NCBI GenBank assembly: GCA_963833575.1
Contig: CAWHXY010000007.1
Location: 631,273-695,272 of the forward strand
DNA: 64,000 nucleotides
Origin: Candidatus Bathyarchaeota archaeon
Lineage (GTDB): Archaea > Thermoproteota > Bathyarchaeia > Bathyarchaeales > Bathycorpusculaceae
Direction: 5' to 3'
Shown here: positions 1 through 64,000 of the stretch, one piece after another
How positions within the stretch are numbered: position 1 is the stretch's first letter
How the letters are laid out: each line of letters begins with the position of its first letter
Translations under genes and position numbers: made by a program
Notes under the pieces: model-generated
What the model was told of the DNA's origin: nothing
The model's input: the letters and a program-made list of their open reading frames with translations, nothing else
Database searches by the model: none

Positions 1-299
1 TTGATAGTTTTATTCCATTGCATATTGCCTAAAGAATCAAGCTTGTAGAGAATTGCAGGAGTAAAAAAGGTCTGGTAGAACTTGGCGCAATCTAAAAAGG
101 CGTATCCACCATCACTTGTTTGAATCAAATTAGAAACTAATTGAGTATTTCCTGACCCATATAATTTTTGCCATTGGGTGGCAGGAAAGGAAGTGGTGCT
201 TGAGGTTTGGGCTGAAACTAAAGTAAATTGAAGAATTATTAAAGATATTATGAAAACAGCAACGAGGAATGAATCGAAACTTTTGCTTAAACTACGCAT
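1..299 (-). CDS. Secreted or surface protein with beta-propeller-like repeats (partial, runs off the left edge)
   Basis: Not in the ORF track. Manual translation gives MRSLSKSFDSFLVAVFIISLIILQFTLVSAQ...QTSDGGYAF...KLDSLGNMQWNKTI, a signal peptide followed by repeat motifs. Confidence 0.75.
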   Translation of the reverse strand, partial: MRSLSKSFDSFLVAVFIISLIILQFTLVSAQTSSTTSFPATQWQKLYGSGNTQLVSNLIQTSDGGYAFLDCAKFYQTFFTPAILYKLDSLGNMQWNKTI

Positions 300-341
300 A
301 ATTACACAAAAGAATCGTATTCGATAAAAGCCTATTCGTAA

Positions 342-382
342 AAGTTCCTTGACCGAGTTTAGTCAAGGTTTCTTGACTTGAC
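342..382. repeat. CTTGAC-N8-GTCAAG-N4-CTTGAC palindromic motif, copy 1
   Basis: aagttccttgaccgagtttagtcaaggtttcttgac, with a near-identical copy at 31003-31038. Confidence 0.7.
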
Positions 383-541
383 TGTTTTCGAGCCACCGTT
401 TAGCGTTGAACTAAAACTCTCCGGCAATTCAGGTGGGGAATCAAATTGAACCCACGTAGCAGTGGAAACTTTCCTTGAATCTCTTTTACTGAAATTAGGG
501 TTTGAAATTTGTTGCGGGCTAGTGGCAAACATATTTGATTG

Positions 542-1117
542 TTAAGATTTGAGTTTTTTTAGCAGCCAAGCTATATTTTGGCCTAAGTCATCCATTGTTT
601 GCATGGCTTCGTTATCTTTTTCAACATCGCCTTTGTTTAAGCCTATTCCTATATTCCAATAGGATGAGCCAGGAATTATCATCTCGCTAATGAGAAAGAA
701 ATGATTTATAGCATCAAATGTCGGAATTGCACCTGCCCTTCGAACTGCAACAACTGCGGCACCAACTTTTCTCCTAAATAAATCAGAATTAGCTCGACTG
801 ACAAATCCTGAACGATCAATAAGAGCTTTCAATTCAGAAGACATCATTGAAAAATAAGTTGGAGAACCAAGGATAATTCCATCTGCCGCAACCATCTTTT
901 CGATATATAGGTTAACATTATCGTTTACAATTTTGCATTGCTTATTTTTGATTTTGAAGCATACACCGCAAGCTGTGCAACCGTGAATTTGCTCGCCTGC
1001 TAACTGAATTAGTTCGGTTTCTATTCCTTCACTTTCAAGAACCTGCAAGACCCGGCGAATCAAAATAGCAGTGTTTCCATCTTTCCGTGCGCTTCCATTA
1101 AAAGCAACAACCTTCAT
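542..1117 (-). CDS. Iron-sulfur flavoprotein (NADPH-dependent FMN reductase/flavodoxin family)
   Basis: [12 protein letters not shown] loop, CTACGVC...C cluster motif, GSPTYF. Confidence 0.9.
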
Positions 1118-1166
1118 TTTACAAACCTCTAAATGTAGCTTAGAGATTTAGGATAAAAAAGTAGCG

Positions 1167-2099
1167 TCAAGAAATTTTTCTCTTTCTCATCCGCTTAATG
1201 GTAAACACCGCCGCAAGCAACACCGCAGATAACGATATTCCAAAAACTATTGCTTCAACTGTTATCATTGATATTTGAGTAGATGATTTAATCGGACTTT
1301 GCATCAACGGAAACCGATCCCGATCTAAAACATCAATTGCATAGGGAGTATCGCCTATTCCATCATGATTTGTGTCGGTGCCATTATAATCGCTCCAGTA
1401 ATTTCCCTGTTTTCCATTATCCCAATTGTGCGGCGGCTCTGACATATTGTACGTTTTACATTGGCAACCGCTAAGTTGGACTTTATTGTTTTCAAAATCG
1501 TTTTGAAATACCATTATGTCGTTTGGGACTACCCCCGTATTGAAGCCCATAAATACGCCTCGCATATTGTCGGAAATGTAATTTTGTGATAATGTGGCAT
1601 TTGAGCCTGAAATCAATAATCCAACAATATTATCGGAGACAGTATTTCTGGTTACAGTATTGTTTTGGGTCCAGATGTACATGCCAATACTGAAGTTCTC
1701 GACGTTTAAGTTCTCAATTGTAATTCCATTTACGCTCTTATTTCCTAAGTCAATGCCTATAGTGTATTTGTCCAGGGTGTTTGGGTCTGGTCCAGTTCCT
1801 ATAACCCATATGTCTGTTGAGTTGCCGTTAAACGGACCCCTGAGCGTGTAGCCAGCGCCGTCAAGAACTGTATTACTTTTCAAGATTTTTATCGCTGCGT
1901 AAACGTTATCAATAAAAGTATAGATGTTTCCACTTCTCTGAATTGGCGCGGTGTCAGGGTAAATACTCCCGTCAGGTTGAATGAAAATTGTTGGTAGAAC
2001 CGGTTGCGCGTTGGCGGATTTAAATACAAATATTGGTGAAACGAGTGCTAAGAAGATCATTATTGAAACTTTAGTTTTCTGAGCTCTCAATTTCCTCAT
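1167..2099 (-). CDS. Membrane-anchored NosD/parallel beta-helix surface protein
   Basis: Signal peptide, Asn-rich beta-helix repeats, GNYWSDYNGTD..DGIGDTPY motif, C-terminal TM helix and basic tail. Confidence 0.85.
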   Translation of the reverse strand: MRKLRAQKTKVSIMIFLALVSPIFVFKSANAQPVLPTIFIQPDGSIYPDTAPIQRSGNIYTFIDNVYAAIKILKSNTVLDGAGYTLRGPFNGNSTDIWVIGTGPDPNTLDKYTIGIDLGNKSVNGITIENLNVENFSIGMYIWTQNNTVTRNTVSDNIVGLLISGSNATLSQNYISDNMRGVFMGFNTGVVPNDIMVFQNDFENNKVQLSGCQCKTYNMSEPPHNWDNGKQGNYWSDYNGTDTNHDGIGDTPYAIDVLDRDRFPLMQSPIKSSTQISMITVEAIVFGISLSAVLLAAVFTIKRMRKRKIS

Positions 2100-3721
2100 T
2101 CACTATCTACCTTACCATCGTTCGAATTTATTAACCAGTTCCTAGACCTACAAACCGTTTTTCCAGCAAACTTAAACTGCAAACAATCCTCATATGGACA
2201 CATCTCAATGCAGCGCAAACACCAGATACACTGGGATGAAGCCACATCTCCACTTTTTTGCTCATACACTTCTTTGTCTTGGGTCGGGCAAACTCTCTTG
2301 CAAATACCACATTTCTTGCATTTCTCAGATTGCTTATTCAAGCGCACGCCGGAAATCCATTTGAACGGCGGAAACCTGTTAAACAGCGCTATCAAACCGC
2401 CTAAAGGGCAAATTCTACACCATGACCGCCTAAAGAAGAACGCAGCAATAGTGACAACGGCTAAAATAATTAGATTCTCAGAGGTTAAATAGAAACCAAG
2501 CTGGTAAAATGCGCCTCCAGTTGTTTGCGTGATCCAATCTGGCCTTTGCAAGCTCAATCCAACGTCTGCTAACATGCAAAATGGTTTCATAGGGCAAACT
2601 TGGCAAAACGGCGCTGAAAAGTAATTGTAGACAAAGCCTCCTTTTTGAGTTCCAGGCACCAATTGAGTTCCAGCAATGGCTTGTGAGCCGAAAATAATGC
2701 TGAGTATGATAATAAGCGCTAGGATAAGATAGCTTAACTGGTGAAATCGTTCGTTAAACTTGTCTGAAAAGCTTCTCCGCTTAATCCTTAATACTCTTCT
2801 TAAACGAGTCATCAAATCCAAATACAAGCCAAACGGGCAGACCCACCCACAGAAGATTCTTCCAAGAATAACAGCCGACACAATCACAACACCAAAAACT
2901 ATAGCTAATCTAGCCAAGCCAGTGGAGTCATAATGTACACCCCAACCTTCTCCAACATTAAAGAACGGGTAAAGATACGTTTGAATTTGCCAAAGAGCAC
3001 AAGTAACGGTTCTACCGCAAGGATAATAGCATCCGAAGAAGGGCACCGGCAGCCCATCAGGCAGTGATACTCCAAAGGCGCTAGTTGCAACCAGTGAACT
3101 ATGCGGAGACAGTTCCTCGATGGGCAAAGACAGGTATTGGTGGTCAATGAAGACGCCGAAGAAAATCAGAAATAAAACGCCTATCTGAAACAGGAGCCTA
3201 AACGAACTGATCTTTATGGTTTTATTTCTAACTCCCAAAACTGCTGTAGCAACACCTAAGCTAATCAAAGCCGCAGTTGCCCCAAATACCGAATAATTCG
3301 GATGATACACTAGCGGTATGGCAGGAGGAGGAGCAGTTGGGTTAGGGTTGGCTGGATCAGTTACCTGAGCGAATAATCTATCGGCAATAACGCCGTTTAT
3401 AGCAAAAATGTTCCAGTATCCAGCTGTATCGAGTTTTTCAGTAACACTAAAATTGCCAGTGGTAGGGTCAGATAAGACATCTTGCTCTAGGTATGAGAAG
3501 TCGGGTCGTGTATAAACTACTCTTACGTACTTATTTTCACCTGGCGGACAAATTTGCCCTGTTACGGTGACGGTCTGGTTAACGTTAATTTGGGTCACGT
3601 TTATGTTGGCTGTTACGCATGGGCCGTAGCAAGAGTTGGCTAGTTGAACATAATCTACGCTGACAAGGTAAGTGGTGATTATGATTGCAACAGTTAAACA
3701 GAGAACAGTTCGTCTTTTAAT
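2096..3721 (-). CDS. NapH/MauN/RdxA-like polytopic 4Fe-4S membrane protein with N-terminal extracellular domain
   Basis: FCGWVCPFG and WCRICPLG motifs, plus two C-terminal CxxCxxCxxxCP. The frame is open upstream of the track start (3598) to an ATT at 3721 that follows GGTGAGG, adding a signal peptide. Confidence 0.8.
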   Translation of the reverse strand: MKRRTVLCLTVAIIITTYLVSVDYVQLANSCYGPCVTANINVTQINVNQTVTVTGQICPPGENKYVRVVYTRPDFSYLEQDVLSDPTTGNFSVTEKLDTAGYWNIFAINGVIADRLFAQVTDPANPNPTAPPPAIPLVYHPNYSVFGATAALISLGVATAVLGVRNKTIKISSFRLLFQIGVLFLIFFGVFIDHQYLSLPIEELSPHSSLVATSAFGVSLPDGLPVPFFGCYYPCGRTVTCALWQIQTYLYPFFNVGEGWGVHYDSTGLARLAIVFGVVIVSAVILGRIFCGWVCPFGLYLDLMTRLRRVLRIKRRSFSDKFNERFHQLSYLILALIIILSIIFGSQAIAGTQLVPGTQKGGFVYNYFSAPFCQVCPMKPFCMLADVGLSLQRPDWITQTTGGAFYQLGFYLTSENLIILAVVTIAAFFFRRSWCRICPLGGLIALFNRFPPFKWISGVRLNKQSEKCKKCGICKRVCPTQDKEVYEQKSGDVASSQCIWCLRCIEMCPYEDCLQFKFAGKTVCRSRNWLINSNDGKVDSE

Positions 3722-3821
3722 GCAACCTCACCAACTGAGGTTCCTTCTAGACCTTTATTTGCTCATATGTTTTTGCAAATTACTGATCGGTTACTAGATA
3801 TGCACCTTTGAGGAGAAAGGC

Positions 3822-5111
3822 CTATTCAAGGTGATACGCTTCTTCTCCATGTTGACTGATATCTAATCCGTCTTCTTCTTCTTTTGGACTAACTCGCAGT
3901 GGCGAAAATACGTCTACTAACCGCAGGAGCAAGTAAGAGCCGCCAAAAGCGAAGGCAGAAACAACTAGTACTGCAAGTACTTGTACACCAAGCAGAACAA
4001 GGTTTCCATCAACTAATCCGTGGACGAGAGGATTCACCAAAGCGGTTGCGAACAAGCCCACAGCAATAGCGCCGATTATCCCGCCGATTCCATGGCACGC
4101 AAAAACGTCCAATGTATCATCTATTCTTGATCTCCCTGCTCGCCAGTTAGCTACCAAGTTAGAAACTATGCCTGCTACTAAACCAATAATCACTGCTGCC
4201 ATGAAGCTGACATATCCTGAAGCTGCAGTAATTGCTGCTAAACCGCATACTGCACCTACTGCAATACCTATCGCTGAAGGCTTGCCCTTTATTAGCCAAT
4301 CCATTATCATCCAACTTACGGCTGCAGCGGCAGCTGCCAAATTGGTAACAACTACAGCTGAAACAGCAAGATTGTCGGCTGCTAACGCGCTACCGCCGTT
4401 GAAGCCGAACCAGCCGAACCACAGTAGACCAGCGCCCAAAATTACATAGGGAATGTTTGTTGGTTTAAACTCCGTTCCCGCATTTGCCGGTTTACTTGCG
4501 CCTTTCTGGTCTAAGGCTTTAAGCTGATCTTTCCAATAAACGACGCCTTTTCTTCGGCCAACAACAAGAGCAGCCGCCAACGCTGATAATCCTGCAGCTA
4601 CGTGAACAACTATGCCGCCTGCAAAATCAACAGCACCCAACACATGAAGCCAACCGCCGACATTCCATATCCAGTGGGCAATCGGGGAGTAAACGAGAGT
4701 GGACCACAAAACAACAAAGATCAATAATGATTTGAATTTGATTCTTTCTGCACATGCCCCTATAATTAGGGCTGGTGTGATAGCTGCAAACTTGAGTTGG
4801 AATGCAAAGAATAGAATTTCGGGAATAAGTGGCGCGTAGGATGTGTTAACTGTGTTTATTGTTATGCCGTTTAATCCAAATAAGCTCGGGCTGAAACCTA
4901 TGATGCCACCTACAGTTTTTCCATAAACGAAGCTGTAACCCCAGAAGAACCAGACGAGGCTAACTACTGCAAAAATAATGATGCATTGAACAAGAGTAGA
5001 AACCAGGTTTTTTCTTCGAACTAAACCACCGTAAAAGAAAGCCAAGGCTGGAGTCATTAGCATTACTAGAGCTGTGGATGTTAGTACCCATGCGATGTCA
5101 GCTGCCGCCAT
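3822..5111 (-). CDS. amtB: Ammonium transporter (Amt), copy 1
   Basis: DFAGGIVVH, LWFGWFGFNGGS, DDTLDVFACHG, GLDISQHGEEAY. ATG at 5111 aligns with the start of copy 2. Confidence 0.95.
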   Translation of the reverse strand: MAAADIAWVLTSTALVMLMTPALAFFYGGLVRRKNLVSTLVQCIIIFAVVSLVWFFWGYSFVYGKTVGGIIGFSPSLFGLNGITINTVNTSYAPLIPEILFFAFQLKFAAITPALIIGACAERIKFKSLLIFVVLWSTLVYSPIAHWIWNVGGWLHVLGAVDFAGGIVVHVAAGLSALAAALVVGRRKGVVYWKDQLKALDQKGASKPANAGTEFKPTNIPYVILGAGLLWFGWFGFNGGSALAADNLAVSAVVVTNLAAAAAAVSWMIMDWLIKGKPSAIGIAVGAVCGLAAITAASGYVSFMAAVIIGLVAGIVSNLVANWRAGRSRIDDTLDVFACHGIGGIIGAIAVGLFATALVNPLVHGLVDGNLVLLGVQVLAVLVVSAFAFGGSYLLLRLVDVFSPLRVSPKEEEDGLDISQHGEEAYHLE

Positions 5112-5389
5112 TATCTCTCCCCTCTTTAGCGTTACTACTGATTGCTTGTTCATGCATCTTGGGAAAACTAATATTTAAACTAAGCATTCGATTCGATATT
5201 TGTTGTTATTATTGATAAATGCGCAGAAAAGCGCTTGCTTTACCGCCATTCTTTCAATATTTATTTTGAATGAAAGGATTTTATGGAAACATGTCCAAAA
5301 AAATGGGTTCAAAACTTCAGAATGTTCCAAGAAAAAAGTAAGTTAGAATTAAACTAAAAAAGAATATTTGTGAGGATTGGCTCGATCTC

Positions 5390-6679
5390 TCAATCGAGCT
5401 GATATGCTTCTTCGCCATGTTCGCTTAGGTCTAAGCCAGCGTCTTCTGCCTGTTCACTTACTCGTAGTGGTGAGAATATGTTCACCAATCTAAGCAATAA
5501 GTAGGAACCAAAGAACGCAAATGGAACTACTACGCCGACTGCTGCTAACTGAACAAGCAACTGATGTGGATTTCCGAAGAGAGCACCGTTAACGCCGGGA
5601 ACGCCTACTGTTGCACTGATAGCTGCTGAGGCGAAGAGTCCTGTTGCAATTGAACCCCATATTCCGCCGACACCATGGCAAGCAAACACATCTAGCGAAT
5701 CATCCACACGCGATCGGCCTGCTCTCCAATTTGCAACTAAGTTCGAGATAACTCCTGCTGCTAAGCCAATGATTAATGCTGATGAAACGCTGACGTACCC
5801 TGCTGCAGGTGTAATTGCGACCAATCCCACCACAGCTCCAACAGCGATACCTGTTGCTGAAGGTTTCCCTTTGATTACCCAGTCTGAAAGCATCCAACTT
5901 ACCGCAGCTGCCGCCGCCGCAAGATTTGTGGTTACAAGTGCTGAGACCGCTAAGTCATTTGCGGCTAACGCACTGCCCGCGTTGAAACCAAACCAGCCGA
6001 ACCACAGAAGTGCAGCGCCGAGCAAAACGTAAGGAATGTTTGTCGGTTTGAACTCGGTCGCGTTGTCTTTTTTGTCTAATGCTTTCATGGCGTTTTTCCA
6101 TGGGACCGCACATCCTTTTCTTCTGCCCACTACTAGTGCTGCGGCTAATGCCGAAAGGCCTGCTGAAATGTGGACTACGATGCCGCCTGCAAAGTCGATG
6201 GCTCCCAAGTTGTGTAGCCATCCGTTAGGGTTCCATACCCAGTGCGCTATTGGGACGTAGATAAGCGTAGACCAGAGAACCATGAATATGAGGAGCGATT
6301 TGAAGCGAATTCGTTCTGCGCAAGCGCCAATGATTAAGGCGGGTGTGATTGCTGCGAACTTTAGTTGAAATGCGAAGTATAGCAGTTCAGGGATTTGCGG
6401 CGCGAGTGATGTGTTAACCGCATGTATGTCTAGGCCGCTCATGCCTACTAAGCTTGGGCTAAAGCCGATTAAGCCGTTGATGCTGTTTCCAAAAACTAGG
6501 GCGTATCCCCAGAGTGCCCAGATAATGCTTACGACTGCGAATATTATGAAGCATTGTACGATTGTTGATACCAGGTTTTTCCTTCGTACTAGGCCTCCGT
6601 AGAAGAATCCTAGTGCTGGTGTCATTAGCATAACTAATGCTGTTGCCGTTAATACCCATGCTATGTCTCCTGATGCCAT
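5390..6679 (-). CDS. amtB: Ammonium transporter (Amt), copy 2
   Basis: Same Amt signatures; close paralogue of the adjacent gene. Confidence 0.95.
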   Translation of the reverse strand: MASGDIAWVLTATALVMLMTPALGFFYGGLVRRKNLVSTIVQCFIIFAVVSIIWALWGYALVFGNSINGLIGFSPSLVGMSGLDIHAVNTSLAPQIPELLYFAFQLKFAAITPALIIGACAERIRFKSLLIFMVLWSTLIYVPIAHWVWNPNGWLHNLGAIDFAGGIVVHISAGLSALAAALVVGRRKGCAVPWKNAMKALDKKDNATEFKPTNIPYVLLGAALLWFGWFGFNAGSALAANDLAVSALVTTNLAAAAAAVSWMLSDWVIKGKPSATGIAVGAVVGLVAITPAAGYVSVSSALIIGLAAGVISNLVANWRAGRSRVDDSLDVFACHGVGGIWGSIATGLFASAAISATVGVPGVNGALFGNPHQLLVQLAAVGVVVPFAFFGSYLLLRLVNIFSPLRVSEQAEDAGLDLSEHGEEAYQLD

Positions 6680-7088
6680 TTTTCATCTTCCTTTTGACAT
6701 TCGTTTAGTTCAGTAATTTTTGTCTATACAACTACACGGACTTATATTTAAAATATGCTCATATGAAACACATGTTTGCTTATTGGTGTGCAATCGTTTA
6801 CTTCAACATGCGTTAGCATTTTATCCATTCAATTTTTCAAGTAAACAAAGCCTCACATTAAAAAAACGTTCAAAACTAAGTCGAAAACTGGAATATCTTA
6901 AGGATTACAAAAAGCATGAAATTTAACCTGTTTCACAAATTTACAGATTTAAATAAAAACAATCATTGAAATGAGAAATAGCATCTGTAAAATCAAATTT
7001 TCTGCTCCAAAAACAAAACTAATAATTTCAAGTTTTACAAGAAAACTTATAATGTAACCCCCGTTTCTTTGGGTAAGGCGCACAAGAT

Positions 7089-7994
7089 ATGAAGTTTGGC
7101 ACATTTACTTTTCAACCCCAAAAACCTAAAGGTTTTGATTTTAGTGTTTTACGCGTAAAGCCTGAAACCGGAATAAGACTAACTCCAGTTCAAGACATGA
7201 ACAGTAACATTGCTATTTTTGCTGACAATGTCGCTGTGCAGAACCATCCTGATTGGATATCTCAGTCACCTTTGGGTCCTGCAAAAATGGGAAACGCCAA
7301 CTATAACATTTACTGGGACGTTGTATGTGCCACGCAGCCCCAGCACCGAGCTGAACAATTGAATTACATATCTGATGTTGACCGACAATCGCCCGGCATA
7401 TGGCTAAACAGTCAGTATTTTGCAGACCATGGACACTGCACTTGTACTAGATGCACTGAGCTATGGAAAAAAAGCGGTTTAAGCTGGTTTGAATGGCGAA
7501 GAAAAGAAGTCACCAATTACATGGCTGAAGTGAGAGAGGTAGTTAAAAAAGAACTTGTCTTAAGTATTCAACCTGATCCCATAAGCTCATATGAACGGTA
7601 TGGCGTAGATTTTGACGATTTGGCAAAGTACGCCGACGCTTTCAACGTTGTAATGTTCAGCAAAAACTACGCCACTCCCTGGTACTGGGAAATGCTTACC
7701 CGCGGATTTAAGAAACTGCTTAAAAAGCCATTCTACATTAGCCTCTACGTTTTTGGTCCAGGCGACATTCCAAAGGATGTACCAACTGCCTCAGAACTGT
7801 TAACTGTCACTGTGCGGTGTGCAAGAGTTGGCGCTGACGGTTTCCTTTTCCTCACCGATGGGGAAAGCCAGCTACGAGATTTCCAAAAAACAGCTCTCGA
7901 ACAAGTTGAACTAAGACAGAGACTAAGAAATTATGGTGGCAAGCCGGTACAGGAATTTCTCGATTTTGTCTCAAGTTGGGAAAAAACAATCTAA
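7089..7994 (+). CDS. Hypothetical glycoside-hydrolase-like TIM-barrel protein with CxCxxC
   Basis: HPDW, CTCTRC, W.EWRR and YGVDFDDL motifs resemble GHL/DUF187-type barrels. Confidence 0.55.
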   Translation: MKFGTFTFQPQKPKGFDFSVLRVKPETGIRLTPVQDMNSNIAIFADNVAVQNHPDWISQSPLGPAKMGNANYNIYWDVVCATQPQHRAEQLNYISDVDRQSPGIWLNSQYFADHGHCTCTRCTELWKKSGLSWFEWRRKEVTNYMAEVREVVKKELVLSIQPDPISSYERYGVDFDDLAKYADAFNVVMFSKNYATPWYWEMLTRGFKKLLKKPFYISLYVFGPGDIPKDVPTASELLTVTVRCARVGADGFLFLTDGESQLRDFQKTALEQVELRQRLRNYGGKPVQEFLDFVSSWEKTI

Positions 7995-8105
7995 TCTTTT
8001 TCTTAACGGAATTTCAGTTTCGACAAGTCGGTATCTTATTTAAAGATCCGTTATGTTTTTATTAAATCGTCAACACGATTAATTCAAGCTCTGGAGAATG
8101 TTAAT

Positions 8106-8741
8106 TTGGATTATACGTTTCTTTTAAATTTCATTTTACAATTAGGTAAAGCAGTGATTGCTTTATTCATAATTGTTGATCCATTTGGAAACATTCCCAT
8201 CTTTGTAGGCTTGACCGAGAATGTTCCTGAAGCACAAAGAAAAAAAATATACAACACCGCCGTAATAGTCGGGGTGATTCTATTGCTTGTTTTCGCTTTC
8301 ACTGGTCAAGGAATTTTAACTCTTTTCGGGGTCTCGTTTCCCAGTTTTTATATCGCAGGGGGAATTTTGTTATTAATTGTTTCCATTAGAATTTTAATAA
8401 CAGGTAGCATGCACGAGAATTTTGATTCTGTGGAGAGTTTAGGTGCAGTTCCCATAGCCATACCGCTTTTGGTAGGACCTGGCGCAATCACAACAACAAT
8501 ATTGGATCTTCAAATTTACGACATAACAATAACTGTTTTAGCAGTTATATTGGTCTTAGCTTTAACATGGATTATTCTAAGGCATATCAATCAATTTTAC
8601 AAATTATTGGGGAAAACTGGTTCTCTGGTTATAGCTAGAGTCATGGCACTACTTATTGCTGCGATTGCAGTTCAATATATCTTGACGGGGGTAACCCACT
8701 TTGGTAACTTGACGGGGGTAGCCCACTTAATAATTTTGTAA
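8106..8741 (+). CDS. MarC family integral membrane protein
   Basis: IIVDPFGNIP, IAGGILL, VPIAIPLLVGPGAIT. Confidence 0.9.
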   Translation: MDYTFLLNFILQLGKAVIALFIIVDPFGNIPIFVGLTENVPEAQRKKIYNTAVIVGVILLLVFAFTGQGILTLFGVSFPSFYIAGGILLLIVSIRILITGSMHENFDSVESLGAVPIAIPLLVGPGAITTTILDLQIYDITITVLAVILVLALTWIILRHINQFYKLLGKTGSLVIARVMALLIAAIAVQYILTGVTHFGNLTGVAHLIIL

Positions 8742-8851
8742 AAAGAAACCTTTATCCACTTGAAGGTTTGATGTGACTGCAAATCAACAATCACAGAAAG
8801 TTATAGCGTTGTGGGCGGAATATCATAATTATCTATTAGGAGAGTAGAAAA

Positions 8852-9088
8852 ATGGACGAAACGAGAAAATTTACGATGAATGAGTTAAGCAGTTATAATG
8901 GTAAAGGCGGAAAGCCTGCATATGTAGCCTTTAGGGGTAAGGTGTATGATGTGACAGAATCCAATATGTGGTTGGATGGTGACCACTTGGGCCATGTAGC
9001 TGGTGAAGATTTGACCATGGCGATGGACATTGCCCCACATGGTGAAGAAGTTTTAGAAAAGATGAAACTAGTCGGTATTTTAGGTTAA
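8852..9088 (+). CDS. Cytochrome b5-like heme/steroid-binding protein
   Basis: FT..EL..YNG.GGKPAYVA..GKVYDVT, H.AG.DLT, PHG. Confidence 0.9.
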   Translation: MDETRKFTMNELSSYNGKGGKPAYVAFRGKVYDVTESNMWLDGDHLGHVAGEDLTMAMDIAPHGEEVLEKMKLVGILG

Positions 9089-9316
9089 GCAAGCGGCTTT
9101 TTTTCAAATCATTTTGGAAGATTTGAGCAGAAATCGAAAAACTGATCAGTAGTTTTTCGTTGTCCAAGGGTCTGGTTTAATTAAAAAGAGGCCAGCTTTT
9201 TTTGCTCCTCCAAATTTTTTCTTTGTTTTCCGCATAACCAATTTAAGCAAGTTTAATCATTGGGAAATACAGTTCAACTCGTTTTCTAAAATTCAGAACT
9301 CTAGTTTTTTGCTATT

Positions 9317-10000
9317 ATGTTCAAAAGTGAGAAAATGGAAAAAAGAAAAAATAATAAAATAATAATTTTTGCAGCCATTATAGTAGTCGCAATTTTACTT
9401 GTTGCAATTGTGGCTCTATACGTGCAAAACACACCCAAAACGTTGTATCCAACAGAAATCCGCCAATATCAAGGCCAAAACCTCTCCTCAATAAACAGCG
9501 TTTACGAAAATGCAATTAAAGGAACACAACACATTAACCAAACAACATATGAGTTAACGGTAACAGGGCTTGTGAACAAAACAATTCAGAGTAGTTACGA
9601 CGAAGTGGTAAACAATCACCAATCGTACCAGAAGGTTGTTACAATTTATTGTGTTGAAGGATGGAACGCAAAAATTCTTTGGGAAGGCATTCTCGTGAAA
9701 GATTTGTTGCAAGAAGCAGGAGTCAGCCAAAATGCATCAGTAGTTATTTTTCATGCTTCAGACGGATACACGACTGCGCTTCCAATGGACTACATAATTC
9801 AAAATAACATAATGATTGCTTACAAAATGAACGGAGTAACTTTGACGCCGCAGATAGGGTGGCCTTTCATGCTTGTAGCCGAAAGCAAGTATGGGTACAA
9901 ATGGATTAAATGGGTAACGGAAATTGAGGCTTCAAACAATACAAACTATCTGGGTTATTGGGAAAGCAGAGGTTATCCAAATAGCGCAACCTTACCATAA
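9317..10000 (+). CDS. Membrane-anchored molybdopterin-dependent oxidoreductase (sulfite oxidase/MsrP-like)
   Basis: L.VTGLV, IYCVEGW (Mo-ligand Cys), DGYTT.LP, AYKMNG, YGYKWIKWV. Confidence 0.85.
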   Translation: MFKSEKMEKRKNNKIIIFAAIIVVAILLVAIVALYVQNTPKTLYPTEIRQYQGQNLSSINSVYENAIKGTQHINQTTYELTVTGLVNKTIQSSYDEVVNNHQSYQKVVTIYCVEGWNAKILWEGILVKDLLQEAGVSQNASVVIFHASDGYTTALPMDYIIQNNIMIAYKMNGVTLTPQIGWPFMLVAESKYGYKWIKWVTEIEASNNTNYLGYWESRGYPNSATLP

Positions 10001-10059
10001 AAGAAACACAATTTCAAATAAACAATAAATAAAACCCTACCGAATAGTAATTTCAAAAC

Positions 10060-10566
10060 GTGAACGCTATGAAGTCCGAATGCCGCGGTTGCAAAAAAAC
10101 TTTCTCTGGTTCAGGCTTAACCGTAAACATAAACGGTAATGAACAGATGTATTGTGCAGATTGTTATTGGAAACTTCAAGCAGAATATAATAAGAAAAAA
10201 ACATGTGAAGACTGCGGCTACTTTGATGAAGAATCCTGCGAGAAGAACAAAAAAACTTTGAAACCAGCAAAAATTGGATTCAACTCATATTTTGTTGAAG
10301 CAGAAAACTGTAGAGACTTTACAACAGAGAAAAAAGGAAGCCATAAACAGAAAGAAAAAGAATTAAGCCAAACGCAAAAAGAGACAGCTGCTCTGGTCAA
10401 AAAACTTTCGGAGAAAGGACAAACGTTAACATACTATTGTTGCCACTGCGGAGCACCTATAAAAATTGGGTCAAAGGCACCTGAAATTCAAGACACTTGC
10501 GTTAGATGTAAAGGCGACCTTGAAATCGTAAACCTTGCAAAATTCATCAAACAACATCAGTCATAA
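10060..10566 (+). CDS. Multi zinc-ribbon (CxxC-rich) protein
   Basis: Five CxxC pairs in 168 aa. Confidence 0.7.
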   Translation: MNAMKSECRGCKKTFSGSGLTVNINGNEQMYCADCYWKLQAEYNKKKTCEDCGYFDEESCEKNKKTLKPAKIGFNSYFVEAENCRDFTTEKKGSHKQKEKELSQTQKETAALVKKLSEKGQTLTYYCCHCGAPIKIGSKAPEIQDTCVRCKGDLEIVNLAKFIKQHQS

Positions 10567-11075
10567 TTTAGGCTTGCCAGTAGGCGGGTTATTGTCAACA
10601 CACCAGCCCAAATCAATGCCACAATAAACAGAAGGTTCCTGAAAGTCAGCGAACAACTTTCGTGTAGAGCACCACCTTTCACACCTAATGACCCTGTTTT
10701 TGCAGTACAAATCCACGAACTAACAGCGTGCGATTAAAAATTCTCGCAACTAAATTCTAATAGGAGCGCTAACCCTAAGCTCTAACCCAGTCTTAATTGA
10801 TGTCAAATTATCTCCGTTATGGTATTACTTACGATAACCTATACAAAACATATAGAAATTTTAGCATACGACTCAATATTTCAAATTCATAAGAAACTTA
10901 TGAACTATTGGCTTAAGCATCGAATCGAAGCTTACTACAGCGCGCTGCCTTGTCCCGATATTATGTTTTGAAGTATGTCGGTGATACGCTAAGTAAAAAA
11001 GATGTGTAACCTAACTCATTTAAATCTCAAAGTAGTCAATTGTGGTTAGATGCCAAGAAGTAGAGTGATTATTCG

Positions 11076-11534
11076 ATGAAAAAAATTATCACTGCAGTTA
11101 TTTTAGTCATTTTGGCCTTAACGATTGCAACAAGCATTTACATTTGGGGATCCGCGAACATTCTACCTCATCCTGTAGCTACTCCAGCGCCAGGTGGGTA
11201 TACGCTGATAAATGGAAATATTACCGTTAGCTATGAATATTTTATCCAATTTACTGTTCCCTCGGGTGCTTTTGACGTAAACGTATCAGGTAATTTCTCG
11301 GTTATCGGTGAAGGCACAATTAGAGTTATTGTTGTCAATTCAACCGATTTTGTAAGCGGATTTGGATTGCCTACCAATTACGACAGCGAACAGCAAAGTG
11401 CTGGATACATTAATGTAACGCTTGCTCCAGGTGCAACCTATTATCTTGTTTACGCTAATATTGTTCAATGGGGTTATTCTCAACCGGCCAAAATTGTGGA
11501 TACAGATGTTGACTTTAGCTTTTGGCAAACTTGA
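11076..11534 (+). CDS. Membrane-anchored or secreted beta-sandwich hypothetical protein
   Basis: N-terminal hydrophobic helix, beta-rich body, G.YYLVY.N. Confidence 0.7.
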   Translation: MKKIITAVILVILALTIATSIYIWGSANILPHPVATPAPGGYTLINGNITVSYEYFIQFTVPSGAFDVNVSGNFSVIGEGTIRVIVVNSTDFVSGFGLPTNYDSEQQSAGYINVTLAPGATYYLVYANIVQWGYSQPAKIVDTDVDFSFWQT

Positions 11535-11742
11535 TAAATCGCTTGTTTGACCTTCACACGTTCCTTGGCACGCTTTCTGCACAATGGATTAAAATGAGGA
11601 AAGAAACCACAAAAATTACTATGTCCAAAGGCTAAATTAGTTAATGCTAATTAGTCACCTTATGAATTACACTTTTTCTCGTCTAAACCTGAGCTGGATT
11701 TGGTGCGCAATATTTATGTGTCTAACTTAACCTAGTTTCTTA

Positions 11743-12950
11743 GTGAATTTTTTGGAAAACGAAAATCAAAAGACCAGCAGTGTTTCTGTCAGTAAGTCTG
11801 CTTTGACCGTATTGTTCATGGTTGTTTTTCTCGATAACTTGGGCTTTGCCATTGTAGTACCCTACTTGTACTTTTACGTGGTTTCTTTAGGAGGTTCAGC
11901 TTTCTTGTATGGGGTGCTTCTGGCTTCGTACAGTGTTATGTCTTTTGTTTTCACACCGATTGTTGCAAGGTTCAGTGACCGTTTCGGAAGAAGAAAAATT
12001 CTCCTCATTGCGCTGGCTGTGTCAAGTTTTAGTTATTTCCTCTTCGGCTCAGCACAGGCGATTTGGCTTCTATTCTCAGGCAGGATGATCTCGGGAACTA
12101 CAGCTGCTACTGTTCCAGTTGCTCAGGCTTACGTGGCAGATGTTACCACACCTGACCAGAGACTTAGGTATCTGGGTTTGCTAGGCGCCGCTGCAGGCAT
12201 TGCATTCATTTTAGGTCCCGCTATTGGGGGAACACTCAGTAACCTGTTTGGCTACGGTGTACCATCTTTTCTGGCTTCAGCGTTGGCTTTTACAAATTTA
12301 GTTTTAGCCTATTTCAGGTTGCCTGAACCGTCAAGTTTTAACATAAAAAGAACCGTGCTGCCTTTGAAGGCATTACTGGCTGTTCTTCGGAAACGAAAAA
12401 TAGTGTTACTTTTAGGTATTTACTTTCTGTTTTTTGCAGCCTTTGTTTTTCTTCAAGCGGCTCTTTCGCCTTGGCTGAAGGTGGTTTTTGGTTTTGGCGC
12501 ATTCCAAACGGGATTGGTTTTCTTTTTTGTAGGGGGCGTCAGTGTGTTTACGCAAGCTGTTTTATTGCCGATTCTAAACAAAAAAGTAAGTCGTCTAACT
12601 CTGACATTGCTTAGCATTGGAGTTTTGTCTTTTGGGCTTGTGGCTTTGGCTTTGGTTCAAAACTTGGAATTTCTTTTCTTAGTCGCTTCTTTGATTTCTT
12701 TTGGTTTTGGAGTGCAGATTGTTACACTCAATACATTGATTTCACTCAATACGCCTAAGAGGCTCAAGGCGGAAGTTTAGGGGTTGCTTGGGCAATTGCT
12801 GGGCTTGCTCAAACGATTTCACCTGTTTTTGCAGCGAGCTTCTTTTCTTTTGGCGTTGCATCGGGTTTTGATGGATTGGTGTTTATTGTTGCAGTAGCTA
12901 TCTCGGTTGCAACTGTGCCGTTGTTTTTAGTTCTTAAAAGAACTTCCTAA
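11743..12950 (+). pseudogene. TetA/DHA1-family MFS transporter with a 1-bp frameshift near 12758 (or a sequencing error)
   Basis: SDRFGRR, AYVADVT, GPAIGG. The missing final helices (EAQGGSLGV...QTISPVFA) continue in another frame to TAA at 12950. Confidence 0.8.
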
Positions 12951-13006
12951 TCAGAGACTGCACCAATTATGTCAGATGCGCTTAGATTAAACTAAAATCC
13001 TGAATA

Positions 13007-13945
13007 CTACAGCAAAACAGTTTCTTTGCTTTCAATTAGCTGCTTTACTGTAACTAGCTTGATTTCAATTTTGTTCATTCTTGCTCTACTAGCGGCAGTC
13101 TGTGCTTCAGTATCAAAACCAAAAGCTACGACAATGCCGTTTCGAGCTCTTATTTGAATAATGGCATTCATGAAATTTTGCACTTGTAACTTGCTTATGT
13201 TGTCTGACTGCTTAATCATGATGGGCTCGTTAGAGCCTGTAAATCCGTCAATACCTTTTCTAGAATCTAAAGCCGAACTTGCATGTCCTCCAAGCCTTTT
13301 CAATATCCAATTTTGGTATTCAGTGGATGTGAAACGTCTTACTTTTTGCTCTGAAAATCTCATCTTCTTAAACATCATGAATCCAGTAACTGAAAGTACT
13401 GCAATTAGTGCGATGCTTATTATTGCAATTATGATGGTTGAATTATTGGCTCCTCCGGTTGAGTTGCTACTTCCTGGTGCGGTTCCATTTGGATTTGTAG
13501 TTTGTGTTCCACTTTCTGTCGGGCCCGTTATGAATTCCGGAGCAAACGACATTAAACAGCTGTAGTAAGGCTGAAAAGGTATATCATCAAAGGTGATTGT
13601 TATTGTGGTTGTTCCTTGAGCAGGGATAGTGGTTCTGCTAGATGAGAGTTTTTCAGTGAAGGTATCGTTGGTAGTTACTGTTGCTGTGGCAATGCCATAA
13701 ATGTCCTCATACTCGTTGTTTTTAAAAGTTCCAGTAACGATTGTAGTATTAGTTCCACCGGTTTGGACGCTTACAAGAGTTACAGAAGGCGCTATTTGCG
13801 CGGAAGCAAGAAATTGATTAAATGTGCTGGATCTCTGACTAGCGTTAATCTCCCATGGACTTTGCATATTTGTTGATGCGCAGTTTAAGGTTAAAAGAAC
13901 AATGACCGAAATTAACAAAAAAATTACAGCTTTGATTTTCTTCAA
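13007..13945 (-). CDS. Membrane protein with extracellular Ig-like domain, TM helix and C-terminal Mrr-like restriction-endonuclease-fold domain
   Basis: Signal peptide, TM helix near aa 170-192, then EYQNWI...GIDG...IMIKQS...GIVVAFGF...IKLV. Confidence 0.7.
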   Translation of the reverse strand: MKKIKAVIFLLISVIVLLTLNCASTNMQSPWEINASQRSSTFNQFLASAQIAPSVTLVSVQTGGTNTTIVTGTFKNNEYEDIYGIATATVTTNDTFTEKLSSSRTTIPAQGTTTITITFDDIPFQPYYSCLMSFAPEFITGPTESGTQTTNPNGTAPGSSNSTGGANNSTIIIAIISIALIAVLSVTGFMMFKKMRFSEQKVRRFTSTEYQNWILKRLGGHASSALDSRKGIDGFTGSNEPIMIKQSDNISKLQVQNFMNAIIQIRARNGIVVAFGFDTEAQTAASRARMNKIEIKLVTVKQLIESKETVLL

Positions 13946-14421
13946 TTTTTTTTACGACCTATAGTTTTCTTATTAACGGACAAACAATTTTTGGCTGGTT
14001 CTTCAAACTGAAGCGCACCTGAAACTTCAAGGGCTAACTACCACCGTTCTCTATGATTCTCTTTGTTATTAAAAACTTTGTACAAAACATTGAGAGAAAA
14101 ATTTAGCCCAGCTAGACTTGGGTTCTTCTTGCCCCAAAATTCTTGAACTATGATAAGAACAAATAACGAGTTTCTTTGAGAGTTAACAGTTTTGTTATTT
14201 AAGATTGTTACCTTTGTCCTCTTCAGTTGTTTCCATTGATATTTTTCAGATGTGGAATTCTTCCAAAATCAAATACAGTTTTTATGTTGAAGTCTATTGA
14301 TTGAAAATTCATGTATTAACATAATCTTGGAACTGAATAAAGAATCTATTGCTCTTTATTTTGAATTCATAATATCTTTATAACAAATTCATTAAAAGCT
14401 TGTCGATCTGAGAAAATACTA

Positions 14422-17046
14422 ATGCAAAGCAGAAATCAAACTCAGCAAATTACTATTGGTTTAACAGATGTAACTCCTTCTGGTAAAGCTTCTCTTATTC
14501 ATATTTTACACGTTGACGATGACGTTTCTATTCTGGAGATTACAAAACAGATTTTAATTGACATAGGTAATTTCGAAATTGACCATTCATGTTGTGTTGA
14601 TGACGCACAAAAGAAACTAAAAGCTCACAACTATGATGTTATTGTTTCTGATTATGATATGCCCCAAAAAAACGGGCTGGAATTCTTGAAAGAGCTAAGG
14701 GATGCAAAGAATGAAATTCCTTTTATCTTATTTACTGGAAAAGGAAGAGAAGAAGTAGCAATAAAAGCTCTAAACCTTGGTTCAGATGCTTATATAAACA
14801 AAGCAGGTGACCCGGAAACGGTTTACTGCGAGTTGTCACATGCTCTTCATAGAACTATAGAACGCAAGCGATCAAAGAAATTACTAGCTGATTCTGAACA
14901 AAAATACCGCAGGCTTATAGAAGATATGTCTCAAGGAGTAATTATTGTTGAAGGACCTAAGCCCCGTATCGTATTTGCAAACTCTGCAATGGAAAGAATG
15001 ACAGGGTTTTCTAGTCAAGAACTATTCTTTTTTTCACCAACAGAAATTGCAGGATTAATCCATCCTGATGATAGAGCGGATTTCGTAAATCGGTTGGACC
15101 AGCGATTAGCAGGAGAAAAACAAGAATCAGCCTATGAATTTAAAGGAATAAGAAAAGATGGCTCAATGACTTGGCAGGAAGTTTGCAGTAGCCTCATTGA
15201 ATACAATGGTCAGCGAGTTGTACAAGGCGTCTTTCTAGATATTACTCAGCGCAAAAACGCCGAAATGAAACTGATTGACAGCGAAGCAAAATATCGCAGC
15301 ATCTTTGATAACGCCGAAGCAGGAATGTTTAGGACGAAGTTAGATGGATCGGCGATTCTTGATTGCAACGAGAAGTTTCTCAAGATTTTTAATCGTACTC
15401 GAGATGAAGTGCAAGGTAACCCCTCAATAATGCATTGGGCAGACCCTTTTCAGCGGCAAGAAATGCTTCGTTTGCTTCAAAATAATGGTTTTGTAAGCGG
15501 TTTTGAGTGTAAGTTGTTAAACAAGCAGGGTGAGGTTAGAACTTGCATCGGATCGATTAAGGTTTGTCCGGAACAGGAAATTTTGGAAGGATCAGTAATA
15601 GATATCACTGACCGAAAAAGGGCTGAAGAAGACTTGAAGGAAAGTGAGGAACGTTATCATAGCTTATCTTCAGCAACGTTTGAAGGAATCGGAATTAGTA
15701 GAGAAGGCAAAATCTTAGATGCCAATAATCAATTTGCGAAGATGCTCGGATATGAGGCGAATGAAATTATAGGCGCAAACGTCTCCGACATTGTTGCTCC
15801 AGAATCGCTAGATCTTGTGGTAGCAAATATCAAGAAAGCGTTTGAAGGCCCTTACGAGCATTTAGCGAAGAGGCAGGATGGTTCAATCTTTCCAGTTGAA
15901 GTAAGAGCCACGGTCATTAACTACAAAGGGCATTCGGCGAGAGTAAGCGCAATCCGCGATATAACGGATAGAAAAGAAGCTGGAAAAGAACTCGAAAACA
16001 ACAAGATATACTTTGAAACACAGCTAAATTCAGTTCTTTCAGGAATTATTGTTGTGGACAGTGAAAGCCACGAAATAATAGATGCAAACCCCGCAGCATT
16101 AAGGTTAATCGGTGCAGTCAAAGAAGAAGTTGTCGGTAAGGTTTGCCACAAATTCATTTGCCCGGCTGAAATTGGTAAGTGCCCAATAACGGACTTAGGA
16201 CAAACTATTGACAAAGCAGAAAGAGTAATAATTACCGTGGATGGCCGACGCCCAGTAATTAAAAGCGTTGTAAAAACAAAACACAATGGAAAAACTTTGC
16301 TTGTAGAAAACTTTGTTGACATATCAACTTTAAAGAAAATTGAAGAGAACTTAAAACAAAATCAGAAACGCCTAGAAATGATGAATGAAAAACTCAGGTT
16401 TGTCGGCGAGTTAACTAGACATGATGTTCGAAATAAACTCAGCGCAATAACCGCATACTCATATATAATAAGGAAAAAACATGCAGACCAAGCAGATATA
16501 GCCATTGACCTTGACAAGATGGGTCAATCAATTAAGCAGATTGAGCGAATCTTTGACTTTGCCAAGGTCTACGAACATTTAGGTGTCGAAAAACTAGAAT
16601 TTGTAAACGTGGGAAGCATACTGGATGACGCTAAAGCTCTTTTTTCCGGTTCGCTTCCAATAATTGTTAACGATTGTTATTCTCTTAACGTTGCTGCAGA
16701 TTCTTTTCTGCGACAAATGTTCTACAATTTCATTGACAACACGCTTAAACATGGAAAAAACGCAACAACAATAAAAGTGCATTTTCAAGAGATTGATAAC
16801 CAACTGAAATTGTTCTACGAAGATGACGGCCCTGGAATATCCGTTAATAATAAAACAAAGCTCTTCAAGGAGGGCTTTAGCACCGGAGGCAGCACAGGAT
16901 TTGGCTTGTTCTTATCAAAGAAAATGATTGAAGTTTATGGGTGGGAAATTGAAGAAAGTGGCGAACCAGGCAAAGGTGTTAAATTCGTAATAACCATTCC
17001 AAAGATGAAAAACAACGGCGAAGTAAATTACAAAATTCAATATTGA
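14422..17046 (+). CDS. Hybrid sensor histidine kinase (REC-PAS x4-HisKA-HATPase)
   Basis: ILHVDDD/SDYDMP receiver domain, PAS/PAC DITxRK repeats, RHDVRNKL, YEDDGPGI, GTGFGL-like box. Confidence 0.92.
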   Translation: MQSRNQTQQITIGLTDVTPSGKASLIHILHVDDDVSILEITKQILIDIGNFEIDHSCCVDDAQKKLKAHNYDVIVSDYDMPQKNGLEFLKELRDAKNEIPFILFTGKGREEVAIKALNLGSDAYINKAGDPETVYCELSHALHRTIERKRSKKLLADSEQKYRRLIEDMSQGVIIVEGPKPRIVFANSAMERMTGFSSQELFFFSPTEIAGLIHPDDRADFVNRLDQRLAGEKQESAYEFKGIRKDGSMTWQEVCSSLIEYNGQRVVQGVFLDITQRKNAEMKLIDSEAKYRSIFDNAEAGMFRTKLDGSAILDCNEKFLKIFNRTRDEVQGNPSIMHWADPFQRQEMLRLLQNNGFVSGFECKLLNKQGEVRTCIGSIKVCPEQEILEGSVIDITDRKRAEEDLKESEERYHSLSSATFEGIGISREGKILDANNQFAKMLGYEANEIIGANVSDIVAPESLDLVVANIKKAFEGPYEHLAKRQDGSIFPVEVRATVINYKGHSARVSAIRDITDRKEAGKELENNKIYFETQLNSVLSGIIVVDSESHEIIDANPAALRLIGAVKEEVVGKVCHKFICPAEIGKCPITDLGQTIDKAERVIITVDGRRPVIKSVVKTKHNGKTLLVENFVDISTLKKIEENLKQNQKRLEMMNEKLRFVGELTRHDVRNKLSAITAYSYIIRKKHADQADIAIDLDKMGQSIKQIERIFDFAKVYEHLGVEKLEFVNVGSILDDAKALFSGSLPIIVNDCYSLNVAADSFLRQMFYNFIDNTLKHGKNATTIKVHFQEIDNQLKLFYEDDGPGISVNNKTKLFKEGFSTGGSTGFGLFLSKKMIEVYGWEIEESGEPGKGVKFVITIPKMKNNGEVNYKIQY

Positions 17047-17129
17047 TCTAATTTATTGTCTTTGAAAAGTCGCTGTTTTTTTAATTTAGTTTTTTAAAAG
17101 TATTTTCTTCGATTATAAAATTACGGCCA

Positions 17130-17972
17130 TTAAGTTTGACATTTAGGGCAAACGAATACTTTGCCTTCTCCAAGACTCAACTCTTGTATAGGCGAGTCGC
17201 AAACTGGACAGTTCTTCTTTCTCAGGTTCGGACCCATTTTTGTTACATATTGGCCTTTATTCTGATATAAGTCTAAGAACTGAGTTTTCCCGTTCAACCT
17301 AAGTCTTTCTCGAATTACAAGATTGACCGAGTCGAAAAGGGCTTTCCTCTCATTCAAATTCAAATCAGATGCCTTCCTATTTGGGTGAAGTTTCGCCCTG
17401 TATATTATATCTTGAAAAGCGCTGTTGCTCAGCCCTACCAAGACGGCGTCTTTCCCAACGAGCTCAGGTTTGAGCGCCCGGTTATTTTCTGATAGAAGCC
17501 TTGAAAAACGCTCGAAAGTGAAGTTCTCGTCAATAGGTGAGAAAACAGCATTGTTAAAATCTCGTTTGAAAACGTAAGAATCCATTAGTTCAGCATCCTT
17601 CAGCACCCTCATACCGCCCATATTGGTAAATCTAACCGTCAACGCGGTTTCGTCAGAAAAATCTATCTTTAAGTGAAACTTCTCTGGAACAGTCACTTCA
17701 GACAAGTGATAAAAAATCTCGCCGCCGTATTCCGGGTTAAGAATCATATTCATCCTCTCATCAAGCTTCACAAGTATAGAGTTGCCCCTTGAAATGACAG
17801 ATTCAACTTCTCTATTCACAATCTGATCAAAAGATTTGTTATCTCTGTTAATGAACCCAATTTTCTGCAATTTTTCGCAATCACGCAATCGATAACCCTT
17901 GATGCGTTTGCCCTTCAACTCTTTGTTCATCTGATCCGCAAGAATCTTTGCTTCCGGAAGCTCAATACTCAT
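17130..17972 (-). CDS. Fpg/Nei-family DNA glycosylase-like protein (H2TH plus zinc finger)
   Basis: ELPE, H2TH region (GL...DIIYRAKLHP), C-terminal CPVC...CPKCQ. Confidence 0.85.
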   Translation of the reverse strand: MSIELPEAKILADQMNKELKGKRIKGYRLRDCEKLQKIGFINRDNKSFDQIVNREVESVISRGNSILVKLDERMNMILNPEYGGEIFYHLSEVTVPEKFHLKIDFSDETALTVRFTNMGGMRVLKDAELMDSYVFKRDFNNAVFSPIDENFTFERFSRLLSENNRALKPELVGKDAVLVGLSNSAFQDIIYRAKLHPNRKASDLNLNERKALFDSVNLVIRERLRLNGKTQFLDLYQNKGQYVTKMGPNLRKKNCPVCDSPIQELSLGEGKVFVCPKCQT

Positions 17973-18145
17973 CTAAACCCTCCTAAGCACAAGTTCTTGT
18001 AACCAACCCACTGTTTAAAACATTTATGCATTGAACGACAAGCCTAAGCTCCACAAAAAATTTTCTAAAGGAATACTATTCTCTGCTCCATTTGCTTATC
18101 CGCTAGTAATTAGAAAATTAGAAACGAAATAATATCGATGAAATT

Positions 18146-18271
18146 CTATCTGGATTTTTGTCTTTCCAGTCTGGCGGACTTCTTATCCTTGCGTTTAGCA
18201 TCTCTATCTTTCTTCTTCTGAGGCTGAGGTTTTCCTCGATCTTGTTCTCCAGTTTCTCCTCTTTTTGACAT
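18146..18271 (-). CDS. Small basic hydrophilic protein, 41 aa (MSKRGETGEQDRGKPQPQKKKDRDAKRKDKKSARLERQKSR)
   Basis: Below the ORF-track cutoff; AGGAG ribosome-binding site about 8 nt upstream of the ATG. Confidence 0.55.
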   Translation of the reverse strand: MSKRGETGEQDRGKPQPQKKKDRDAKRKDKKSARLERQKSR

Positions 18272-18380
18272 TTAAGTTCTCCTTCTTACAAAAGAAATGA
18301 GCTAGTCTCATTCTTGAACCTATCTTTCTTTCTTGCTATGCTTTGTGATTTTATTATTTTTAACCTCAAGAAATCTACCG

Positions 18381-19031
18381 TTACAAGTTTTGAAGGTATT
18401 TGATTAGCCGTTGCAAGTCTCCGGTTTTTTTCATCTGCTCTTTTTGAAGCATTTCTATTATGTTAAATTTGATGTAGAGTCCGCCAGGAGGATACAGCTG
18501 ACGGGCGACTATGGTAAAGACTTTACAGTTTTCTTTTCCTATGACTTCTTCTTTAAATCGCCATTTATAGGGCGTTTTTGGTGGGAGTAACGTTTCAGAA
18601 AGAACGATAACTGCAAAATTCCTCACATTTGCAGTTGCTTCAAGCTCATTAAATTTAGCTCGCAACACCTTATTTTGGTCTTCTCGCTTTCCGTTTTCCA
18701 AAGTCCTTCCGCTGACAGCATTGTTCTTAATCTCTATGACCATCTTCACATTGTTAGACGGGTAGGTTTTTTGGTTTGGGTCTACACCATTCTTTAAGAG
18801 AAGCAGATCATTTTTGATTTTAGATCCTTGGATTGTGACGTTTGGAATCGTTGAAAGATTAAGATTTCTTTTCATTAAGTGATTTCGGATGACTATTTCC
18901 GTTGAATTTCCAGATTTCTCGCGAGCTGTTTTATCGTTTTTTTGTTTCTGAAATTCTTCGCTAACCTCAATTAGCATTGTGTATTCTTCATCGCAAGCAG
19001 TTAGTATTGGTTTTTTGGAATAATTTGGCAT
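18381..19031 (-). CDS. Hypothetical PD-(D/E)xK nuclease-like protein
   Basis: G..TE helix, KNDLLL strand and VIEIKNN (E..D..ExK pattern). Confidence 0.55.
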   Translation of the reverse strand: MPNYSKKPILTACDEEYTMLIEVSEEFQKQKNDKTAREKSGNSTEIVIRNHLMKRNLNLSTIPNVTIQGSKIKNDLLLLKNGVDPNQKTYPSNNVKMVIEIKNNAVSGRTLENGKREDQNKVLRAKFNELEATANVRNFAVIVLSETLLPPKTPYKWRFKEEVIGKENCKVFTIVARQLYPPGGLYIKFNIIEMLQKEQMKKTGDLQRLIKYLQNL

Positions 19032-19296
19032 GAATAAAATATCACAATTATAAATTAAAAAAACTAACGTAATTCTCTTTGCAAACTCCGCAACAAAAAC
19101 CTTGGGCAGTTTGTCTTTCAGCTTTCTCCTTTGATAAGAGACCTATTTTATTCTTATTAAATGAAAATTCCAGATGATCTAAATGCCGCGGACGTGGCGC
19201 AGTAAACCTTTTTTCATTTTTTGTCGACTATTTTCCATTGGGCTTTTTCAAATGGTTTTTATGTGAGACTGTCCTAAATACGAGTGGTGTTTTGTA

Positions 19297-19578
19297 ATGG
19301 TTGAAGATTTTGAACAAGACGATTTCGACATGATTGACCCATCAGCCAAAAAAGTTCTTGTAGCACTTTCCCAATTTGAGAAAGGTCTCTTGGTGACGGT
19401 GGACCTCTTACACAAAAAAACAGGTTTAATGCCTGAAGCCCTAAACGACGCAGTGCGACACCTGACAAAATCCAAACTCATCGACGTACCTGAGCTGGCA
19501 AAAAAACATGGCCCCTACGATTTCAACACCGTCGAAATAACCGACTTCGGAAGGCAAGTGCTAGCGAAATTCGGATAA
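19297..19578 (+). CDS. Small winged-helix-like protein
   Basis: L.KKTGL..EAL..AV..L....LI and ITDFG wing motif. Confidence 0.6.
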   Translation: MVEDFEQDDFDMIDPSAKKVLVALSQFEKGLLVTVDLLHKKTGLMPEALNDAVRHLTKSKLIDVPELAKKHGPYDFNTVEITDFGRQVLAKFG

Positions 19579-19780
19579 AACATTACAACTAAGCCCTCAT
19601 CTTAACTAGCAACGATACTTTTCTTTTTTTAAGAATAAACAAAATATAGAGATAGTCCCTATACAGCGCGCGCTGTCTGGAATGTTTGGAGGTTATGGCG
19701 GCGTCATCTTAATTATTGCGCGAGCTGAATTCTAAGTCGATGTTTTTGTAGCTTATTTGCTAAAATAGCTGATAAAACAA

Positions 19781-19846
19781 GCCTGATTTGTCAAAAGGAG
19801 AAAAGCGCGGGATGTTAGGTTTACATTCACGTTTAAATTTCACTCG
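19781..19846. repeat. tRNA-Ser-3'-end-derived att-like site, degenerate
   Basis: gcgcgggatgttaggtttaca-ttcacg-tttaaatttcactcg, with flank ctgatttgtcaaaaggag similar to that of the 23.3 kb copy. Confidence 0.75.
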
Positions 19847-20034
19847 AAAAAGTTAGGAGTCCCCTTAACCTGAATTGGATCGCCACCATTTTTCAGTGAT
19901 AATAACTATTCTATGAAATAGCTCGACGTCTCGCGAGTGTAAATTGCCTGTAAAAGAAAATAGTTGGACTTAAACTCTTATCTATAGGTTCTTTGGAGTT
20001 ATTTAGATCCGTTTTACATGGATTGCGCGAAACG

Positions 20035-20847
20035 CTATATATCGGCTCTTTCCGTGATCTCGGCGCCTTCGAACACAAAAAGCTTGGGTTTGCCCCCTTC
20101 TATCTGCACGAAGGTATTATGGATAGGTGAGGTTGTAACCCATGAGCCGGTATTTGCGAGGTTCTCGTCCTTGTTCACGAAAGGTCTGTGAGTATGCCCA
20201 AAGATAAGAATTTCCTTTGGCTGAACTGTGGAACACGCCTTCTTTTCTACACCCTTCAGGTTTTCTATAAGCCTCTGCTCAGGACCTAGCTGCAGCATCT
20301 CAGCTAATCGGTGTTTTCTTGCCCGATCAATAACGTTGAAAAAGCGAGATAGGTCACTATCGTAACGACCAAGAGCAGCCCAAATGTTAGTATCGCGGTC
20401 GCCCTTCTGATCAGACATTGAGTGGCAGAGCGATTCCATAAAGTGCTCCCTCTGCATTTCGTCGAACTCCCAGCCGTGAACAAATCTGCAACTTATACCG
20501 TTTTGCTGAAGCGTAAGATCCTTAAGGAAGTCGATGGGGTATCCTCGGCTTTGTAGCTTGCGGACGTGGAAATCATGGTTTCCTGCGACGTAATAGACAC
20601 GCATCTTTTTTTGTAAACTGATAATCAGATCGAGAACGTCATGGTTCTCGAGGAAAATGCCTGATGAATCTCGTCTCCACATGTCAACGATGTCGCCGAG
20701 AAGCACCAGATCTGTAACACTAGGGTCGGATTGAAGTTTTTCGATAAAGCGGATAAATGCAGCTTTGTCAGAGGAATCGAATCCTAGATGTAAGTCCGAA
20801 ACAGCAATAATCGACAAATAGTATTCTCCCAAAATCCAATTAAACAA
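20035..20847 (-). CDS. Calcineurin-like metallophosphoesterase (LpxH-like)
   Basis: SDLHLG, LGDIVD, GNHD, HG, GHTH, NTGSW. The start is probably the TTG about 10 codons in. Confidence 0.9.
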   Translation of the reverse strand: MFNWILGEYYLSIIAVSDLHLGFDSSDKAAFIRFIEKLQSDPSVTDLVLLGDIVDMWRRDSSGIFLENHDVLDLIISLQKKMRVYYVAGNHDFHVRKLQSRGYPIDFLKDLTLQQNGISCRFVHGWEFDEMQREHFMESLCHSMSDQKGDRDTNIWAALGRYDSDLSRFFNVIDRARKHRLAEMLQLGPEQRLIENLKGVEKKACSTVQPKEILIFGHTHRPFVNKDENLANTGSWVTTSPIHNTFVQIEGGKPKLFVFEGAEITERADI

Positions 20848-20982
20848 TTATAATATAATAGCTTTCTTGTTTCATATTTTCTTAACTATCTCGCGGGTAA
20901 TTTAAACAATAGACCTGAGGCGGTAAGCCATAATTTCAGATGATAATTTGGAAATAATTATTAAAAATAAGTTCAGAAATAG

Positions 20983-21040
20983 GCTGAATTTGGAAATGGC
21001 GCGGGATGTTAGATTTACACCCACGTTTAAATTCCACACG
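20983..21040. repeat. tRNA-Ser-3'-end-derived att-like site
   Basis: gctgaatttggaaatggcgcgggatgt is identical to the tRNA-Ser 3' end plus its flank, followed by tagatttaca-cccacg-tttaaattccacacg. Confidence 0.85.
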
Positions 21041-21187
21041 GAAACCATGTAGAGAAAAATCGGTGTGTAATATTGAATTTATACTTTCTCTCTCTATAAA
21101 ATTCAGCAATAAAGTCAAGAAGCCTCTTGCCGATGCCGATTCCCTGAAAGTCAAGCAAAACCACAAGCCTACTTATGCGAAAATGGT

Positions 21188-21967
21188 CTATTTTTCTGTG
21201 GTTTGCAGAAATAGAATTTTTCTTATTGCTTCTATACCTTTAGTGGTTATGATATAATCGCCTTTGTTGTCCTCTTGGGCTATCAGCTTTGAATTAAGAA
21301 GCTTTTTGAGATGAAAAATAAGGTGACCTCCTTTCAAGGTCATAATTTGGGATAATTTAGAAAAGTTCTTTTTCCCCTCATACAAACCGATGAGAATCTT
21401 AAGTCTTACAGGATTAGATAGTGGCTCAAGAAAGTTTTCAACGATAAAAGGAATATTTACTGTCTCTTGACTAGGTTTGTTGCCATTGGTTTTTTCGACA
21501 AGAACTATTGTTTGGAAGGCCCTCTTTTCTCTTTTTAGTTTCTTCTGAAAATTAGTTTGACAGCTCTCGCATTGAGTGTCCTTAGCTTTTTCCAGCCGGA
21601 TGCCTGCTTGCTTTATTCTTGCTTCCAGATCAGCCAAAGCCTCTTTTGATTCGCCTGACTTAATAATCAAAAGATTTTCAGCTAACTGTTCTCTAAAGAA
21701 TTCATGGCATTTTGCCCTTTTTTCACAATCAGCACTCAGTAGTCTATCAATGTCTTCACTAGCTTCTTCATTTAGGAGATCGGCGTATTGCATTAAGCGG
21801 TTTTGAGAGAGCACCTCTTCCACGGCACTTAACCGATCTTTTAGGATTACGCTTTCTATCCTGCCTAATTCGGCTTTTAGGCTAATAACTTCATGTATTA
21901 GTTCACAGAGAGAATTATTTACAGCCTCTTGATCCGTTTGTTCGGCTTTTTTGTTCATTATACACAC
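21188..21967 (-). CDS. ArsR-like regulator with C-terminal wHTH and Cys-containing N-terminal domain
   Basis: PLSNPVRLKIL, F..LS....LKGGHLIFHLKKL, DY.IT.KG; divergent from a flavodoxin. Confidence 0.85.
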   Translation of the reverse strand: MCIMNKKAEQTDQEAVNNSLCELIHEVISLKAELGRIESVILKDRLSAVEEVLSQNRLMQYADLLNEEASEDIDRLLSADCEKRAKCHEFFREQLAENLLIIKSGESKEALADLEARIKQAGIRLEKAKDTQCESCQTNFQKKLKREKRAFQTIVLVEKTNGNKPSQETVNIPFIVENFLEPLSNPVRLKILIGLYEGKKNFSKLSQIMTLKGGHLIFHLKKLLNSKLIAQEDNKGDYIITTKGIEAIRKILFLQTTEK

Positions 21968-22043
21968 TGCATTTGGTACATTATTATTACCTAAAACTAT
22001 ATAAAACTATTCCGTTTTTTTATCATAAAATAGAGGTATTAAA

Positions 22044-22484
22044 ATGCCAAAAGTATTAGTAGCGTATTATTCTAAAACTGGAAACACCAAACAAGTTGCT
22101 GAAGCCATAGCCGAAGGCGCAAAAAGTGTCAAAGGCGTCAATGTTGAAATAAAAAATGTTCAAGATATCAGTGCAAAAGAAGCAGTTGAAGCTGACGGAT
22201 TCGCATTTGGATCGCCAGCTTATTTTAGCATGATGTCAGGTCCATTGCTGACTTTGCTTACAGAACTTTACTTTGTACGCGATAAATTAGCTGGTAAAAC
22301 TATGGTTGCATTTGCGACCGGAGGCGGCAGCCAAACGAAGACCACCGCAAACATCGAAAGCGTGCTCAAAGCCTTCAATCCAAAGCTGATTCTCCCAGGA
22401 CTAGCAATCGGTAACGCAATCTCAGAAACCGATAAACAGCAAGCAAAACAACTAGGCGAGAAATTAGCCAAAGCCCTCGCTTAG
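22044..22484 (+). CDS. Flavodoxin/WrbA-like protein
   Basis: YYSKTGNT, GSPAY, AFATGG. Confidence 0.9.
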   Translation: MPKVLVAYYSKTGNTKQVAEAIAEGAKSVKGVNVEIKNVQDISAKEAVEADGFAFGSPAYFSMMSGPLLTLLTELYFVRDKLAGKTMVAFATGGGSQTKTTANIESVLKAFNPKLILPGLAIGNAISETDKQQAKQLGEKLAKALA

Positions 22485-22549
22485 GAAAAATCTTAGCAAA
22501 TGCAAACTACTATTGCTGTTCAACCATCCTTTTTTTATAAAAAACCTAG

Positions 22550-23074
22550 CAGAATACCTGCCGCGGTAGCGGCAGGATGAATGCGTCCCACAAATTCTTT
22601 CTTTGCCCTACTCTGATAGGTCTGTCATTATTGGAAGAGGAGGTGAGAGACCTGGAAAAGGCAAGGGCGTGTGCTTTCCAAGCCAATTATCACCTCATCT
22701 GGGCAGTTAAATACCGGCGTAAGGTACTAGTCGCCCAGTTGAGGTTAGGCTTTTGGAAGTACTTAAAATGATTGTTGAAAACCATGGCTATCAGTTGCTG
22801 GCTGCTAAGGTTCATGATGGCGATCATGTGCATTTGTTTGTTTCTGCTCCGCCAAAGATGTCGATTCCTGCTATGGTGAGTGTTTTCAAATGTGTTTCTG
22901 CTAAATTGCTGTTTGAGGAGTTTGCGCAGTTTAAGTTGTGGCTTTGGGGTGGACATTTGTGGTCTGAGGGCTATGCTGTTAGGACTGCTGGTTCGGTGCC
23001 TGGCTGGAAAATAGAGGAATATATCAACAGAGCCTAAACGTGGATGCTCGCCCCGGAAGGGGCGAGTAGTTCAC
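22550..23074 (+). mobile_element. IS200-type element (tnpA only) with subterminal hairpins
   Basis: Left hairpin cctgccgc-ggta-gcggcagg (22557-22576) and right hairpin ctcgcccc-ggaa-ggggcgag (23047-23066) followed by TTCAC. The left boundary is approximate. Confidence 0.85.
22643..23037 (+). pseudogene. tnpA: Y1 HUH transposase TnpA, frameshifted near 22733
   Basis: YHLIWAVKYRR in one frame; DHVHLF, LWSEGY and EYI in the next. Confidence 0.88.
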
Positions 23075-23298
23075 TTTTTTGACTAGTGCACCACACTATA
23101 ATATCAGCTCCACATCACTTAATATCGGGAAAGGTAAAACGCTTGTAAAAGATTCCATCTCCGACTAAAATATTTTAAAAGTGCTGAGGCATGTGCAACT
23201 TAAACGAAAAGCCATTTTATACGATAAACTGAGAAGTATTAATTAATTCTTTAGCGTTTATTGAAGCCTTATTTGCGTAACTAACCAAGAATATAGTT

Positions 23299-23361
23299 CT
23301 AATTGGCAAAAGGAGCGTGGCGCTGGATGTTTGATTTACACCCACGTTTAAATTCCACACG
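23299..23361. repeat. tRNA-Ser-3'-end-derived att-like site
   Basis: tggcgctggatgtttgatttaca-cccacg-tttaaattccacacg; gatttacacccacgtttaaattccacacg is identical to the 21.0 kb copy. Confidence 0.85.
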
Positions 23362-23396
23362 AGAGAGCATAGCGCAAATCGACGTAGTAAAAGACT

Positions 23397-23960
23397 TCAA
23401 GGCGATGGATATTCGGGCGGATAGAGCCAGCGGCGGAGTAGTTTCGTTAGCTGAGGCATTGCGAAATAAGTCAGCCCAAGCACCAGAATAATCGTAATCA
23501 CGAGGTTGCTTGCGAGCAAAGACCAAGAGCCGATGATGGGGTTAAGAAAGAAATTTGCGACTAAGCTTATCATGTAAGCGGCCGCGAAAGTTACAAGAGC
23601 CATCTTCCAGCGTGGAGGAGGCTTGATCACCTCGAGTTTAGGTAAGGCAAACCATGTTTCAAGCCCAGTGGCACTCGCGTAATTCGGAGTGGAATAGCTG
23701 TTTACTTCTTCGAGCATTTTTGTTCTATTCTCCGATTTTTGCCAGTTCTCCAATGAAGACTTGTCTTTGAATCTGGTAATAATGTATCGCCTGCCAGATT
23801 TGCTGCCACCTGGAGCAATAACGGTTGTATTTAGATAGCCTGGAGCCTTCTTCTTAATTTCCAAAAAACGTCTATGCCACTCATCATAATCGGCTTCCCT
23901 ACCAACCCTTATCTCTCTGCTAATAATCTCTGTGACTCCAATAGCTTCATCTATCACCAT
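23397..23960 (-). CDS. Antibiotic biosynthesis monooxygenase (ABM) domain membrane protein
   Basis: PGY, F.....L..W..S..R, TGLETWF, PPRWKMAL, two TM helices, LLRRWL. Confidence 0.85.
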   Translation of the reverse strand: MVIDEAIGVTEIISREIRVGREADYDEWHRRFLEIKKKAPGYLNTTVIAPGGSKSGRRYIITRFKDKSSLENWQKSENRTKMLEEVNSYSTPNYASATGLETWFALPKLEVIKPPPRWKMALVTFAAAYMISLVANFFLNPIIGSWSLLASNLVITIILVLGLTYFAMPQLTKLLRRWLYPPEYPSP

Positions 23961-24015
23961 TTTTCAACTTCACTCTTATTGACTAATAAAACAAGACATT
24001 TTCACAAGATAAGCA

Positions 24016-24606
24016 CTATTTTTTGAGCGTAGCTTCTATTGCCGTCTTGATGCTAACGTCTTTTCCTATGGGGAAGCCGCCCGTTTCATTCTCAAGATCA
24101 GTCAACAATCCGAAGTCTTTTCGGTTGACTTTCGCTCTTGTTTGAAACGCCACTCTTGTGTTTCCCCATGGGTCTTGGACAACGCCACTAAATTTTAGTG
24201 CAGCGATAATCTTTTGAGTTATTCCACGTATTGTAAAATCGCCCTCGACTGTGAAGCTGCCTCCCGGCTCGACTTTCATTCCGGTACTGGAAAAAGTCAT
24301 TTTCGGATATTTCTGTACATCAAAAAATTTTGGGCTCCGAAGGTCCGCGTCGCGTCCTACATGATGCGTATCGATACTGGCTGTTTCTACGCTAAACTCA
24401 AAACTTGACAATAACGGTTCATCGGCTATCCCGATCTCACCAAAAATCGAGTTAAAACGATCCCTAACTTGACCCACTATTAGATGCTGCACAGAAAATT
24501 CCGCGAAACTATGTACAGGGTCAACGACATACTCACCTGCTGGAGGCAACGGGTTCCCAAAATACACGCGCGAATTATCTCTTATCTTATTCATACGAAT
24601 TAACAT
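24016..24606 (-). CDS. YceI family (polyisoprenoid-binding) protein
   Basis: DPVHS..EFSVQH, SIDT...RD.DLRS..FFD..KYP, DPWGN, NRKDFGL. Confidence 0.9.
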   Translation of the reverse strand: MLIRMNKIRDNSRVYFGNPLPPAGEYVVDPVHSFAEFSVQHLIVGQVRDRFNSIFGEIGIADEPLLSSFEFSVETASIDTHHVGRDADLRSPKFFDVQKYPKMTFSSTGMKVEPGGSFTVEGDFTIRGITQKIIAALKFSGVVQDPWGNTRVAFQTRAKVNRKDFGLLTDLENETGGFPIGKDVSIKTAIEATLKK

Positions 24607-24700
24607 CGCCCTTTCGGTTTGTTTTTCTATTTACCGACTTTTCTAAAATCAAAAGTCATTACTCACAGGTATTAAATATATAGTTAGCCTATTCTAACTT

Positions 24701-25405
24701 ATGGCAAAAGAAACGAAAGCAAAAATCATGGTGACCAAGGACGGCCCTTATCTCGTAAGTGGTAGTTTACCAATTGATAAACAGATAATTGGAATAGGAA
24801 AAGAAGGCGAGCCTGAAAAATGGATCCAAGGCAAGAAAGTGCCTGCTGGCGAAACCTGCGCATTATGTCGCTGCGGTGAGTCAAAAAGCAAACCATTCTG
24901 CGATGGCACCCATGGCAAAATTAAGTTCAATGGCACGGAAACTGCAAGCAAAAAAACACGTGACAAACAGGCTAAAGTCATGGATGGACCAACTTTGAAG
25001 CTGGAGGATGTTCCCGCGTTGTGCGCAGCTGCTAGATTCTGCCACAGAGGAGGAGGAACCTGGGAACTAACACATCACTCTGACGATCTAAAAGCCCGCG
25101 AGTTAGCTATCGAAGAAGCATGCCAATGTCCATCAGGACGACTCGTTGAATCTGACAAAAAAACCGGGAAAGTTTTCGAAAAAGAATTTGTAAAGTCAAT
25201 AAGCCTCATAGAGGACCCACAGAACAAGGTAAGCGGTCCAATCGGGCTCAGAGGTGGCATACCGGTGGAATCTTCAGATGGAACTACCTATGAAGTTCGG
25301 AACCGCCAAACCCTTTGCAGATGCGGCAAATCCCAGAATAAACCTTTCTGCGACGGCTCTCACATTGACGAAGGCTTCAATGACGGCGACGAATCTCTAA
25401 AATAA
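24701..25405 (+). CDS. CDGSH iron-sulfur domain protein (two CDGSH domains plus a central ferredoxin-like domain)
   Basis: LCRCG.S..KPFCDG(T/S)H twice; CPSGRL. Confidence 0.9.
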   Translation: MAKETKAKIMVTKDGPYLVSGSLPIDKQIIGIGKEGEPEKWIQGKKVPAGETCALCRCGESKSKPFCDGTHGKIKFNGTETASKKTRDKQAKVMDGPTLKLEDVPALCAAARFCHRGGGTWELTHHSDDLKARELAIEEACQCPSGRLVESDKKTGKVFEKEFVKSISLIEDPQNKVSGPIGLRGGIPVESSDGTTYEVRNRQTLCRCGKSQNKPFCDGSHIDEGFNDGDESLK

Positions 25406-25451
25406 AATAGACGAGAAATAGCGCCCAAAGAAAAAGAGAGGGCTTAAGGAT

Positions 25452-25790
25452 TTACTCTTTTGTAGTAAGTTCCTTAAGCTGTTTTTTGTTTAAGCCAACA
25501 TGTGGCTCTGCGTCTACGCGCTTGTGCACTTTTCCTTTCTTGAACATTATCACTGTCGGATAGTATTCTATTCCGTATTCTTCGCAAACATCAGGCTCTT
25601 CATCAACAATGACGCTAAGGCACTCTTCCGGATTGCTCTTTGAATACTCTTCAAATATTGGCAAAAACTCCCGGGAAAACGGGCACCAGGTCGCATAGAA
25701 CAGCACAACCGCTTTGTCTTTACTGTCTAACTTCTCGTGAAAAATACTTTTCTTTTTGTTCTCAGTTGTAATTTTTTTACGTGCGCTCAT
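25452..25790 (-). CDS. Thioredoxin-like protein (WCPFS, CxxS type)
   Basis: FYATWCPFS and YPTVIMFK.G. Confidence 0.85.
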   Translation of the reverse strand: MSARKKITTENKKKSIFHEKLDSKDKAVVLFYATWCPFSREFLPIFEEYSKSNPEECLSVIVDEEPDVCEEYGIEYYPTVIMFKKGKVHKRVDAEPHVGLNKKQLKELTTKE

Positions 25791-25792
25791 AA

Positions 25793-26659
25793 TTACATCA
25801 CACTGATTTTTTTAGGCTTAACTGGATTTTTAATTTTGATAAAAGTATCTGAATCTAGTTCTTCAAAGGCTTTATCGAGCTCTTCTTCGGTGTTCATAAC
25901 GATTGGTCCTCTCCACGCAACAGGCTCGTTTAACGGCTCTCCAGACACAAACAGAAACCGAGCGCCGCCTTTCGAGACTATTTTGACTAAATCACCTTCA
26001 CTAAAAACTGCACACTGACCCTGCAATATCTTCTTGGTCCCAATCTCTATTGATCCTTCAACGAGGTAGGCAAAAACCGTATCGTTCTTTGGTGTGGCGT
26101 GATTGAATATTTTTCCGGCATCGAGCTCTACATCGAAGTATTCTATGTGTATTGCTAAGTCGCGAACCGGTCCTTCCATTCCATCGACCTTGCCTGCTAT
26201 GACTTTTATTTTTGAGCCATCTTTTTCTAGCACTGGGATCTGTTGTTTTTCTATGCCGCGATATTTAGGGTCGATCATTTTCTTTTTTGCGGGCAGATTT
26301 ACCCATAGTTGGAAGCCCTGCATTAACCCATCGTATTTTTGGGGCATTTCTTGATGGATTATACCTGAACCAGCAGTCATCCACTGCACATCTCCAGATT
26401 TGATAACGCCCTTATTGCCCATGCTGTCGCCGTGTTCAACTTCGCCTGTCCACATGTAAGTGACTGTTTCCATTCCTCTATGAGGATGCCACGGAAAACC
26501 TAGAATGTAATCTTCAGGATCATCGGATCCAAAGTGGTCCAAAAGCAAGAAAGGATCAAGCGTAGAGTTATCATCGTTTCCCAAAACTCGTTTTAACTTA
26601 ACACCAGCGCCTTCTAAAGTTGTACGACGATTTAGAATCTTGTCAACCTTTCTCTCCAT
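25793..26659 (-). CDS. Pirin family protein
   Basis: DPFLLLDHF, HPHRGMETVTY, H.DSMG, MTAGSGIIHQE, GPIVMN. The ATG at 26659 follows a GAGGTGG ribosome-binding site. Confidence 0.93.
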   Translation of the reverse strand: MERKVDKILNRRTTLEGAGVKLKRVLGNDDNSTLDPFLLLDHFGSDDPEDYILGFPWHPHRGMETVTYMWTGEVEHGDSMGNKGVIKSGDVQWMTAGSGIIHQEMPQKYDGLMQGFQLWVNLPAKKKMIDPKYRGIEKQQIPVLEKDGSKIKVIAGKVDGMEGPVRDLAIHIEYFDVELDAGKIFNHATPKNDTVFAYLVEGSIEIGTKKILQGQCAVFSEGDLVKIVSKGGARFLFVSGEPLNEPVAWRGPIVMNTEEELDKAFEELDSDTFIKIKNPVKPKKISVM

Positions 26660-26696
26660 ACCCACCACCTCACGAAAAGAAAAAAATGGATTCTGT

Positions 26697-27143
26697 TTAC
26701 TTTGACAGCCCAAGTTGCTGCATAAAACCTACGACATCGTAGAATAGTCGCTCTTCGACGATTTCTCCGTTTTTCCATGTGGCGACAGTGCAAAATTCGA
26801 GCTTTGCCGTTTTTCCGGTTGACGGGATCATTTTTCCGTCGGGACCTTTCATCGATCCCTTCATAGTTACAGTCCAATCGGCTACAGTGCACGTGTAGTC
26901 TCCAGCGCCGAACATTATTTTGTATGGGCTGTTGACGAGTTTGTTGTCAAATGTCTTGAAGAACTCTACCGCTTCAACGTCGTGGGCATGACGTCCCATG
27001 GTAGGTAATGGTTGAGCTGGCCAGTACACTCTCACGTCTTCTCGGTGTCGCTTTTTGAAAGTTTCCCAGAGTGGGCTGTTTGGCCCCGCATTCCAAGCAT
27101 CATCAAGGGTTTTCATCAACTCAAGATTTTCTTTAACTCCCAT
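26697..27143 (-). CDS. SnoaL-like/ester cyclase (NTF2 fold) protein
   Basis: DDAWN, G..IP.TGK, W.NG.IVEE..FYD..GFMQQLG. Confidence 0.85.
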   Translation of the reverse strand: MGVKENLELMKTLDDAWNAGPNSPLWETFKKRHREDVRVYWPAQPLPTMGRHAHDVEAVEFFKTFDNKLVNSPYKIMFGAGDYTCTVADWTVTMKGSMKGPDGKMIPSTGKTAKLEFCTVATWKNGEIVEERLFYDVVGFMQQLGLSK

Positions 27144-27575
27144 AAAATTCGCCTACTAGTTGTTTGGCGTTATTGTTAATAAACGTGAGCAATTTTAAAA
27201 TCATAGCTTATTCCCTCTTCTTTGAAACGTGTTAAAATAGATATTTTTTAAGTTTGAGGCTATATCTACTGCGAGTTATTTGGGCGAGCGCTAGCTCCAC
27301 CTTGATTCAGTTTTCGCCCCCTTCACCCAAACGTTGTGAGAGCGGTTTCTAAATTGACATATGAACAAAGCAAAAAGAAACCTAAATGAAGTAATTTTGA
27401 GCAAGTTTGATCCTTCAGGAGTCTGAGTGTATACTTGGCTTACCCCAAAAAACTGTGGTCAGATTCGAGTTGGCGTGGCTTCAAACAGTGGACCGCATGG
27501 GGTAATGCATTTTTTCTGAGAAGAATTTAGGCTCAATTTCTAAAATTAACGTTAGTGGTGAGCTGAATTTGGAAA

Positions 27576-27662
27576 TGGCGCGGGATGTGGGATTTGAACC
27601 CACGCGGCCTTTCGACCACAGACTTAGCAGGCCTGCCCCCTACCAGGCTAGGGCAATCCCGC
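27576..27662 (-). tRNA. tRNA-Ser(GCT), CCA encoded
   Basis: Cloverleaf GCGGGAT...CT-GCT-AA, long variable arm, GGTTCAAATCC...ATCCCGC-G-CCA. Confidence 0.95.
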
Positions 27663-27850
27663 ACGGAAGAAATTCTTGAAATTATGCCAAGTCTGGATTA
27701 CTGTTTAGATTGTAACGGGTCGCATATTTTTGCTTTCTGTATTTTGAAAACTGTAAATTAAACTGAACAACACGAATGGTCTCGCTCTGAGTCTTGCAAG
27801 TGAAATCATTCCTACTCTATAGGTTGCCAGCTGGAAGATAGCTATTTAGA

Positions 27851-27930
27851 CGATTTAACTAATTTTGACTTTTTTTGACTTATTTTAACTTTTGTTGACT
27901 GATTTTGACTTTTCTCGACTCATCCTGCAG
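27851..27930 (-). repeat. 7 x 10-bp tandem array (AGTCAAAAAA-like on the minus strand) following CTGCAGGATG
   Basis: Plus-strand units cgatttaact, aattttgact, ttttttgact, tattttaact, tttgttgact, gattttgact, tttctcgact. Confidence 0.8.
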
Positions 27931-28205
27931 ATATTTCAAGCCCCAAAACAAGAAAACAACTCAAAACACAACCAAAAAAAATTGGAGAAAAACCAAAAGC
28001 GCACAAATCTCGCGAAGGACTCAAACTATTAAGCGTTAACAAGATGATAGTTTTTTTGAGCTGGGGTTGCCTTGCGGAAGGGGAATCAAATGGCTGTTCT
28101 TCGCTAAAATACCTATATTCATGAAAGTAGATCACATAGAAAAAGAAATAGTGAAATACTTCTAGTGTCAACAATAGAGATAGATATTTCTGGCAGGTTC
28201 TGGGA

Positions 28206-28637
28206 ATGGTACAAAAACTATCCAAAAAAGATATTGCATTCATGCAGCAATTGCCTGTGTGTCGATTAGCTACAGCAACTGAAGAATGCGAACCAATAGT
28301 GAGGCCTGTTTGGTCCGTTTTTGATGGCGTTTTTATTTATTTTGCATCTGATCCTGATACTCCAAAATTAGAACAGATAGAAAATAACCCCGAAGTATCC
28401 ATAGTTTTTGATGATTACGACCGAGAAAACTGGTCAAAAATCAGAGGTGTCCGTGTTCAAGGAGAAGCAACCATAATGTGGAGCGGAAAAGAATACGTTT
28501 ATGCGCATTCGCTTCTTAAAGAGAAGTTTCCTGAATACCAAACTGAATCGGGGGGATGGAAGGAAGGCGATGTGCCAATAATCAAAGTACTTCCTACGTC
28601 TTTCAATAAATGGCAACAAGGCAAGTGGACAAAATAA
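28206..28637 (+). CDS. Pyridoxamine 5'-phosphate oxidase-like (split beta-barrel) protein
   Basis: RLAT, P.VRPVW, K...I.NNP.VS...D, GVRVQG.A. Confidence 0.88.
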   Translation: MVQKLSKKDIAFMQQLPVCRLATATEECEPIVRPVWSVFDGVFIYFASDPDTPKLEQIENNPEVSIVFDDYDRENWSKIRGVRVQGEATIMWSGKEYVYAHSLLKEKFPEYQTESGGWKEGDVPIIKVLPTSFNKWQQGKWTK

Positions 28638-28683
28638 ATTGTACTCTCGACGAATCAAGACATGCAAAGGGGTCATAAATTAG

Positions 28684-29505
28684 TTATTTTTCGCCTTTAA
28701 TAATCCCTATGCGCCCTACCATGAATGGCAACTTCAGGGCCGCTGGGATAAACGATGAATTATGTGTTTCAACGAATTCTACTTTGGTTATTCCCCAGCT
28801 TTTTATCGTTGCAACCAACGTTTCAGGGTCACCATAGATTTGTTTGAGAAGGAAAAGATCTTGGAAAGCGAATTTTCCGCCTTTCTTGACTACGCGCAAA
28901 GCTTCACGAATTACCTCATGTTTGTCTTTTTTATCGCTGACTTCGTGGAAACAAAGGTTGCTTACTGCCGCATCAAAATATTCATCCTCAAAGGGCAGCT
29001 TTGAAGCGCTTGCTTTCTGAAACACGACTCGTTGAGCTACGCTTTCAACTTTAGCATTAGCTTCGCAGGTTTCTTTTGAGTATTCCCAACGTTCTCCCCA
29101 ATAATCAATCCCAGTTACCTGTGCCGTTATGAACTTTTTTGCCAGCTTTATAGATAAGACACCGTTTCCACAACCTATGTCCAAAGCTTGCCCTTCGCCG
29201 TTCCAGTCTAAATTTGTAACTACGGTCTCCCAAATTTGATTTTGGACGTTTCGACCCTTTGGCGAGAAAAGGTACCGCGCATAAGCAAAATACAAACTTA
29301 CAGCAAAGAACAGTAGAGAAGGAATTGCCAGCAACCAAAACAGAAAGTTAACAACAACGAATTCGTGCAACAAGAAAATTAATGCTAAGAACACAACGCC
29401 AAATATTCCAAATGAATAGATTAGTCGTTTTGAAACCCAATTACCGTAATCCGCCGGTTGATTCTTCTGGTTAGCCATATCTCTTGCCCATAAACAGTTA
29501 TGCAA
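28684..29505 (-). CDS. Membrane-anchored class I SAM-dependent methyltransferase
   Basis: Two TM helices, LDIGCGNG, LPF.D..FD..VSN..FH. The start may be MANQ. Confidence 0.9.
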   Translation of the reverse strand: MHNCLWARDMANQKNQPADYGNWVSKRLIYSFGIFGVVFLALIFLLHEFVVVNFLFWLLAIPSLLFFAVSLYFAYARYLFSPKGRNVQNQIWETVVTNLDWNGEGQALDIGCGNGVLSIKLAKKFITAQVTGIDYWGERWEYSKETCEANAKVESVAQRVVFQKASASKLPFEDEYFDAAVSNLCFHEVSDKKDKHEVIREALRVVKKGGKFAFQDLFLLKQIYGDPETLVATIKSWGITKVEFVETHNSSFIPAALKLPFMVGRIGIIKGEK

Positions 29506-29533
29506 GGAATTATAAGAATTAGTTTCTTGTGTG

Positions 29534-30298
29534 TTAAGGTGTTTGGTTGGCGTTATCAGTAGAATCTATCGTGTCATATACTTGGTTTGCAATGAGCGTT
29601 GCTCCTTCACTGTTAGGATGTATTCCATCTACAAAGTAACTACTGTTGTTCCCAAATGCATCATAAATGTCGATTATTGGCAAGTTCATTTGGTTTGCCA
29701 GATCATCTGTGTGTGGAATTATGGTATTTGACAAGTAGGCAGGGCTTAAATCTGAACTATCATTAAAAATCGGCGGTGAATCTGCGAGGTAAATTTGTGG
29801 AGTGCTTTGGAGACCCTCAAATGAAGTAATTAGTTTGGCATAATCAGCCTCAAAACTTTCATTATACTGGTGAAGAGACATGAGGTCATCATTGGTTCCA
29901 AGCATGATGATAACGATGTTGGGTTCGAAGTCTTGGGCAGTTTGGAATTCGGTTTGATTCATGTATGGCTTCCAAGAATTAAGCGAAACCGTTGAACCAC
30001 TTGATCCAAAGTTGCCTACTGTATAGTTGTCGCCAAGCATCCCTTGAAGATCAGACGGGTATCCACTAACTGCAGTAATACTGTCACCAACGCATGCAAC
30101 CCGAATAGGCTCACTCGGAGAAGAAGTGGAGAGTTCTGAGTTATGTGGATCAAAAATCTTGAAAATTGCCAGAGGTAACATAAGAATGACGATAGCAAGA
30201 GCAATTGCCATTAACTTTGTTTGCTTTTTCATGCTATCTACTCGATTGAAACAAGCCCTTATGTCATCCATTGATTTATCCATGTTGGTAAGAGCCAA
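29534..30298 (-). CDS. Secreted SGNH/GDSL esterase
   Basis: GDSIT, GNFG, LGTND, DGIHP. The true start is probably the internal MKKQ. Confidence 0.9.
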   Translation of the reverse strand: MALTNMDKSMDDIRACFNRVDSMKKQTKLMAIALAIVILMLPLAIFKIFDPHNSELSTSSPSEPIRVACVGDSITAVSGYPSDLQGMLGDNYTVGNFGSSGSTVSLNSWKPYMNQTEFQTAQDFEPNIVIIMLGTNDDLMSLHQYNESFEADYAKLITSFEGLQSTPQIYLADSPPIFNDSSDLSPAYLSNTIIPHTDDLANQMNLPIIDIYDAFGNNSSYFVDGIHPNSEGATLIANQVYDTIDSTDNANQTP

Positions 30299-30352
30299 GT
30301 CATTGCTTCAACAAGTAATTACGAATAACATTTGATTAGAGGATTTCTTTGA

Positions 30353-30395
30353 TGGCGCAGCGGGTTAGATTTGAACCAGGTTTAAATTTTACGCG
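30353..30395. repeat. tRNA-Leu-like 3'-end-derived att-like site
   Basis: tggcgcagcgggttagatttgaa-ccagg-tttaaattttacgcg. The left part resembles the tRNA-Leu 3' end; the right arm resembles the 19.8, 21.0 and 23.3 kb sites. Confidence 0.6.
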
Positions 30396-30517
30396 CATGG
30401 AAACAAATCGTTTTGTGTTGCTATGGTACCTGTTCCCCATAGTTTTGAAACCTTCAGATGACTTGAGCTCGACCGTTTTGTCTTGGAGTTTGCGAAGAGC
30501 GAAGAAAAAGCTCGCAC

Positions 30518-30964
30518 TTACCAAGCTCCTTCTGTTCCATGTATTTCAAAATGCTCATCTGTAGCGATATGGTTGAACGTCATCTGTAAAGAGTTGTGTG
30601 TGCCATCATTAGATAATGTGTAACGGTTAGGACTTTGTATGTAGTACTTCCAGACCAGCGAGATGTTTTCCGAAATTAAGTCAGTTGGAACTGTTATGTC
30701 GAAGAAAACAGTTTTTCTATATGACCCAACGAAATCAACTGAAACATACTTCAAATCAGTCAAAGATGAGTTAGATAAGTAAACCTTTGGTGCAGAATTC
30801 CAATTGGTACTAACAGTTATAATGTATGTCTTCTCTCCAACTGAAATAGGATAAGTGTATAATTTGCTCTCTGCGATTTCAAACCATAAGAGCCCACTTA
30901 TTATTGACGTGATAAGGATTGCTGCTATAACGGTTATTACTAATTTTCTTCTCTTCATAAGCAC
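30518..30964 (-). CDS. Membrane-anchored hypothetical protein
   Basis: N-terminal basic residues and TM helix, followed by a beta-rich domain. Confidence 0.7.
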   Translation of the reverse strand: MLMKRRKLVITVIAAILITSIISGLLWFEIAESKLYTYPISVGEKTYIITVSTNWNSAPKVYLSNSSLTDLKYVSVDFVGSYRKTVFFDITVPTDLISENISLVWKYYIQSPNRYTLSNDGTHNSLQMTFNHIATDEHFEIHGTEGAW

Positions 30965-31002
30965 CGATTAGTTGATTATTTTGACTATAAAGGTTTCAGT
31001 CT

Positions 31003-31038
31003 AAGTTTCTTGACTGCCCTTAGTCAAGGTTTCTTGAC
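31003..31038. repeat. CTTGAC-N8-GTCAAG-N4-CTTGAC palindromic motif, copy 2
   Basis: aagtttcttgactgcccttagtcaaggtttcttgac. Confidence 0.7.
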
Positions 31039-31145
31039 GATTCACCTTTTTATAAATCACACTAAAAAAAAGAAAGTTAAGCATAAAGAGTTTGCAGTAG
31101 TGGTTTTTTTAAAAGAAACTCCCGATAACTGGGGTTTGCATGTAG

Positions 31146-31230
31146 TGCAGAGGGTGGGATTTGAACCCACGAACCTCTACAGGATAGGCTCCTGAAGCCT
31201 ACGCCTTTGACCATGCTCGGCGACCTCTGC
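31146..31230 (-). tRNA. tRNA-Leu(CAG)
   Basis: GCAGAGG acceptor stem, loop TT-CAG-GA, long variable arm, GGTTCAAATCC. Confidence 0.93.
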
Positions 31231-31306
31231 GTTTAGTGGTGTATCAAAATTAGTTCTTAATGATAAATATGTTACCACTAGCAAAGCTGCCGTGGTTTTT
31301 GAATTC

Positions 31307-31591
31307 TTAAGCTTGGACTTTGAGTTTTTCAATTATTTTTTGAGTTTCTTCTTCGGAGGGATGTGTGATGGCGCCTACAGGGCAGATGTCTTCGCAACCT
31401 CTGCACATAACTACGCATGCATTTTGATTTTTTACAACCGTTTTCTTTTCATCATCTTTTACTTCGAATCCAAAAGTCTTCATGTGACAGAAATCTACGC
31501 ATTTTACGCATCTGATACATTTTTCGTAATTGATTTTCGGGCTCCAAGGTATTTTACTTCTAGGAACGCCCTCATATGTTTCTTCAGACAC
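31307..31591 (-). CDS. 4Fe-4S dicluster ferredoxin-family protein
   Basis: CIRCVKCVDFC and CVVMCRGCEDICP. Confidence 0.88.
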   Translation of the reverse strand: MSEETYEGVPRSKIPWSPKINYEKCIRCVKCVDFCHMKTFGFEVKDDEKKTVVKNQNACVVMCRGCEDICPVGAITHPSEEETQKIIEKLKVQA

Positions 31592-31620
31592 AATTTTGCC
31601 TTCTTTTCAAATTTAAGGAG

Positions 31621-31694
31621 GGCCGGGGCAGGGATTTGAACCCTGGCAAAAGGCTCCACAGGCCTCTAGGCTACCAAGCTACCTCACCCCGGCC
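31621..31694 (-). tRNA. tRNA-His(GTG), G-1 encoded
   Basis: G-GCCGGGG acceptor stem, loop CT-GTG-GA, GGTTCAAATCC, discriminator C. Confidence 0.93.
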
Positions 31695-31929
31695 ACTTTT
31701 CGCTGACTTCAGCCTCTTTTCACGCTTGGGTGCAAACATTTACGTTTTCTCAGCAATATTAACTTGTCTTTTCAACGAAGGATTTCAATCACTGACACAG
31801 GCTAATTCCTTTAGCAATTAAGCCATTATAAAAGTGCGGCTAAAGGAGGTAACACCAAATTTTGATTGTTCTTCTGCAAGTACCTTTAACTTCAAGTTTT
31901 TCTCTACCTATGCATAGAAGGCCGATTGG

Positions 31930-32556
31930 TTGACAGACGCTTGGCGCGAACCCTATCATGTCGTAATAGAATTAGAAAACAAGGATTGTAAAATGGTAAA
32001 GAAACTCGCTTCTTTGGGATTTAGCCATTTGAAAGTTGTTGATGTACGCAGTTCAAGCAGCGGATCAGTTAGGCACCTCATGGATGTGGGTGAAGATCAA
32101 GCGCATAAGGTTCCACGAGAACTTACAACTAAAGGTCATGTTGAAGGTAAATCGTCAGTTTGGCTTGAAAGTGAAGGTTGCCAAGTCTGCAACACCATTT
32201 TGTCGCATGACGCTTTTTTAGTATCAGGTAAAAGCATCCAAGGCAACATGTTGACTTACAGTTTCATGGTGCCAACCTTCGAGGCCTACAGAGGAATATT
32301 AAGCGACTTGGAAAAAGCAGGCTACAATGTTAACGTGCGCAAACTAGGCAAGTTTGAGCAGCAAATCGGCGTTTTAACGGAAAACCAAGAGAGAATCTTT
32401 TGGCTTGCATTAAAAAGTGGGTTTTTTGATTATCCAAGACAAATAGGCATGGCGGAGCTCGCGGCTAAACTGGGAATCAGCGCAGCTACGCTTTCAGAGA
32501 TTGTTCGTAGAGGAACAAGAAGACTGCTTGAGCACTACTTCAAACGTGAATTGTAG
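31930..32556 (+). CDS. Bacterio-opsin activator (HTH_10) family regulator
   Basis: LT..QE...A...GFFDYPR..G..ELA..LGIS..T.SE..RR. Confidence 0.9.
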   Translation: MTDAWREPYHVVIELENKDCKMVKKLASLGFSHLKVVDVRSSSSGSVRHLMDVGEDQAHKVPRELTTKGHVEGKSSVWLESEGCQVCNTILSHDAFLVSGKSIQGNMLTYSFMVPTFEAYRGILSDLEKAGYNVNVRKLGKFEQQIGVLTENQERIFWLALKSGFFDYPRQIGMAELAAKLGISAATLSEIVRRGTRRLLEHYFKREL

Positions 32557-32567
32557 AAAAGAAGAAA

Positions 32568-33245
32568 TTAGATCCTAAGTTGAACGTTTTCGGTGTATTG
32601 ACGTATTATTTCTGCAAATTCCTTGATTGTTTCTGGTGCATAAGGTTTGAGCGCTTGAAATTGCTTATCCAATGTGTCCTCTGGGATGAATTGTTGGAGT
32701 GCATGGGTTTTTGAGCCTTTTACCATTTCACCAATGCATGTTGCGTCTTGAGCTGTAACGAGTTCTGGAACAACTGTTGTCCTGAATTCATAAGGTACTT
32801 TGCCCATTTTCAGGATTTCCATGGTCCGCAATAATCCATTGGTATCTTGTGCACCGAGCAGTTTGTATTTTTCCTTACAGGTTTTAACATCCATAGCCAC
32901 GTAGTCCACGCTTGCCAAGCATTCCTCAAGCACGTCTGGAAAAAATCCGTTTGTATCCAACTTCACTGAAAAGCCTCGTTGCTTGAGCTTAGCGAGGAAT
33001 TTGGGCAGTTCCTTATGCATGCATGGTTCCCCACCGGTAATGACAACTGCATCAACGTATTTTTTGCGACTTTCAAGGATTTCCAGTGCCGCAGCTTCTT
33101 GCAGAAACGGCGGCTGCGGGTTTGTGGTTATTCGCCAATTGTGGCAGAAGGGACAACGTAGATTACAGCCTGGAGTAAACAGCACACTGGCTACTTTGTC
33201 GGGGTAATCAAGTAAACTTGTTTTTTGTATTCCACTAAACTTCAT
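32568..33245 (-). CDS. nrdG: Anaerobic ribonucleotide reductase activating enzyme (radical SAM)
   Basis: GCNLRCPFCHN, TGGEP, KLDTNG, EFRTT; directly downstream of nrdD. Confidence 0.93.
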   Translation of the reverse strand: MKFSGIQKTSLLDYPDKVASVLFTPGCNLRCPFCHNWRITTNPQPPFLQEAAALEILESRKKYVDAVVITGGEPCMHKELPKFLAKLKQRGFSVKLDTNGFFPDVLEECLASVDYVAMDVKTCKEKYKLLGAQDTNGLLRTMEILKMGKVPYEFRTTVVPELVTAQDATCIGEMVKGSKTHALQQFIPEDTLDKQFQALKPYAPETIKEFAEIIRQYTENVQLRI

Positions 33246-33260
33246 GAAGTAATTTTCCTC

Positions 33261-35387
33261 TCAGGTTGTTAAGGGCGCCGTAGGCATAACTGTTGATCGA
33301 TCAAAAGTTTTACGTATGGCAAATTCTGCTTGTTTTCCATCGTTCCATTGGTCAACTGGTCTTAGGTACCCAACTACTCGTGAGTAGATTTCGCAGTTTG
33401 CTCCGCAAACGGGGCATTGTTTGTGTTCACCGCTTGTGTAACCGTGGGTTGGGCAAATACTAAAGGTCGGCGTTAATGTGAAGTAGGGTAGTTTTGAGTT
33501 CATCGATACTTTCTTGATCAGTTCAGCAGCTGCCTTCCATGAGTGTAACCGTTCGCCCATGAAAATGTGAAACACTGTACCTCCTGTATAAAGTGACTGC
33601 AATGTTTCCTGATGTTCTAGGGCTTCGAAGAGGTCACCGGCAAAATCAACGGGAAGCTGAGAAGAGTTAGTATAGAATGGTTCAGCATGATTTGCGTTAA
33701 TCTGTTTTTGGTTGGCGAATATTATGTCTTTATAGCGTTTTTTGTCTATGCGAGCAAGTCTATAAGATGTTCCTTCGGCGGGGGTAGCTTCAAGGTTGTA
33801 TATGCAGTCTGTTTCTTCTTGATAATCGGCTAAACGGTTGCGCATGAAAGTCAACAGTTTCAGAGCGAATGCTTGTCCGTCAGGTGATGCAATATTTTGT
33901 CCTAGCAGGTTCAAGATTGCTTCGTTGACGCCCACGATTCCTATCGTGGAAAAATGATTCTTCCAGAATTTGTCGTAGCCATCCTTTACATGACGTAGGT
34001 ACCGTCGTGAATAGGGGTACAAACCGTTATCGGTGAATGCCTCAAGTACTTTGCGTTTTATCTCTAAGCTTGCTTTTGCAGTTTCCATTAAGGCTTCTAA
34101 GCGCTCAAAGAACTCGTCTTCATCTTTCGACAGATAACCGACTCTTGGAAGATTGAGAGTTACAACGCCTATGCTACCAGTTAATGGATTAGCGCCAAAG
34201 AATCCACCGCCCCGTTTGCGTAACTCACGATTATCTATTCTCAGGCGGCAGCACATACTTCGAACATCTTCAGGTTTCATGTCAGTGTTAACAAAGTTTG
34301 AGAAGTATGGTACACCATATTTGGCGGTTACTTCAAAGATAGCTTGTGACACCTTTGAATCCCAATCGAAATCTTTGGTTATATTGTATGTAGGAATGGG
34401 GAAGGTGAAAACTCTGCCCTTTGAGTCGCCTTGTTGCATGACCTGAGCGAAAGCTAAATTGAACATTTCCATTTCCTTGGTCATGCTTCCGTATGTGTCT
34501 TGGGTTAATTTTCCATTGAAGAGAACTGCTTCGTCCTTCATGAAATCGGGCACAGTTAAATCTAAAGTTAAATTGGTAAATGGTGTTTGGAAACCTACGC
34601 GTGTCGGCACGTTCATGTTGAAGAAGAATTCTTGTAGCGCTTGTTCAACATCTTTCTGTTGAAGGTTGTCGTATTTTATGAATGGTGCAAGGTAAGTGTC
34701 AAAGTTGCTAAATGCCTGTGCTCCTGCCGCTTCGCCTTGTAAGGTGTAGAAAAAGTTTACGACTTGACCTAATGCTGTGCGAAAATGTTTTGCAGGTTTG
34801 CTTTCGATTTTTCCATGTACTCCGCCGAATCCGGAGAGCAGTAAGTCACTTATGTCCCAGCCGACGCAGTAAGGTCCTAAGACGCCTAAGTCGTGAATGT
34901 GTATGTCGCCTGAAAAGTGGGCGTCAGCGATGTTTGTTGGGTAAATTCTGGAAATCCAGTATTTAGCGATCACAGTTGATGATAAATAATTGTTTAATCC
35001 TTGCAGGGAATAGCTCATGTTGCTGTTTTCTTTTACTCGCCAATCCTCAACCTCAAGGTACTGGTCCACCATGTCTGAGGAGCTTAACAGCGCAGCTAAT
35101 TCACGCATGTCGGTATGCTGTTTCCTGTAGAGAATGTAGGCTTTAGCTGTCTGGGCATGTCCATTTTCAATTAAACGTTTTTCAACGATATCTTGAACTT
35201 CCTCAACGGTCGGCACTCCATCGTCGCCGTAAGTCTTTTGCAGTTCAGCCACTACTTCATCGCTCAAGCGTTTTGCTTGATCTTTGTTTGTTCCGCCTAC
35301 TGCTTTTACCGCTTTCCAAATGGCGGTTGTTATTCGTTCCTGATCAAAGGGTTCTAACTTACTATCACGTTTTAATACAAACCTCAT
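33261..35387 (-). CDS. nrdD: Class III anaerobic ribonucleoside-triphosphate reductase with ATP cone
   Basis: ATP cone, IHIHDL, SMCCRL, EATPAEG, YSRVVGYLRP glycyl-radical motif. Confidence 0.96.
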   Translation of the reverse strand: MRFVLKRDSKLEPFDQERITTAIWKAVKAVGGTNKDQAKRLSDEVVAELQKTYGDDGVPTVEEVQDIVEKRLIENGHAQTAKAYILYRKQHTDMRELAALLSSSDMVDQYLEVEDWRVKENSNMSYSLQGLNNYLSSTVIAKYWISRIYPTNIADAHFSGDIHIHDLGVLGPYCVGWDISDLLLSGFGGVHGKIESKPAKHFRTALGQVVNFFYTLQGEAAGAQAFSNFDTYLAPFIKYDNLQQKDVEQALQEFFFNMNVPTRVGFQTPFTNLTLDLTVPDFMKDEAVLFNGKLTQDTYGSMTKEMEMFNLAFAQVMQQGDSKGRVFTFPIPTYNITKDFDWDSKVSQAIFEVTAKYGVPYFSNFVNTDMKPEDVRSMCCRLRIDNRELRKRGGGFFGANPLTGSIGVVTLNLPRVGYLSKDEDEFFERLEALMETAKASLEIKRKVLEAFTDNGLYPYSRRYLRHVKDGYDKFWKNHFSTIGIVGVNEAILNLLGQNIASPDGQAFALKLLTFMRNRLADYQEETDCIYNLEATPAEGTSYRLARIDKKRYKDIIFANQKQINANHAEPFYTNSSQLPVDFAGDLFEALEHQETLQSLYTGGTVFHIFMGERLHSWKAAAELIKKVSMNSKLPYFTLTPTFSICPTHGYTSGEHKQCPVCGANCEIYSRVVGYLRPVDQWNDGKQAEFAIRKTFDRSTVMPTAPLTT

Positions 35388-35830
35388 TTTTTCACCTCAA
35401 GGAGTAACCGCCTGAAATCTTCAGGCTCTTCAAACTGTTTATAAACTGAAGCAAATCGAATGTATGCGATGCGGTCTAAGTTTTTTAGATGCTTCATGAT
35501 TAAATCCCCGATTTCTTGGGATGCAACTTCTTCCGCATCTTTTAGCATAAGATCCTGCCTTACTTTGCCTGCCAACTCGTTGATTTGGCTCATAGTTACA
35601 GGTCTTTTCTCACATGCTTTCTGTAAGCCACGTATAATCTTGTTTACGTCGAAACGTTGAAGCTCACCGTCTTTTTTCCTAACCATAAGCTCTACTGTTT
35701 CCAGATACTCGTAGGTAGTGTAGCGTTTTGAGCAGTTAATACATTCTCTGCGTCTACGCGTAGTGTTCTCTGGAGAGTCGCGTGTTTCCAATGTTTTGGA
35801 GTTTTCCGAATTACAGTAGGGGCATCTCAT
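35384..35830 (-). CDS. nrdR: Transcriptional repressor NrdR
   Basis: MRCPYC, RRRREC..C..RYTTYE, ATP cone, AYIRFASVY. Confidence 0.96.
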   Translation of the reverse strand: MRCPYCNSENSKTLETRDSPENTTRRRRECINCSKRYTTYEYLETVELMVRKKDGELQRFDVNKIIRGLQKACEKRPVTMSQINELAGKVRQDLMLKDAEEVASQEIGDLIMKHLKNLDRIAYIRFASVYKQFEEPEDFRRLLLEVKK

Positions 35831-35852
35831 ATATTCAACATACTCATGCTTT

Positions 35853-35900
35853 GCTATATATGTAGTGTAACAATCTGACTGTAACCACTATAGTTAGCGT
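35853..35900. promoter_or_regulatory. Tandem NrdR boxes
   Basis: gctatatatgtagtgt (35853) and ccactatagttagcgt (35885) each match acaCwAtATaTwGtgt at 12/16 positions and lie 32 bp apart, between the TATA box (about 35901-35908, minus strand) and the nrdR ATG. Confidence 0.8.
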
Positions 35901-36144
35901 ATATATAAGGTCTTTTTACATTAAAACGCAAATATCATGTATTAAGACAAAAACCACTCCATAAAAAATAAACAAAAAACACAAAATAAAAAATTGAAAA
36001 ACAGACCTTTTTCAGCAAAAAGCCCCTTTTTCACGCAAATAATAGTTAGGTTAAAGCTTGCGCAAGAAATATAATTAAAATGGTATATACAGGCTTACTT
36101 ACCTTTATCTTGATAAAATACGAGAATATGACTAAGGTTCAGAT

Positions 36145-36498
36145 ATGAAGCCAAAAATTGTAAAAGCTAGCTCCTTAAAAGAATACGCAACTCCAGAACG
36201 GTGTTTTTTATATGAAAATTATAGCGATGATAACGTTTCAATTGCAAGAGCGCGAGTTAAACCCGGAGTTACAACCGCTGCACACCATCTCAAAGGGGCA
36301 ACAGAAATATGCATTATTTCCCGTGGACGAGGCAAAGTGAAAGTTGGAGATCTCCAACCAACTGAAGTATTTGCTGGCGACGTAGTAGTTATTCCAGCTG
36401 GCGTTTCTCAAAAAATAACTAACATCGGAAAGACCGATTTAATATTCCATTGCGTCTGCACACCAAGATTCACTGCAGACTGTTACTTTACTGAATAG
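36145..36498 (+). CDS. Cupin domain protein
   Basis: PG.TT..HH, E...I..G.G, GDVV.IPAG..QKI.N.G. Confidence 0.88.
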   Translation: MKPKIVKASSLKEYATPERCFLYENYSDDNVSIARARVKPGVTTAAHHLKGATEICIISRGRGKVKVGDLQPTEVFAGDVVVIPAGVSQKITNIGKTDLIFHCVCTPRFTADCYFTE

Positions 36499-36649
36499 GA
36501 GACAGAAAAAAGTCGCCATAAAAACCGACATATATCCATTTTGATAATACCGCTTTATATGTTTTAGACACCAATTAGGGAAATGAGAAGAAAGGAGAAA
36601 AAGAGGAGAAAGGGAAGGCTTCTTACGCCTCTTTATGAGGCATTCCTTC

Positions 36650-39545
<2,896 letters not shown>

Positions 39546-39569
39546 TAATTATTTTCAATTTTCTGACTG

Positions 39570-39707
39570 CTATCCGCTGCCAGATGCCTTATCGATTCCT
39601 ATGCAACAAGTGCATTTTGCGGTTTCTCTACAATATGGACAAACACAGTTACAATCATCGATAAATTTTCCGCAGTTTAAGCAACGAGGCAAATCTTTTT
39701 CGCACAT
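39570..39707 (-). CDS. 45-aa Cys-rich peptide (MCEKDLPRCLNCGKFIDDCNCVCPYCRETAKCTCCIGIDKASGSG)
   Basis: Below the ORF-track cutoff; 10 Cys; fills the gap between the co-oriented ferritin-like gene and korA. Confidence 0.75.
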   Translation of the reverse strand: MCEKDLPRCLNCGKFIDDCNCVCPYCRETAKCTCCIGIDKASGSG

Positions 39708-39808
39708 TATCACTTCGCCTCTGCCATATTTATGGTTGCATAATCTTCGGAATTAAGTTTTCGGAATTGGGTTTTCCTATGTTTGATAAAAGAGGGGAAG
39801 AATGTTTT

Positions 39809-40798
39809 TTATTTTACAAAGTCATCGAATGTCCAATAATGATCTTCTTCTTGGAGTATTATGTCTTCGAACATGCGTCTTGTTGTTGTGTCGCCGCGTT
39901 TGAGTGCTTCTGCGATAATTTGTCGGTATAGAGATATTGTGGTGCTTTCTAATGCATGATCCAGTGTTAAGAAGTCCTGAGCTGTGTCACCGACTGCTGG
40001 AAGTGGATCTGGTTTGTATGTTGCTTCACCTTCAAGTAGAAAAATACGTTCGCTGATTTTTTCCAGATGGTCCATTTCTGCCATAAAGACGTCTTTCAAT
40101 ATTTTGCTTACAACTGCAGCTTTGTTGGTTTCGCTGACAGTTTCCAATGGAGTATTTTTCATTCGGAGTTCAAGGAAAGCCATTTTTTCATGCTGATTTG
40201 TGTATTGGATAATTGCAGTTATTTCTCCTGAGACAGCCTTGTTTAAAAGCGTAAAGTAATCGTCCGTGTATATTTTACGCCACTCTGCCAACGGCACTTT
40301 GCTTGGCACGTCTTTCTCGTCTTGGAACTTTGTATATTCTTGAAACTTGAATAAGTGACCTTCTTCTTCACCGTAGATTTTTTCGAATACTTCGCGTGTT
40401 TCCCAATCACCCATTTTTCCAGCTGTCTCGATGATTTGCCGGTAAAGTGTAAGGGCTTCTTCTTCAGCCTTTACGCCTAGCTTGGCAAATTCGCTTAAGC
40501 TATCGCCAACATTAATTTTGCTAGATTTGGTTGTTGCTTTTCCACCAAGATAGTAAATGCGTTCCATAATAGTTGCTGCATGCTTCATTTCTTGAATTGC
40601 AATTTCGCGTAGGAATTTTCCAACAGCATCATAAGTGGTTTTATCTAGGAGAATATTTTCGGGAAGAGTTCTTCGTACAAGTTTTTCCATTTTTGCGTGT
40701 TGAAGCATATATTGGAGTGAAACTTGAAATTCACGTTCAACTGCTTTGTTGAGTAAATCTACGTAATCTGGGGTTGTTTTGACTGCCATTAAAATCAC
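39809..40798 (-). CDS. Tandem two-domain ferritin-like (bacterioferritin-type) protein
   Basis: Two repeats of LLNKAV..E....QY..QH / EM.H....ERI / Y.QII / D..TR..FE.I...EE.H. Confidence 0.88.
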   Translation of the reverse strand: MILMAVKTTPDYVDLLNKAVEREFQVSLQYMLQHAKMEKLVRRTLPENILLDKTTYDAVGKFLREIAIQEMKHAATIMERIYYLGGKATTKSSKINVGDSLSEFAKLGVKAEEEALTLYRQIIETAGKMGDWETREVFEKIYGEEEGHLFKFQEYTKFQDEKDVPSKVPLAEWRKIYTDDYFTLLNKAVSGEITAIIQYTNQHEKMAFLELRMKNTPLETVSETNKAAVVSKILKDVFMAEMDHLEKISERIFLLEGEATYKPDPLPAVGDTAQDFLTLDHALESTTISLYRQIIAEALKRGDTTTRRMFEDIILQEEDHYWTFDDFVK

Positions 40799-41035
40799 AA
40801 CTTAATCAATGAGGAGCAATATCTAGGATATAAGATTTTTGTGCTGAACAAATTCAGGCAAAATTTATGCGAAAAGGGCAAAAAACAAGTCATTGCTGAG
40901 TAACTTACTGATGTAGGGATGTTTTGCTTTGGAATCTCTCGTAAGTTAAGAGTAGGCTGATTCATGCAATATTCTTTGAAGTAAATTTTGTCCTTTGTGC
41001 TTTAAGTTGCTTTTTTGGTTTGGGGTTTGGTTTGT

Positions 41036-41115
41036 CTGCAGGTTGCGGTCTAAAAAGGTTAAAAAAGGCTAGGAAAGGTGGAAAAAGGGTATAAAAGGTT
41101 AAAAAAGGCTATGAA
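41036..41115 (+). repeat. 7 x 10-bp tandem array (AGGTTAAAAA-like) following CTGCAGGTTG
   Basis: cggtctaaaa aggttaaaaa aggctaggaa aggtggaaaa agggtataaa aggttaaaaa aggctatgaa. Confidence 0.75.
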
Positions 41116-41408
41116 AATACCGAGGTCCACAAGATCAAGCTAAGTTTGCAGTCAATTAAAGATTGATTTCCGAACCTGTTTTCTATTTATTTTCTTGCTA
41201 TAAAATCCTTTATACTAAAATTTATGCTAACTAAGAAACAGCCAAACCAGCCAATTACTTGGATGAAATGGCTGAATAAGAAAAAACGAGAATGCTTTCT
41301 TGTTTTGGGGTTTGACAAGGTATTCGTTGAATTTTCAGTTTAAATTAAAAACTCACAGAGAGAAGATAACATATCTTGCTCATATTAAGAAATATGGGGT
41401 TTGAAGGC

Positions 41409-42187
41409 CTAACGAACCTGTTTTTTCTTGGATTTGTTTCTCATTGCTTTAATACCAATAGCAGCAGTTTTGACTTTTCCAGTTAGTCCTCCTTTGAAGC
41501 TGGCATTAGTCATTTCTCTATAGTCTTTTTTAGATATTGGGACATCACTGATAGTTCGCATTGTTTCAGAAGATATTGTTCCTTTAACTAGCTCGTGTCC
41601 AGCTTGCTTAACCGCGTCAATATTGTTATCGATTAAATGAGGTACATTTGCTGCTCCAGCTGAGGGCATTAGAATTTCGCCAGCCCAAGTCAAGCCCATG
41701 TGCATTATAATTTTCTTAAAATGTTCACTCATTAAGGCAAAATTCTCCATGTCTGGAAAACCACAAGTTGAAACTAAGACACCTTTTGCCTTAGGAGCAT
41801 ATTGCTGGGGGTGATTTGTTAGTCCATTATCCATCAAAATCTGGGAAGAGTCCAAGTTTACAAAGATTCTATCTATCACGTTTTTTACTGTAGCTGGAAA
41901 ACCAAAAACGTAGACTGGTGCAGCGATGATAAAGTAATCACACTTCTTGTAAACATCGTATATTGATTGAAAATCATCTCTCTGAACACATTAACCTTTA
42001 TTTTTCCTTGCCAACAGCCCCAACAACTTGTGCAGGGTCCAATCGTCATCTTGTGTGGATAAAACTTGTAAATTTCCACTTCACCCATTCCTTGAAGCAA
42101 AGTATCTAATACTTTATCAGTGAAAGAAGGGGTTCTCAAAGAACACGATATGGCTAAAATTATTGGCACTTTTTTGTCAGATATCAT
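41409..42187 (-). pseudogene. Flavodoxin/iron-sulfur flavoprotein family pseudogene
   Basis: CTSCWGCW is followed by a frameshift near 42000 and an in-frame TAA before CVQRDD...AAPVYVFGFPA...IDR. Confidence 0.75.
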
Positions 42188-42461
42188 CAGGCAGCACTCC
42201 CGACTGCATATATCTACTATTCAATAATCTTTAGATATTAACTAAAAGACCTTTCTCAGGTGAGCTGAATTGGAAGTGGTCGACTGGATTAATTTCTAGC
42301 CTAAGTCAGAAAATAGTAATCCAGTTCCTCAATTATGTCAACTTATTCTACATCAGTAGTTCTGCTGAAAAAAGCCAGTCATGTAATTGTCTCTGGAGAT
42401 TAAAAAGCGCTAAGAGAGCTTGGCAGAAAAAAGAATTGATGAGTCTGTAAAAGGAGACTCA

Positions 42462-42671
42462 TTAATGCCGCTTATAAATAAACCGTAGGACAGCAATGAT
42501 CAGCAATAGGACACCAAAAATAAATAAGAGAGTACCTGCACCTGAACCTCGCAGCGGAGCACCATGAACATTTATTATATATTCTCCAATGATCACGAAG
42601 ATTATTCCAAGCACACCCAAAATGATGGCATGCATGTTGCGGTTTCCATTAGTTTTTACTTGTTCCCCCAT
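42462..42671 (-). CDS. Small two-TM membrane protein
   Basis: Two hydrophobic helices; GAGGA ribosome-binding site. Confidence 0.7.
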   Translation of the reverse strand: MGEQVKTNGNRNMHAIILGVLGIIFVIIGEYIINVHGAPLRGSGAGTLLFIFGVLLLIIAVLRFIYKRH

Positions 42672-43016
42672 TCAAATTCCTCTTTAGTCTTCTTCATTCC
42701 TTTTAATATATAAGCTTTACAAGAGATAATTGTTGGAGTTTTTCCCGTTGGACCACTTATTGGTTGGTATCAAACTCCCTAACTGAGTTTAAGAACTGTC
42801 AATAGTTTAGTTTGATTTCACATTTAAATTCATGAACTAATTACAAATAGCCTTGGACATCATGTATTCTCTGAGCGCTCAATTCCTAAGTTCAAAGTTA
42901 AAGTTAAGTATCAGGTTTTTTTGATTGGCTTTCAATGAAAACAGGCTAATATCCTCTTTCTTACTTTTCTGACTAAAGTATCAACGAAAAGCTTGTTAAA
43001 TTAGGGTTGTTGTGTT

Positions 43017-43075
43017 TGCAGGTTGGGGGTTATTGCGTTTTTCTGCGTTGAAATGCGTTGTTTTGCGTTCTAAAA
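43017..43075 (+). repeat. 10-bp-periodic array (TGCGTT core x4) following TGCAGGTTG
   Basis: tattgcgttt ttctgcgttg aaatgcgttg ttttgcgttc. Confidence 0.65.
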
Positions 43076-43184
43076 GCTTAAGCGTAGTTGTTGGCACTCC
43101 TCTAACTGAGAAAGCAATTTACTGCGAAGAGCAAAAAAAACGTTTAGGCCCAAAATTGATTTGCTGTGTTTCAATTTGAGAGCT

Positions 43185-43997
43185 TTATTGTAATTGTTTA
43201 CCGCATGCTCGACAGTAGATGGCGTCACTGTTGTTTTCTGTTCCACAGTAAGTACAATACCTCTTTTGCGTTGCAACGGCCAAAGGGGGTTGAGTAGTGG
43301 AGTAAGTCGATATGGTTGGGACTGGCGATGGTTTAAGTGAGTTGAATCCTAAAGCTGCAAAAATCCAAGCTATCCAAATTAGTAAAATTCCCACGCCCAC
43401 AATTGTTAGTACAGTTCCGATCAAATATAGGCGCCCTGCAGTCTTAAAATTGTCAACTTTTGACTTTTCGCCAAGTTTATTGAAGGCACGCAGGTAAAGC
43501 ACAGAACTAATTATTCCCAAAACAAGGGCCACCACCGCCAAAACTATAAGTGCGATGATGTACTGCACAAGAAAATTCACTGTTGGCGGAGCAGTTTGAA
43601 TTGGTGTATACGCAGTTGTCTGAGTGGTTGTTTGAGTAATATTTCGTGTCAAGTTTCCTATGAGAGCTATTTCTATTGCAACAAAAGTTATTCCTGTCAC
43701 GATGTTGATGATGAAAGCATATAATGTGTTTTTGAAAATGCTTGGCTCGTTGTAATATTGTGATAAACGATGCATAGCTATAACGAATAGGACTAATCCT
43801 GCGAATGCTATTACGCCGACAACAAAAAGTAGAATTATCGTGGTTAATGGAAACGAAGAGATACTATTTGATCCAGAAACACTACTGGTAATACTCGAAA
43901 AAATCAGAAAGGCATATGCTAAGCCAATAATAACCGGCATAATAACCGCTATCAAACTAGCGGTAAATCCTAATTTTCTGCTTGATTCTAACGACAT
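43185..43997 (-). CDS. DUF996-like membrane protein with C-terminal zinc ribbon
   Basis: LS.YYNEP.IF.N.LY, F.TAG.LY.IG.VLTI, YC.YCG.EN..DA.YC..CG. Confidence 0.8.
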   Translation of the reverse strand: MSLESSRKLGFTASLIAVIMPVIIGLAYAFLIFSSITSSVSGSNSISSFPLTTIILLFVVGVIAFAGLVLFVIAMHRLSQYYNEPSIFKNTLYAFIINIVTGITFVAIEIALIGNLTRNITQTTTQTTAYTPIQTAPPTVNFLVQYIIALIVLAVVALVLGIISSVLYLRAFNKLGEKSKVDNFKTAGRLYLIGTVLTIVGVGILLIWIAWIFAALGFNSLKPSPVPTISTYSTTQPPLAVATQKRYCTYCGTENNSDAIYCRACGKQLQ

Positions 43998-44068
43998 ATT
44001 AAATAATCTTGTATAGGTAACGTTTTAGGGATAAGCTTTTTGCAAACGAAAACCAACAACGCTAGTCT

Positions 44069-44851
44069 TTAGTCGTCACCGTTTGGTTTTTCAAAGTTCT
44101 TCTTTATCAGCCTAACAACGTACCAAGCCACAATTATAGAAAGAACAGCAAAAGCAAACACTACACCTTCAAGAAGATTGACATTATTCGGTAATATGAA
44201 AGGAACAAGAAAATCCACAAACCCCATGGGCAAAGCAATCAAAAACAAGCGTTTCTTACTGTAAACTACCGACATAACACAAAGGTACCCCCAAGCAAAA
44301 TGAAATAAGATGGAAGAAATTCGTTCAACAGTACCTACTGCAACCGACCCTAATGCTTGGGAAGCAAAAGCAAAAAGACCTGGCTGATTCATCATTAACT
44401 GGTTATAGACTGTTTGTGCAACTGGCGTGTTTGTCGACAGAACGGCATAAATTCCGATGATGCTGACGAGAGAAAGCGTGCCTAAATATATGGCGTTTTC
44501 ATAAAAGGCTAATCCTGAACCGAAAGCTTCAGCGTCTTTTCGCCCCAGCTTTCCATGTGAAATCGCGTACCAAGCAACCAAATATGCTAAGCCCACCTCG
44601 AAGGCCACCGTTTGAAGCCCATAATAGATGCCTAGCGCTACGCTATGTGCTCCAAAACAGGCAATTACTATGTTTATAGTTGGAAGTTGTACCGCGTATT
44701 TTAGTGCGATTGCAACGAAATATGCTATAGCAGAATAGGCCCAAACGCTCGCGTGAAAGCGCCGTTTAAGATACCAGAAAACCATGAGCGCTGAACAGAC
44801 GATGATAACTATTATCGGTTGAAGAGCATACAAAAGGTCGATATTTTGCAT
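44069..44851 (-). CDS. YhfC/PrsW-like glutamic-type intramembrane protease
   Basis: Polytopic membrane protein; FE, G.G.A..EN and ER.SS..FH...G motifs. Confidence 0.65.
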   Translation of the reverse strand: MQNIDLLYALQPIIVIIVCSALMVFWYLKRRFHASVWAYSAIAYFVAIALKYAVQLPTINIVIACFGAHSVALGIYYGLQTVAFEVGLAYLVAWYAISHGKLGRKDAEAFGSGLAFYENAIYLGTLSLVSIIGIYAVLSTNTPVAQTVYNQLMMNQPGLFAFASQALGSVAVGTVERISSILFHFAWGYLCVMSVVYSKKRLFLIALPMGFVDFLVPFILPNNVNLLEGVVFAFAVLSIIVAWYVVRLIKKNFEKPNGDD

Positions 44852-45024
44852 AGAAACCGCTTTACTGGTTCAGGTTTAAATAAGTTTGGCGACAAACAAT
44901 TTGAAAAACCGCTAAATTGGTTATTTGCAACAAACTACTGCAAATTTCTAAAAGTTCATGATCTAAATCTCTTTACCACTAACAAAATTAAGAGCTAAAC
45001 ACTTAAAGCTACAAGCTTAAACGA

Positions 45025-45714
45025 TTGAAGCGGCAAAGCATGAAAATTAAAACAAAATTATTAGCGCTTGGAGTTGCCATAGTAATCATTTCGTTAGCAA
45101 TAACACCAACCATCTTGCAAACACTTGGATACGAAAACAGTCTGCCTAACCGAATTCATGTTGCATGTGTTGGCGACAGCATAACCGCGGGAACAGAATA
45201 TACTATTGACCTTTGGACTTTGCTTGGCAGAAATTACGTTGTAGGAAACTTTGGTGATCCAGGAGCCGGAGTTTCGTCTCTTTCGGATAAACCGTATATG
45301 AATCAATCTGCATTTCAACTCGCTTTGCAATTTGAACCTAAAATTGTAATTATAATGCTTGGAACCAATGATGCTCATACAACTCTTAATGAAACTAACA
45401 CAGATTTTGTTAATAGTTACGTCAAGCTTGTAAATGAATTTCAAGGGTTGGCAAGCAAACCTAAAATTTGGATTGTGACCCCACCCCCGATTTTTGAAAA
45501 TGACGCAAACCTAAGCAGTCAGTTTATTCCTCAAAATGTGATTCCAAACATTGAACAAGTAGCAAAAACAACTAATGCTCAACTAATTGATGTTTATTCT
45601 TCTTTAACTGACCATTCTAACTATTTCGCTGATGGAGTTCATCCTGACGCAGAAGGCTCACACGCAATTGCAACAACAATTTATAACGCCTTAATATCAC
45701 AAAATAAGCCTTAA
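45025..45714 (+). CDS. Secreted SGNH/GDSL esterase (paralogue of 29534-30298)
   Basis: VACVGDSIT, GNFG, KPYMNQ, LGTND, DGVHP. Confidence 0.9.
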   Translation: MKRQSMKIKTKLLALGVAIVIISLAITPTILQTLGYENSLPNRIHVACVGDSITAGTEYTIDLWTLLGRNYVVGNFGDPGAGVSSLSDKPYMNQSAFQLALQFEPKIVIIMLGTNDAHTTLNETNTDFVNSYVKLVNEFQGLASKPKIWIVTPPPIFENDANLSSQFIPQNVIPNIEQVAKTTNAQLIDVYSSLTDHSNYFADGVHPDAEGSHAIATTIYNALISQNKP

Positions 45715-46032
45715 CTAGACGACATAATATTTGGACTGGGCGCGTGCACCATTACTTGTGTAAAACATTATCTTAGACATTGAGCAAGTCATAAATTGAA
45801 CTGGCATGCTTGCAATTGACTTTTGCAATTCCATGTTTAGCCACACAAAGCAGTTTCCTGACAGCTTTTGCCGGAAAGCGACGGAACACAAACAATCGCG
45901 TACTTTATTTTCGCTCTGATAATTTCATACAAGGATTCGTTAGATCGAGCTAGATGGCGGAAAAGCCCGAAATAAACACGGTTAGCGCATCTCGCCAAAT
46001 GTTATATTAGCTCAAGAAACAACTGTTAGTTC

Positions 46033-47025
46033 ATGAAAACTGAAAATGCAATCGATCATTCCTTAAGGATTCTGAGCGAAAAGAGTGACAAATCAATTGA
46101 GTTATTTAAGCAAATGAATTTACAGGAAGCAAAAGGCAATGAAAGATTAACCAAGGTCATTGAACAATACCTTTCAAGATGGAGAGACACTACAAGACCT
46201 GGAATGTTGGCTTTGGCCTTTGAAGCAGTAGGCGGTGAACAGGATAAAGCATTGCCCCTTCAATTTGCCTTATTACATATCGATGCTACAATGGATATTC
46301 ATGACGACATTATCGATGAATCTGTCGCCAAGAAGAACAGGAAAACGGTTTATGGTAAGCTAGGTAAGGAAGCAACATTACTCATTGGTGATGCGTTCAT
46401 GGTTAAAGGTTTCCACTATCTCCACAAGGCAATAGAAAACCTTCCTGCAGACCAGAGATCAATGATTATGAATGGAATACAAGATTTTCTCTCTGAAGTG
46501 GTCGAAGCACATTTATCTGAAGTTCCTTTAAAAACAAAAAGATTGAAAGTTAGACCAGAAACATATTTTCAGATCTTGCAAAAAAAAGCCGCCGACATCG
46601 AGGGGCGTATGAAAGTAGGCGCTATCTACGGTGGCGGCTCTGCGAAACAAATCGAGGCTTTGAGTAAATATGGAAGAAACATTGGCGTTCTTTTGGCGGT
46701 GAGATCAGATTTTGTAGACATTTTTGAGCCAAGCGAGCTTATGCACAGGATAAAATACGAAGTCTTGCCGCTTCCGATTCTCTACGCACTTAGAAGCCGA
46801 AAACATGGGAAACAGATCCAAGAAATCTTAAAAAGAGATTGTCTCAGTAGTGAGGACTGTGGCGAGATGGTGGATGTTGTTTATGAGACAAAAGAGTTTG
46901 AATTCTTAAGAATGCATTTGAAAGATTTAGAAAAGGAAGCGGAAAACACAGCAGAAATAATTTCCAATGAAAAAACTAAGGAACAGCTTCAGCGGTTGGC
47001 CGCTTCCATGCTGGAAGACTTATAG
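46033..47025 (+). CDS. Divergent polyprenyl synthetase-family protein (ComQ-like candidate)
   Basis: First Asp-rich motif HDDIID is intact, with A.L.GD. The second motif is degenerate (SDFVD), and GKRxR, RRG and GQxxD are replaced by DTTRP, KKN and AHLSE. Confidence 0.85.
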   Translation: MKTENAIDHSLRILSEKSDKSIELFKQMNLQEAKGNERLTKVIEQYLSRWRDTTRPGMLALAFEAVGGEQDKALPLQFALLHIDATMDIHDDIIDESVAKKNRKTVYGKLGKEATLLIGDAFMVKGFHYLHKAIENLPADQRSMIMNGIQDFLSEVVEAHLSEVPLKTKRLKVRPETYFQILQKKAADIEGRMKVGAIYGGGSAKQIEALSKYGRNIGVLLAVRSDFVDIFEPSELMHRIKYEVLPLPILYALRSRKHGKQIQEILKRDCLSSEDCGEMVDVVYETKEFEFLRMHLKDLEKEAENTAEIISNEKTKEQLQRLAASMLEDL

Positions 47026-47183
47026 ATACTTACCAAACCAGAACCTTTGGTTTTCTCCTAATTGCTCGGCGCTTCTCCATTTCTCCTCACCTGTATATTT
47101 GTTGTACATATCTACTCATATAAGCTTTGTCATTACACAAGATACGCTATCAAAAAACATAGCTAAAATTAATATTAACCATC
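46929..47183 (+). repeat. 255-bp direct repeat, copy 1
   Basis: Identical by eye to 47238-47492 (offset 309). Confidence 0.9.
47030..47080 (-). CDS. 16-aa basic peptide MEKRRAIRRKPKVLVW, copy 1
   Basis: GGTGAGGAG ribosome-binding site 2 nt before the ATG; AAAG-CTTATAT BRE/TATA-like element at about 47118-47128. Confidence 0.6.
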   Translation of the reverse strand: MEKRRAIRRKPKVLVW

Positions 47184-47237
47184 ATCAAAATCAAATTTGA
47201 CCACTGCAGACCTGATGGGGTAAAAAAATTTACCTAA

Positions 47238-47492
47238 AGAAAAGGAAGCGGAAAACACAGCAGAAATAATTTCCAATGAAAAAACTAAGGAACAGCTTCA
47301 GCGGTTGGCCGCTTCCATGCTGGAAGACTTATAGATACTTACCAAACCAGAACCTTTGGTTTTCTCCTAATTGCTCGGCGCTTCTCCATTTCTCCTCACC
47401 TGTATATTTGTTGTACATATCTACTCATATAAGCTTTGTCATTACACAAGATACGCTATCAAAAAACATAGCTAAAATTAATATTAACCATC
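47238..47492 (+). repeat. 255-bp direct repeat, copy 2
   Basis: Duplicates the prenyltransferase 3' end, the peptide gene and its promoter. Confidence 0.9.
47339..47389 (-). CDS. 16-aa basic peptide MEKRRAIRRKPKVLVW, copy 2
   Basis: Identical copy within the duplicated segment. Confidence 0.55.
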   Translation of the reverse strand: MEKRRAIRRKPKVLVW

Positions 47493-47519
47493 CACAAAAT
47501 TAGTATTCATCGGCCTGCA

Positions 47520-48887
47520 GTGCATAGTAGAGAGAAAATGCGTAAAACCACAATTAGAGAGTCATTTCCTTCACTATTTCTGCTAATCAATAGCATTGTC
47601 TGGTTTTCTCTCTCGTGGTTTGTTATTCAAAATTATATTAGCAACACTTCTTTTGACAACATCTTGCTTGTATCTTCTTCCTATTTCGGGGCTCTTCTAT
47701 TATCAGCCGTAGTTGGGGCTACCTTGCTGCGCAAGAAATTAGCAGGAAAAATCGCGTTGTTGTCCTGGGTTTCGTTTGGAGCAGTCACATGCCTGCTTTC
47801 GGCAGTCTTAGTTCATGGAGCAAGTTCGATAAGTCTGGTTTTTTTTTCAATTCTTCTCGGAGCATTGGCAGGATTAGGTATCCCAACTTGCCTCGCATTA
47901 TTTTCAGAAGTCATAAAGTCAAATAATCGGGGGCGCAGTGGAGCAGTAGCGTTCTTTCTAATTCAAGCTATGACGGTCCTGATCTACATTCCTACTAGCA
48001 GCGCAAATGTCGATAACCAGTTCCTAGTTCTCGCGGCATGGAGACTAGTAGGCGTTCTAAGCATATTTTTCTGGGTTCCTCGTAAGAAAATTTCTGAGGA
48101 GAGTGAAAACAAGCTCTTAACCGTCATCCGAGAAAGAACTGTTTTTCTCTTATTCATTCCATGGTTTCTACTCACCATCGTAAACTTCGTGGAACAACCT
48201 CTAGTCCAGAATTACTTTGGAACAAACCTATACAACACCTACCAGATGGCTGAAATTCTAATCACCAGCGCTTCAGCTTTTGTCGGAGGAGTAATTTGCG
48301 ACTTCAAAGGAAGAAAAGTTTCAGGTATTATAGGCTTTATCTTGTTAGGCGTAGGCTACGCCTTTCTAAGCCTTTTATCTTCTGGATCACAGTTACCTGC
48401 AACACCGTCTATTGGAACACAGGTCTTCCAAATTTTATGGGTGTTGTTTGACGGAGTTGCTTGGGGATTTCTATATGTTACCTTCATCTTCGTAGTCTGG
48501 GGAGATATTTCCGAAGGGAGAGCCCGTGAAAAGTATTACCTCTTAGGCGGTATACCCTTTCTATTGTCAAATTTAATCTCAGTTTTGGTTGAGCCCTTTG
48601 CAGAACATGCTCAAATAGGTGCTTCGTTCTCTATCGCCAGCTTCTTCCTGTTCGTAGCAATTTTGCCCCTGCTCTATGCTCCTGAAACTTTATCCGAAAA
48701 AACCCTCAAGGACCGTGACCTCAAGAGCTATCTGAACAAGGCACAGAAACTCGCGCAAAAGGAAAACGAAAAAAACAAAAAGCAAGAAGGGCAAGAAACT
48801 GAAGAGGAAAACAAAGAAGCAGACGAAAAAGATCAGGAAAGCCCCGAAGATGAAGAAGCTCGGAAGTTAGCGGAAAAATACTATTAA
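47520..48887 (+). CDS. MFS-like 12-TM membrane protein with charged C-terminal tail
   Basis: About 12 hydrophobic helices, G.ICDFKGRK (MFS motif A-like), RGR, APETL. Confidence 0.8.
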   Translation: MHSREKMRKTTIRESFPSLFLLINSIVWFSLSWFVIQNYISNTSFDNILLVSSSYFGALLLSAVVGATLLRKKLAGKIALLSWVSFGAVTCLLSAVLVHGASSISLVFFSILLGALAGLGIPTCLALFSEVIKSNNRGRSGAVAFFLIQAMTVLIYIPTSSANVDNQFLVLAAWRLVGVLSIFFWVPRKKISEESENKLLTVIRERTVFLLFIPWFLLTIVNFVEQPLVQNYFGTNLYNTYQMAEILITSASAFVGGVICDFKGRKVSGIIGFILLGVGYAFLSLLSSGSQLPATPSIGTQVFQILWVLFDGVAWGFLYVTFIFVVWGDISEGRAREKYYLLGGIPFLLSNLISVLVEPFAEHAQIGASFSIASFFLFVAILPLLYAPETLSEKTLKDRDLKSYLNKAQKLAQKENEKNKKQEGQETEEENKEADEKDQESPEDEEARKLAEKYY

Positions 48888-48912
48888 GCCAGGCACTGTA
48901 CACACTTAAGTT

Positions 48913-50043
48913 ATGTTCTTCCATGTGATCCTCACTTCCGAGTGCAATTTGCAGTGCCGTTATTGTTTCGGAGAGTCTTTGGATGATTTTGATGAAGAGT
49001 TCGGTGACGACATAGAAGTGGACTATGCGCTTCCCCGCAAAATCAAGTATGACATTGAGTTGCTGGAGAGTTTTTGCAGAAAGGATCCTGATTGCGTCTT
49101 AACTTTTTACGGGGGCGAACCCTTGCTTTGCACCGACAAAATCAAGCAGATAATGGATACCGTGAAGCCTAAACATTTTATGATTCAAACAAATGGCTTG
49201 CTGCTGGACAAGTTGGAGCCAAAATATCTCAACTGTTTCCACACAATCTTAGTATCAATAGATGGCGAAGAAACCTTAACCGATTTTTACAGGGGAAAAG
49301 GCACGTACCGCAAAGTAATAGATAACCTCAAACAACTCAAACGGAACGGCTTTACTGGGGAATTGATTGCAAGAATGACCGTTATGGAGCAAACGGACAT
49401 ATACAAACAAGTCCGATTTCTTCTTGACAACGACGAATTTCCTTTTGCCTCCGTGCATTGGCAATTGAACGCCGGATTTTGGGGGAACGATTATGCAAGG
49501 CGGAATTTTGAAGAGTGGGCAAGAACAAGCTACGTTCCTGGCGTAAAACAACTGACAGGGTTCTGGGTTGACAAGATGGAGCAAGAAGATGTCATTTTGA
49601 AACTTTACCCCCTGCTGGGCATCGCCGATTCGCTTTTGCACCAAGAGAAAAATTGCCTTATGCGATGTGGTGGAGGCTGGATAAACTACGCCATCCAAAC
49701 TGACGGTAACATTATTCCTTGTCCAACAATGTGGGGAATGAAAGAGCACTATATAGGCAACATATGCGATTCTGATCCGCTTAAATTAAAGAAAATCTTT
49801 GTTGATCAGCCTCCATGTGTGAACTGTTCAATTCTCAATGTTTGTGGGGGGAGATGCTTGTACGCAAATATAACTAAGCGTTGGAATGATGAAGCTTACT
49901 GCAAAGTTTGTCACACTGTTGCTGAGCTTGTACAGGCGGTAGAGCTTGAAGTTCCAAAAATTCAGAAATTAATCAAGAACAATAAAATAAGCTTGAAAGA
50001 TTTCGATTTTATGAAATACAACGGCTGCGAAATAATCCCATAA
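48913..50043 (+). CDS. Radical SAM/SPASM protein (resembles the archaeal AF0577/TIGR04084 putative peptide-modifying family)
   Basis: CNLQCRYC, FYGGEP, QTNG, SIDG; SPASM CGGG...DG.I.PCP...C..C.....CGGRC...C. Confidence 0.88.
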   Translation: MFFHVILTSECNLQCRYCFGESLDDFDEEFGDDIEVDYALPRKIKYDIELLESFCRKDPDCVLTFYGGEPLLCTDKIKQIMDTVKPKHFMIQTNGLLLDKLEPKYLNCFHTILVSIDGEETLTDFYRGKGTYRKVIDNLKQLKRNGFTGELIARMTVMEQTDIYKQVRFLLDNDEFPFASVHWQLNAGFWGNDYARRNFEEWARTSYVPGVKQLTGFWVDKMEQEDVILKLYPLLGIADSLLHQEKNCLMRCGGGWINYAIQTDGNIIPCPTMWGMKEHYIGNICDSDPLKLKKIFVDQPPCVNCSILNVCGGRCLYANITKRWNDEAYCKVCHTVAELVQAVELEVPKIQKLIKNNKISLKDFDFMKYNGCEIIP

Positions 50044-50309
50044 TTTAGTTCATAAATAAATCCTGGAATAATCCATTTGATTATTTCCTCTTTTAGAACA
50101 AGTTTATTTCCTTCTAATTCAATGATATTCAAAGCCTATTGCGCTGAAGTCTGTTTAGTGTATTTGTTGCATGTTGCATAGCCGTAGCTGTAATCTGCAC
50201 CTTTTTTAACATAACCTTCTAAACACATCCGGGTCTTCAATTTTTGTATTTAATAAAACACGGTGCTACATCCAATTAAGTTGTTAACTATAAATAATCC
50301 CTCTTTACA

Positions 50310-51458
50310 GTGATAATGAGCAGTAGGGGGGAACTCAATAACTGGAGTGGCGCAAAAAGGTGGACAAGGAAATTGGATGATGTTTTTGATGTAGGAATTG
50401 TTGGGGCTGGTGTTGCAGGTTCTACATGTGCTCAGGTGCTAGGAGAGGCAGGAATTAGTGTAGCGCTCTTTGATAATTCGCATCCTAGGGAAAAACCGTG
50501 TGGTGGACTACTTGATAACAGAATTGTTGACGAGTTCAGCATTCCGAAACAGGTTCTAGAGAACGAGATAAAGTGGATCTTAGCTGAAAGATACGCATTC
50601 CAGAAAAGATTATTTATTGAGCCTTCGATGTTTATTGTTTCAAGAAAGGATTTTGACCACTACTTGCTCGAAAGAGCATTAAGGAACAACAGTGTGGTAT
50701 TTTACGAAGAAAAGGTAAACCACCTATCTGGGGGGCAAAACGACTGGACCCTTATAACAAACAAGGATAGGTCTGTAAAAGTCAAATTTCTTATAGGAGC
50801 AGACGGGTGCCCATCGCTTGTAAGACGATACGTCTCAAATCCTATTGATGCGAAACTCGTTGCGCCAACTGTGGGCTACATTTTTCAATGTTCAAGTAAA
50901 TACTTGCAGGAAAACTTCGAGCCGAATACTGGGGAGGTCTACTACTCACAAACATACGTTCGAAAAAGAGGTTTCATATGGATTTTCCCAAAGAAAAACA
51001 GCATAAATTTCGGCATAGGAGCGATGGAACCAGGAAGAGAACTCAGACTATCGTTGGATAAATTTCTCTTTTCCCACCCTGCTGGAAAGCGACTGAGGAC
51101 TCTCAAGGGGCATTTATATGCTGGCTTGGTTCCGCATATATGGCAAAAAGATTTCTTCGACAGACCCTGTACCGGTAATAACTGGGCATTGATAGGCGAC
51201 GCGGCAGGACATGTAGATTCAATAGGCGGTGCAGGAATCTATTATGCAATGAAAGGCGGAATGCTTTGTGCCCAGGCGTTTCTACAAGGAAACATCCACC
51301 TCTTTGAGAAATCATGGCGACAAGAGTATGGCGACGAACTTTACAATGCTGCCGGTAATGTACTAAAATACTACGGCAAAATGGGATCATTCCTTTGGTT
51401 TCAATATTACTTGCGAAACGTATATGATAGACTTCACAGGCGACAAATTATCAACTAA
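50310..51458 (+). CDS. Geranylgeranyl reductase-family FAD-dependent oxidoreductase
   Basis: IVGAGVAG, KPCGG, R..FD..L, IGADG, GFIWIFP, GDAAG.V....G.GI.YA. Confidence 0.88.
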   Translation: MIMSSRGELNNWSGAKRWTRKLDDVFDVGIVGAGVAGSTCAQVLGEAGISVALFDNSHPREKPCGGLLDNRIVDEFSIPKQVLENEIKWILAERYAFQKRLFIEPSMFIVSRKDFDHYLLERALRNNSVVFYEEKVNHLSGGQNDWTLITNKDRSVKVKFLIGADGCPSLVRRYVSNPIDAKLVAPTVGYIFQCSSKYLQENFEPNTGEVYYSQTYVRKRGFIWIFPKKNSINFGIGAMEPGRELRLSLDKFLFSHPAGKRLRTLKGHLYAGLVPHIWQKDFFDRPCTGNNWALIGDAAGHVDSIGGAGIYYAMKGGMLCAQAFLQGNIHLFEKSWRQEYGDELYNAAGNVLKYYGKMGSFLWFQYYLRNVYDRLHRRQIIN

Positions 51459-51542
51459 TCAATTCCACAAAAAAATCCCGAACATGTAAGTGGCAAGGCA
51501 AAATAGGAGCTAACAACTTGAGAATCGCTTGAAGGAATACTA

Positions 51543-52004
51543 ACGCCAAAAGTTTTGGTTATTTACGATACAAAGTATGGCAACACAAAAATTGCCGCCG
51601 AACAAATTGCTGAAGGTATAAAAGAAATCGAAAGAATGGAAACACTAACTACTTATGTAAAAGAAATTGACTATCAAAAACTAAAGGATTACGATACTTT
51701 AGTGATTGGCGCGCCAAACCACATGGGCAGACCGTCTCATGCTATGAAGAAATTTGTTAATGAGTTAGCTTATCATGATATAAACGCAACGCAAATTGTC
51801 GTTTTTGGAACTTATTCTGGAAGGGCAAGAGATGATAGATCAGTGAAAAAACTCGAGCAAATGTTAAGAAAGAAATTCTCTGCTTTAAACCTAATTTCAC
51901 CTGGACTGTCGATAAGAGTAAATGGGGTGACAGGACCCTTAGCGGACGGAGAACTTTCTAAATGCAAGGAATTCGGGAAGAAAATCGCTGACATAATTAT
52001 GTGA
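51543..52004 (+). CDS. Flavodoxin domain protein
   Basis: IYDTKYGNT, IGAP.H, FGT. The in-frame (ACG)PKVLVIY start mirrors MPKVLVAY of the 22044 gene. Confidence 0.85.
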   Translation, partial: TPKVLVIYDTKYGNTKIAAEQIAEGIKEIERMETLTTYVKEIDYQKLKDYDTLVIGAPNHMGRPSHAMKKFVNELAYHDINATQIVVFGTYSGRARDDRSVKKLEQMLRKKFSALNLISPGLSIRVNGVTGPLADGELSKCKEFGKKIADIIM

Positions 52005-52038
52005 GGAGAATTTACGAAGTTTTGCAGAGGAACTTTTG

Positions 52039-52299
52039 TTATAGTTTTTTGTAAACTACATCTTTAACTTTTATTGGTTGCTCCACTTTTAGTCCGATGC
52101 TTTGTCCACATTCAGCTCGTTGGATATCTTTACGGTCTATTTGCATTGATTCTACGATCTGTTCAAGATCAGTTGATGGACCTTTGATAAGTATATGTTC
52201 TCCAATTGTGAGAGGCGATGTTAAGTTTACAACTGCAACGTTGATTTTGGCGAAAAAATGTGCAATATACCCTATTTCGATTATGTCTTCTTTAATCAA
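52039..52299 (-). CDS. Small translation-factor-like beta-barrel (U32 peptidase C-terminal-like) protein
   Basis: IG...HFF.KI.VAVV, L..G..I.IKG..TD..Q.V.SMQI, G..IGLKV. Confidence 0.8.
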   Translation of the reverse strand: MIKEDIIEIGYIAHFFAKINVAVVNLTSPLTIGEHILIKGPSTDLEQIVESMQIDRKDIQRAECGQSIGLKVEQPIKVKDVVYKKL

Positions 52300-52502
52300 G
52301 ACGTTTTACCCTTGCTTAGTTTGTTGTATTGAAACTTAATAAAAAGTTTTGCCTTTATACGTTGTTGATGTCCATAATTTTAGGTTGAAACATTCTAGCT
52401 AACTCTTTTTATTGTAAATTAAGAAACAGAGTTTCACTTGAGAAAAGTATCACTTTTGTTTTCCTCTCCAGCAATGGAAAATATAGAAATCGCTTATACT
52501 CT

Positions 52503-52664
52503 CTACCAGCCTGAAGTTGAGTCGTCACCAGTTTGTTTCAACGTTTTCTTTTCTTCCTCACTAACGTCTGGAGGGACAGTAACTTGATGACCGCTTTCTT
52601 CAATTACTTCATTTTTCTTCCTTTTTTGCTGAATTGTAAATTCGCCTTTCTTTTTCTTTTCCAA
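52503..52664 (-). CDS. 53-aa charged peptide MEKKKKGEF...TGDDSTSGW
   Basis: TTG start 6 nt after GAGGTGA; below the ORF-track cutoff. Confidence 0.6.
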   Translation of the reverse strand: MEKKKKGEFTIQQKRKKNEVIEESGHQVTVPPDVSEEEKKTLKQTGDDSTSGW

Positions 52665-52830
52665 ACTCTATCACCTCATTAACACTGCAAGAAAAGTTTT
52701 TTACTTATTTTTCCCCATGAAGAATAGTGGAAATTCGACGTATTAAGATGCGTGACTGTACAGTAACAATAACAAACAAGAATCTTCATACAGTAATCTA
52801 GGTAAATGAAGAATGTGAAAATTTGCCCGA

Positions 52831-53280
52831 CTAAAAAGTAGTTGACAACTCTTTGACTCGGGTTTCAATGAATTCTGCTACTTTTTGCTCACTGAACTGT
52901 CTTTCGTCTTCCTGCAATTGTAATTGCTCCTTAACTGTTGCAAGAAGCTTTTCAACATTTACAGGCTTAATTAGGTATGCGTCTGCATTCTTGTTTAAAG
53001 CTGTAATCGCGTTCTGCATTGATGGGTAACCAGTCACCATTATTTTTCGTGTTCTTGGAAAGGGGTCTTTGATTAGTTTCAATAGTTCTACACCTTCCAT
53101 ATCAGGTAGTCGAATATCCAACAACGCTAGATTGTAGGCGGTTTTCTGTGTCTTTTCAATAGCTTCGCTTCCAGTAGCAGCTAAATCCACAATGTATCCT
53201 TCATCCTCAAGTATTGTTTTCATTGTGTTCCTTATGTTTTCGTCATCGTCGATAACGAGAATTTTGGCGTTTCTATCCAA
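52831..53280 (-). CDS. Stand-alone response regulator (REC domain)
   Basis: ILVIDDD, LLDIRLPD, TG, KP. Confidence 0.93.
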   Translation of the reverse strand: MDRNAKILVIDDDENIRNTMKTILEDEGYIVDLAATGSEAIEKTQKTAYNLALLDIRLPDMEGVELLKLIKDPFPRTRKIMVTGYPSMQNAITALNKNADAYLIKPVNVEKLLATVKEQLQLQEDERQFSEQKVAEFIETRVKELSTTF

Positions 53281-55961
53281 ACTTTTTCACCTCCAATTTC
53301 ATTTTCAGTTTCAGTTGGTAGAGTAACTTTGAATGTTGTTCCAGCTCCATTGGCTGTCCTTACTGCTATTGTTCCTCCATGTGCTTCGACGATACGTTTG
53401 CATATAGCTAAACCAAAACCCATACCCTGAGCTTTCGTAGTAAATAATGGGGCAAACAGTTTTGGCAAGATTTCATCAGGAATACCAACTCCCGTGTCTG
53501 CAAAAGAAATTTCCAGTTCCCCGTTTGCCTCTTTACTATCAATTGTTAGCTTACCTACGTTTGGCATCGCTTCAATACCGTTTTTAATCAAGTTAATGAA
53601 AACTCTTTTAATTTTGTCAGGGTCAACTTTTATGAGTGGCTTTTCTGAAACATTATTTAGTATTTCCACTTTTTCAGGCACATCCATTATGGCCATAGAT
53701 TCTATTATCAAGTTTCTTGGCGAGTAATCTTGCAAGTCTAAATGTATTTCTCTTGAGTAATCCAAAAGATCGCTAACAATCTTATTTGAATAATTAACGC
53801 AACTGTCGATTGTTTCAAGCATTTCGTCGGCTTGAGATTCAGGAATTGTTTTACCTTTCTTTTTTAGGAAATATGTAGCGTTTTTAATGCCTGATAAAGG
53901 ATTACGTAAATCATGCCCAACCATCCCAGCTAACTCACCGATAGCAGCCAGCCTTTCGGACTTAACAAGTTTAGTCTGCGTCTGCTTTAGTTGCTCAGTT
54001 CTCTGCTTAACGAGGTCTTCAAGTCTTTGAGAATATTTTGATAATTCACATTGCAATTTCTTAATTTCAGTTATATCCAGTCCAAGTTCAAGCACGCCAA
54101 CAACGTTACCCTCTTTATCTTTCATCGGCGTAGCAGTAACTTCCAATATTATATTTTTGCCATTTTTGTTGACCGTCAATTCGTGAATATCAATTATCTT
54201 TCTGCCAAAAATTTTCTCCGCACCGCAGTCTAAACAGATGTGATCCCTGCCATGAATAGCTGAATAACAAGTTTGATTCACTACTTCGCCATGGAGTTGT
54301 TTACCAAACTTGTTCATCCAAGTAATTCGGTAGTCCTTGTCGAGTAACATGAGAGAAGCACTGATGTTTTCTGTAATGGCTTCAAGCTTGTTGCGTTCCT
54401 CCCGGATTTTCTCTTCGAGTTTTTTCTTCTCAGTAATGTCAACTGTCAGTTCTAAAGCCGCAATGACTTTTCCATCTTTATCTCTAATTGATGTGGCGAT
54501 GAGTTCAAACCAACAAGGCTGACCCTTATCCTGTAATTCTTTGTTCAAATACTCCCGTGTATCTAATTGAGCGCCTTCAAAAATTTTCTTAGGTCCACAG
54601 TCCGGGCATACGGTTTTTAGAGTATTGAAAGTTGAATAGCACATTTTATTGCAAACGTCTCCATTCAAAGTTTTCAAAAAGTTGTTAGTCCAAAGTATCC
54701 GGTAATCCCTATTGACGATAACTAAGCCAGCACCAATGTTTTCCGTGATGTTCTCAAGCATGGCCCGCTCTTGGTCAACAGATGTTTCCATCTGTTTTTG
54801 CTTCGTTATGTCATGAAAAATGCAATGCAGCAACTTTTTGCCTGCAAATTCAATGGCTCTTGTAGTAACTAAAACATTTTTAATATCGCCATTTTTTGTT
54901 AAATGTAATGTCTCAAATTCTCCTCCGCCTTGAGTTATCATTTCCATGATATGCAATTTTGTCTCGTCGGTTGATTCCTTAGCTTCTATGTCAAAAATGG
55001 TAAGTTTTTTGAATTCTTCTCGGGAATAATCAAGTTGCAAATGAGCCTTGTCATTAAATTCGACGAAGAGAGCAGTTTTTGGGTCAACAACTAAGACGCC
55101 TAATCGAGCTTGATCAAACAAAGCGTAGTAGCGTTGTTCCGCTTCTCTCATTTTTTGGTCGGTTTGTTTCTTGTTTGTCAAATCTTTTACTAACCCAACG
55201 GCGCTCCATTTTCCACCAAACTTTATCGGTGATATTGCCAATTTCGCTGGGAATTCGCTGCCGTCTTTGCGTCGCCCGACTAATTCAACATCTCCAACTG
55301 TAAAGTAACCAGTGCCTGTTTCGGCGAATGTTTTTACAGATGCCTCAATACGCGCTTTTCCTTCTTTGCACATTGTGTTTGGAACAACAAGCTGGTGCAA
55401 ATCTTTGCCGACTGCAGCTTCACTGGAATACCCAAAGATTTTTTCTGCGGCAGAATTCCAATAAGTAATTTGTGCTTCCTCATTTACCACGATTATAGCA
55501 TCTCTGACAAAATTGGTTATACCTTGAAATTTTTCTTCGCTTTCAAGCAAATCTTGCTGAAGCTGTTGTTGATGTTTTGATCTTTCAGTGACATCATCAA
55601 AAACCACAAGATCTAATGATTTTCCTTCGTTTCTAATTCGAGTGCCTTTTACTTCTAGGCGTCTGACCTCACCATTCTTGGCCCTTAGTGTAATTTCATA
55701 AGCCGGGATGTTTGACTTTTCAAACCTTTTTTTCATTTTTTCCATTATTAACTGTTTATAATGCTCGTCGATAAAACTTAGTTCAGCTAAGCTTTTTCCT
55801 ACTAGTTCTTTCTTTGAATAGCCAGAATATTTTTCCAAAACGCTATTTGCAGCTACAATGGTCCTAGTACTATCTATGACAATTGCTGGGTCAGGAATAA
55901 GGTCAATCAACACCCGTAGACTATCGTTATGTTCGTTGTTCTTGTTTTTGTTCTTCTGCAT
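53232..55961 (-). CDS. Multi-PAS sensor histidine kinase
   Basis: Five PAS-like domains (two with Cys-rich CY...C.DC), GHDLRNPL, N.IKN, DTG.GI, FTTK..GMGFGL. Confidence 0.93.
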   Translation of the reverse strand: MQKNKNKNNEHNDSLRVLIDLIPDPAIVIDSTRTIVAANSVLEKYSGYSKKELVGKSLAELSFIDEHYKQLIMEKMKKRFEKSNIPAYEITLRAKNGEVRRLEVKGTRIRNEGKSLDLVVFDDVTERSKHQQQLQQDLLESEEKFQGITNFVRDAIIVVNEEAQITYWNSAAEKIFGYSSEAAVGKDLHQLVVPNTMCKEGKARIEASVKTFAETGTGYFTVGDVELVGRRKDGSEFPAKLAISPIKFGGKWSAVGLVKDLTNKKQTDQKMREAEQRYYALFDQARLGVLVVDPKTALFVEFNDKAHLQLDYSREEFKKLTIFDIEAKESTDETKLHIMEMITQGGGEFETLHLTKNGDIKNVLVTTRAIEFAGKKLLHCIFHDITKQKQMETSVDQERAMLENITENIGAGLVIVNRDYRILWTNNFLKTLNGDVCNKMCYSTFNTLKTVCPDCGPKKIFEGAQLDTREYLNKELQDKGQPCWFELIATSIRDKDGKVIAALELTVDITEKKKLEEKIREERNKLEAITENISASLMLLDKDYRITWMNKFGKQLHGEVVNQTCYSAIHGRDHICLDCGAEKIFGRKIIDIHELTVNKNGKNIILEVTATPMKDKEGNVVGVLELGLDITEIKKLQCELSKYSQRLEDLVKQRTEQLKQTQTKLVKSERLAAIGELAGMVGHDLRNPLSGIKNATYFLKKKGKTIPESQADEMLETIDSCVNYSNKIVSDLLDYSREIHLDLQDYSPRNLIIESMAIMDVPEKVEILNNVSEKPLIKVDPDKIKRVFINLIKNGIEAMPNVGKLTIDSKEANGELEISFADTGVGIPDEILPKLFAPLFTTKAQGMGFGLAICKRIVEAHGGTIAVRTANGAGTTFKVTLPTETENEIGGEKVWIETPKFSLSTMTKT

Positions 55962-56361
55962 CTACTAATACCTCTATTTGAACAATTTGTGTCGTATCTT
56001 CATAGTATGACTTCGACAGTTCAACGTACTGTTTAAAAGTTAAATCTGGAACAAGCCAATTCGGACCCTTCCATTTGTAGTCACAACTGATTTTATCGTG
56101 GAGTTTGGCAATGACTAAAATTTCTAACTTTCTGGCACCGGATCCAAAAATTTTTTCAAGAGCATCTGAGAAATCCTCGATTTTACTCGGAATTTCCTGT
56201 TTTGTAATCATAAATTTCTCTGTTAAGTGAAAATAAATTACCCTCTTTACATTTTCTCCTAAAGTTGAAAATGCTTCATCAATTGACTCTAGCAAAACGC
56301 TTTCGAATTTCTTGCGATTGATGTTGTTTCCGATGTTTTTGTTCAACTGCCTTTTCCTCAA
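55927..56361 (-). CDS. Archaeal conserved hypothetical protein in a kinase operon (DUF3227-like)
   Basis: ESIDEAFSTLGE....IYFHL...F...LEKIFG.GA..LE; overlaps the kinase start. Confidence 0.65.
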   Translation of the reverse strand: MRKRQLNKNIGNNINRKKFESVLLESIDEAFSTLGENVKRVIYFHLTEKFMITKQEIPSKIEDFSDALEKIFGSGARKLEILVIAKLHDKISCDYKWKGPNWLVPDLTFKQYVELSKSYYEDTTQIVQIEVLVDAEEQKQEQRT

Positions 56362-56687
56362 AATGCCCTTAACGCCATAAGTTCTTTTTGCAATGCTTCT
56401 AAAACAACGGAAAGAAAGTAAAGCGTTATGAAGTCTTAATTCTTACCATCAATTCATTACGAGATAGTATAATCGAGTATTTTACTTGAGACAAGAAATG
56501 TTTATTTCAAGTTCGAGAATCTAATTATTTAGTCGATGAGAAGATAGAAATTAAAATCATTGTTTTTAGTTAAATCGAATGTTTCTAACAATGTGTTATT
56601 GTTACATTGTGTTAGCCAGAAGCTTTAAGTTTAATTACTGTAATCGGTTATCTCCATTGGGTCTTAAATCCGCCAAAACATGAAAGA

Positions 56688-56766
56688 GGGGCCGTCGTCT
56701 AGCATGGTTCAGGATACATGCCTGGGGCGTATGCGATCCTGGGTTCAAATCCCAGCGGCCTCACCA
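56688..56766 (+). tRNA. tRNA-Pro(GGG), CCA encoded
   Basis: GGGGCCG acceptor stem, loop CT-GGG-GC, GGTTCAAATCC, CGGCCTC-A-CCA. Confidence 0.92.
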
Positions 56767-57183
56767 AAATTACCCTGTTACTTTTTGAACAGATGAATAC
56801 CTTGAAGAAGAGAAGGCTAGGCGTTTTCGAACAATGTGCCTGGTGCTAAGCCATCTTTGGAAGTGTCTACTTAAGCTTTGCTCAAACTGGTTTGTTCCGT
56901 TGCCTGAGTGTTTGAATTGGGTATTTGACAGTTGTTATTGCTAAGTGTTGGCTTGTCCCTTTATTGGGTGTTAAAGTAAGTTGGCGATCTTGCTTTGTCG
57001 AGTCTTCTAATATTTTGGGTTATTTTTGTGTTCTGAACTAGGCTTTAGTTGTTGACTTGAGGTATTTTGTTTCTGTATCGTGGATTCACAAGTCATTTAT
57101 CATAGTGTTACATAATTTTCCATTTCGGTGGGTGTTGCCGTATAACTGGTTTAAAGTCTTTCGAAGAGACTAGGGTAATAAGA

Positions 57184-59225
57184 GTGTTGCATGTTGATGA
57201 TGACCCATCCATTCTTGAAATCTCAAAGTTGATGCTGATGGATATAAACAGCAACTTTGAAATTGATCAGGTGGGTTGTGCGGATGAAGCCTTCAAGAAA
57301 CTGGCAACTGAACAATATGATGTTGTAATTTCTGATTATGAAATGCCACAAAAAGATGGACTCCAATTTTTGAAAGAGTTACGTGAACAAAAGAACGAAA
57401 TCCCCTTCTTACTATTTACCGGAAAAGGCAGAGAAGAAGTAGCCATCAATGCTCTTAATTTAGGCGCAGACGGATATTATAACAAACAAGGTTCTCCTGA
57501 AACAGTCTACGGCGAACTATGTCACGGAATAAAAATGGCAGTTAAACGCAAAGCTACAGAAGCAGCGTTATTTAAGGCGCAGACCCTGACAAATTCCATA
57601 ATTAACAGCACAAAAGATATGATTTGGTCGGTTAGTGCTGACGACTTTCGTCTTCTCACATTTAACAAAACGATGAGCGACTACTTTTTCCGGACTCAGA
57701 AGCTGAAACTTAAAGCAGGTATGACCACACAAGAAATCATGCCAACCGAGCAACTCGCTATTAGATGGCTTGAGTTTAATAAAAGAGCATTGAGGGAAGG
57801 CTCATTCACAATTGAATATACGACGTCGAAGGAACCAAGAGTTTTGGAATTGACTTTTAACCTCCTAAAACGTGGAGAAGACGTGTTTGGGATTGCTGTG
57901 TTTGGCAAAGATATTACTGAGCGCAAGAAGGCTCAAGAGGAACTGCTCGAAAGCGAGGAAAGATTTAGGAAAGCGTTCACAACAGGACCTAACGCTTTTT
58001 GCATCACCACTCTAAATAAAGGTAGCATAATGGAGGTTAATGATCGCTTTTCGGAAATTTATGGATATACAAGACAGGAACTCATCGGCAAAACTACTTT
58101 GGAACTTGGCATTTGGGGAAACCCAACAGATAGAGAAAAAATATTTCTTCCCCAAGTCAGGTCCGAAGGGATCATAAGAAACGTGGAAATACTCGGCAGA
58201 AGAAAAAACGGAGAAACCTTCCCCATACAGCTCTCAATGTCCGTACTTCAAGCAAACAATCAACAATTATTGTTGAGTGCGGTTAGAGATATCTCCAGCT
58301 ACAAGCAGGCTGAAGCTGCTTTGAGAGAGAGCGAGTCACGGTATCGTCTACCTAGCAGAAAATGCGCGTGATGTGATTTGGGTATGGGATTTAGAGGGCC
58401 ATTTTACCTATGTTAGCCCATCAGTTTTGCAGCTTAGGGGCTATACCATAGAAGAAGCAATGCAACAATCAATAGTGGAAGCTTTAACTCCAGACTCAGC
58501 CCGATTAGCACTTGATAGCATTCAACGTTTTCTGGATACTGGAACTTATCCATCAAACTATTTTGAATTTGAACAGCCTTGTAAAGACGGCTCAACCGTT
58601 TGGACCGAAATCAGTTTTACAATTCTCCGCGACAAAGATGGAAAACCCAAATCCATCCTTGGGGCAAGCCGCGACATCACTGAACGCAAGAAAGCTGAAT
58701 CACTAAGTAAGAAAGTTGCCGAAGAATGGAGTAGAGTCTTTAACGCGACGACCGATTTTATGTTCATTATTGATAAAGAAAATAGGCTTGTTAACGTTAA
58801 CAAAAAGATCTGCGATTTCCTCAATAAGAAGCCTCAAGATTTGATAGGAAAACATTGTTACGAAGTTATGCATGGGACAGACAGGCCTTGGGTCAATTGT
58901 CCCCATAAGAAAGCGCTGGAAATTGGAGAGCCTGTTTCAAGTGAAGTAGAAGATGCCCATATCGGGACGCCCCTGCTGGTCTCAGTCTCGCCAGTTCCTA
59001 ATGAGAAAGGCGAGTTAATCCAGTTTGTTCATATTGCAAGATTTATCCGAACGCAAAAGGATTGAGCAAGAGTTAAAGAAACACCATGCAAAAATGTAAA
59101 TCGACAACGAGAAGCTCTATGTTGTTGGCGATTTGACTAGGCACGATGTGCGTAACAAGCTTATGGCTATACGATCCTACGTTTATTTGCTTAAGAAGCA
59201 AACTGACGATATCCCAAATTAATAA
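57184..59225 (+). pseudogene. REC-PAS hybrid kinase, frameshifted (near 58350 and 59045) and truncated after the His box
   Basis: REC and PAS domains span two ORFs; an LTRHDVRNKL remnant lies at about 59133-59162 and no ATPase domain follows. Confidence 0.8.
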
Positions 59226-59581
59226 GTCTTAACTTGAATTCACAGAGGCTGTCCCCGAAGAACACCTAGTAAGCATGTTCTCGCAAACCATCCGCAAAAA
59301 ATGTGCCAAGCAGCCACATGGCAGAACGGCCAAGGGCGAGTGTGTAGAAACTCGGTTTTGAGATAATATTGTTCAAACCGCCAGACCAAAAGCATGAATG
59401 ACAATACAGAATAGGATAAACGCAATTTTCGTTGTTTCAAATCTTCCTTAACAATGGAGCTTTTAGAAAACATTTTATGTTGAGAAGATTTCATTTTGCA
59501 GGTTTTTAAGAGAAAGTATTTTCAATTCAGAACAAAAATTCATAACCGTTATTATATCAACATTTCAACATTAGATATGCC

Positions 59582-61860
59582 ATGGTCGACGTCGAACAAA
59601 CCCAACAAGCGCCAAGAGTCGAGATTAATTCTCAAGTCTCGAACGATTCCCTAAATGGCAACTCGAAAAGGTACGTGCATATTTTGCATGTTGATGACGA
59701 CGTTGGTTTTTTGGAAGTTTCGAAGCAGATACTATTGATGCAAAGCAATTTTGACATTGATGTAGCCACATCTGTTGATGAAGCCCTCGAAAAAATGGAT
59801 AAACAAAATTATGATGCAATAGTTTCCGATTACGAAATGCCTTCAAAAAATGGAATAGACTTTCTTAAAGAACTCAGAGAACAAAATAATCAAATTCCTT
59901 TTATCTTATTTACGGGGAGAGGCAGGGAAGACGTTGCTGTTAAAGCTTTGAATTTAGGCGCTGACCGCTACCTAAACAAAAACGGTTCAACAGAAACCGT
60001 TTATTGCGAATTAGCACATACGATAAACAAGATTGTCGAACAAGAAAAATCACGGGAGATTCTGCGAGAAAGCGAGGAGAGGTACCGAGAACTGGCAAAT
60101 TCTTTGCCTAACATTATTTTTGAGACTAACATGAACGGGCAAGTGGTATTTACCAATAAAATGGGCTATGAAACTTCCGGCTATTCTCAAGGTGACCTTG
60201 AAAAAGAGCTGAATATTATGCAGTTCATCTCTTCTGAAGACAAAGAAAGAGCATTGAAAAACATTCAGCTGCTGCTAGCCGGAAGAGAATCTTTCCCTAT
60301 CGAGTACACATTCGTGCGAAAAGACGGGACAACTTTCCCTGCGCTTATCACGACAGCGCTTATTATTTGCCAAAACAAGGTGACTGGACTTAGGGGCTTG
60401 GTCTTAGATATTACTGAACGAAAAAAAGCAGAAGAAATCGTGAGAAAAAGCGAGGAAAGATATCGAGAACTTGCAAACTCTTTACCGGAGATTGTTTTTG
60501 AGACCGATCTAACTGGAAAGATTACATTCTTTAGCAAACAAGCTTTGGAGGTAACAGGATTTACAGGGGAGGAACTCGAAAAAGGCTTGAACATGCTGTC
60601 GTTCGTTATTCCCGGCGAACGCGAAAGGGCAGCTATGAACATGAAGAAGTCAATGGCTGGTGAAAACATTGGTTCTAACGAATATACGCTTTCCAGAAAA
60701 GACGGAACTACTTTTCCTGCATTTGTCAGCACGAGTCCAATAATCTCCGAAAACAAAGCAACAGGGCTCAGAGGGTGGTAATAGACATTTCAGAACGCAA
60801 GAAAGCTGAGGAAATTGTCAGAAAAAGTGAGGAGATGTATCGGGAACTTGCAAATTTTTTGCCAGTAATTGTTTTTGAGACTGACCTAACTGGAAAAATT
60901 ACCTTCTTCAGTACACGAGCTTTCGAGTTAACAGGCGTCACACCAGAAGACATTGAAAAAGGCTCAAACATTATATCATTCGTCTTGCCCCAAGAGCGAG
61001 AAAGGGCAATAGAAAATATGAAGAAGTCTATGGTTGGACAAGACCCCGATGCAAACGAGTATACGCTCGTCAGAAAAAATGGTACTACTTATCCCGCGCT
61101 TGTTAGGACTACTCCCATTATTTGTAAAAACAGGGCAATAGGGGTTAGAGGGCTGGTTATAGATATCACGGAACGTAAGAAAGCTGAAATGGATTTGAAA
61201 GAAAGCCGTGATAAACTCGAATTGATGAACGAGAAGTTGCGTGTGGTGGGAAGCTTGTCTAGACATGATGTTCGTAACAAACTTTCAGCGGTGAATGGTT
61301 ATACGTATTTGCTAAAAAAGAAACATGCGGATCAGACGGACGTTGTTGAGGGATTGGAGAAGATTGAGCAGCAGGTCAAGGATTCGGCAAAGATTTTTGA
61401 GTTCGCCAAAATGTATGAGCAACTGGGTGTTGAAGAGTTAACTTACATTGATGTTGGGAAGGCTGTGGATGAGGCTGTGGCCTTTTCCCGGGGAAACGTA
61501 AGGTAGTCAATGACTGCCAAGGTGTAAGGGTGCTGGCGGATTCATTCCTTAGGCAGATGTTCTACAATTTCATTGATAATACAAGAAAATATGGTGAGAA
61601 AGCAACCACTGCAAAGGTTTATTGTGACCAGGAAGAGCAGGATGGTTTGCGCCTAATTTATGAAGATGATGGCGTCGGCATCTTGGCGGAGAACAAATCC
61701 AAGCTCTTCAAGGAGGGCTTTAGCACTGGAGGCAGCACGGGCTTCGGGTTGTTCTTGATTAAGAAGATGATGGATGTTTACGGTTGGAAGATAGAAGAAC
61801 AGGTGAAGAAGGAAAAGGAGTAAAATTCGTCAGAACAATTCCCAAAACAAAGTATTGCTA
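59582..61860 (+). pseudogene. REC-PAS x3-histidine kinase broken by frameshifts (near 60775, 61490, 61800)
   Basis: Three consecutive ORFs reconstitute a paralogue of 14422-17046. Confidence 0.85.
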
Positions 61861-61997
61861 AACAATCAGCAACTATTGTCTTTCCCGTCATTATGCCCTT
61901 GATAGACTGCAAAGAAGTGGATAAGTTCTAAGGTCTAAAACTTGACTTTACAACACGCTTAAATCTCAAAAAAAGAATAGACTTTACTGGTGGTTTT

Positions 61998-62446
61998 TTG
62001 TCTTTAGAAGAGAATAAAGCGATTGTTCGCAGATTTATTGAAGATTATAATAATCGAAACGTGGATTACTTGAAATTAATAGACGATTTTGTGGCACCAG
62101 ATTATATCGATCACTCCAAGAATGTCGGTCGAGAAGGTCTCAAACAATTATTTATTATGGGTCTTAATGCATTTCCTGATTGGCATGAATCTATTGAAGA
62201 CATTATCGCTGAAGGAGACAAGGTGTGGGTTCGCCTTTCCTATGCTGGGACCCACAAAGGCGAATTTATGGGACTAGTCCTACCGAAAAGAAGATAAAAT
62301 CTAAGGCTGTTGACATTTATCGTATAGTGAATGGCAAACTTGCAGAGTACTGGAACGTTACTGACAACGTTAATATTTTCATGCAAGTAGGCGCTATCGA
62401 AGTCACAGAAAAGGGAAAGCAGCTCTTTTCAGACGATGCCAAGTGA
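61998..62446 (+). pseudogene. SnoaL-like ester cyclase, frameshifted near 62278
   Basis: EENKAIVRRF, AFPD, IAEGDKVW, GTHKGEFMG, then PT.KKI...DIYRI.NGKL.E.W in the next frame. Confidence 0.85.
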
Positions 62447-62772
62447 AGTTTCTTTATGTTTATTCATCTCAAGGAATCAAGGCAAATAAGATGAGAATTT
62501 TATAATTGGATTCGAGCCTGAATAAGTTTAAGTATCTACCGGACTTGTCACCAAACTAGCCTGAATCCCGTGTAGCATCGTCTTTCGTGCTAGTGGGGGA
62601 TACTACACCAATTTGCCATGAAAATCGTTGGAATACCCTAATAGATTTTCATGCCACTTCTATCGACGTTGGCGTCTTGAACTTTACCAGTAAAAAGAAG
62701 CTAAAAGTGGGTCAGACCGAACTTACGCTCAAAATGGTAAGAGTCCCTATGCCGCGAGCTAAAGGTTTACGT

Positions 62773-64000
62773 TTACAGTGGGAGTTCTACTATGAATTTG
62801 GTTCCTTTCCCCGCATCGCTTTCAAAGGTTACGGTTCCTCCTAATGCTTCCACGAACCTCTTAACCACTGATAAGCCAAAACCTTGCCCTTTTGCTTTTG
62901 TCGTCACTAAAGGCGTAAATATCTTGCTTTTTACGCTTTCAGGTATTCCTTCACCCGAATCCTCGACGACGATTGCGGCTTTTCCGTTTTTGCTAAAAAC
63001 CGCGATTGTGAGTTTGCCTCCTTTTGGCATAGCTTGAATGGCATTGTTGGATAGATTTGTTAATATCCTCTGCAGATATGATTGGTCAGTTTTCAGTTTT
63101 GGGAAATCCTTCGTGATAGAATATGTGACTGTGATGTCTTGGGGAATTACCAGGATTGCCAAAACGGACTGGATAATTTGTTCAAGGTCGGTATCCTCGA
63201 TTCTAGGAGATAGAGGTCTAGCGAAATCTTGCAGGTCAGCAACAATCTTGTTAATGTAAACTAAATTCTTTTCAATTTCATTAAGGCTTTCTAAAGCGGT
63301 CTTCTTCTCTTCGCTATCAATTGTTGAAGCCAGATCTGTCTTGGCCAAGTAAATTCGCTAGTGATAGCCTGCAGCGGGTTTCGTATGTCATGGCCAACCA
63401 TGCCAGCAACCGCACCGATTGCCGCTAAACGTTCGGAATTCTTTAAGTCTTTAGTTCTTTCTTCAACCAGTACCTCCAAATGTTCAGAATGCTTCTTCAA
63501 CTCTTTTTCGTTTTTTTCCAGCATTTCCAGCATTTGGCTATTGAATAGAGCAACCGAGGCAAGTTCTCCAAAGGCCGTTGCCATTTCATCGTCACGTTTG
63601 GTGAATCCACCCGCTTTATTAGCCAACCCGATTACCCCAACCACTTTCTTTTCAATCGTCAATGGTGCAAACAATACGTTATCGAGTTGCACATGACCTT
63701 CTGGCATGAATTTCTTCCATTCACTTTGGTTAAAATCGTTTTCAACTGCAGCTTTCCCCGAGTTGTAGGCTTTAGCGCGAAGTCCTCGAATGGGCATAGG
63801 GAGGGAAGGATCAACGGTGGCAAGGTCGCCCCCCAGAATCAGGAACAAGACTTCGTTTTCTTTTCCATCTTTGCTTAAGAGTGCGACATAACCAGCTGTT
63901 GCTCTGATTAGTTCTTTGGCACCGTCAAATATTGCTCGCGCCGAATCCTGGAATTCTTTGTTTTGCAGAACTGCTCTTGATGCCATCAATAATGCTGAAA
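62773..64000 (-). pseudogene. GAF-containing histidine kinase (partial at the right edge), frameshifted near 63352
   Basis: GAF domain with ANK.GGF, GHDIRNPL; HATPase (NNAIQAM, DSGEGI, TTKAKGQGFGL) in another frame. Confidence 0.82.

Follow-up and report, generated by a model that had tools for sequence, protein, structure and literature searches.

An integrase-free cassette array at tRNA-Ser(GCT) of a Bathyarchaeota archaeon, possibly built by tRNA-targeted recombination in trans

Introduction

Streptococcal tandem accretion and CIMEs were reportedly described by Pavlovic in 2004 and Bellanger in 2011, SSV-type integrases and chromosomal gene capture in archaea by She et al. in 2001, and archaeal integrons by Ghaly et al. 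in 2022. In integron arrays the anchor stays in place, the cassettes are small and free of recombinase genes, and each cassette border has a junction.

For bacterial CIMEs, accretion of integrated elements in tandem and loss of the integrase are documented; in the available part of the source, one tRNA gene is used repeatedly at its 3′ end, internal att sites are chimeric, integration genes are lost with the att sites kept, and newer elements adjoin the target gene (PMC5704250). Tandem accretion and integrase-less integrated elements are also documented in archaea. According to the parts of these sources at hand, tyrosine integrases target tRNA 3′ ends, arrays arise by site reuse, att repeats are short (thaumarchaeal median 17 bp) and some integrated elements lack an integrase (PMC8371274; PMC6563490). 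Dehalococcoides islands, in the portion of the account available, are numerous, use one small-RNA gene (ssrA) as integration site, carry varied accessory cargo and were a major long-term source of strain diversity (PMC3146451).

The array described here appears closest to tandem accretion at a tRNA gene with integrase loss, as in bacterial CIMEs and tandem archaeal iMGEs, and would share all the features listed above for these two groups, with a core of 13 nt. As far as the partial source goes, it differs from streptococcal CIMEs in its far smaller units (0.9-9 kb, often one to few genes), in the lack of integrase from all three units of the window, in a mobilisation that is putative, in one conserved att arm of ~36 nt common to cassettes targeting different tRNAs, and in its host, an uncultured archaeon (PMC5704250). 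The archaeal elements treated in the available parts of the two sources are whole proviruses, plasmids and cryptic elements, mostly with integrase, and a genus-wide conserved junction around single-gene cassettes is not described there (PMC8371274; PMC6563490). The Dehalococcoides islands share the single target and the varied cargo, but their target is the tmRNA, their hosts are bacteria and about half (16/31) are given as having an integration module (PMC3146451, in part). Integrons are similar in outline only: here there is no IntI and no folded site of the attC type, the anchor is a tRNA gene, and a counterpart of the integron common promoter would be hypothetical.

Results

Anatomy of the junctions

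The window is the whole 64,000-nt stretch analysed; its features are listed in Table 1. Three Ser-type junctions lie in the same direction 3′ of tRNA-Ser(GCT) and, read on the + strand, match the tRNA 3′ end in reverse complement. The anchor core is the 3′ end of this tRNA (+ strand, 27576-27588, TGGCGCGGGATGT) and recurs at each junction. In each, 13 nt copied from the tRNA 3′ end are followed by a "T-arm-like" stretch of non-tRNA sequence and by the arm TTTAAATTYCACRCGA, the full order being core (T)GGCGCGGGATGT (GCGCTGG variant at 23318), TTAGATTTACACCCACG (TTAGGTTTACATTCACG at 19.8 kb, TTTGATTTACACCCACG at 23.3 kb) and TTTAAATT(C/T)CAC(A/T)CG. The initial annotation had placed three co-oriented sites at 19805, 20996 and 23318, where they are indeed present, and was correct in the common departure from the tRNA (TTTACA versus TTTGAA). 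The window has three occurrences of the 19-mer CACGTTTAAATTCCACACG (up to 3 mismatches), where 0.03 would be expected; 0/100 shuffles reached three, and GTTTAAATTYYAC has five copies in the whole 2.75-Mb genome, all at such sites (four in the window and C4:663315). The G+C content of the island is ordinary.

Table 1. Positions of the array and neighbouring features in the window
Feature	Position	Strand	Content
Older island part	17047-19802		Fpg/Nei glycosylase, 216-aa gene, 93-aa wHTH-like gene with B flank
Junction 1, type-2 variant	19803-19847	+	AAGCGCGGGATGT, TAGGTTTACATTCACG, arm TTTAAATTTCACTCGA
Cassette 1, ~1.0 kb	19848-20885		Calcineurin-like phosphoesterase (Metallophos)
A-type flank of junction 2	20886-20996	+	Inverted arm copy at 20886-20907
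Junction 2	20997-21041	+	Core TGGCGCGGGATGT, TAGATTTACACCCACG, arm TTTAAATTCCACACGG
Cassette 2, ~2.3 kb	21042-23317		wHTH (DUF7347/ArsR-like, weak), flavodoxin, IS200/IS605-type remnant
Weak inverted arm copy, 109 nt left of junction 3	23189-23205	-	GCATGTGCAACTTAAAC on + strand
Junction 3	23318-23362	+	Core TGGCGCTGGATGT, T-arm-like TTGATTTACACCCACG, arm TTTAAATTCCACACGA
Cassette 3, ~4.1 kb	23363-27469		ABM-like (weak), YceI, CDGSH/4Fe-4S, thioredoxin, pirin, SnoaL
A-type flank (P-arm-like module) adjoining tRNA-Ser	27470-27575	+	Degenerate inverted arm TTGGCGTGGCTTCAAAC at 27470-27486
tRNA-Ser(GCT)	27576-27662	-	Intact, CCA encoded
Variant junction 3′ of tRNA-Leu	30353-30395	+	TGGCGCAGCGGG, TTAGATTTGAACCAGG, arm TTTAAATTTTACGCG
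Block from variant junction to tRNA-Leu	30396-31144		148-aa protein, N-terminal membrane anchor
tRNA-Leu(CAG)	31145-31230	-	
tRNA-His	31620-31693	-	

Other details required amendment. The Leu-like site at 30353 lies 3′ of tRNA-Leu as proposed, but is no copy of the resident tRNA-Leu(CAG) acceptor, from which it differs by 2 mismatches, with a G discriminator and a CCA end; no tRNA matching its acceptor part was found in the source assembly. The 18-mer shared by both tRNAs (GTGGGATTTGAACCCACG) is present but is merely the T arm, carried by several tRNAs of the genome. The inverted repeat within the site is weak (7/11 positions in the 11-6-11 parse, 7/9 with a 4-nt spacer). Junction units of 147-150 nt folded no better than shuffles (z -0.56, -1.13, 0.02 and -0.61); the tRNA-sense strand of junction 2 did (z -2.97).

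Flanks and cassettes

The two flank types proposed earlier are real, and both were found again in other genomes. Type A (CTGAATTTGGAAA) also flanks tRNA-Ser(GCT) itself: 20901-21025 and 27480-27604 are 72% identical, and the flank adjoining the tRNA is homologous to that of junction 2, to the tRNA flanks of G010 and G097 and to the flank preceding the integrase in L195. Type B (TTGGCAAAAGGAGnnn) precedes junction 1 as TTGTCAAAAGGAG and junction 3 as TTGGCAAAAGGAGCG. The arm copy in the flank of junction 2 pairs with 19831-19858 (inverted repeats, 28 nt, 79%), so that cassette 1 is bounded by inverted arms. An inverted arm copy was detected 78-107 nt left of the core at 9/39 sites (shuffled motifs, mean 0.1), and direct copies left of the core at 0/39.

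The block contents were as first described, the ABM and wHTH assignments being weak, and no integrase was found within the cassettes of the window, also by tblastn; any enzyme would need to act in trans, as the initial annotation had supposed. Homologues of the cassette 1 phosphoesterase in G020 and G096 have no flanking sites (2/2). The wHTH-flavodoxin pair occurs with the GCGCTGG junction in G016, in an array behind tRNA-Arg, and is site-free in 3/4 other genomes. In G010 and G023 the 216-aa gene stands alone as a cassette with a site on either side, and in G012 and G116 it has a one-sided site; in the window, the junction between it and the 93-aa gene is lost.

Distribution and conservation

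The ~50-nt junction block was present in 35/120 genus genomes (reversed-pattern control, 0) and in 66 metagenome contigs. Among 185,579 species genomes, 34 stretches carried the junction, 32 of them titled Bathyarchaeota or Bathyarchaeia, and the block is almost confined to Bathyarchaeia. Information per column was 1.3-1.6 bits over ~50 nt and 0.05-0.1 bits in both flanks (39 sites). At 12 tRNA-Ser(GCT) loci, 23/24 full sites were co-oriented with the tRNA and 23/24 lay on its 3′ side, spaced 0.9-9.0 kb apart; in metagenome contigs with both tRNA and site, the tRNA was on the expected side and strand in 8/8. One T-arm-like stretch and arm are combined with varied acceptor cores (Ser-GCT, Ser-GGA-like, Leu-CAG, Leu-TAG and Arg-CCT-like). 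All copies have the same non-tRNA state TTAGATTTACA, which argues against independent decay from the tRNA and, with the conservation, bears out the earlier view of recombination-type junctions. Decayed junctions were seen in L049 (18051) and L076 (5917-5942). No copy of the motif was found in IMG/VR.

Alternative states in relatives

Arrays of relatives were empty, differently filled or reshuffled, and homology broke at the junction edges, in keeping with the coincidence of synteny breakpoints and sites asked for by the initial annotation. The conserved backbone of the window ends at 17046, as does window homology in G009; the backbone genes F2 and F3 are 213 nt (G069) and ~700 nt (G014), respectively, away from the tRNA. 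The 93-aa-gene cassette is ~150 nt from the tRNA in G012, so that the window carries three additional cassettes whose insertion point is exactly that core. Between G091 and the metagenome contig L166, one cassette shows 97.5% identity over 847 nt, with unrelated left neighbours and a break exactly at TGGCGCGGG; the Leu-type pair L211/L021 breaks in the same manner. Between L201 and L040 the break is inside the junction, at CACG|TTTAAATT, with which the G016 case agrees. Logan contigs from related populations stop, or change to other sequence, at 19851/19854, 21003, 21040 and 27576, and one joins 21040 to the 216-aa cassette. The sole deletion-like joint (23263 to 27578) has one side of 21 nt and is unreliable. 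No circular form, as sought by the junction check proposed earlier, and no excision product was seen, nor did any one population show a precise empty/occupied pair.

Recombinases

Three relatives and one metagenome contig have a short tyrosine integrase occupying this tRNA-Ser core. In G091 it lies at the distal end of a 7.2-kb element with a perfect 23-nt direct repeat, in L195 the order is A flank, core, integrase, and in G122 it directly follows tRNA-Ser. Integrases with at least 60% identity to that of G091 were found in 3/120 genomes, plus one pseudogene; the sites occur in at least 35. The family is absent from tRNA-Ser of the source genome, whose own integrases are of other types. No arm motif was found beside the repeats in the att regions of integrase-bearing elements, nor in 8 elements with the abundant long-type integrase. 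The arm ran into an integrase gene in 0/114 distinct site contexts, and by tblastn the nearest integrases were at least 0.6 kb from an arm. No XerA of the source genome passed the NCBIfam cut-off (best 69 versus 220 bits).

Discussion

On balance, the array probably arose by tandem accretion of integrase-less CIME-like cassettes, through tRNA-targeted site-specific recombination by an enzyme provided in trans. The chief competing reading, which we hold to be rather unlikely, is that the blocks are decayed, once autonomous proviruses or integrative plasmids at tRNA-Ser that lost their integrase and the greater part of their genes, the junctions being functionless old attL sites and the array immobile at present. 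It accounts for an array free of integrases, for the absence of the candidate integrase from most site-bearing genomes, for decayed junctions such as those of L049, L076 and the 216-aa/93-aa pair of the window, and for the failure to find a circular or viral copy (IMG/VR included); tandem integration and post-integration loss of the integrase are known in archaea, in the part of the source available (PMC8371274). It is opposed by one consensus kept across at least 35 species, with DNA a few bases away unalignable, by the non-tRNA state common to all copies, by near-identical cassettes in differing contexts, by inverted arm copies kept at both cassette ends, and by arms that in none of the 114 contexts lead into an integrase gene.

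A host function (promoter, terminator or binding site) might instead keep the junction, with arrays shuffled by homologous recombination between the 50-nt repeats; this we regard as improbable. The arm has a TATA-like core, and TTTAAAT is a good archaeal TATA box, but the motif occurs at only five genome sites, so that it is no general promoter, and most arms point at the 3′ ends of converging genes, even if the inverted arm of junction 2 lies ~40 nt upstream of the phosphoesterase start (20847). The fold of the tRNA-sense strand at junction 2 is not conserved, the hairpin being broken in the type-2 variant (ATTCACG). One break within the conserved block is as expected from recombination between repeats, yet the tRNA-derived core and the fixed place behind tRNA genes are left unexplained. 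A true integron or an Xer-served (pdif/IMEX-like) module system, as the initial annotation had suggested, is very improbable. The small, often single-gene, co-oriented cassettes between related sites, the terminal inverted motifs (TAAAC...GTTTA), similar in form to integron core sites, and the 11-6-11 parse recall such systems; the core, however, is a tRNA 3′ end. An integron proper was rejected, with neither IntI nor any other recombinase gene beside the array and no attC-like hairpins (z -1.13 to 0.02). Orientations alternate in pdif modules, and an Xer/pdif assignment was likewise discarded, given uniformly co-oriented sites, weak intra-site symmetry and no XerA.

Under tandem accretion, 17047-27575 would be a hypervariable island, the product of one site-specific insertion after another at the tRNA-Ser(GCT) 3′ end, and tRNA-Leu would carry a one-block version of the same arrangement. 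The units would be small cassettes that can circularise and encode no recombinase. The attachment region of each would comprise a P-type flank of up to ~115 nt (A or B) that often ends in an inverted arm copy, the 13-nt core, identical in sequence to the end of the tRNA (CCA, discriminator and acceptor strand), and a conserved 36-nt P′ arm (T-arm-like stretch plus TTTAAATTYCACRCGA). Crossover within the core or at its edge would leave the tRNA intact. Each insertion would push older cassettes outward, so that every internal junction would resemble attP; mobility may persist at present.

A tyrosine integrase acting in trans is the likeliest enzyme, and the best candidate is the short family (~296-312 aa) that autonomous elements of relatives carry at this tRNA-Ser core. 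By tblastn, the borders of the window cassettes showed no int(N) or int(C) fragments, which, together with arms that never run into integrase sequence, sets the array apart from SSV-type "suicidal" integrases and gene capture, in which, in the available part of the source, att lies at or inside the integrase gene (PMC7253208). The elements of G091 and L195 are comparable to these, their integrase reading frame beginning in the tRNA-derived core, so that integration separates the gene from its upstream region.

Junction anatomy and the tRNA anchor

Genomes of the genus are denoted by G numbers (G000 is the source genome), and single loci or contigs used for comparison, some of them metagenomic, by L numbers. 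The source assembly comprised 2.75 Mb in 8 contigs (G+C roughly 40%, 94% complete), and the window corresponds to C7:631273-695272 of it. Screening of 17-34 kb with Rfam returned nothing beyond the tRNAs at threshold, and no G+C anomaly of the island was found.

Coordinates of the tRNA genes, junctions and selected cargo genes in the window
Feature	Position	Strand	Remarks
tRNA-Ser(GCT)	27576-27662	-	ARAGORN and Rfam; gene intact, 54.9 bits in Rfam
tRNA-Leu(CAG)	31145-31230	-	ARAGORN and Rfam
tRNA-His	31620-31693	-	ARAGORN and Rfam
Three Ser-type sites, 3' of tRNA-Ser	19803-19847, 20997-21041, 23318-23362	+	plus strand is the reverse complement of the tRNA 3' end
Fourth site, 3' of tRNA-Leu	30353-30395	+	second and third parts as in the Ser-type sites
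Inverted arm copies	20886-20907; 23189-23205 (weaker); 27470-27486 (degenerate)
93-aa wHTH-like protein	19297-19578	+	no Pfam match
216-aa protein	18381-19031	-	no Pfam match

Each junction consisted of a tRNA-derived core, a T-arm-like stretch and a non-tRNA arm. The 13-nt core TGGCGCGGGATGT corresponded to CCA, the discriminator and the acceptor strand of tRNA-Ser, and was located at 27576, 20997, 23318 (with one change) and 19805 (11 nt). The tRNA 3' end was present as a direct repeat at every unit border and the tRNA gene was left intact, as is characteristic of tandem tRNA-targeted elements. The T-arm-like stretch (TTAGATTTACACCCACG) departed from the tRNA T arm (TGGGATTTGAACCCACG) identically in all copies. 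The arm, TTTAAATT(C/T)CAC(A/T)CGA, can also be given as TTTAAATTCCACACGA, with an inverted copy. The acceptor part of the Leu-side site matched no tRNA in the assembly, intron-containing tRNAs included, and the 18-mer common to tRNA-Ser and tRNA-Leu proved to be simply the T arm.

Two types of flank were found to the left of the core. Flank type A (…CTGAATTTGGAAA) is a module of ~115 nt that flanks the tRNA itself in this and other genomes; its copies at 20901-21025 and 27480-27604 were 72% identical. Flank type B contains TTGGCAAAAGGAG. Of 39 sites, 9 had an inverted copy of the arm at a distance of 78-107 nt to the left of the core (shuffled motifs, mean 0.1), and none had a direct copy. Since inverted copies lie at cassette ends, cassette 1 (19848-20885, phosphoesterase) is bounded by 28-nt inverted repeats that are 79% complementary.

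These second and third parts were joined elsewhere to the cores Leu-CAG (L021), Leu-TAG (L211), Arg-CCT-like (L030, G016) and Ser-GGA-like (e.g. L218). A fifth junction of the family was located in G000 on another contig (C4:663315-663351, - strand); its acceptor part was closest to tRNA-Arg(CCT) with a short deletion, and no tRNA was found within the 17 kb examined around it.

Distribution and conservation of the junction

The arm-region 19-mer, with up to 3 mismatches, occurred 3 times in the window versus 0.03 expected. GTTTAAATTYYAC was found five times in the whole genome, four times in the window and once at C4:663315, and tRNA-3'-like sequence preceded every copy. A 29-mer with up to 3 mismatches was present in 35 of 120 genus genomes at 51 places, and the same pattern read backwards gave 0. 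An exact-pattern search of one genome per species (185,579 species) returned 34 stretches, 32 of them titled Bathyarchaeota or Bathyarchaeia; the motif-bearing public records so titled were MAGs from peat, bog and soil. The junction was also found in 66 contig stretches from JGI metagenomes, with 0 motif matches among IMG/VR viral contigs. Across 39 non-redundant sites, conservation rose from 0.05-0.1 bits per column to 1.3-1.6 over ~50 columns and dropped again equally sharply. The excess of the 19-mer in the window, the lineage-wide distribution and these sharp edges bear out the initial annotation in treating the sites as real and beyond chance.

G009:C238 (L033/L063, 6446 nt) contains a perfect junction of the Bathyarchaeia type, together with a copy of the 874-aa gene of the window at 83% identity; the record is titled Candidatus Acidoferrum MAG, yet the genome is placed in the window's genus, and the name or the binning looks doubtful.

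Array position and breakpoints in relatives

Array position was scored in 12 loci with tRNA-Ser(GCT), after removal of two duplicates, L067 (overlapping with L052) and L065 (a repeat of L064). Co-orientation with the tRNA was seen for 23 of 24 full sites, and 23 of 24 lay on its 3' side; the exceptions were one site of G010, which is inverted, and the site on the Leu side of the window. Sites were spaced 0.9-9.0 kb apart across the 12 loci, with up to four per array (G116). All 8 metagenome contigs with both a site and the tRNA had the tRNA on the expected side and strand.

A backbone recurred genus-wide, with a PNPOx-family gene on the tRNA 5' side and, distally, an MFS transporter and a large sensor kinase-type protein; the DNA in between differed among genomes. 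Empty or nearly empty states were represented by G069 and G014, with the backbone gene 213 nt and ~700 nt from the tRNA, respectively. In the closest relative, G009 (83-86% identity), homology to the window stopped at 17046 and restarted at 31858. In G012 only ~150 nt separated the tRNA from the cassette that carries the 93-aa gene and the B flank; the window has three extra cassettes between the same B flank/core (19805) and the tRNA. G087 (L153) also belongs to the empty or nearly empty states, with a Fic-domain gene 10 nt from tRNA-Ser. In G060 (L156) the Fic-domain gene was enclosed by two full-length copies of tRNA-Ser(GCT) at a distance of 1.2 kb from each other; it also adjoined a full-length tRNA-Ser pseudogene within the array of G116 (L049) and stood beside the outermost junction in five or six further genomes.

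Breakpoints were compared over 114 distinct site contexts. Three pairs had common right-hand cargo and unrelated left neighbours: G091 and metagenome contig L166 were 97.5% identical over 847 nt beginning exactly at the core, the Leu-type loci L211 and L021 behaved in the same way, and L201 and L040 (93% identity) broke within the junction, between CACG and TTTAAATT. In 31 pairs the left flank was common and divergence followed directly after the arm, many of these pairs reflecting only the common A module. Cassette 2 (21042-23317, wHTH-flavodoxin) was found in G016 with its B flank and unusual GCGCTGG core retained; there, the acceptor at the left junction is of the Arg type, and tRNA-Arg anchors the array.

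Logan contigs from four metagenome runs ended or switched at 19851/19854, 21003, 21040 and 27576, and one joined 21040 to the start of the cassette with the 216-aa gene; cover was patchy (the best holder had 27% of sampled words) and uncovered parts are uninformative. Two joints were rejected as proof of excision, 23263 to 27578 with only 21 nt on one side and 21040 to 18394 with a depth of 2.5. Being assemblies from related organisms, the Logan contigs document variation in the neighbours, not excision. Between species, empty sites and the same cassette in differing contexts were observed, with no reliable excision joint in the assembled contigs. The expectation that breakpoints coincide with the sites was supported, since the shared-cargo pairs break at or within the junction and Logan contigs switch at its edges. 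Most breaks coincide with the edge of the core, a pattern known from classical attL formation, and two cases point to CCCACG or the start of the arm; the crossover may lie at either place.

Recombinases

No integrase was found in the array, either by Pfam scans of its ORFs or by a genome scan with PF00589, whose five matches all lay outside it; tblastn with these five integrases detected nothing in window 14-36 kb. The nearest recombinase matches lay either on a different contig or, on C7 (the contig of the window), at a distance of at least about 470 kb. Integration genes were thus absent and att sequences kept at both unit ends, as in CIMEs: each unit had a P' arm on the left and a flank of type A or B on the right.

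A tyrosine integrase family was represented in 100 of 120 genus genomes (>400 matches). A long form (380-450 aa, zinc-ribbon N-terminus) lay convergent with, and 40-60 nt from, tRNA-Cys, Pro, Ala or Phe; at all 8 long-form loci examined, over 20 kb on one side of the tRNA, neither the arm motif nor a tRNA-end repeat with up to 6 mismatches in 31 nt was found. At tRNA-Ser(GCT), no integrase type other than a short form (296-312 aa) was seen. This form heads a 7.2-kb element in G091 that has a perfect 23-nt repeat of the tRNA end at its bounds, the integrase reading frame starting within the repeat, behind a B flank; on contig L195 an inverted arm, A flank and core precede it; and in G122 it directly follows tRNA-Ser(GCT). 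Related autonomous elements are therefore present at the same tRNA-Ser(GCT) core, and from their arrangement, cassettes and integrase-bearing elements share the core and adjoin the same flank modules. In G016 a short integrase lies behind tRNA-Arg, and a perfect 31-nt repeat is found 5.4 kb further along. The conserved arm motif was absent from the arms of the integrase elements themselves, and close short-integrase copies were rare (3 genomes and a pseudogene, of 120).

Two contigs of G000 begin with integrase genes, C1:95-1542 beside tRNA-Cys and C2:199-1704 beside tRNA-Gln, the reading frame of the latter extending into the tRNA-Gln gene; the contig breaks suggest repeated or variable elements.

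Evaluation of alternative explanations

The array would be best explained by serial site-specific integration at the tRNA 3' end, with accretion of integrase-less units. We lean towards these units being non-autonomous cassettes served in trans, which seems slightly more likely than not and is favoured over their being inert fossils of serial integration. We consider fossils fairly unlikely, as four observations exceed what simple decay would give: many species keep a single junction consensus with sharp bounds, different tRNA cores carry the same arm, both cassette ends have inverted copies of the arm, and near-identical cassettes occur in different contexts. These features speak for a junction that works in cis, or did so until recently. 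A wider reading is doubtful as a whole: a tRNA-anchored, integron-like gene capture native to Bathyarchaeia would use small recombinase-free cassettes with a ~50-bp modular att site, in which the short acceptor-stem core would set the tRNA target and the recombinase would bind to the common module of T-arm-like stretch and arm together with its inverted counterpart; a lineage-specific tyrosine integrase would insert, excise and reshuffle the cassettes in trans today, and these tRNA genes would be the genus's main accessory-gene exchange points.

The initial annotation had proposed an integron-like or pdif-like cassette-capture platform served in trans. Conserved sites, breakpoints and integrase-free blocks support this interpretation in part, and the integron proper and Xer/pdif part fell away; either system is very improbable and fails the tested features. 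No tyrosine recombinase stands in or beside the array, as IntI would beside attI, and units 20884-21030 and 23200-23349 gave no attC-like hairpins on either strand (z -0.56, -1.13, 0.02 and -0.61 versus shuffles). For archaeal XerA (NF040815), the best match was 69 bits versus an NCBIfam cut-off of 220, in an assembly that is 94% complete and may therefore have missed a XerA gene. The 11-6-11 parse TTAGATTTACA / CCCACG / TTTAAATTCCA was symmetric at 7 of 11 positions, and a better parse, GATTTACAC / CCAC / GTTTAAATT, at 7 of 9 with a 4-nt spacer. Archaeal integrons were reportedly described by Ghaly et al. in 2022, and SSV-type integrases and gene capture in archaeal chromosomes are said to have been treated by She et al. 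in 2001. A partitioned integrase of the SSV type was rejected, as tblastn with the five integrases gave no int(N)/int(C) at the borders (window 14-36 kb), and so was a casposon, the right-hand inverted arm lying 78-107 nt from the next core and not abutting it; no Cas1 was found among the window ORFs scanned. A conserved minihelix was dropped because the fold that junction 2 (20997) forms on the tRNA-sense strand (z -2.97) loses two of its pairs in the type-2 variant. A general promoter motif was rejected because the motif is confined to five sites in the genome. For single cases a host function (TATA-like promoter or terminator) is conceivable, an inverted arm lying ~40 nt before the phosphoesterase start; it explains neither the tRNA core nor the confinement of the motif to these sites, and is improbable.

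Relation to known systems and significance

The three-step accretion scheme for bacterial CIMEs, as set out in the excerpt of PMC5704250, fits the array features, and the array is consistent with the archaeal tandem and integrase-less integrated elements in excerpts of PMC8371274 and PMC6563490. The excerpt of PMC11697101 mentions only a provirus island. Among the papers listed on Bathyarchaeota integrases and tRNA integration, no title or abstract start describes such an array; supplementary element tables may contain relevant loci. No paper combining integrons, Archaea, attC and Bathyarchaeota was found.

Bathyarchaeia are abundant and uncultured, and to our knowledge little is known of their gene exchange. 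At least 35 species have a hypervariable accessory-gene locus that is tagged by the conserved, searchable 50-nt junction; the junction provides a handle for cargo catalogues (here redox, stress and regulatory genes) and makes it possible to trace gene flow through peat and sediment metagenomes. The array is a variant of known tRNA-targeted accretion and of moderate interest, higher if trans mobility holds. Mobilization in trans would make it an archaeal equivalent of CIME or integron-type capture in bacteria, in which ~12 nt seem able to program the choice of target; if composed of fossils, the locus would still clearly document how elements integrated one after another at a single tRNA gene.

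Cargo and additional features

The 93-aa gene was present in 76 of 120 genus genomes, usually once, and was 84-96% identical in about 30. Its contexts were many, namely tRNA-Ser(GCT or TGA), His, Val, Pro, Ala or junction sites, and the ~220 nt of non-coding DNA after it were conserved in four genomes. Its product was rejected as an element-borne factor, with a tRNA within 1.5 kb in 8 of 30 loci and a Ser-type site in 8 of 30. For the 216-aa protein, the Atlas language model gave a weak lead to MunI-type restriction endonucleases (0.90, 132 shared features). Its gene forms a single-gene cassette between two sites in G010 and G023 and has a one-sided site in G012 and G116, at unequal distances from the tRNA among the four genomes.

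Cassette 2 contains a frameshifted remnant of an IS200/IS605-type TnpA (22531-23078) with an HVHLFVS-type motif and G+C-rich hairpins at both ends. G000 has a single copy of it, whereas relatives have several (at least 4 in G002 and at least 3 in G016), and its depth was very high in two metagenome runs. Just upstream of tRNA-Ser, beside ORF 27920-28243 (- strand), seven 10-bp-phased TTGAC(T)-type repeats (27855-27923) could be a protein-binding array.

Follow-up and report, generated by a model that had tools for sequence, protein, structure and literature searches.

Organization of the locus

The window, a 64,000-nucleotide stretch of DNA from a Candidatus Bathyarchaeota archaeon, carries genes for a prenyltransferase (PT)-like enzyme, a very short peptide, an MFS-type transporter, a radical SAM (rSAM)/SPASM enzyme, and a geranylgeranyl-reductase (GGR)-family protein, which are arranged as follows.

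46033–47025, + strand: PT-like gene, a trans-isoprenyl-diphosphate-synthase-like paralogue (PF00348, 81.6 bits)
46929–47191, no strand: direct repeat copy A, with the PT 3′ end, the micro-ORF, and its promoter
47030–47080 (stop codon included), − strand: micro-ORF copy 1, MEKRRAIRRKPKVLVW, a basic 16-aa peptide with a C-terminal Trp
47083–47128, − strand: putative expression signals of copy 1, GGTGAGGAG and AAAGCTTATAT, with promoter function predicted
47238–47500, no strand: direct repeat copy B, with a 32-codon piece of the PT 3′ end and a second micro-ORF unit
47339–47389, − strand: micro-ORF copy 2, a complete second gene for the same peptide
47520–48887, + strand: MFS-type transporter gene (PF07690, 39.9 bits vs. 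cut-off 33.4)
48913–50043, + strand: rSAM/SPASM gene (TIGR04084, 308.8 bits vs. cut-off 225)
50310–51458, + strand: GGR paralogue, a sporadic accessory (TIGR02032, 168.4 bits vs. 158.8)

The stop codon of micro-ORF copy 1 is located 4 nt from the PT stop, and the earlier note's description of this ORF as unannotated, convergent, and provided with a ribosome-binding site and a TATA box is accurate throughout: the Shine–Dalgarno-like GGTGAGGAG occupies 47083–47091, 2 nt before the ATG, the TATA/BRE-like AAAGCTTATAT occupies 47118–47128, 37 nt before it, and both elements are kept in nine related loci. On the plus strand, the Lys-Lys-Pro codons of the micro-ORF form a T-run right after the PT stop.

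A repeat search identified a direct repeat of 263 nt with 99% identity and 309-nt spacing, and the PT 3′ fragment in copy B was recovered again at 97% identity. Since the repeat doubles the peptide gene in full, promoter included, the gene divergent from the MFS gene is copy 2, 131 nt from the MFS start. The duplication and the second peptide gene were absent from the earlier note. A search of the 2.75-Mb genome with a loose motif gives four ORFs, two of which are the window copies.

The PT-like enzyme family

The window PT-like protein scores far under every NCBIfam synthase cut-off, the top match being IdsA (106 bits vs. cut-off 468). Its AF2 model has a pLDDT of 92.5, and its closest solved structure is 1wy0, a GGPP synthase. 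Aligned with the canonical synthase of the same genome, this protein retains HDDIID as its first Asp-rich motif but has D-TTRP in place of GGKRWRP, KKNRK in place of RRG, KK in place of KT, and LAVRSDFVD in place of FQMQDDILD, and the Lys-rich loop is missing. The retention of the first DDxxD and the loss of the IPP-binding motifs, as noted previously from the letters alone, are thereby confirmed. In a family motif table of 57 PT-like rows, HDDIID is present in all but three, comprising two conservative variants (HDDLID and HDDIVD) and locus L178, which reads IIDDVID and is devoid of a micro-ORF. The family has also lost the counterparts of GKRxR, RRG, KT, FQ, and the Lys loop. The second Asp-rich position reads [D/E/S/A][D/E]xxD, mostly preceded by Arg rather than Gln, and many micro-ORF-linked members carry DDxxD there; the reported loss of this motif hence describes the window enzyme (SDFVD) but not the family.

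A canonical synthase is also encoded in all six genomes checked, the PT-like gene being an additional copy, and a quick tree places 68 PT-like proteins apart from six canonical ones (SH-aLRT 100), with alleles from one genus spread across the PT tree. Having lost the IPP site, the PT-like enzyme is predicted not to elongate chains. Together with the intact first Asp-rich motif and the extra-paralogue status, this loss agrees with a prenyl donor enzyme that, like ComQ, does not elongate.

Conservation and coding potential of the micro-ORF

Of the 43 Bathyarchaeia PT loci, 40 carry the micro-ORF at the same place and on the same strand, with 37 distinct peptides, and so do 16/16 Methanomethylicia loci. 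In both classes, it lies antisense to the PT-like gene and encodes a basic product of 12–22 aa, its stop and that of the PT-like gene are at most approximately 70 nt apart (generally 1–8 nt or overlapping), and its start, stop, length, and Shine–Dalgarno-like element are kept, along with a common core, P-[VI]-R-x(0-3)-W. The homologue scan suggested in the earlier note thus recovered a Trp-bearing small ORF conserved beside the enzyme, and the convergent orientation, which had been regarded as a caveat, is the conserved arrangement. No accepted ORF was found at three Bathyarchaeia PT loci (L116, L123, and L127), two of which have a truncated or displaced PT gene; a 10-aa candidate exists at L123. 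Nor was a micro-ORF seen at L124–126, where the PT-like gene is missing. Tandem duplication of the peptide gene has occurred independently in the window, in L014, and in 5/16 Methanomethylicia loci.

Across 13 distinct Methanomethylicia micro-ORFs, differences by codon position number 198/131/465, and synonymous/non-synonymous differences are 283/280 in frame vs. 79/566 and 50/627 in the other frames; for nine Bathyarchaeia ORFs, the values are 112/274 in frame vs. 58/363 and 49/358. A post-hoc rule passed by 33/40 Bathyarchaeia micro-ORFs was satisfied at 41 of 5800 random anchors, and the recurrence of the ORF greatly exceeds chance. Judged by this pattern of sequence variation, the 47030–47080 ORF is a real gene under purifying selection.

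The note had proposed a peptide ending in Trp. Trp is present in 26/37 distinct Bathyarchaeia peptides, mostly inside the last four residues, and in all 16 Methanomethylicia loci, 2 to 6 residues (mostly 4 to 5) from the C-terminus, and it is C-terminal in 11/37 Bathyarchaeia peptides, several of which end in Gly-Trp. However, Trp is missing from 11/37 Bathyarchaeia peptides, and it is therefore not a universal acceptor; furthermore, the tail of 6/37 is devoid of any aromatic residue.

Co-divergence of the enzyme and the transporter

The atlas clusters of the window MFS protein are MFS proteins of Bathyarchaeota. The C-terminal part of the protein comprises a conserved cytoplasmic helix and an acidic tail, and invariant alignment columns occur there. 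Divergence of the PT-like enzyme and that of the transporter are correlated (r = 0.90), both at a median identity of 35%, whereas the rSAM protein evolves far more slowly (69%). The flanking LeuRS is 70–85% identical, whereas the PT-like and MFS proteins are mostly 30–45% identical and incongruent with LeuRS. Within Bathyarchaeia, the enzyme and the transporter are hypervariable (about 35% identity) between conserved flanks, in a manner that recalls the allelic variation of Bacillus comQXP; such alleles, combined with locus-specific peptides, suggest specificity groups. Comparison of sequences in two archaeal classes defines a conserved unit of PT-like enzyme, micropeptide, and MFS transporter.

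Neighboring accessory genes

The GGR of the window is the third and lowest-scoring paralogue in its genome, and GGR genes directly adjoin 6/33 loci, occupying three different positions; in one locus, the gene lies between those for the MFS and rSAM proteins. Kinase genes adjoin 11/33 loci and regulator genes 7/33, and neither adjoins the three Methanomethylicia loci with neighbors examined (L167, L173, and L174); the suggestion that nearby kinases sense the product is therefore unsupported. The rSAM gene is probably co-transcribed with the MFS gene, and the window copy is the sole TIGR04084 member in its genome. It follows the MFS gene in 33/33 loci of one set and is absent from other trios, adjoining the trio in just part of Bathyarchaeia, and its membership of the system is uncertain. 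The rSAM and GGR genes are both present as the earlier note had described, but neither belongs to the core.

Comparison with known peptide prenylation systems

According to three sources (PMC13290415; PMC10853753; bioRxiv 10.64898/2026.08.29.745113), all characterized trans-IDS-like peptide prenyltransferases modify a Trp near the peptide C-terminus, and PalQ requires a C-terminal Trp, with a preceding Gly being helpful. A review relates the recognition of Trp by ComQ, PalQ, and Ord1 to a Gln that immediately precedes the second Asp-rich motif; this Gln is replaced, mostly by Arg, in the archaeal family.

In Bacillus comQXPA, as in the archaeal loci, a small gene for a peptide with Trp near the C-terminus adjoins the enzyme gene, and enzyme and peptide vary strongly among close relatives, with ComX pheromones lacking a consensus. 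By contrast, the archaeal peptide is leaderless, of 12–22 aa, and encoded convergently rather than in the orientation of the enzyme gene, and an MFS transporter takes the place of the ComP/ComA kinase pair as partner. PalQ of Paenibacillus alvei is likewise a trans-IDS-like enzyme prenylating a C-terminal Trp, and the proposed core of PalX ends in basic-aromatic-Trp, comparable to the Trp and Gly-Trp endings described above; however, PalX has an NHLP leader and a cluster with a histidine kinase, whereas the archaeal loci have no leader and kinases are not conserved. StheQ of Sphaerobacter thermophilus prenylates the Trp second from the C-terminus, and its only Mg site lies at the first Asp-rich motif, which the archaeal enzyme keeps, although the pseudo-second motif of StheQ is N-D-x-x-x, against [D/E/S/A][D/E]xxD in the archaeal family, and StheX has 69 aa. 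Since the known precursors possess leaders (ComX; the NHLP leader of PalX; the 69-aa StheX), recognition of the archaeal peptides would have to differ.

Canonical archaeal short-chain synthases (GGPP synthase and IdsA) are the top sequence and fold matches and share the all-helical fold and the first Asp-rich motif, but every group of IPP-holding residues is replaced in the PT-like enzyme, the gene of which is always a second copy. The archaeal enzyme matches 1wy0, an archaeal GGPP synthase, at 117.6 bits and the indole prenyltransferase Ord1 at about 70 bits, and it was therefore probably recruited independently. The TIGR04084 protein resembles rSAM/SPASM peptide maturases of the PapB, MftC, and DynA types in its rSAM core and SPASM domain, but no N-terminal recognition domain is evident because CxxxCxxC begins at residue 11, its family is mostly found in unrelated contexts, and the peptide link is not conserved.

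Proposed mechanism and alternative explanations

The reading we prefer, with a probability of roughly one in two, is that a leaderless peptide is prenylated at or near Trp and subsequently exported, as in a ComQ/PalQ/StheQ-like system of independent archaeal origin. Briefly, the PT-like enzyme would bind and ionize an allylic prenyl diphosphate via its first Asp-rich motif; the ribosomally made, cationic peptide of 12–22 aa, with its P-[VI]-R-x(0-3)-W core, would receive the prenyl group, at the Trp indole where Trp exists; and the lipopeptide would be exported by the MFS protein and act extracellularly as a signal or antimicrobial. In some lineages, the TIGR04084 rSAM and the GGR paralogue may modify the product further, e.g., by prenyl-chain reduction, outside the conserved core.

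A less probable explanation, although one to be taken seriously, is that the product made by the enzyme, and exported or flipped by the transporter, is a prenylated or terpenoid molecule other than a peptide. The micro-ORF would then encode a small accessory protein, e.g., a regulator or partner of either, or give a convergent transcript that controls the PT mRNA 3′ end. PT-like genes unaccompanied by a micro-ORF are found at L168–170 and L175 (two other families of the phylum), L171a, and L178, so the enzyme family can function without the peptide. The absence of an aromatic acceptor in 6/37 peptides, their very short and leaderless form, and a GGR link compatible with any isoprenoid product point in the same direction, as does the overlap of the peptide transcript with the PT 3′ end, which it must enter because the stops are 1–8 nt apart or overlapping. 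However, purifying selection acts on the peptide sequence and not simply on RNA, the conserved core holds a Trp near the C-terminus as used by known peptide prenyltransferases, and repeated tandem duplication is more in keeping with a gene for a substrate or product than with one for a regulator.

It is improbable that the micro-ORF is a metabolite-sensing peptide of the arrest or attenuator type that tunes expression of the PT-like gene convergent with it or of the MFS operon that diverges from it. In favor of such a role, the peptides are short and basic, Pro and Arg are conserved in them, and the last residues of some Bathyarchaeia versions, right before the stop, are R-A-G-P, R-I-A-P, or R-V-L-P, which resemble SecM/ApdA-type arrest motifs; nevertheless, there is no gene downstream on the micro-ORF strand to regulate, neither the Trp-containing core shared by two classes nor the presence of tandem copies is explained, and co-divergence of the PT-like and MFS proteins between conserved flanks indicates specificity determinants over a generic arrest signal.

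We consider it more doubtful still that the peptide serves chiefly as substrate for the TIGR04084 enzyme (e.g., for an Arg/Lys-Trp cross-link of the kind made in classical rSAM RiPPs) and that the PT-like gene is unrelated. The nearest named relatives of this enzyme are peptide maturases, i.e., PapB (109.5 bits), followed by a nif11-type maturase and DynA, and its gene invariably follows the MFS gene in the above set of 33. However, the peptide accompanies the PT-like and MFS genes without an adjoining rSAM gene at four Bathyarchaeia loci (L171b, L172, L176, and L177) and the 16 Methanomethylicia loci, and the rSAM gene occurs without the peptide at L117, L120, and L124–126. No PT or MFS gene lies within 4 kb upstream of 52 other family members, beside which ten sampled upstream genes are unrelated to the module; rSAM divergence hardly tracks that of the PT-like or MFS protein (r about 0.3), and Cys occurs in just 1/37 Bathyarchaeia peptides. 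Finally, an untranslated chance frame over a conserved terminator/promoter region, in which the plus-strand T-run could act as an archaeal terminator, is close to refuted by the dominance of third-codon-position variation, the synonymous excess confined to the micro-ORF frame, the elements kept across two classes, and the random-anchor control.

Returning to the prenylated and exported peptide, the conserved ORF and the motif state of the enzyme support the earlier proposal in part, whereas a core role for the rSAM and GGR proteins, kinase sensing, and a universal Trp acceptor are unsupported or weakened. The trio of PT-like enzyme, micropeptide, and MFS transporter is a strong candidate for a lipid-tagged peptide signal or antibiotic system, which would be the first known in archaea.

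Organization of the Locus

Every element named in the earlier note is present in the window. Downstream of a trans-isoprenyl-diphosphate-synthase-like gene (the PT-like or synthase paralog) lie an antisense micro-ORF for a basic peptide of 16 residues, an MFS gene, a radical SAM/SPASM gene (rSAM), and a geranylgeranyl-reductase-family gene (GGR), arranged as follows.

Features of the locus in the window
46033-47025, plus: PT-like protein, 330 aa; Pfam polyprenyl_synt (PF00348), 81.6 bits against a cut-off of 27
47030-47080, minus: micro-ORF copy 1, MEKRRAIRRKPKVLVW; its stop is 4 nt past the stop of the synthase paralog
2 nt upstream of the copy 1 ATG, minus: Shine-Dalgarno-like sequence GGTGAGGAG
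37 nt upstream of the copy 1 ATG, minus: TATA-like sequence AAAGCTTATAT
47339-47389, minus: micro-ORF copy 2, identical to copy 1, from a 263-nt repeat
47520-48887, plus: MFS gene; Pfam MFS_1, 39.9 bits against a cut-off of 33.4
48913-50043, plus: rSAM gene; TIGR04084, 308.8 bits against 225, full length
50310-51458, plus: GGR gene; TIGR02032, 168.4 bits against 158.8
after the GGR gene, plus: flavodoxin gene

The second copy, overlooked in the earlier note, belongs to a direct repeat of 263 nt (46929-47191 and 47238-47500; 99% identity, 309-nt spacing) that carries the last 32 codons of the synthase paralog and the complete micro-ORF with its upstream elements. The spacer between the synthase and MFS genes is 494 nt in the window versus approximately 190 nt in relatives, an excess of one repeat unit. 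Elsewhere, the micro-ORF has been duplicated in tandem independently, in L014 (143 nt at a spacing of 222 nt) and in a second class, the Methanomethylicia, of which 5 of 16 loci have two tandem copies at a spacing of about 85 nt. An Rfam scan of window positions 45500-48000 returned no family, and a scan for bacterial-type promoters and terminators, whose model is not applicable to archaea, found none. The nearest Atlas clusters of the window MFS protein are MFS transporters. Past its last membrane segment (window 48650-48887), this protein carries an invariant A-P-E-T-L ... K ... R ... L ... Y ... K-A stretch and then an acidic tail that varies; its extreme C-terminus appears in the majority consensus of 13 aligned proteins without being near-invariant. 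The conserved stretch may be a docking element.

Conservation of the Antisense Micro-ORF

Relatives of the synthase paralog are labelled Bathyarchaeia or Bathyarchaeota in public sources. A basic ORF of 15-22 aa was found on the opposite strand directly past the synthase stop in all 18 of the first loci holding the spacer, and the same antisense ORF was present in eight more loci reached via the rSAM gene. The recurrence of small Trp-bearing ORFs beside PT-like homologs, on which the earlier note had staked its proposal, was borne out at the level of the ORF: a rule-based finder located it at 40 of 43 pooled Bathyarchaeia loci with the paralog, and it is present at 16 of 16 Methanomethylicia loci. 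No ORF was accepted at three Bathyarchaeia loci: the PT-like gene is truncated or displaced in L116 and displaced in L127, and L123 has a candidate of 10 aa.

The Bathyarchaeia peptides comprise 37 distinct sequences, 12-22 aa long, whose median net charge is +6. All 37 contain Pro and 25/37 contain P-x-R, and an aromatic residue occurs in the tail of 31/37. Trp is not universal: it is present in 26/37, lies within the last four residues in 24/37, and is terminal in 11/37, including the window peptide. As a control, a post-hoc rule satisfied by 33 of the 40 micro-ORFs was satisfied at only 41 of 5800 anchors placed at random in these loci, and a loose motif searched over the whole 2.75-Mb genome recovered four ORFs, two of which are the window copies. 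Among nine close 16-aa versions, synonymous and non-synonymous differing codon pairs numbered 112/274 in frame versus 58/363 and 49/358 in the other frames, and the TATA-like and Shine-Dalgarno-like elements are kept across all nine.

The strongest coding test was provided by the Methanomethylicia. When 301 genomes of the phylum were searched with a profile, the paralog was detected in 42, including 16 of 25 from one family outside the class of the window, the proteins of which are publicly named Methanosuratus, Methanosuratincola, Methanomethylicaceae, or Verstraetearchaeota; as the PT-like gene also occurs within the window's own family, in 44 of 61 genomes, the module is widespread. All 16 Methanomethylicia loci fetched contain an ORF at the corresponding antisense site, where it encodes the core K-x-Y-x-P-T-x-[VI]-R-x-W and hence a Trp-bearing peptide. 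This core is almost invariant, in contrast to the hypervariability in Bathyarchaeia, and the two classes have the core P-[VI]-R-x(0-3)-W in common. Across 13 distinct DNA versions, differences at codon positions 1/2/3 amount to 198/131/465, and synonymous/non-synonymous pairs number 283/280 in frame versus 79/566 and 50/627 out of frame. The codon-position bias and the synonymous excess together show that a translated peptide is under purifying selection. The micro-ORF is very probably a genuine gene linked to both enzyme and transporter. It went unnoticed because it belongs to no Pfam or NCBIfam family (a search with six micro-ORFs of 20-22 aa listed a single match, GAS2, at E = 0.1) and because an ORF of 16 aa is too short for routine gene calling.

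In the Methanomethylicia, the PT-like gene is also immediately preceded by a gene for a 320-329-aa protein without a Pfam match, which in turn follows a gene for a CBS-domain protein (L167, 6240-7229, minus strand; L174); in L174 it overlaps the start of the PT-like gene. The 329-aa protein was considered as a second synthase-like gene and rejected (hhalign probability 0.05).

Properties of the Synthase Paralog

The PT-like protein belongs to the trans-isoprenyl diphosphate synthase superfamily (PF00348), to which the genome's own canonical synthase scores 211 bits. The AF2 model displays an all-helical synthase fold (pLDDT 92.5), and the closest Foldseek match is Pyrococcus GGPP synthase (1wy0; TM 0.80), with the indole prenyltransferase Ord1 ranking eighth. 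Its sequence nevertheless appears not to be that of a chain-elongating isoprenyl diphosphate synthase (GGPPS/FPPS/IdsA), as its scores are far below the cut-offs of all NCBIfam synthase profiles (best 106 bits versus a cut-off of 468). A canonical synthase is also present in 6/6 genomes checked, and a quick maximum-likelihood tree separates 68 paralogs from six canonical enzymes with an SH-aLRT of 100; in this tree, from which L116 (under 250 aa) was left out, L123 and L127 are grouped with the micro-ORF loci although no ORF was accepted there.

The first Asp-rich motif, HDDIID, is exact in 54 of 57 aligned PT-like rows, with the conservative variants HDDLID and HDDIVD in two; the sole row outside this set (56/57) is L178, which reads IIDDVID and lacks the micro-ORF. 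By contrast, residues that hold IPP in the canonical synthase are gone: GGKRWRP is replaced by D-TTRP, RRG by K-x-x-K/R, and KT by KA or KK, the FQ before the second motif is replaced by hydrophobic residues and Arg, and the Lys-rich loop is deleted. From the retention of the first motif and the loss of the IPP residues, the enzyme seems capable of binding and ionizing an allylic diphosphate, but not of joining the latter to IPP.

The loss of the second Asp-rich motif (SDFVD in the window), described in the earlier note, is local to the window and no hallmark of the family; the family reads [D/E/S/A][D/E]xxD, with DDxxD kept by many of the members linked to a micro-ORF, so that this loss was discarded as a mark of peptide-linked enzymes. 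Furthermore, the His directly before the first motif (His90 codon, window 46300-46302), at which the canonical enzyme has Ile, is almost invariant in the PT-like rows; the one PT-like gene without it, L178, has no micro-ORF either. This His may be a catalytic residue. In L171, two PT-like genes lie side by side (4179-5258 and 5245-6252, locus orientation). The first retains DDxxD as its second Asp-rich motif, and a micro-ORF follows the second gene only; the same pair occurs in a second genome. A complex prediction for the MFS and PT-like proteins returned no verdict (score 0.00).

Composition of the Conserved Module

In 33/33 loci with wide flanks, the paralog, MFS, and rSAM genes have the same order and orientation. 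The conserved core is smaller than this rSAM-containing cassette and consists of the paralog, the micro-ORF, and the MFS gene. The trio occurs without an adjoining rSAM gene in two other Bathyarchaeia families (L171b, L172, L176, and L177), and no rSAM was found beside the Methanomethylicia trio at L167, L173, and L174, nor among the annotated neighbors of L167. Conversely, rSAM occurs alone at L117 and L120, and with the MFS gene only, without a micro-ORF, at L124-126. Among 60 loci fetched via TIGR04084 matches, 52 have neither the paralog nor the MFS gene within 4 kb upstream, and the ten upstream genes sampled there, including UvrA-, LeuA-, PurL-, and TopoVI-A-like genes, are unrelated to the module. 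The role of rSAM as a core maturase is therefore weakened, and rSAM, which the earlier note had tentatively counted as a component of the system, falls outside the core; that it acts on the same product is doubtful. The window rSAM is the only TIGR04084 member in its genome, searches of the literature on TIGR04084/AF0577 returned only unrelated matches, and the general function of the family need not involve peptides. The Bathyarchaeia TIGR04084 rSAM genes with such unrelated neighbors (L055-L114) are 34-60% identical to that of the window.

The GGR paralog is the third and lowest-scoring of three in the window's genome and adjoins 6/33 loci, four times upstream of the paralog, once between MFS and rSAM, and once downstream (the window). 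This sporadic presence in three positions suggests an optional accessory that acts on a prenyl chain. The kinases that were proposed as sensors fared less well: a histidine kinase lies near only 11/33 loci and a response regulator near 7/33, and sensing of the product by nearby kinases is very improbable. A PadR-type regulator pair is located upstream in 10/33 loci and LeuRS in 15/33. In the window, a gene pair (52831-55961, minus strand) encodes a 909-aa multi-PAS histidine kinase and a 149-aa response regulator, with the kinase gene running 49 nt into the start of the regulator gene. The gene for an 86-aa small barrel protein (52039-52299) has counterparts in 15/33 loci.

Divergence Between Conserved Flanks

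Among 32 complete cassettes, median pairwise identity is 34.7% for the paralog and 34.9% for the MFS protein versus 68.6% for rSAM, and the divergence of the paralog correlates with that of the MFS protein (r = 0.90), whereas each correlates with that of rSAM at only about 0.3. Where the flanking LeuRS is 70-85% identical, the paralog and MFS protein are mostly 30-45% identical, out of step with the LeuRS ranking. The sole paralog of a same-genus genome is 34% identical to that of the window, and same-genus alleles are spread over several deep clades of the quick tree. Judged by these identities, the Bathyarchaeia pattern is that of a putative variable specificity module between conserved flanks, and it resembles the comQXP polymorphism of Bacillus. 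ComX pheromones are stated to have no consensus (10.64898/2026.08.29.745113). Separately, the cassette of L017, from a contig labelled Baldrarchaeota, is almost identical to that of L018 from a Bathyarchaeota (branch lengths 0.0028 and 0), which indicates either mis-binning or very recent transfer.

Relation to Known Peptide Prenyltransferases and Significance

The trans-IDS-like peptide prenyltransferases described in the available parts of three sources are exclusively bacterial, namely ComQ, the P domain of ChrPC, PalQ, and StheQ, which all act on Trp; this Trp must be C-terminal for PalQ and is the penultimate residue for StheQ (PMC13290415; PMC10853753; 10.64898/2026.08.29.745113). The archaeal system resembles them in the logic of the enzyme and the place of Trp in the peptide, and shares with the ComQ type an intact first Asp-rich motif, an adjacent peptide gene, and a Trp near the C-terminus, although the last is not universal. 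Unlike its bacterial counterparts, the archaeal enzyme probably descends independently from archaeal GGPP synthase, its peptides are leaderless and 12-22 aa long, the peptide gene is always convergent with the enzyme gene, and the partner is an MFS protein. ComQ-type precursors instead carry a leader that is cleaved off, and their genes run in the direction of the enzyme gene. The archaeal enzyme also lacks the Gln that immediately precedes the second motif in ComQ-type enzymes, for which a review proposes a role in recognizing Trp (PMC13290415, section 2.4); here Arg prevails, with Lys, Gly, Asn, Asp, or Ala in the remaining cases. In the literature searched, in which subscription journals and supplements were not covered, neither peptide prenylation by synthase-fold enzymes in archaea nor a peptide-based signal or prenylated ribosomal peptide from archaea has been described.

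The earlier note's observation is thus confirmed and extended, and its interpretation as a ComQ/ComX-like system holds in part. Prenylation of the peptide by the enzyme would, on comparative grounds, be an even bet. The full reading, to which we assign a probability of roughly 0.2, is that Bathyarchaeia and Methanomethylicia produce leaderless ribosomal micropeptides, that an enzyme derived from a synthase, with its own origin in archaea, prenylates them before a dedicated MFS pump exports them, and that in Bathyarchaeia the alleles of enzyme, peptide, and transporter are exchanged between conserved flanks such that close relatives belong to different specificity groups. It predicts a mass shift when the enzyme is combined with a synthetic 12-22-aa peptide and a prenyl diphosphate, and the short leaderless substrates could serve enzymatic peptide lipidation. 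Alleles of such extreme diversity, set between flanks that stay conserved, would add a new case of social or antagonistic traits that diversify in uncultured archaea. If the reading is true, the widespread module would represent an archaeal counterpart of Bacillus pherotypes, i.e., peptide-based kin discrimination, quorum sensing, or lipopeptide warfare.
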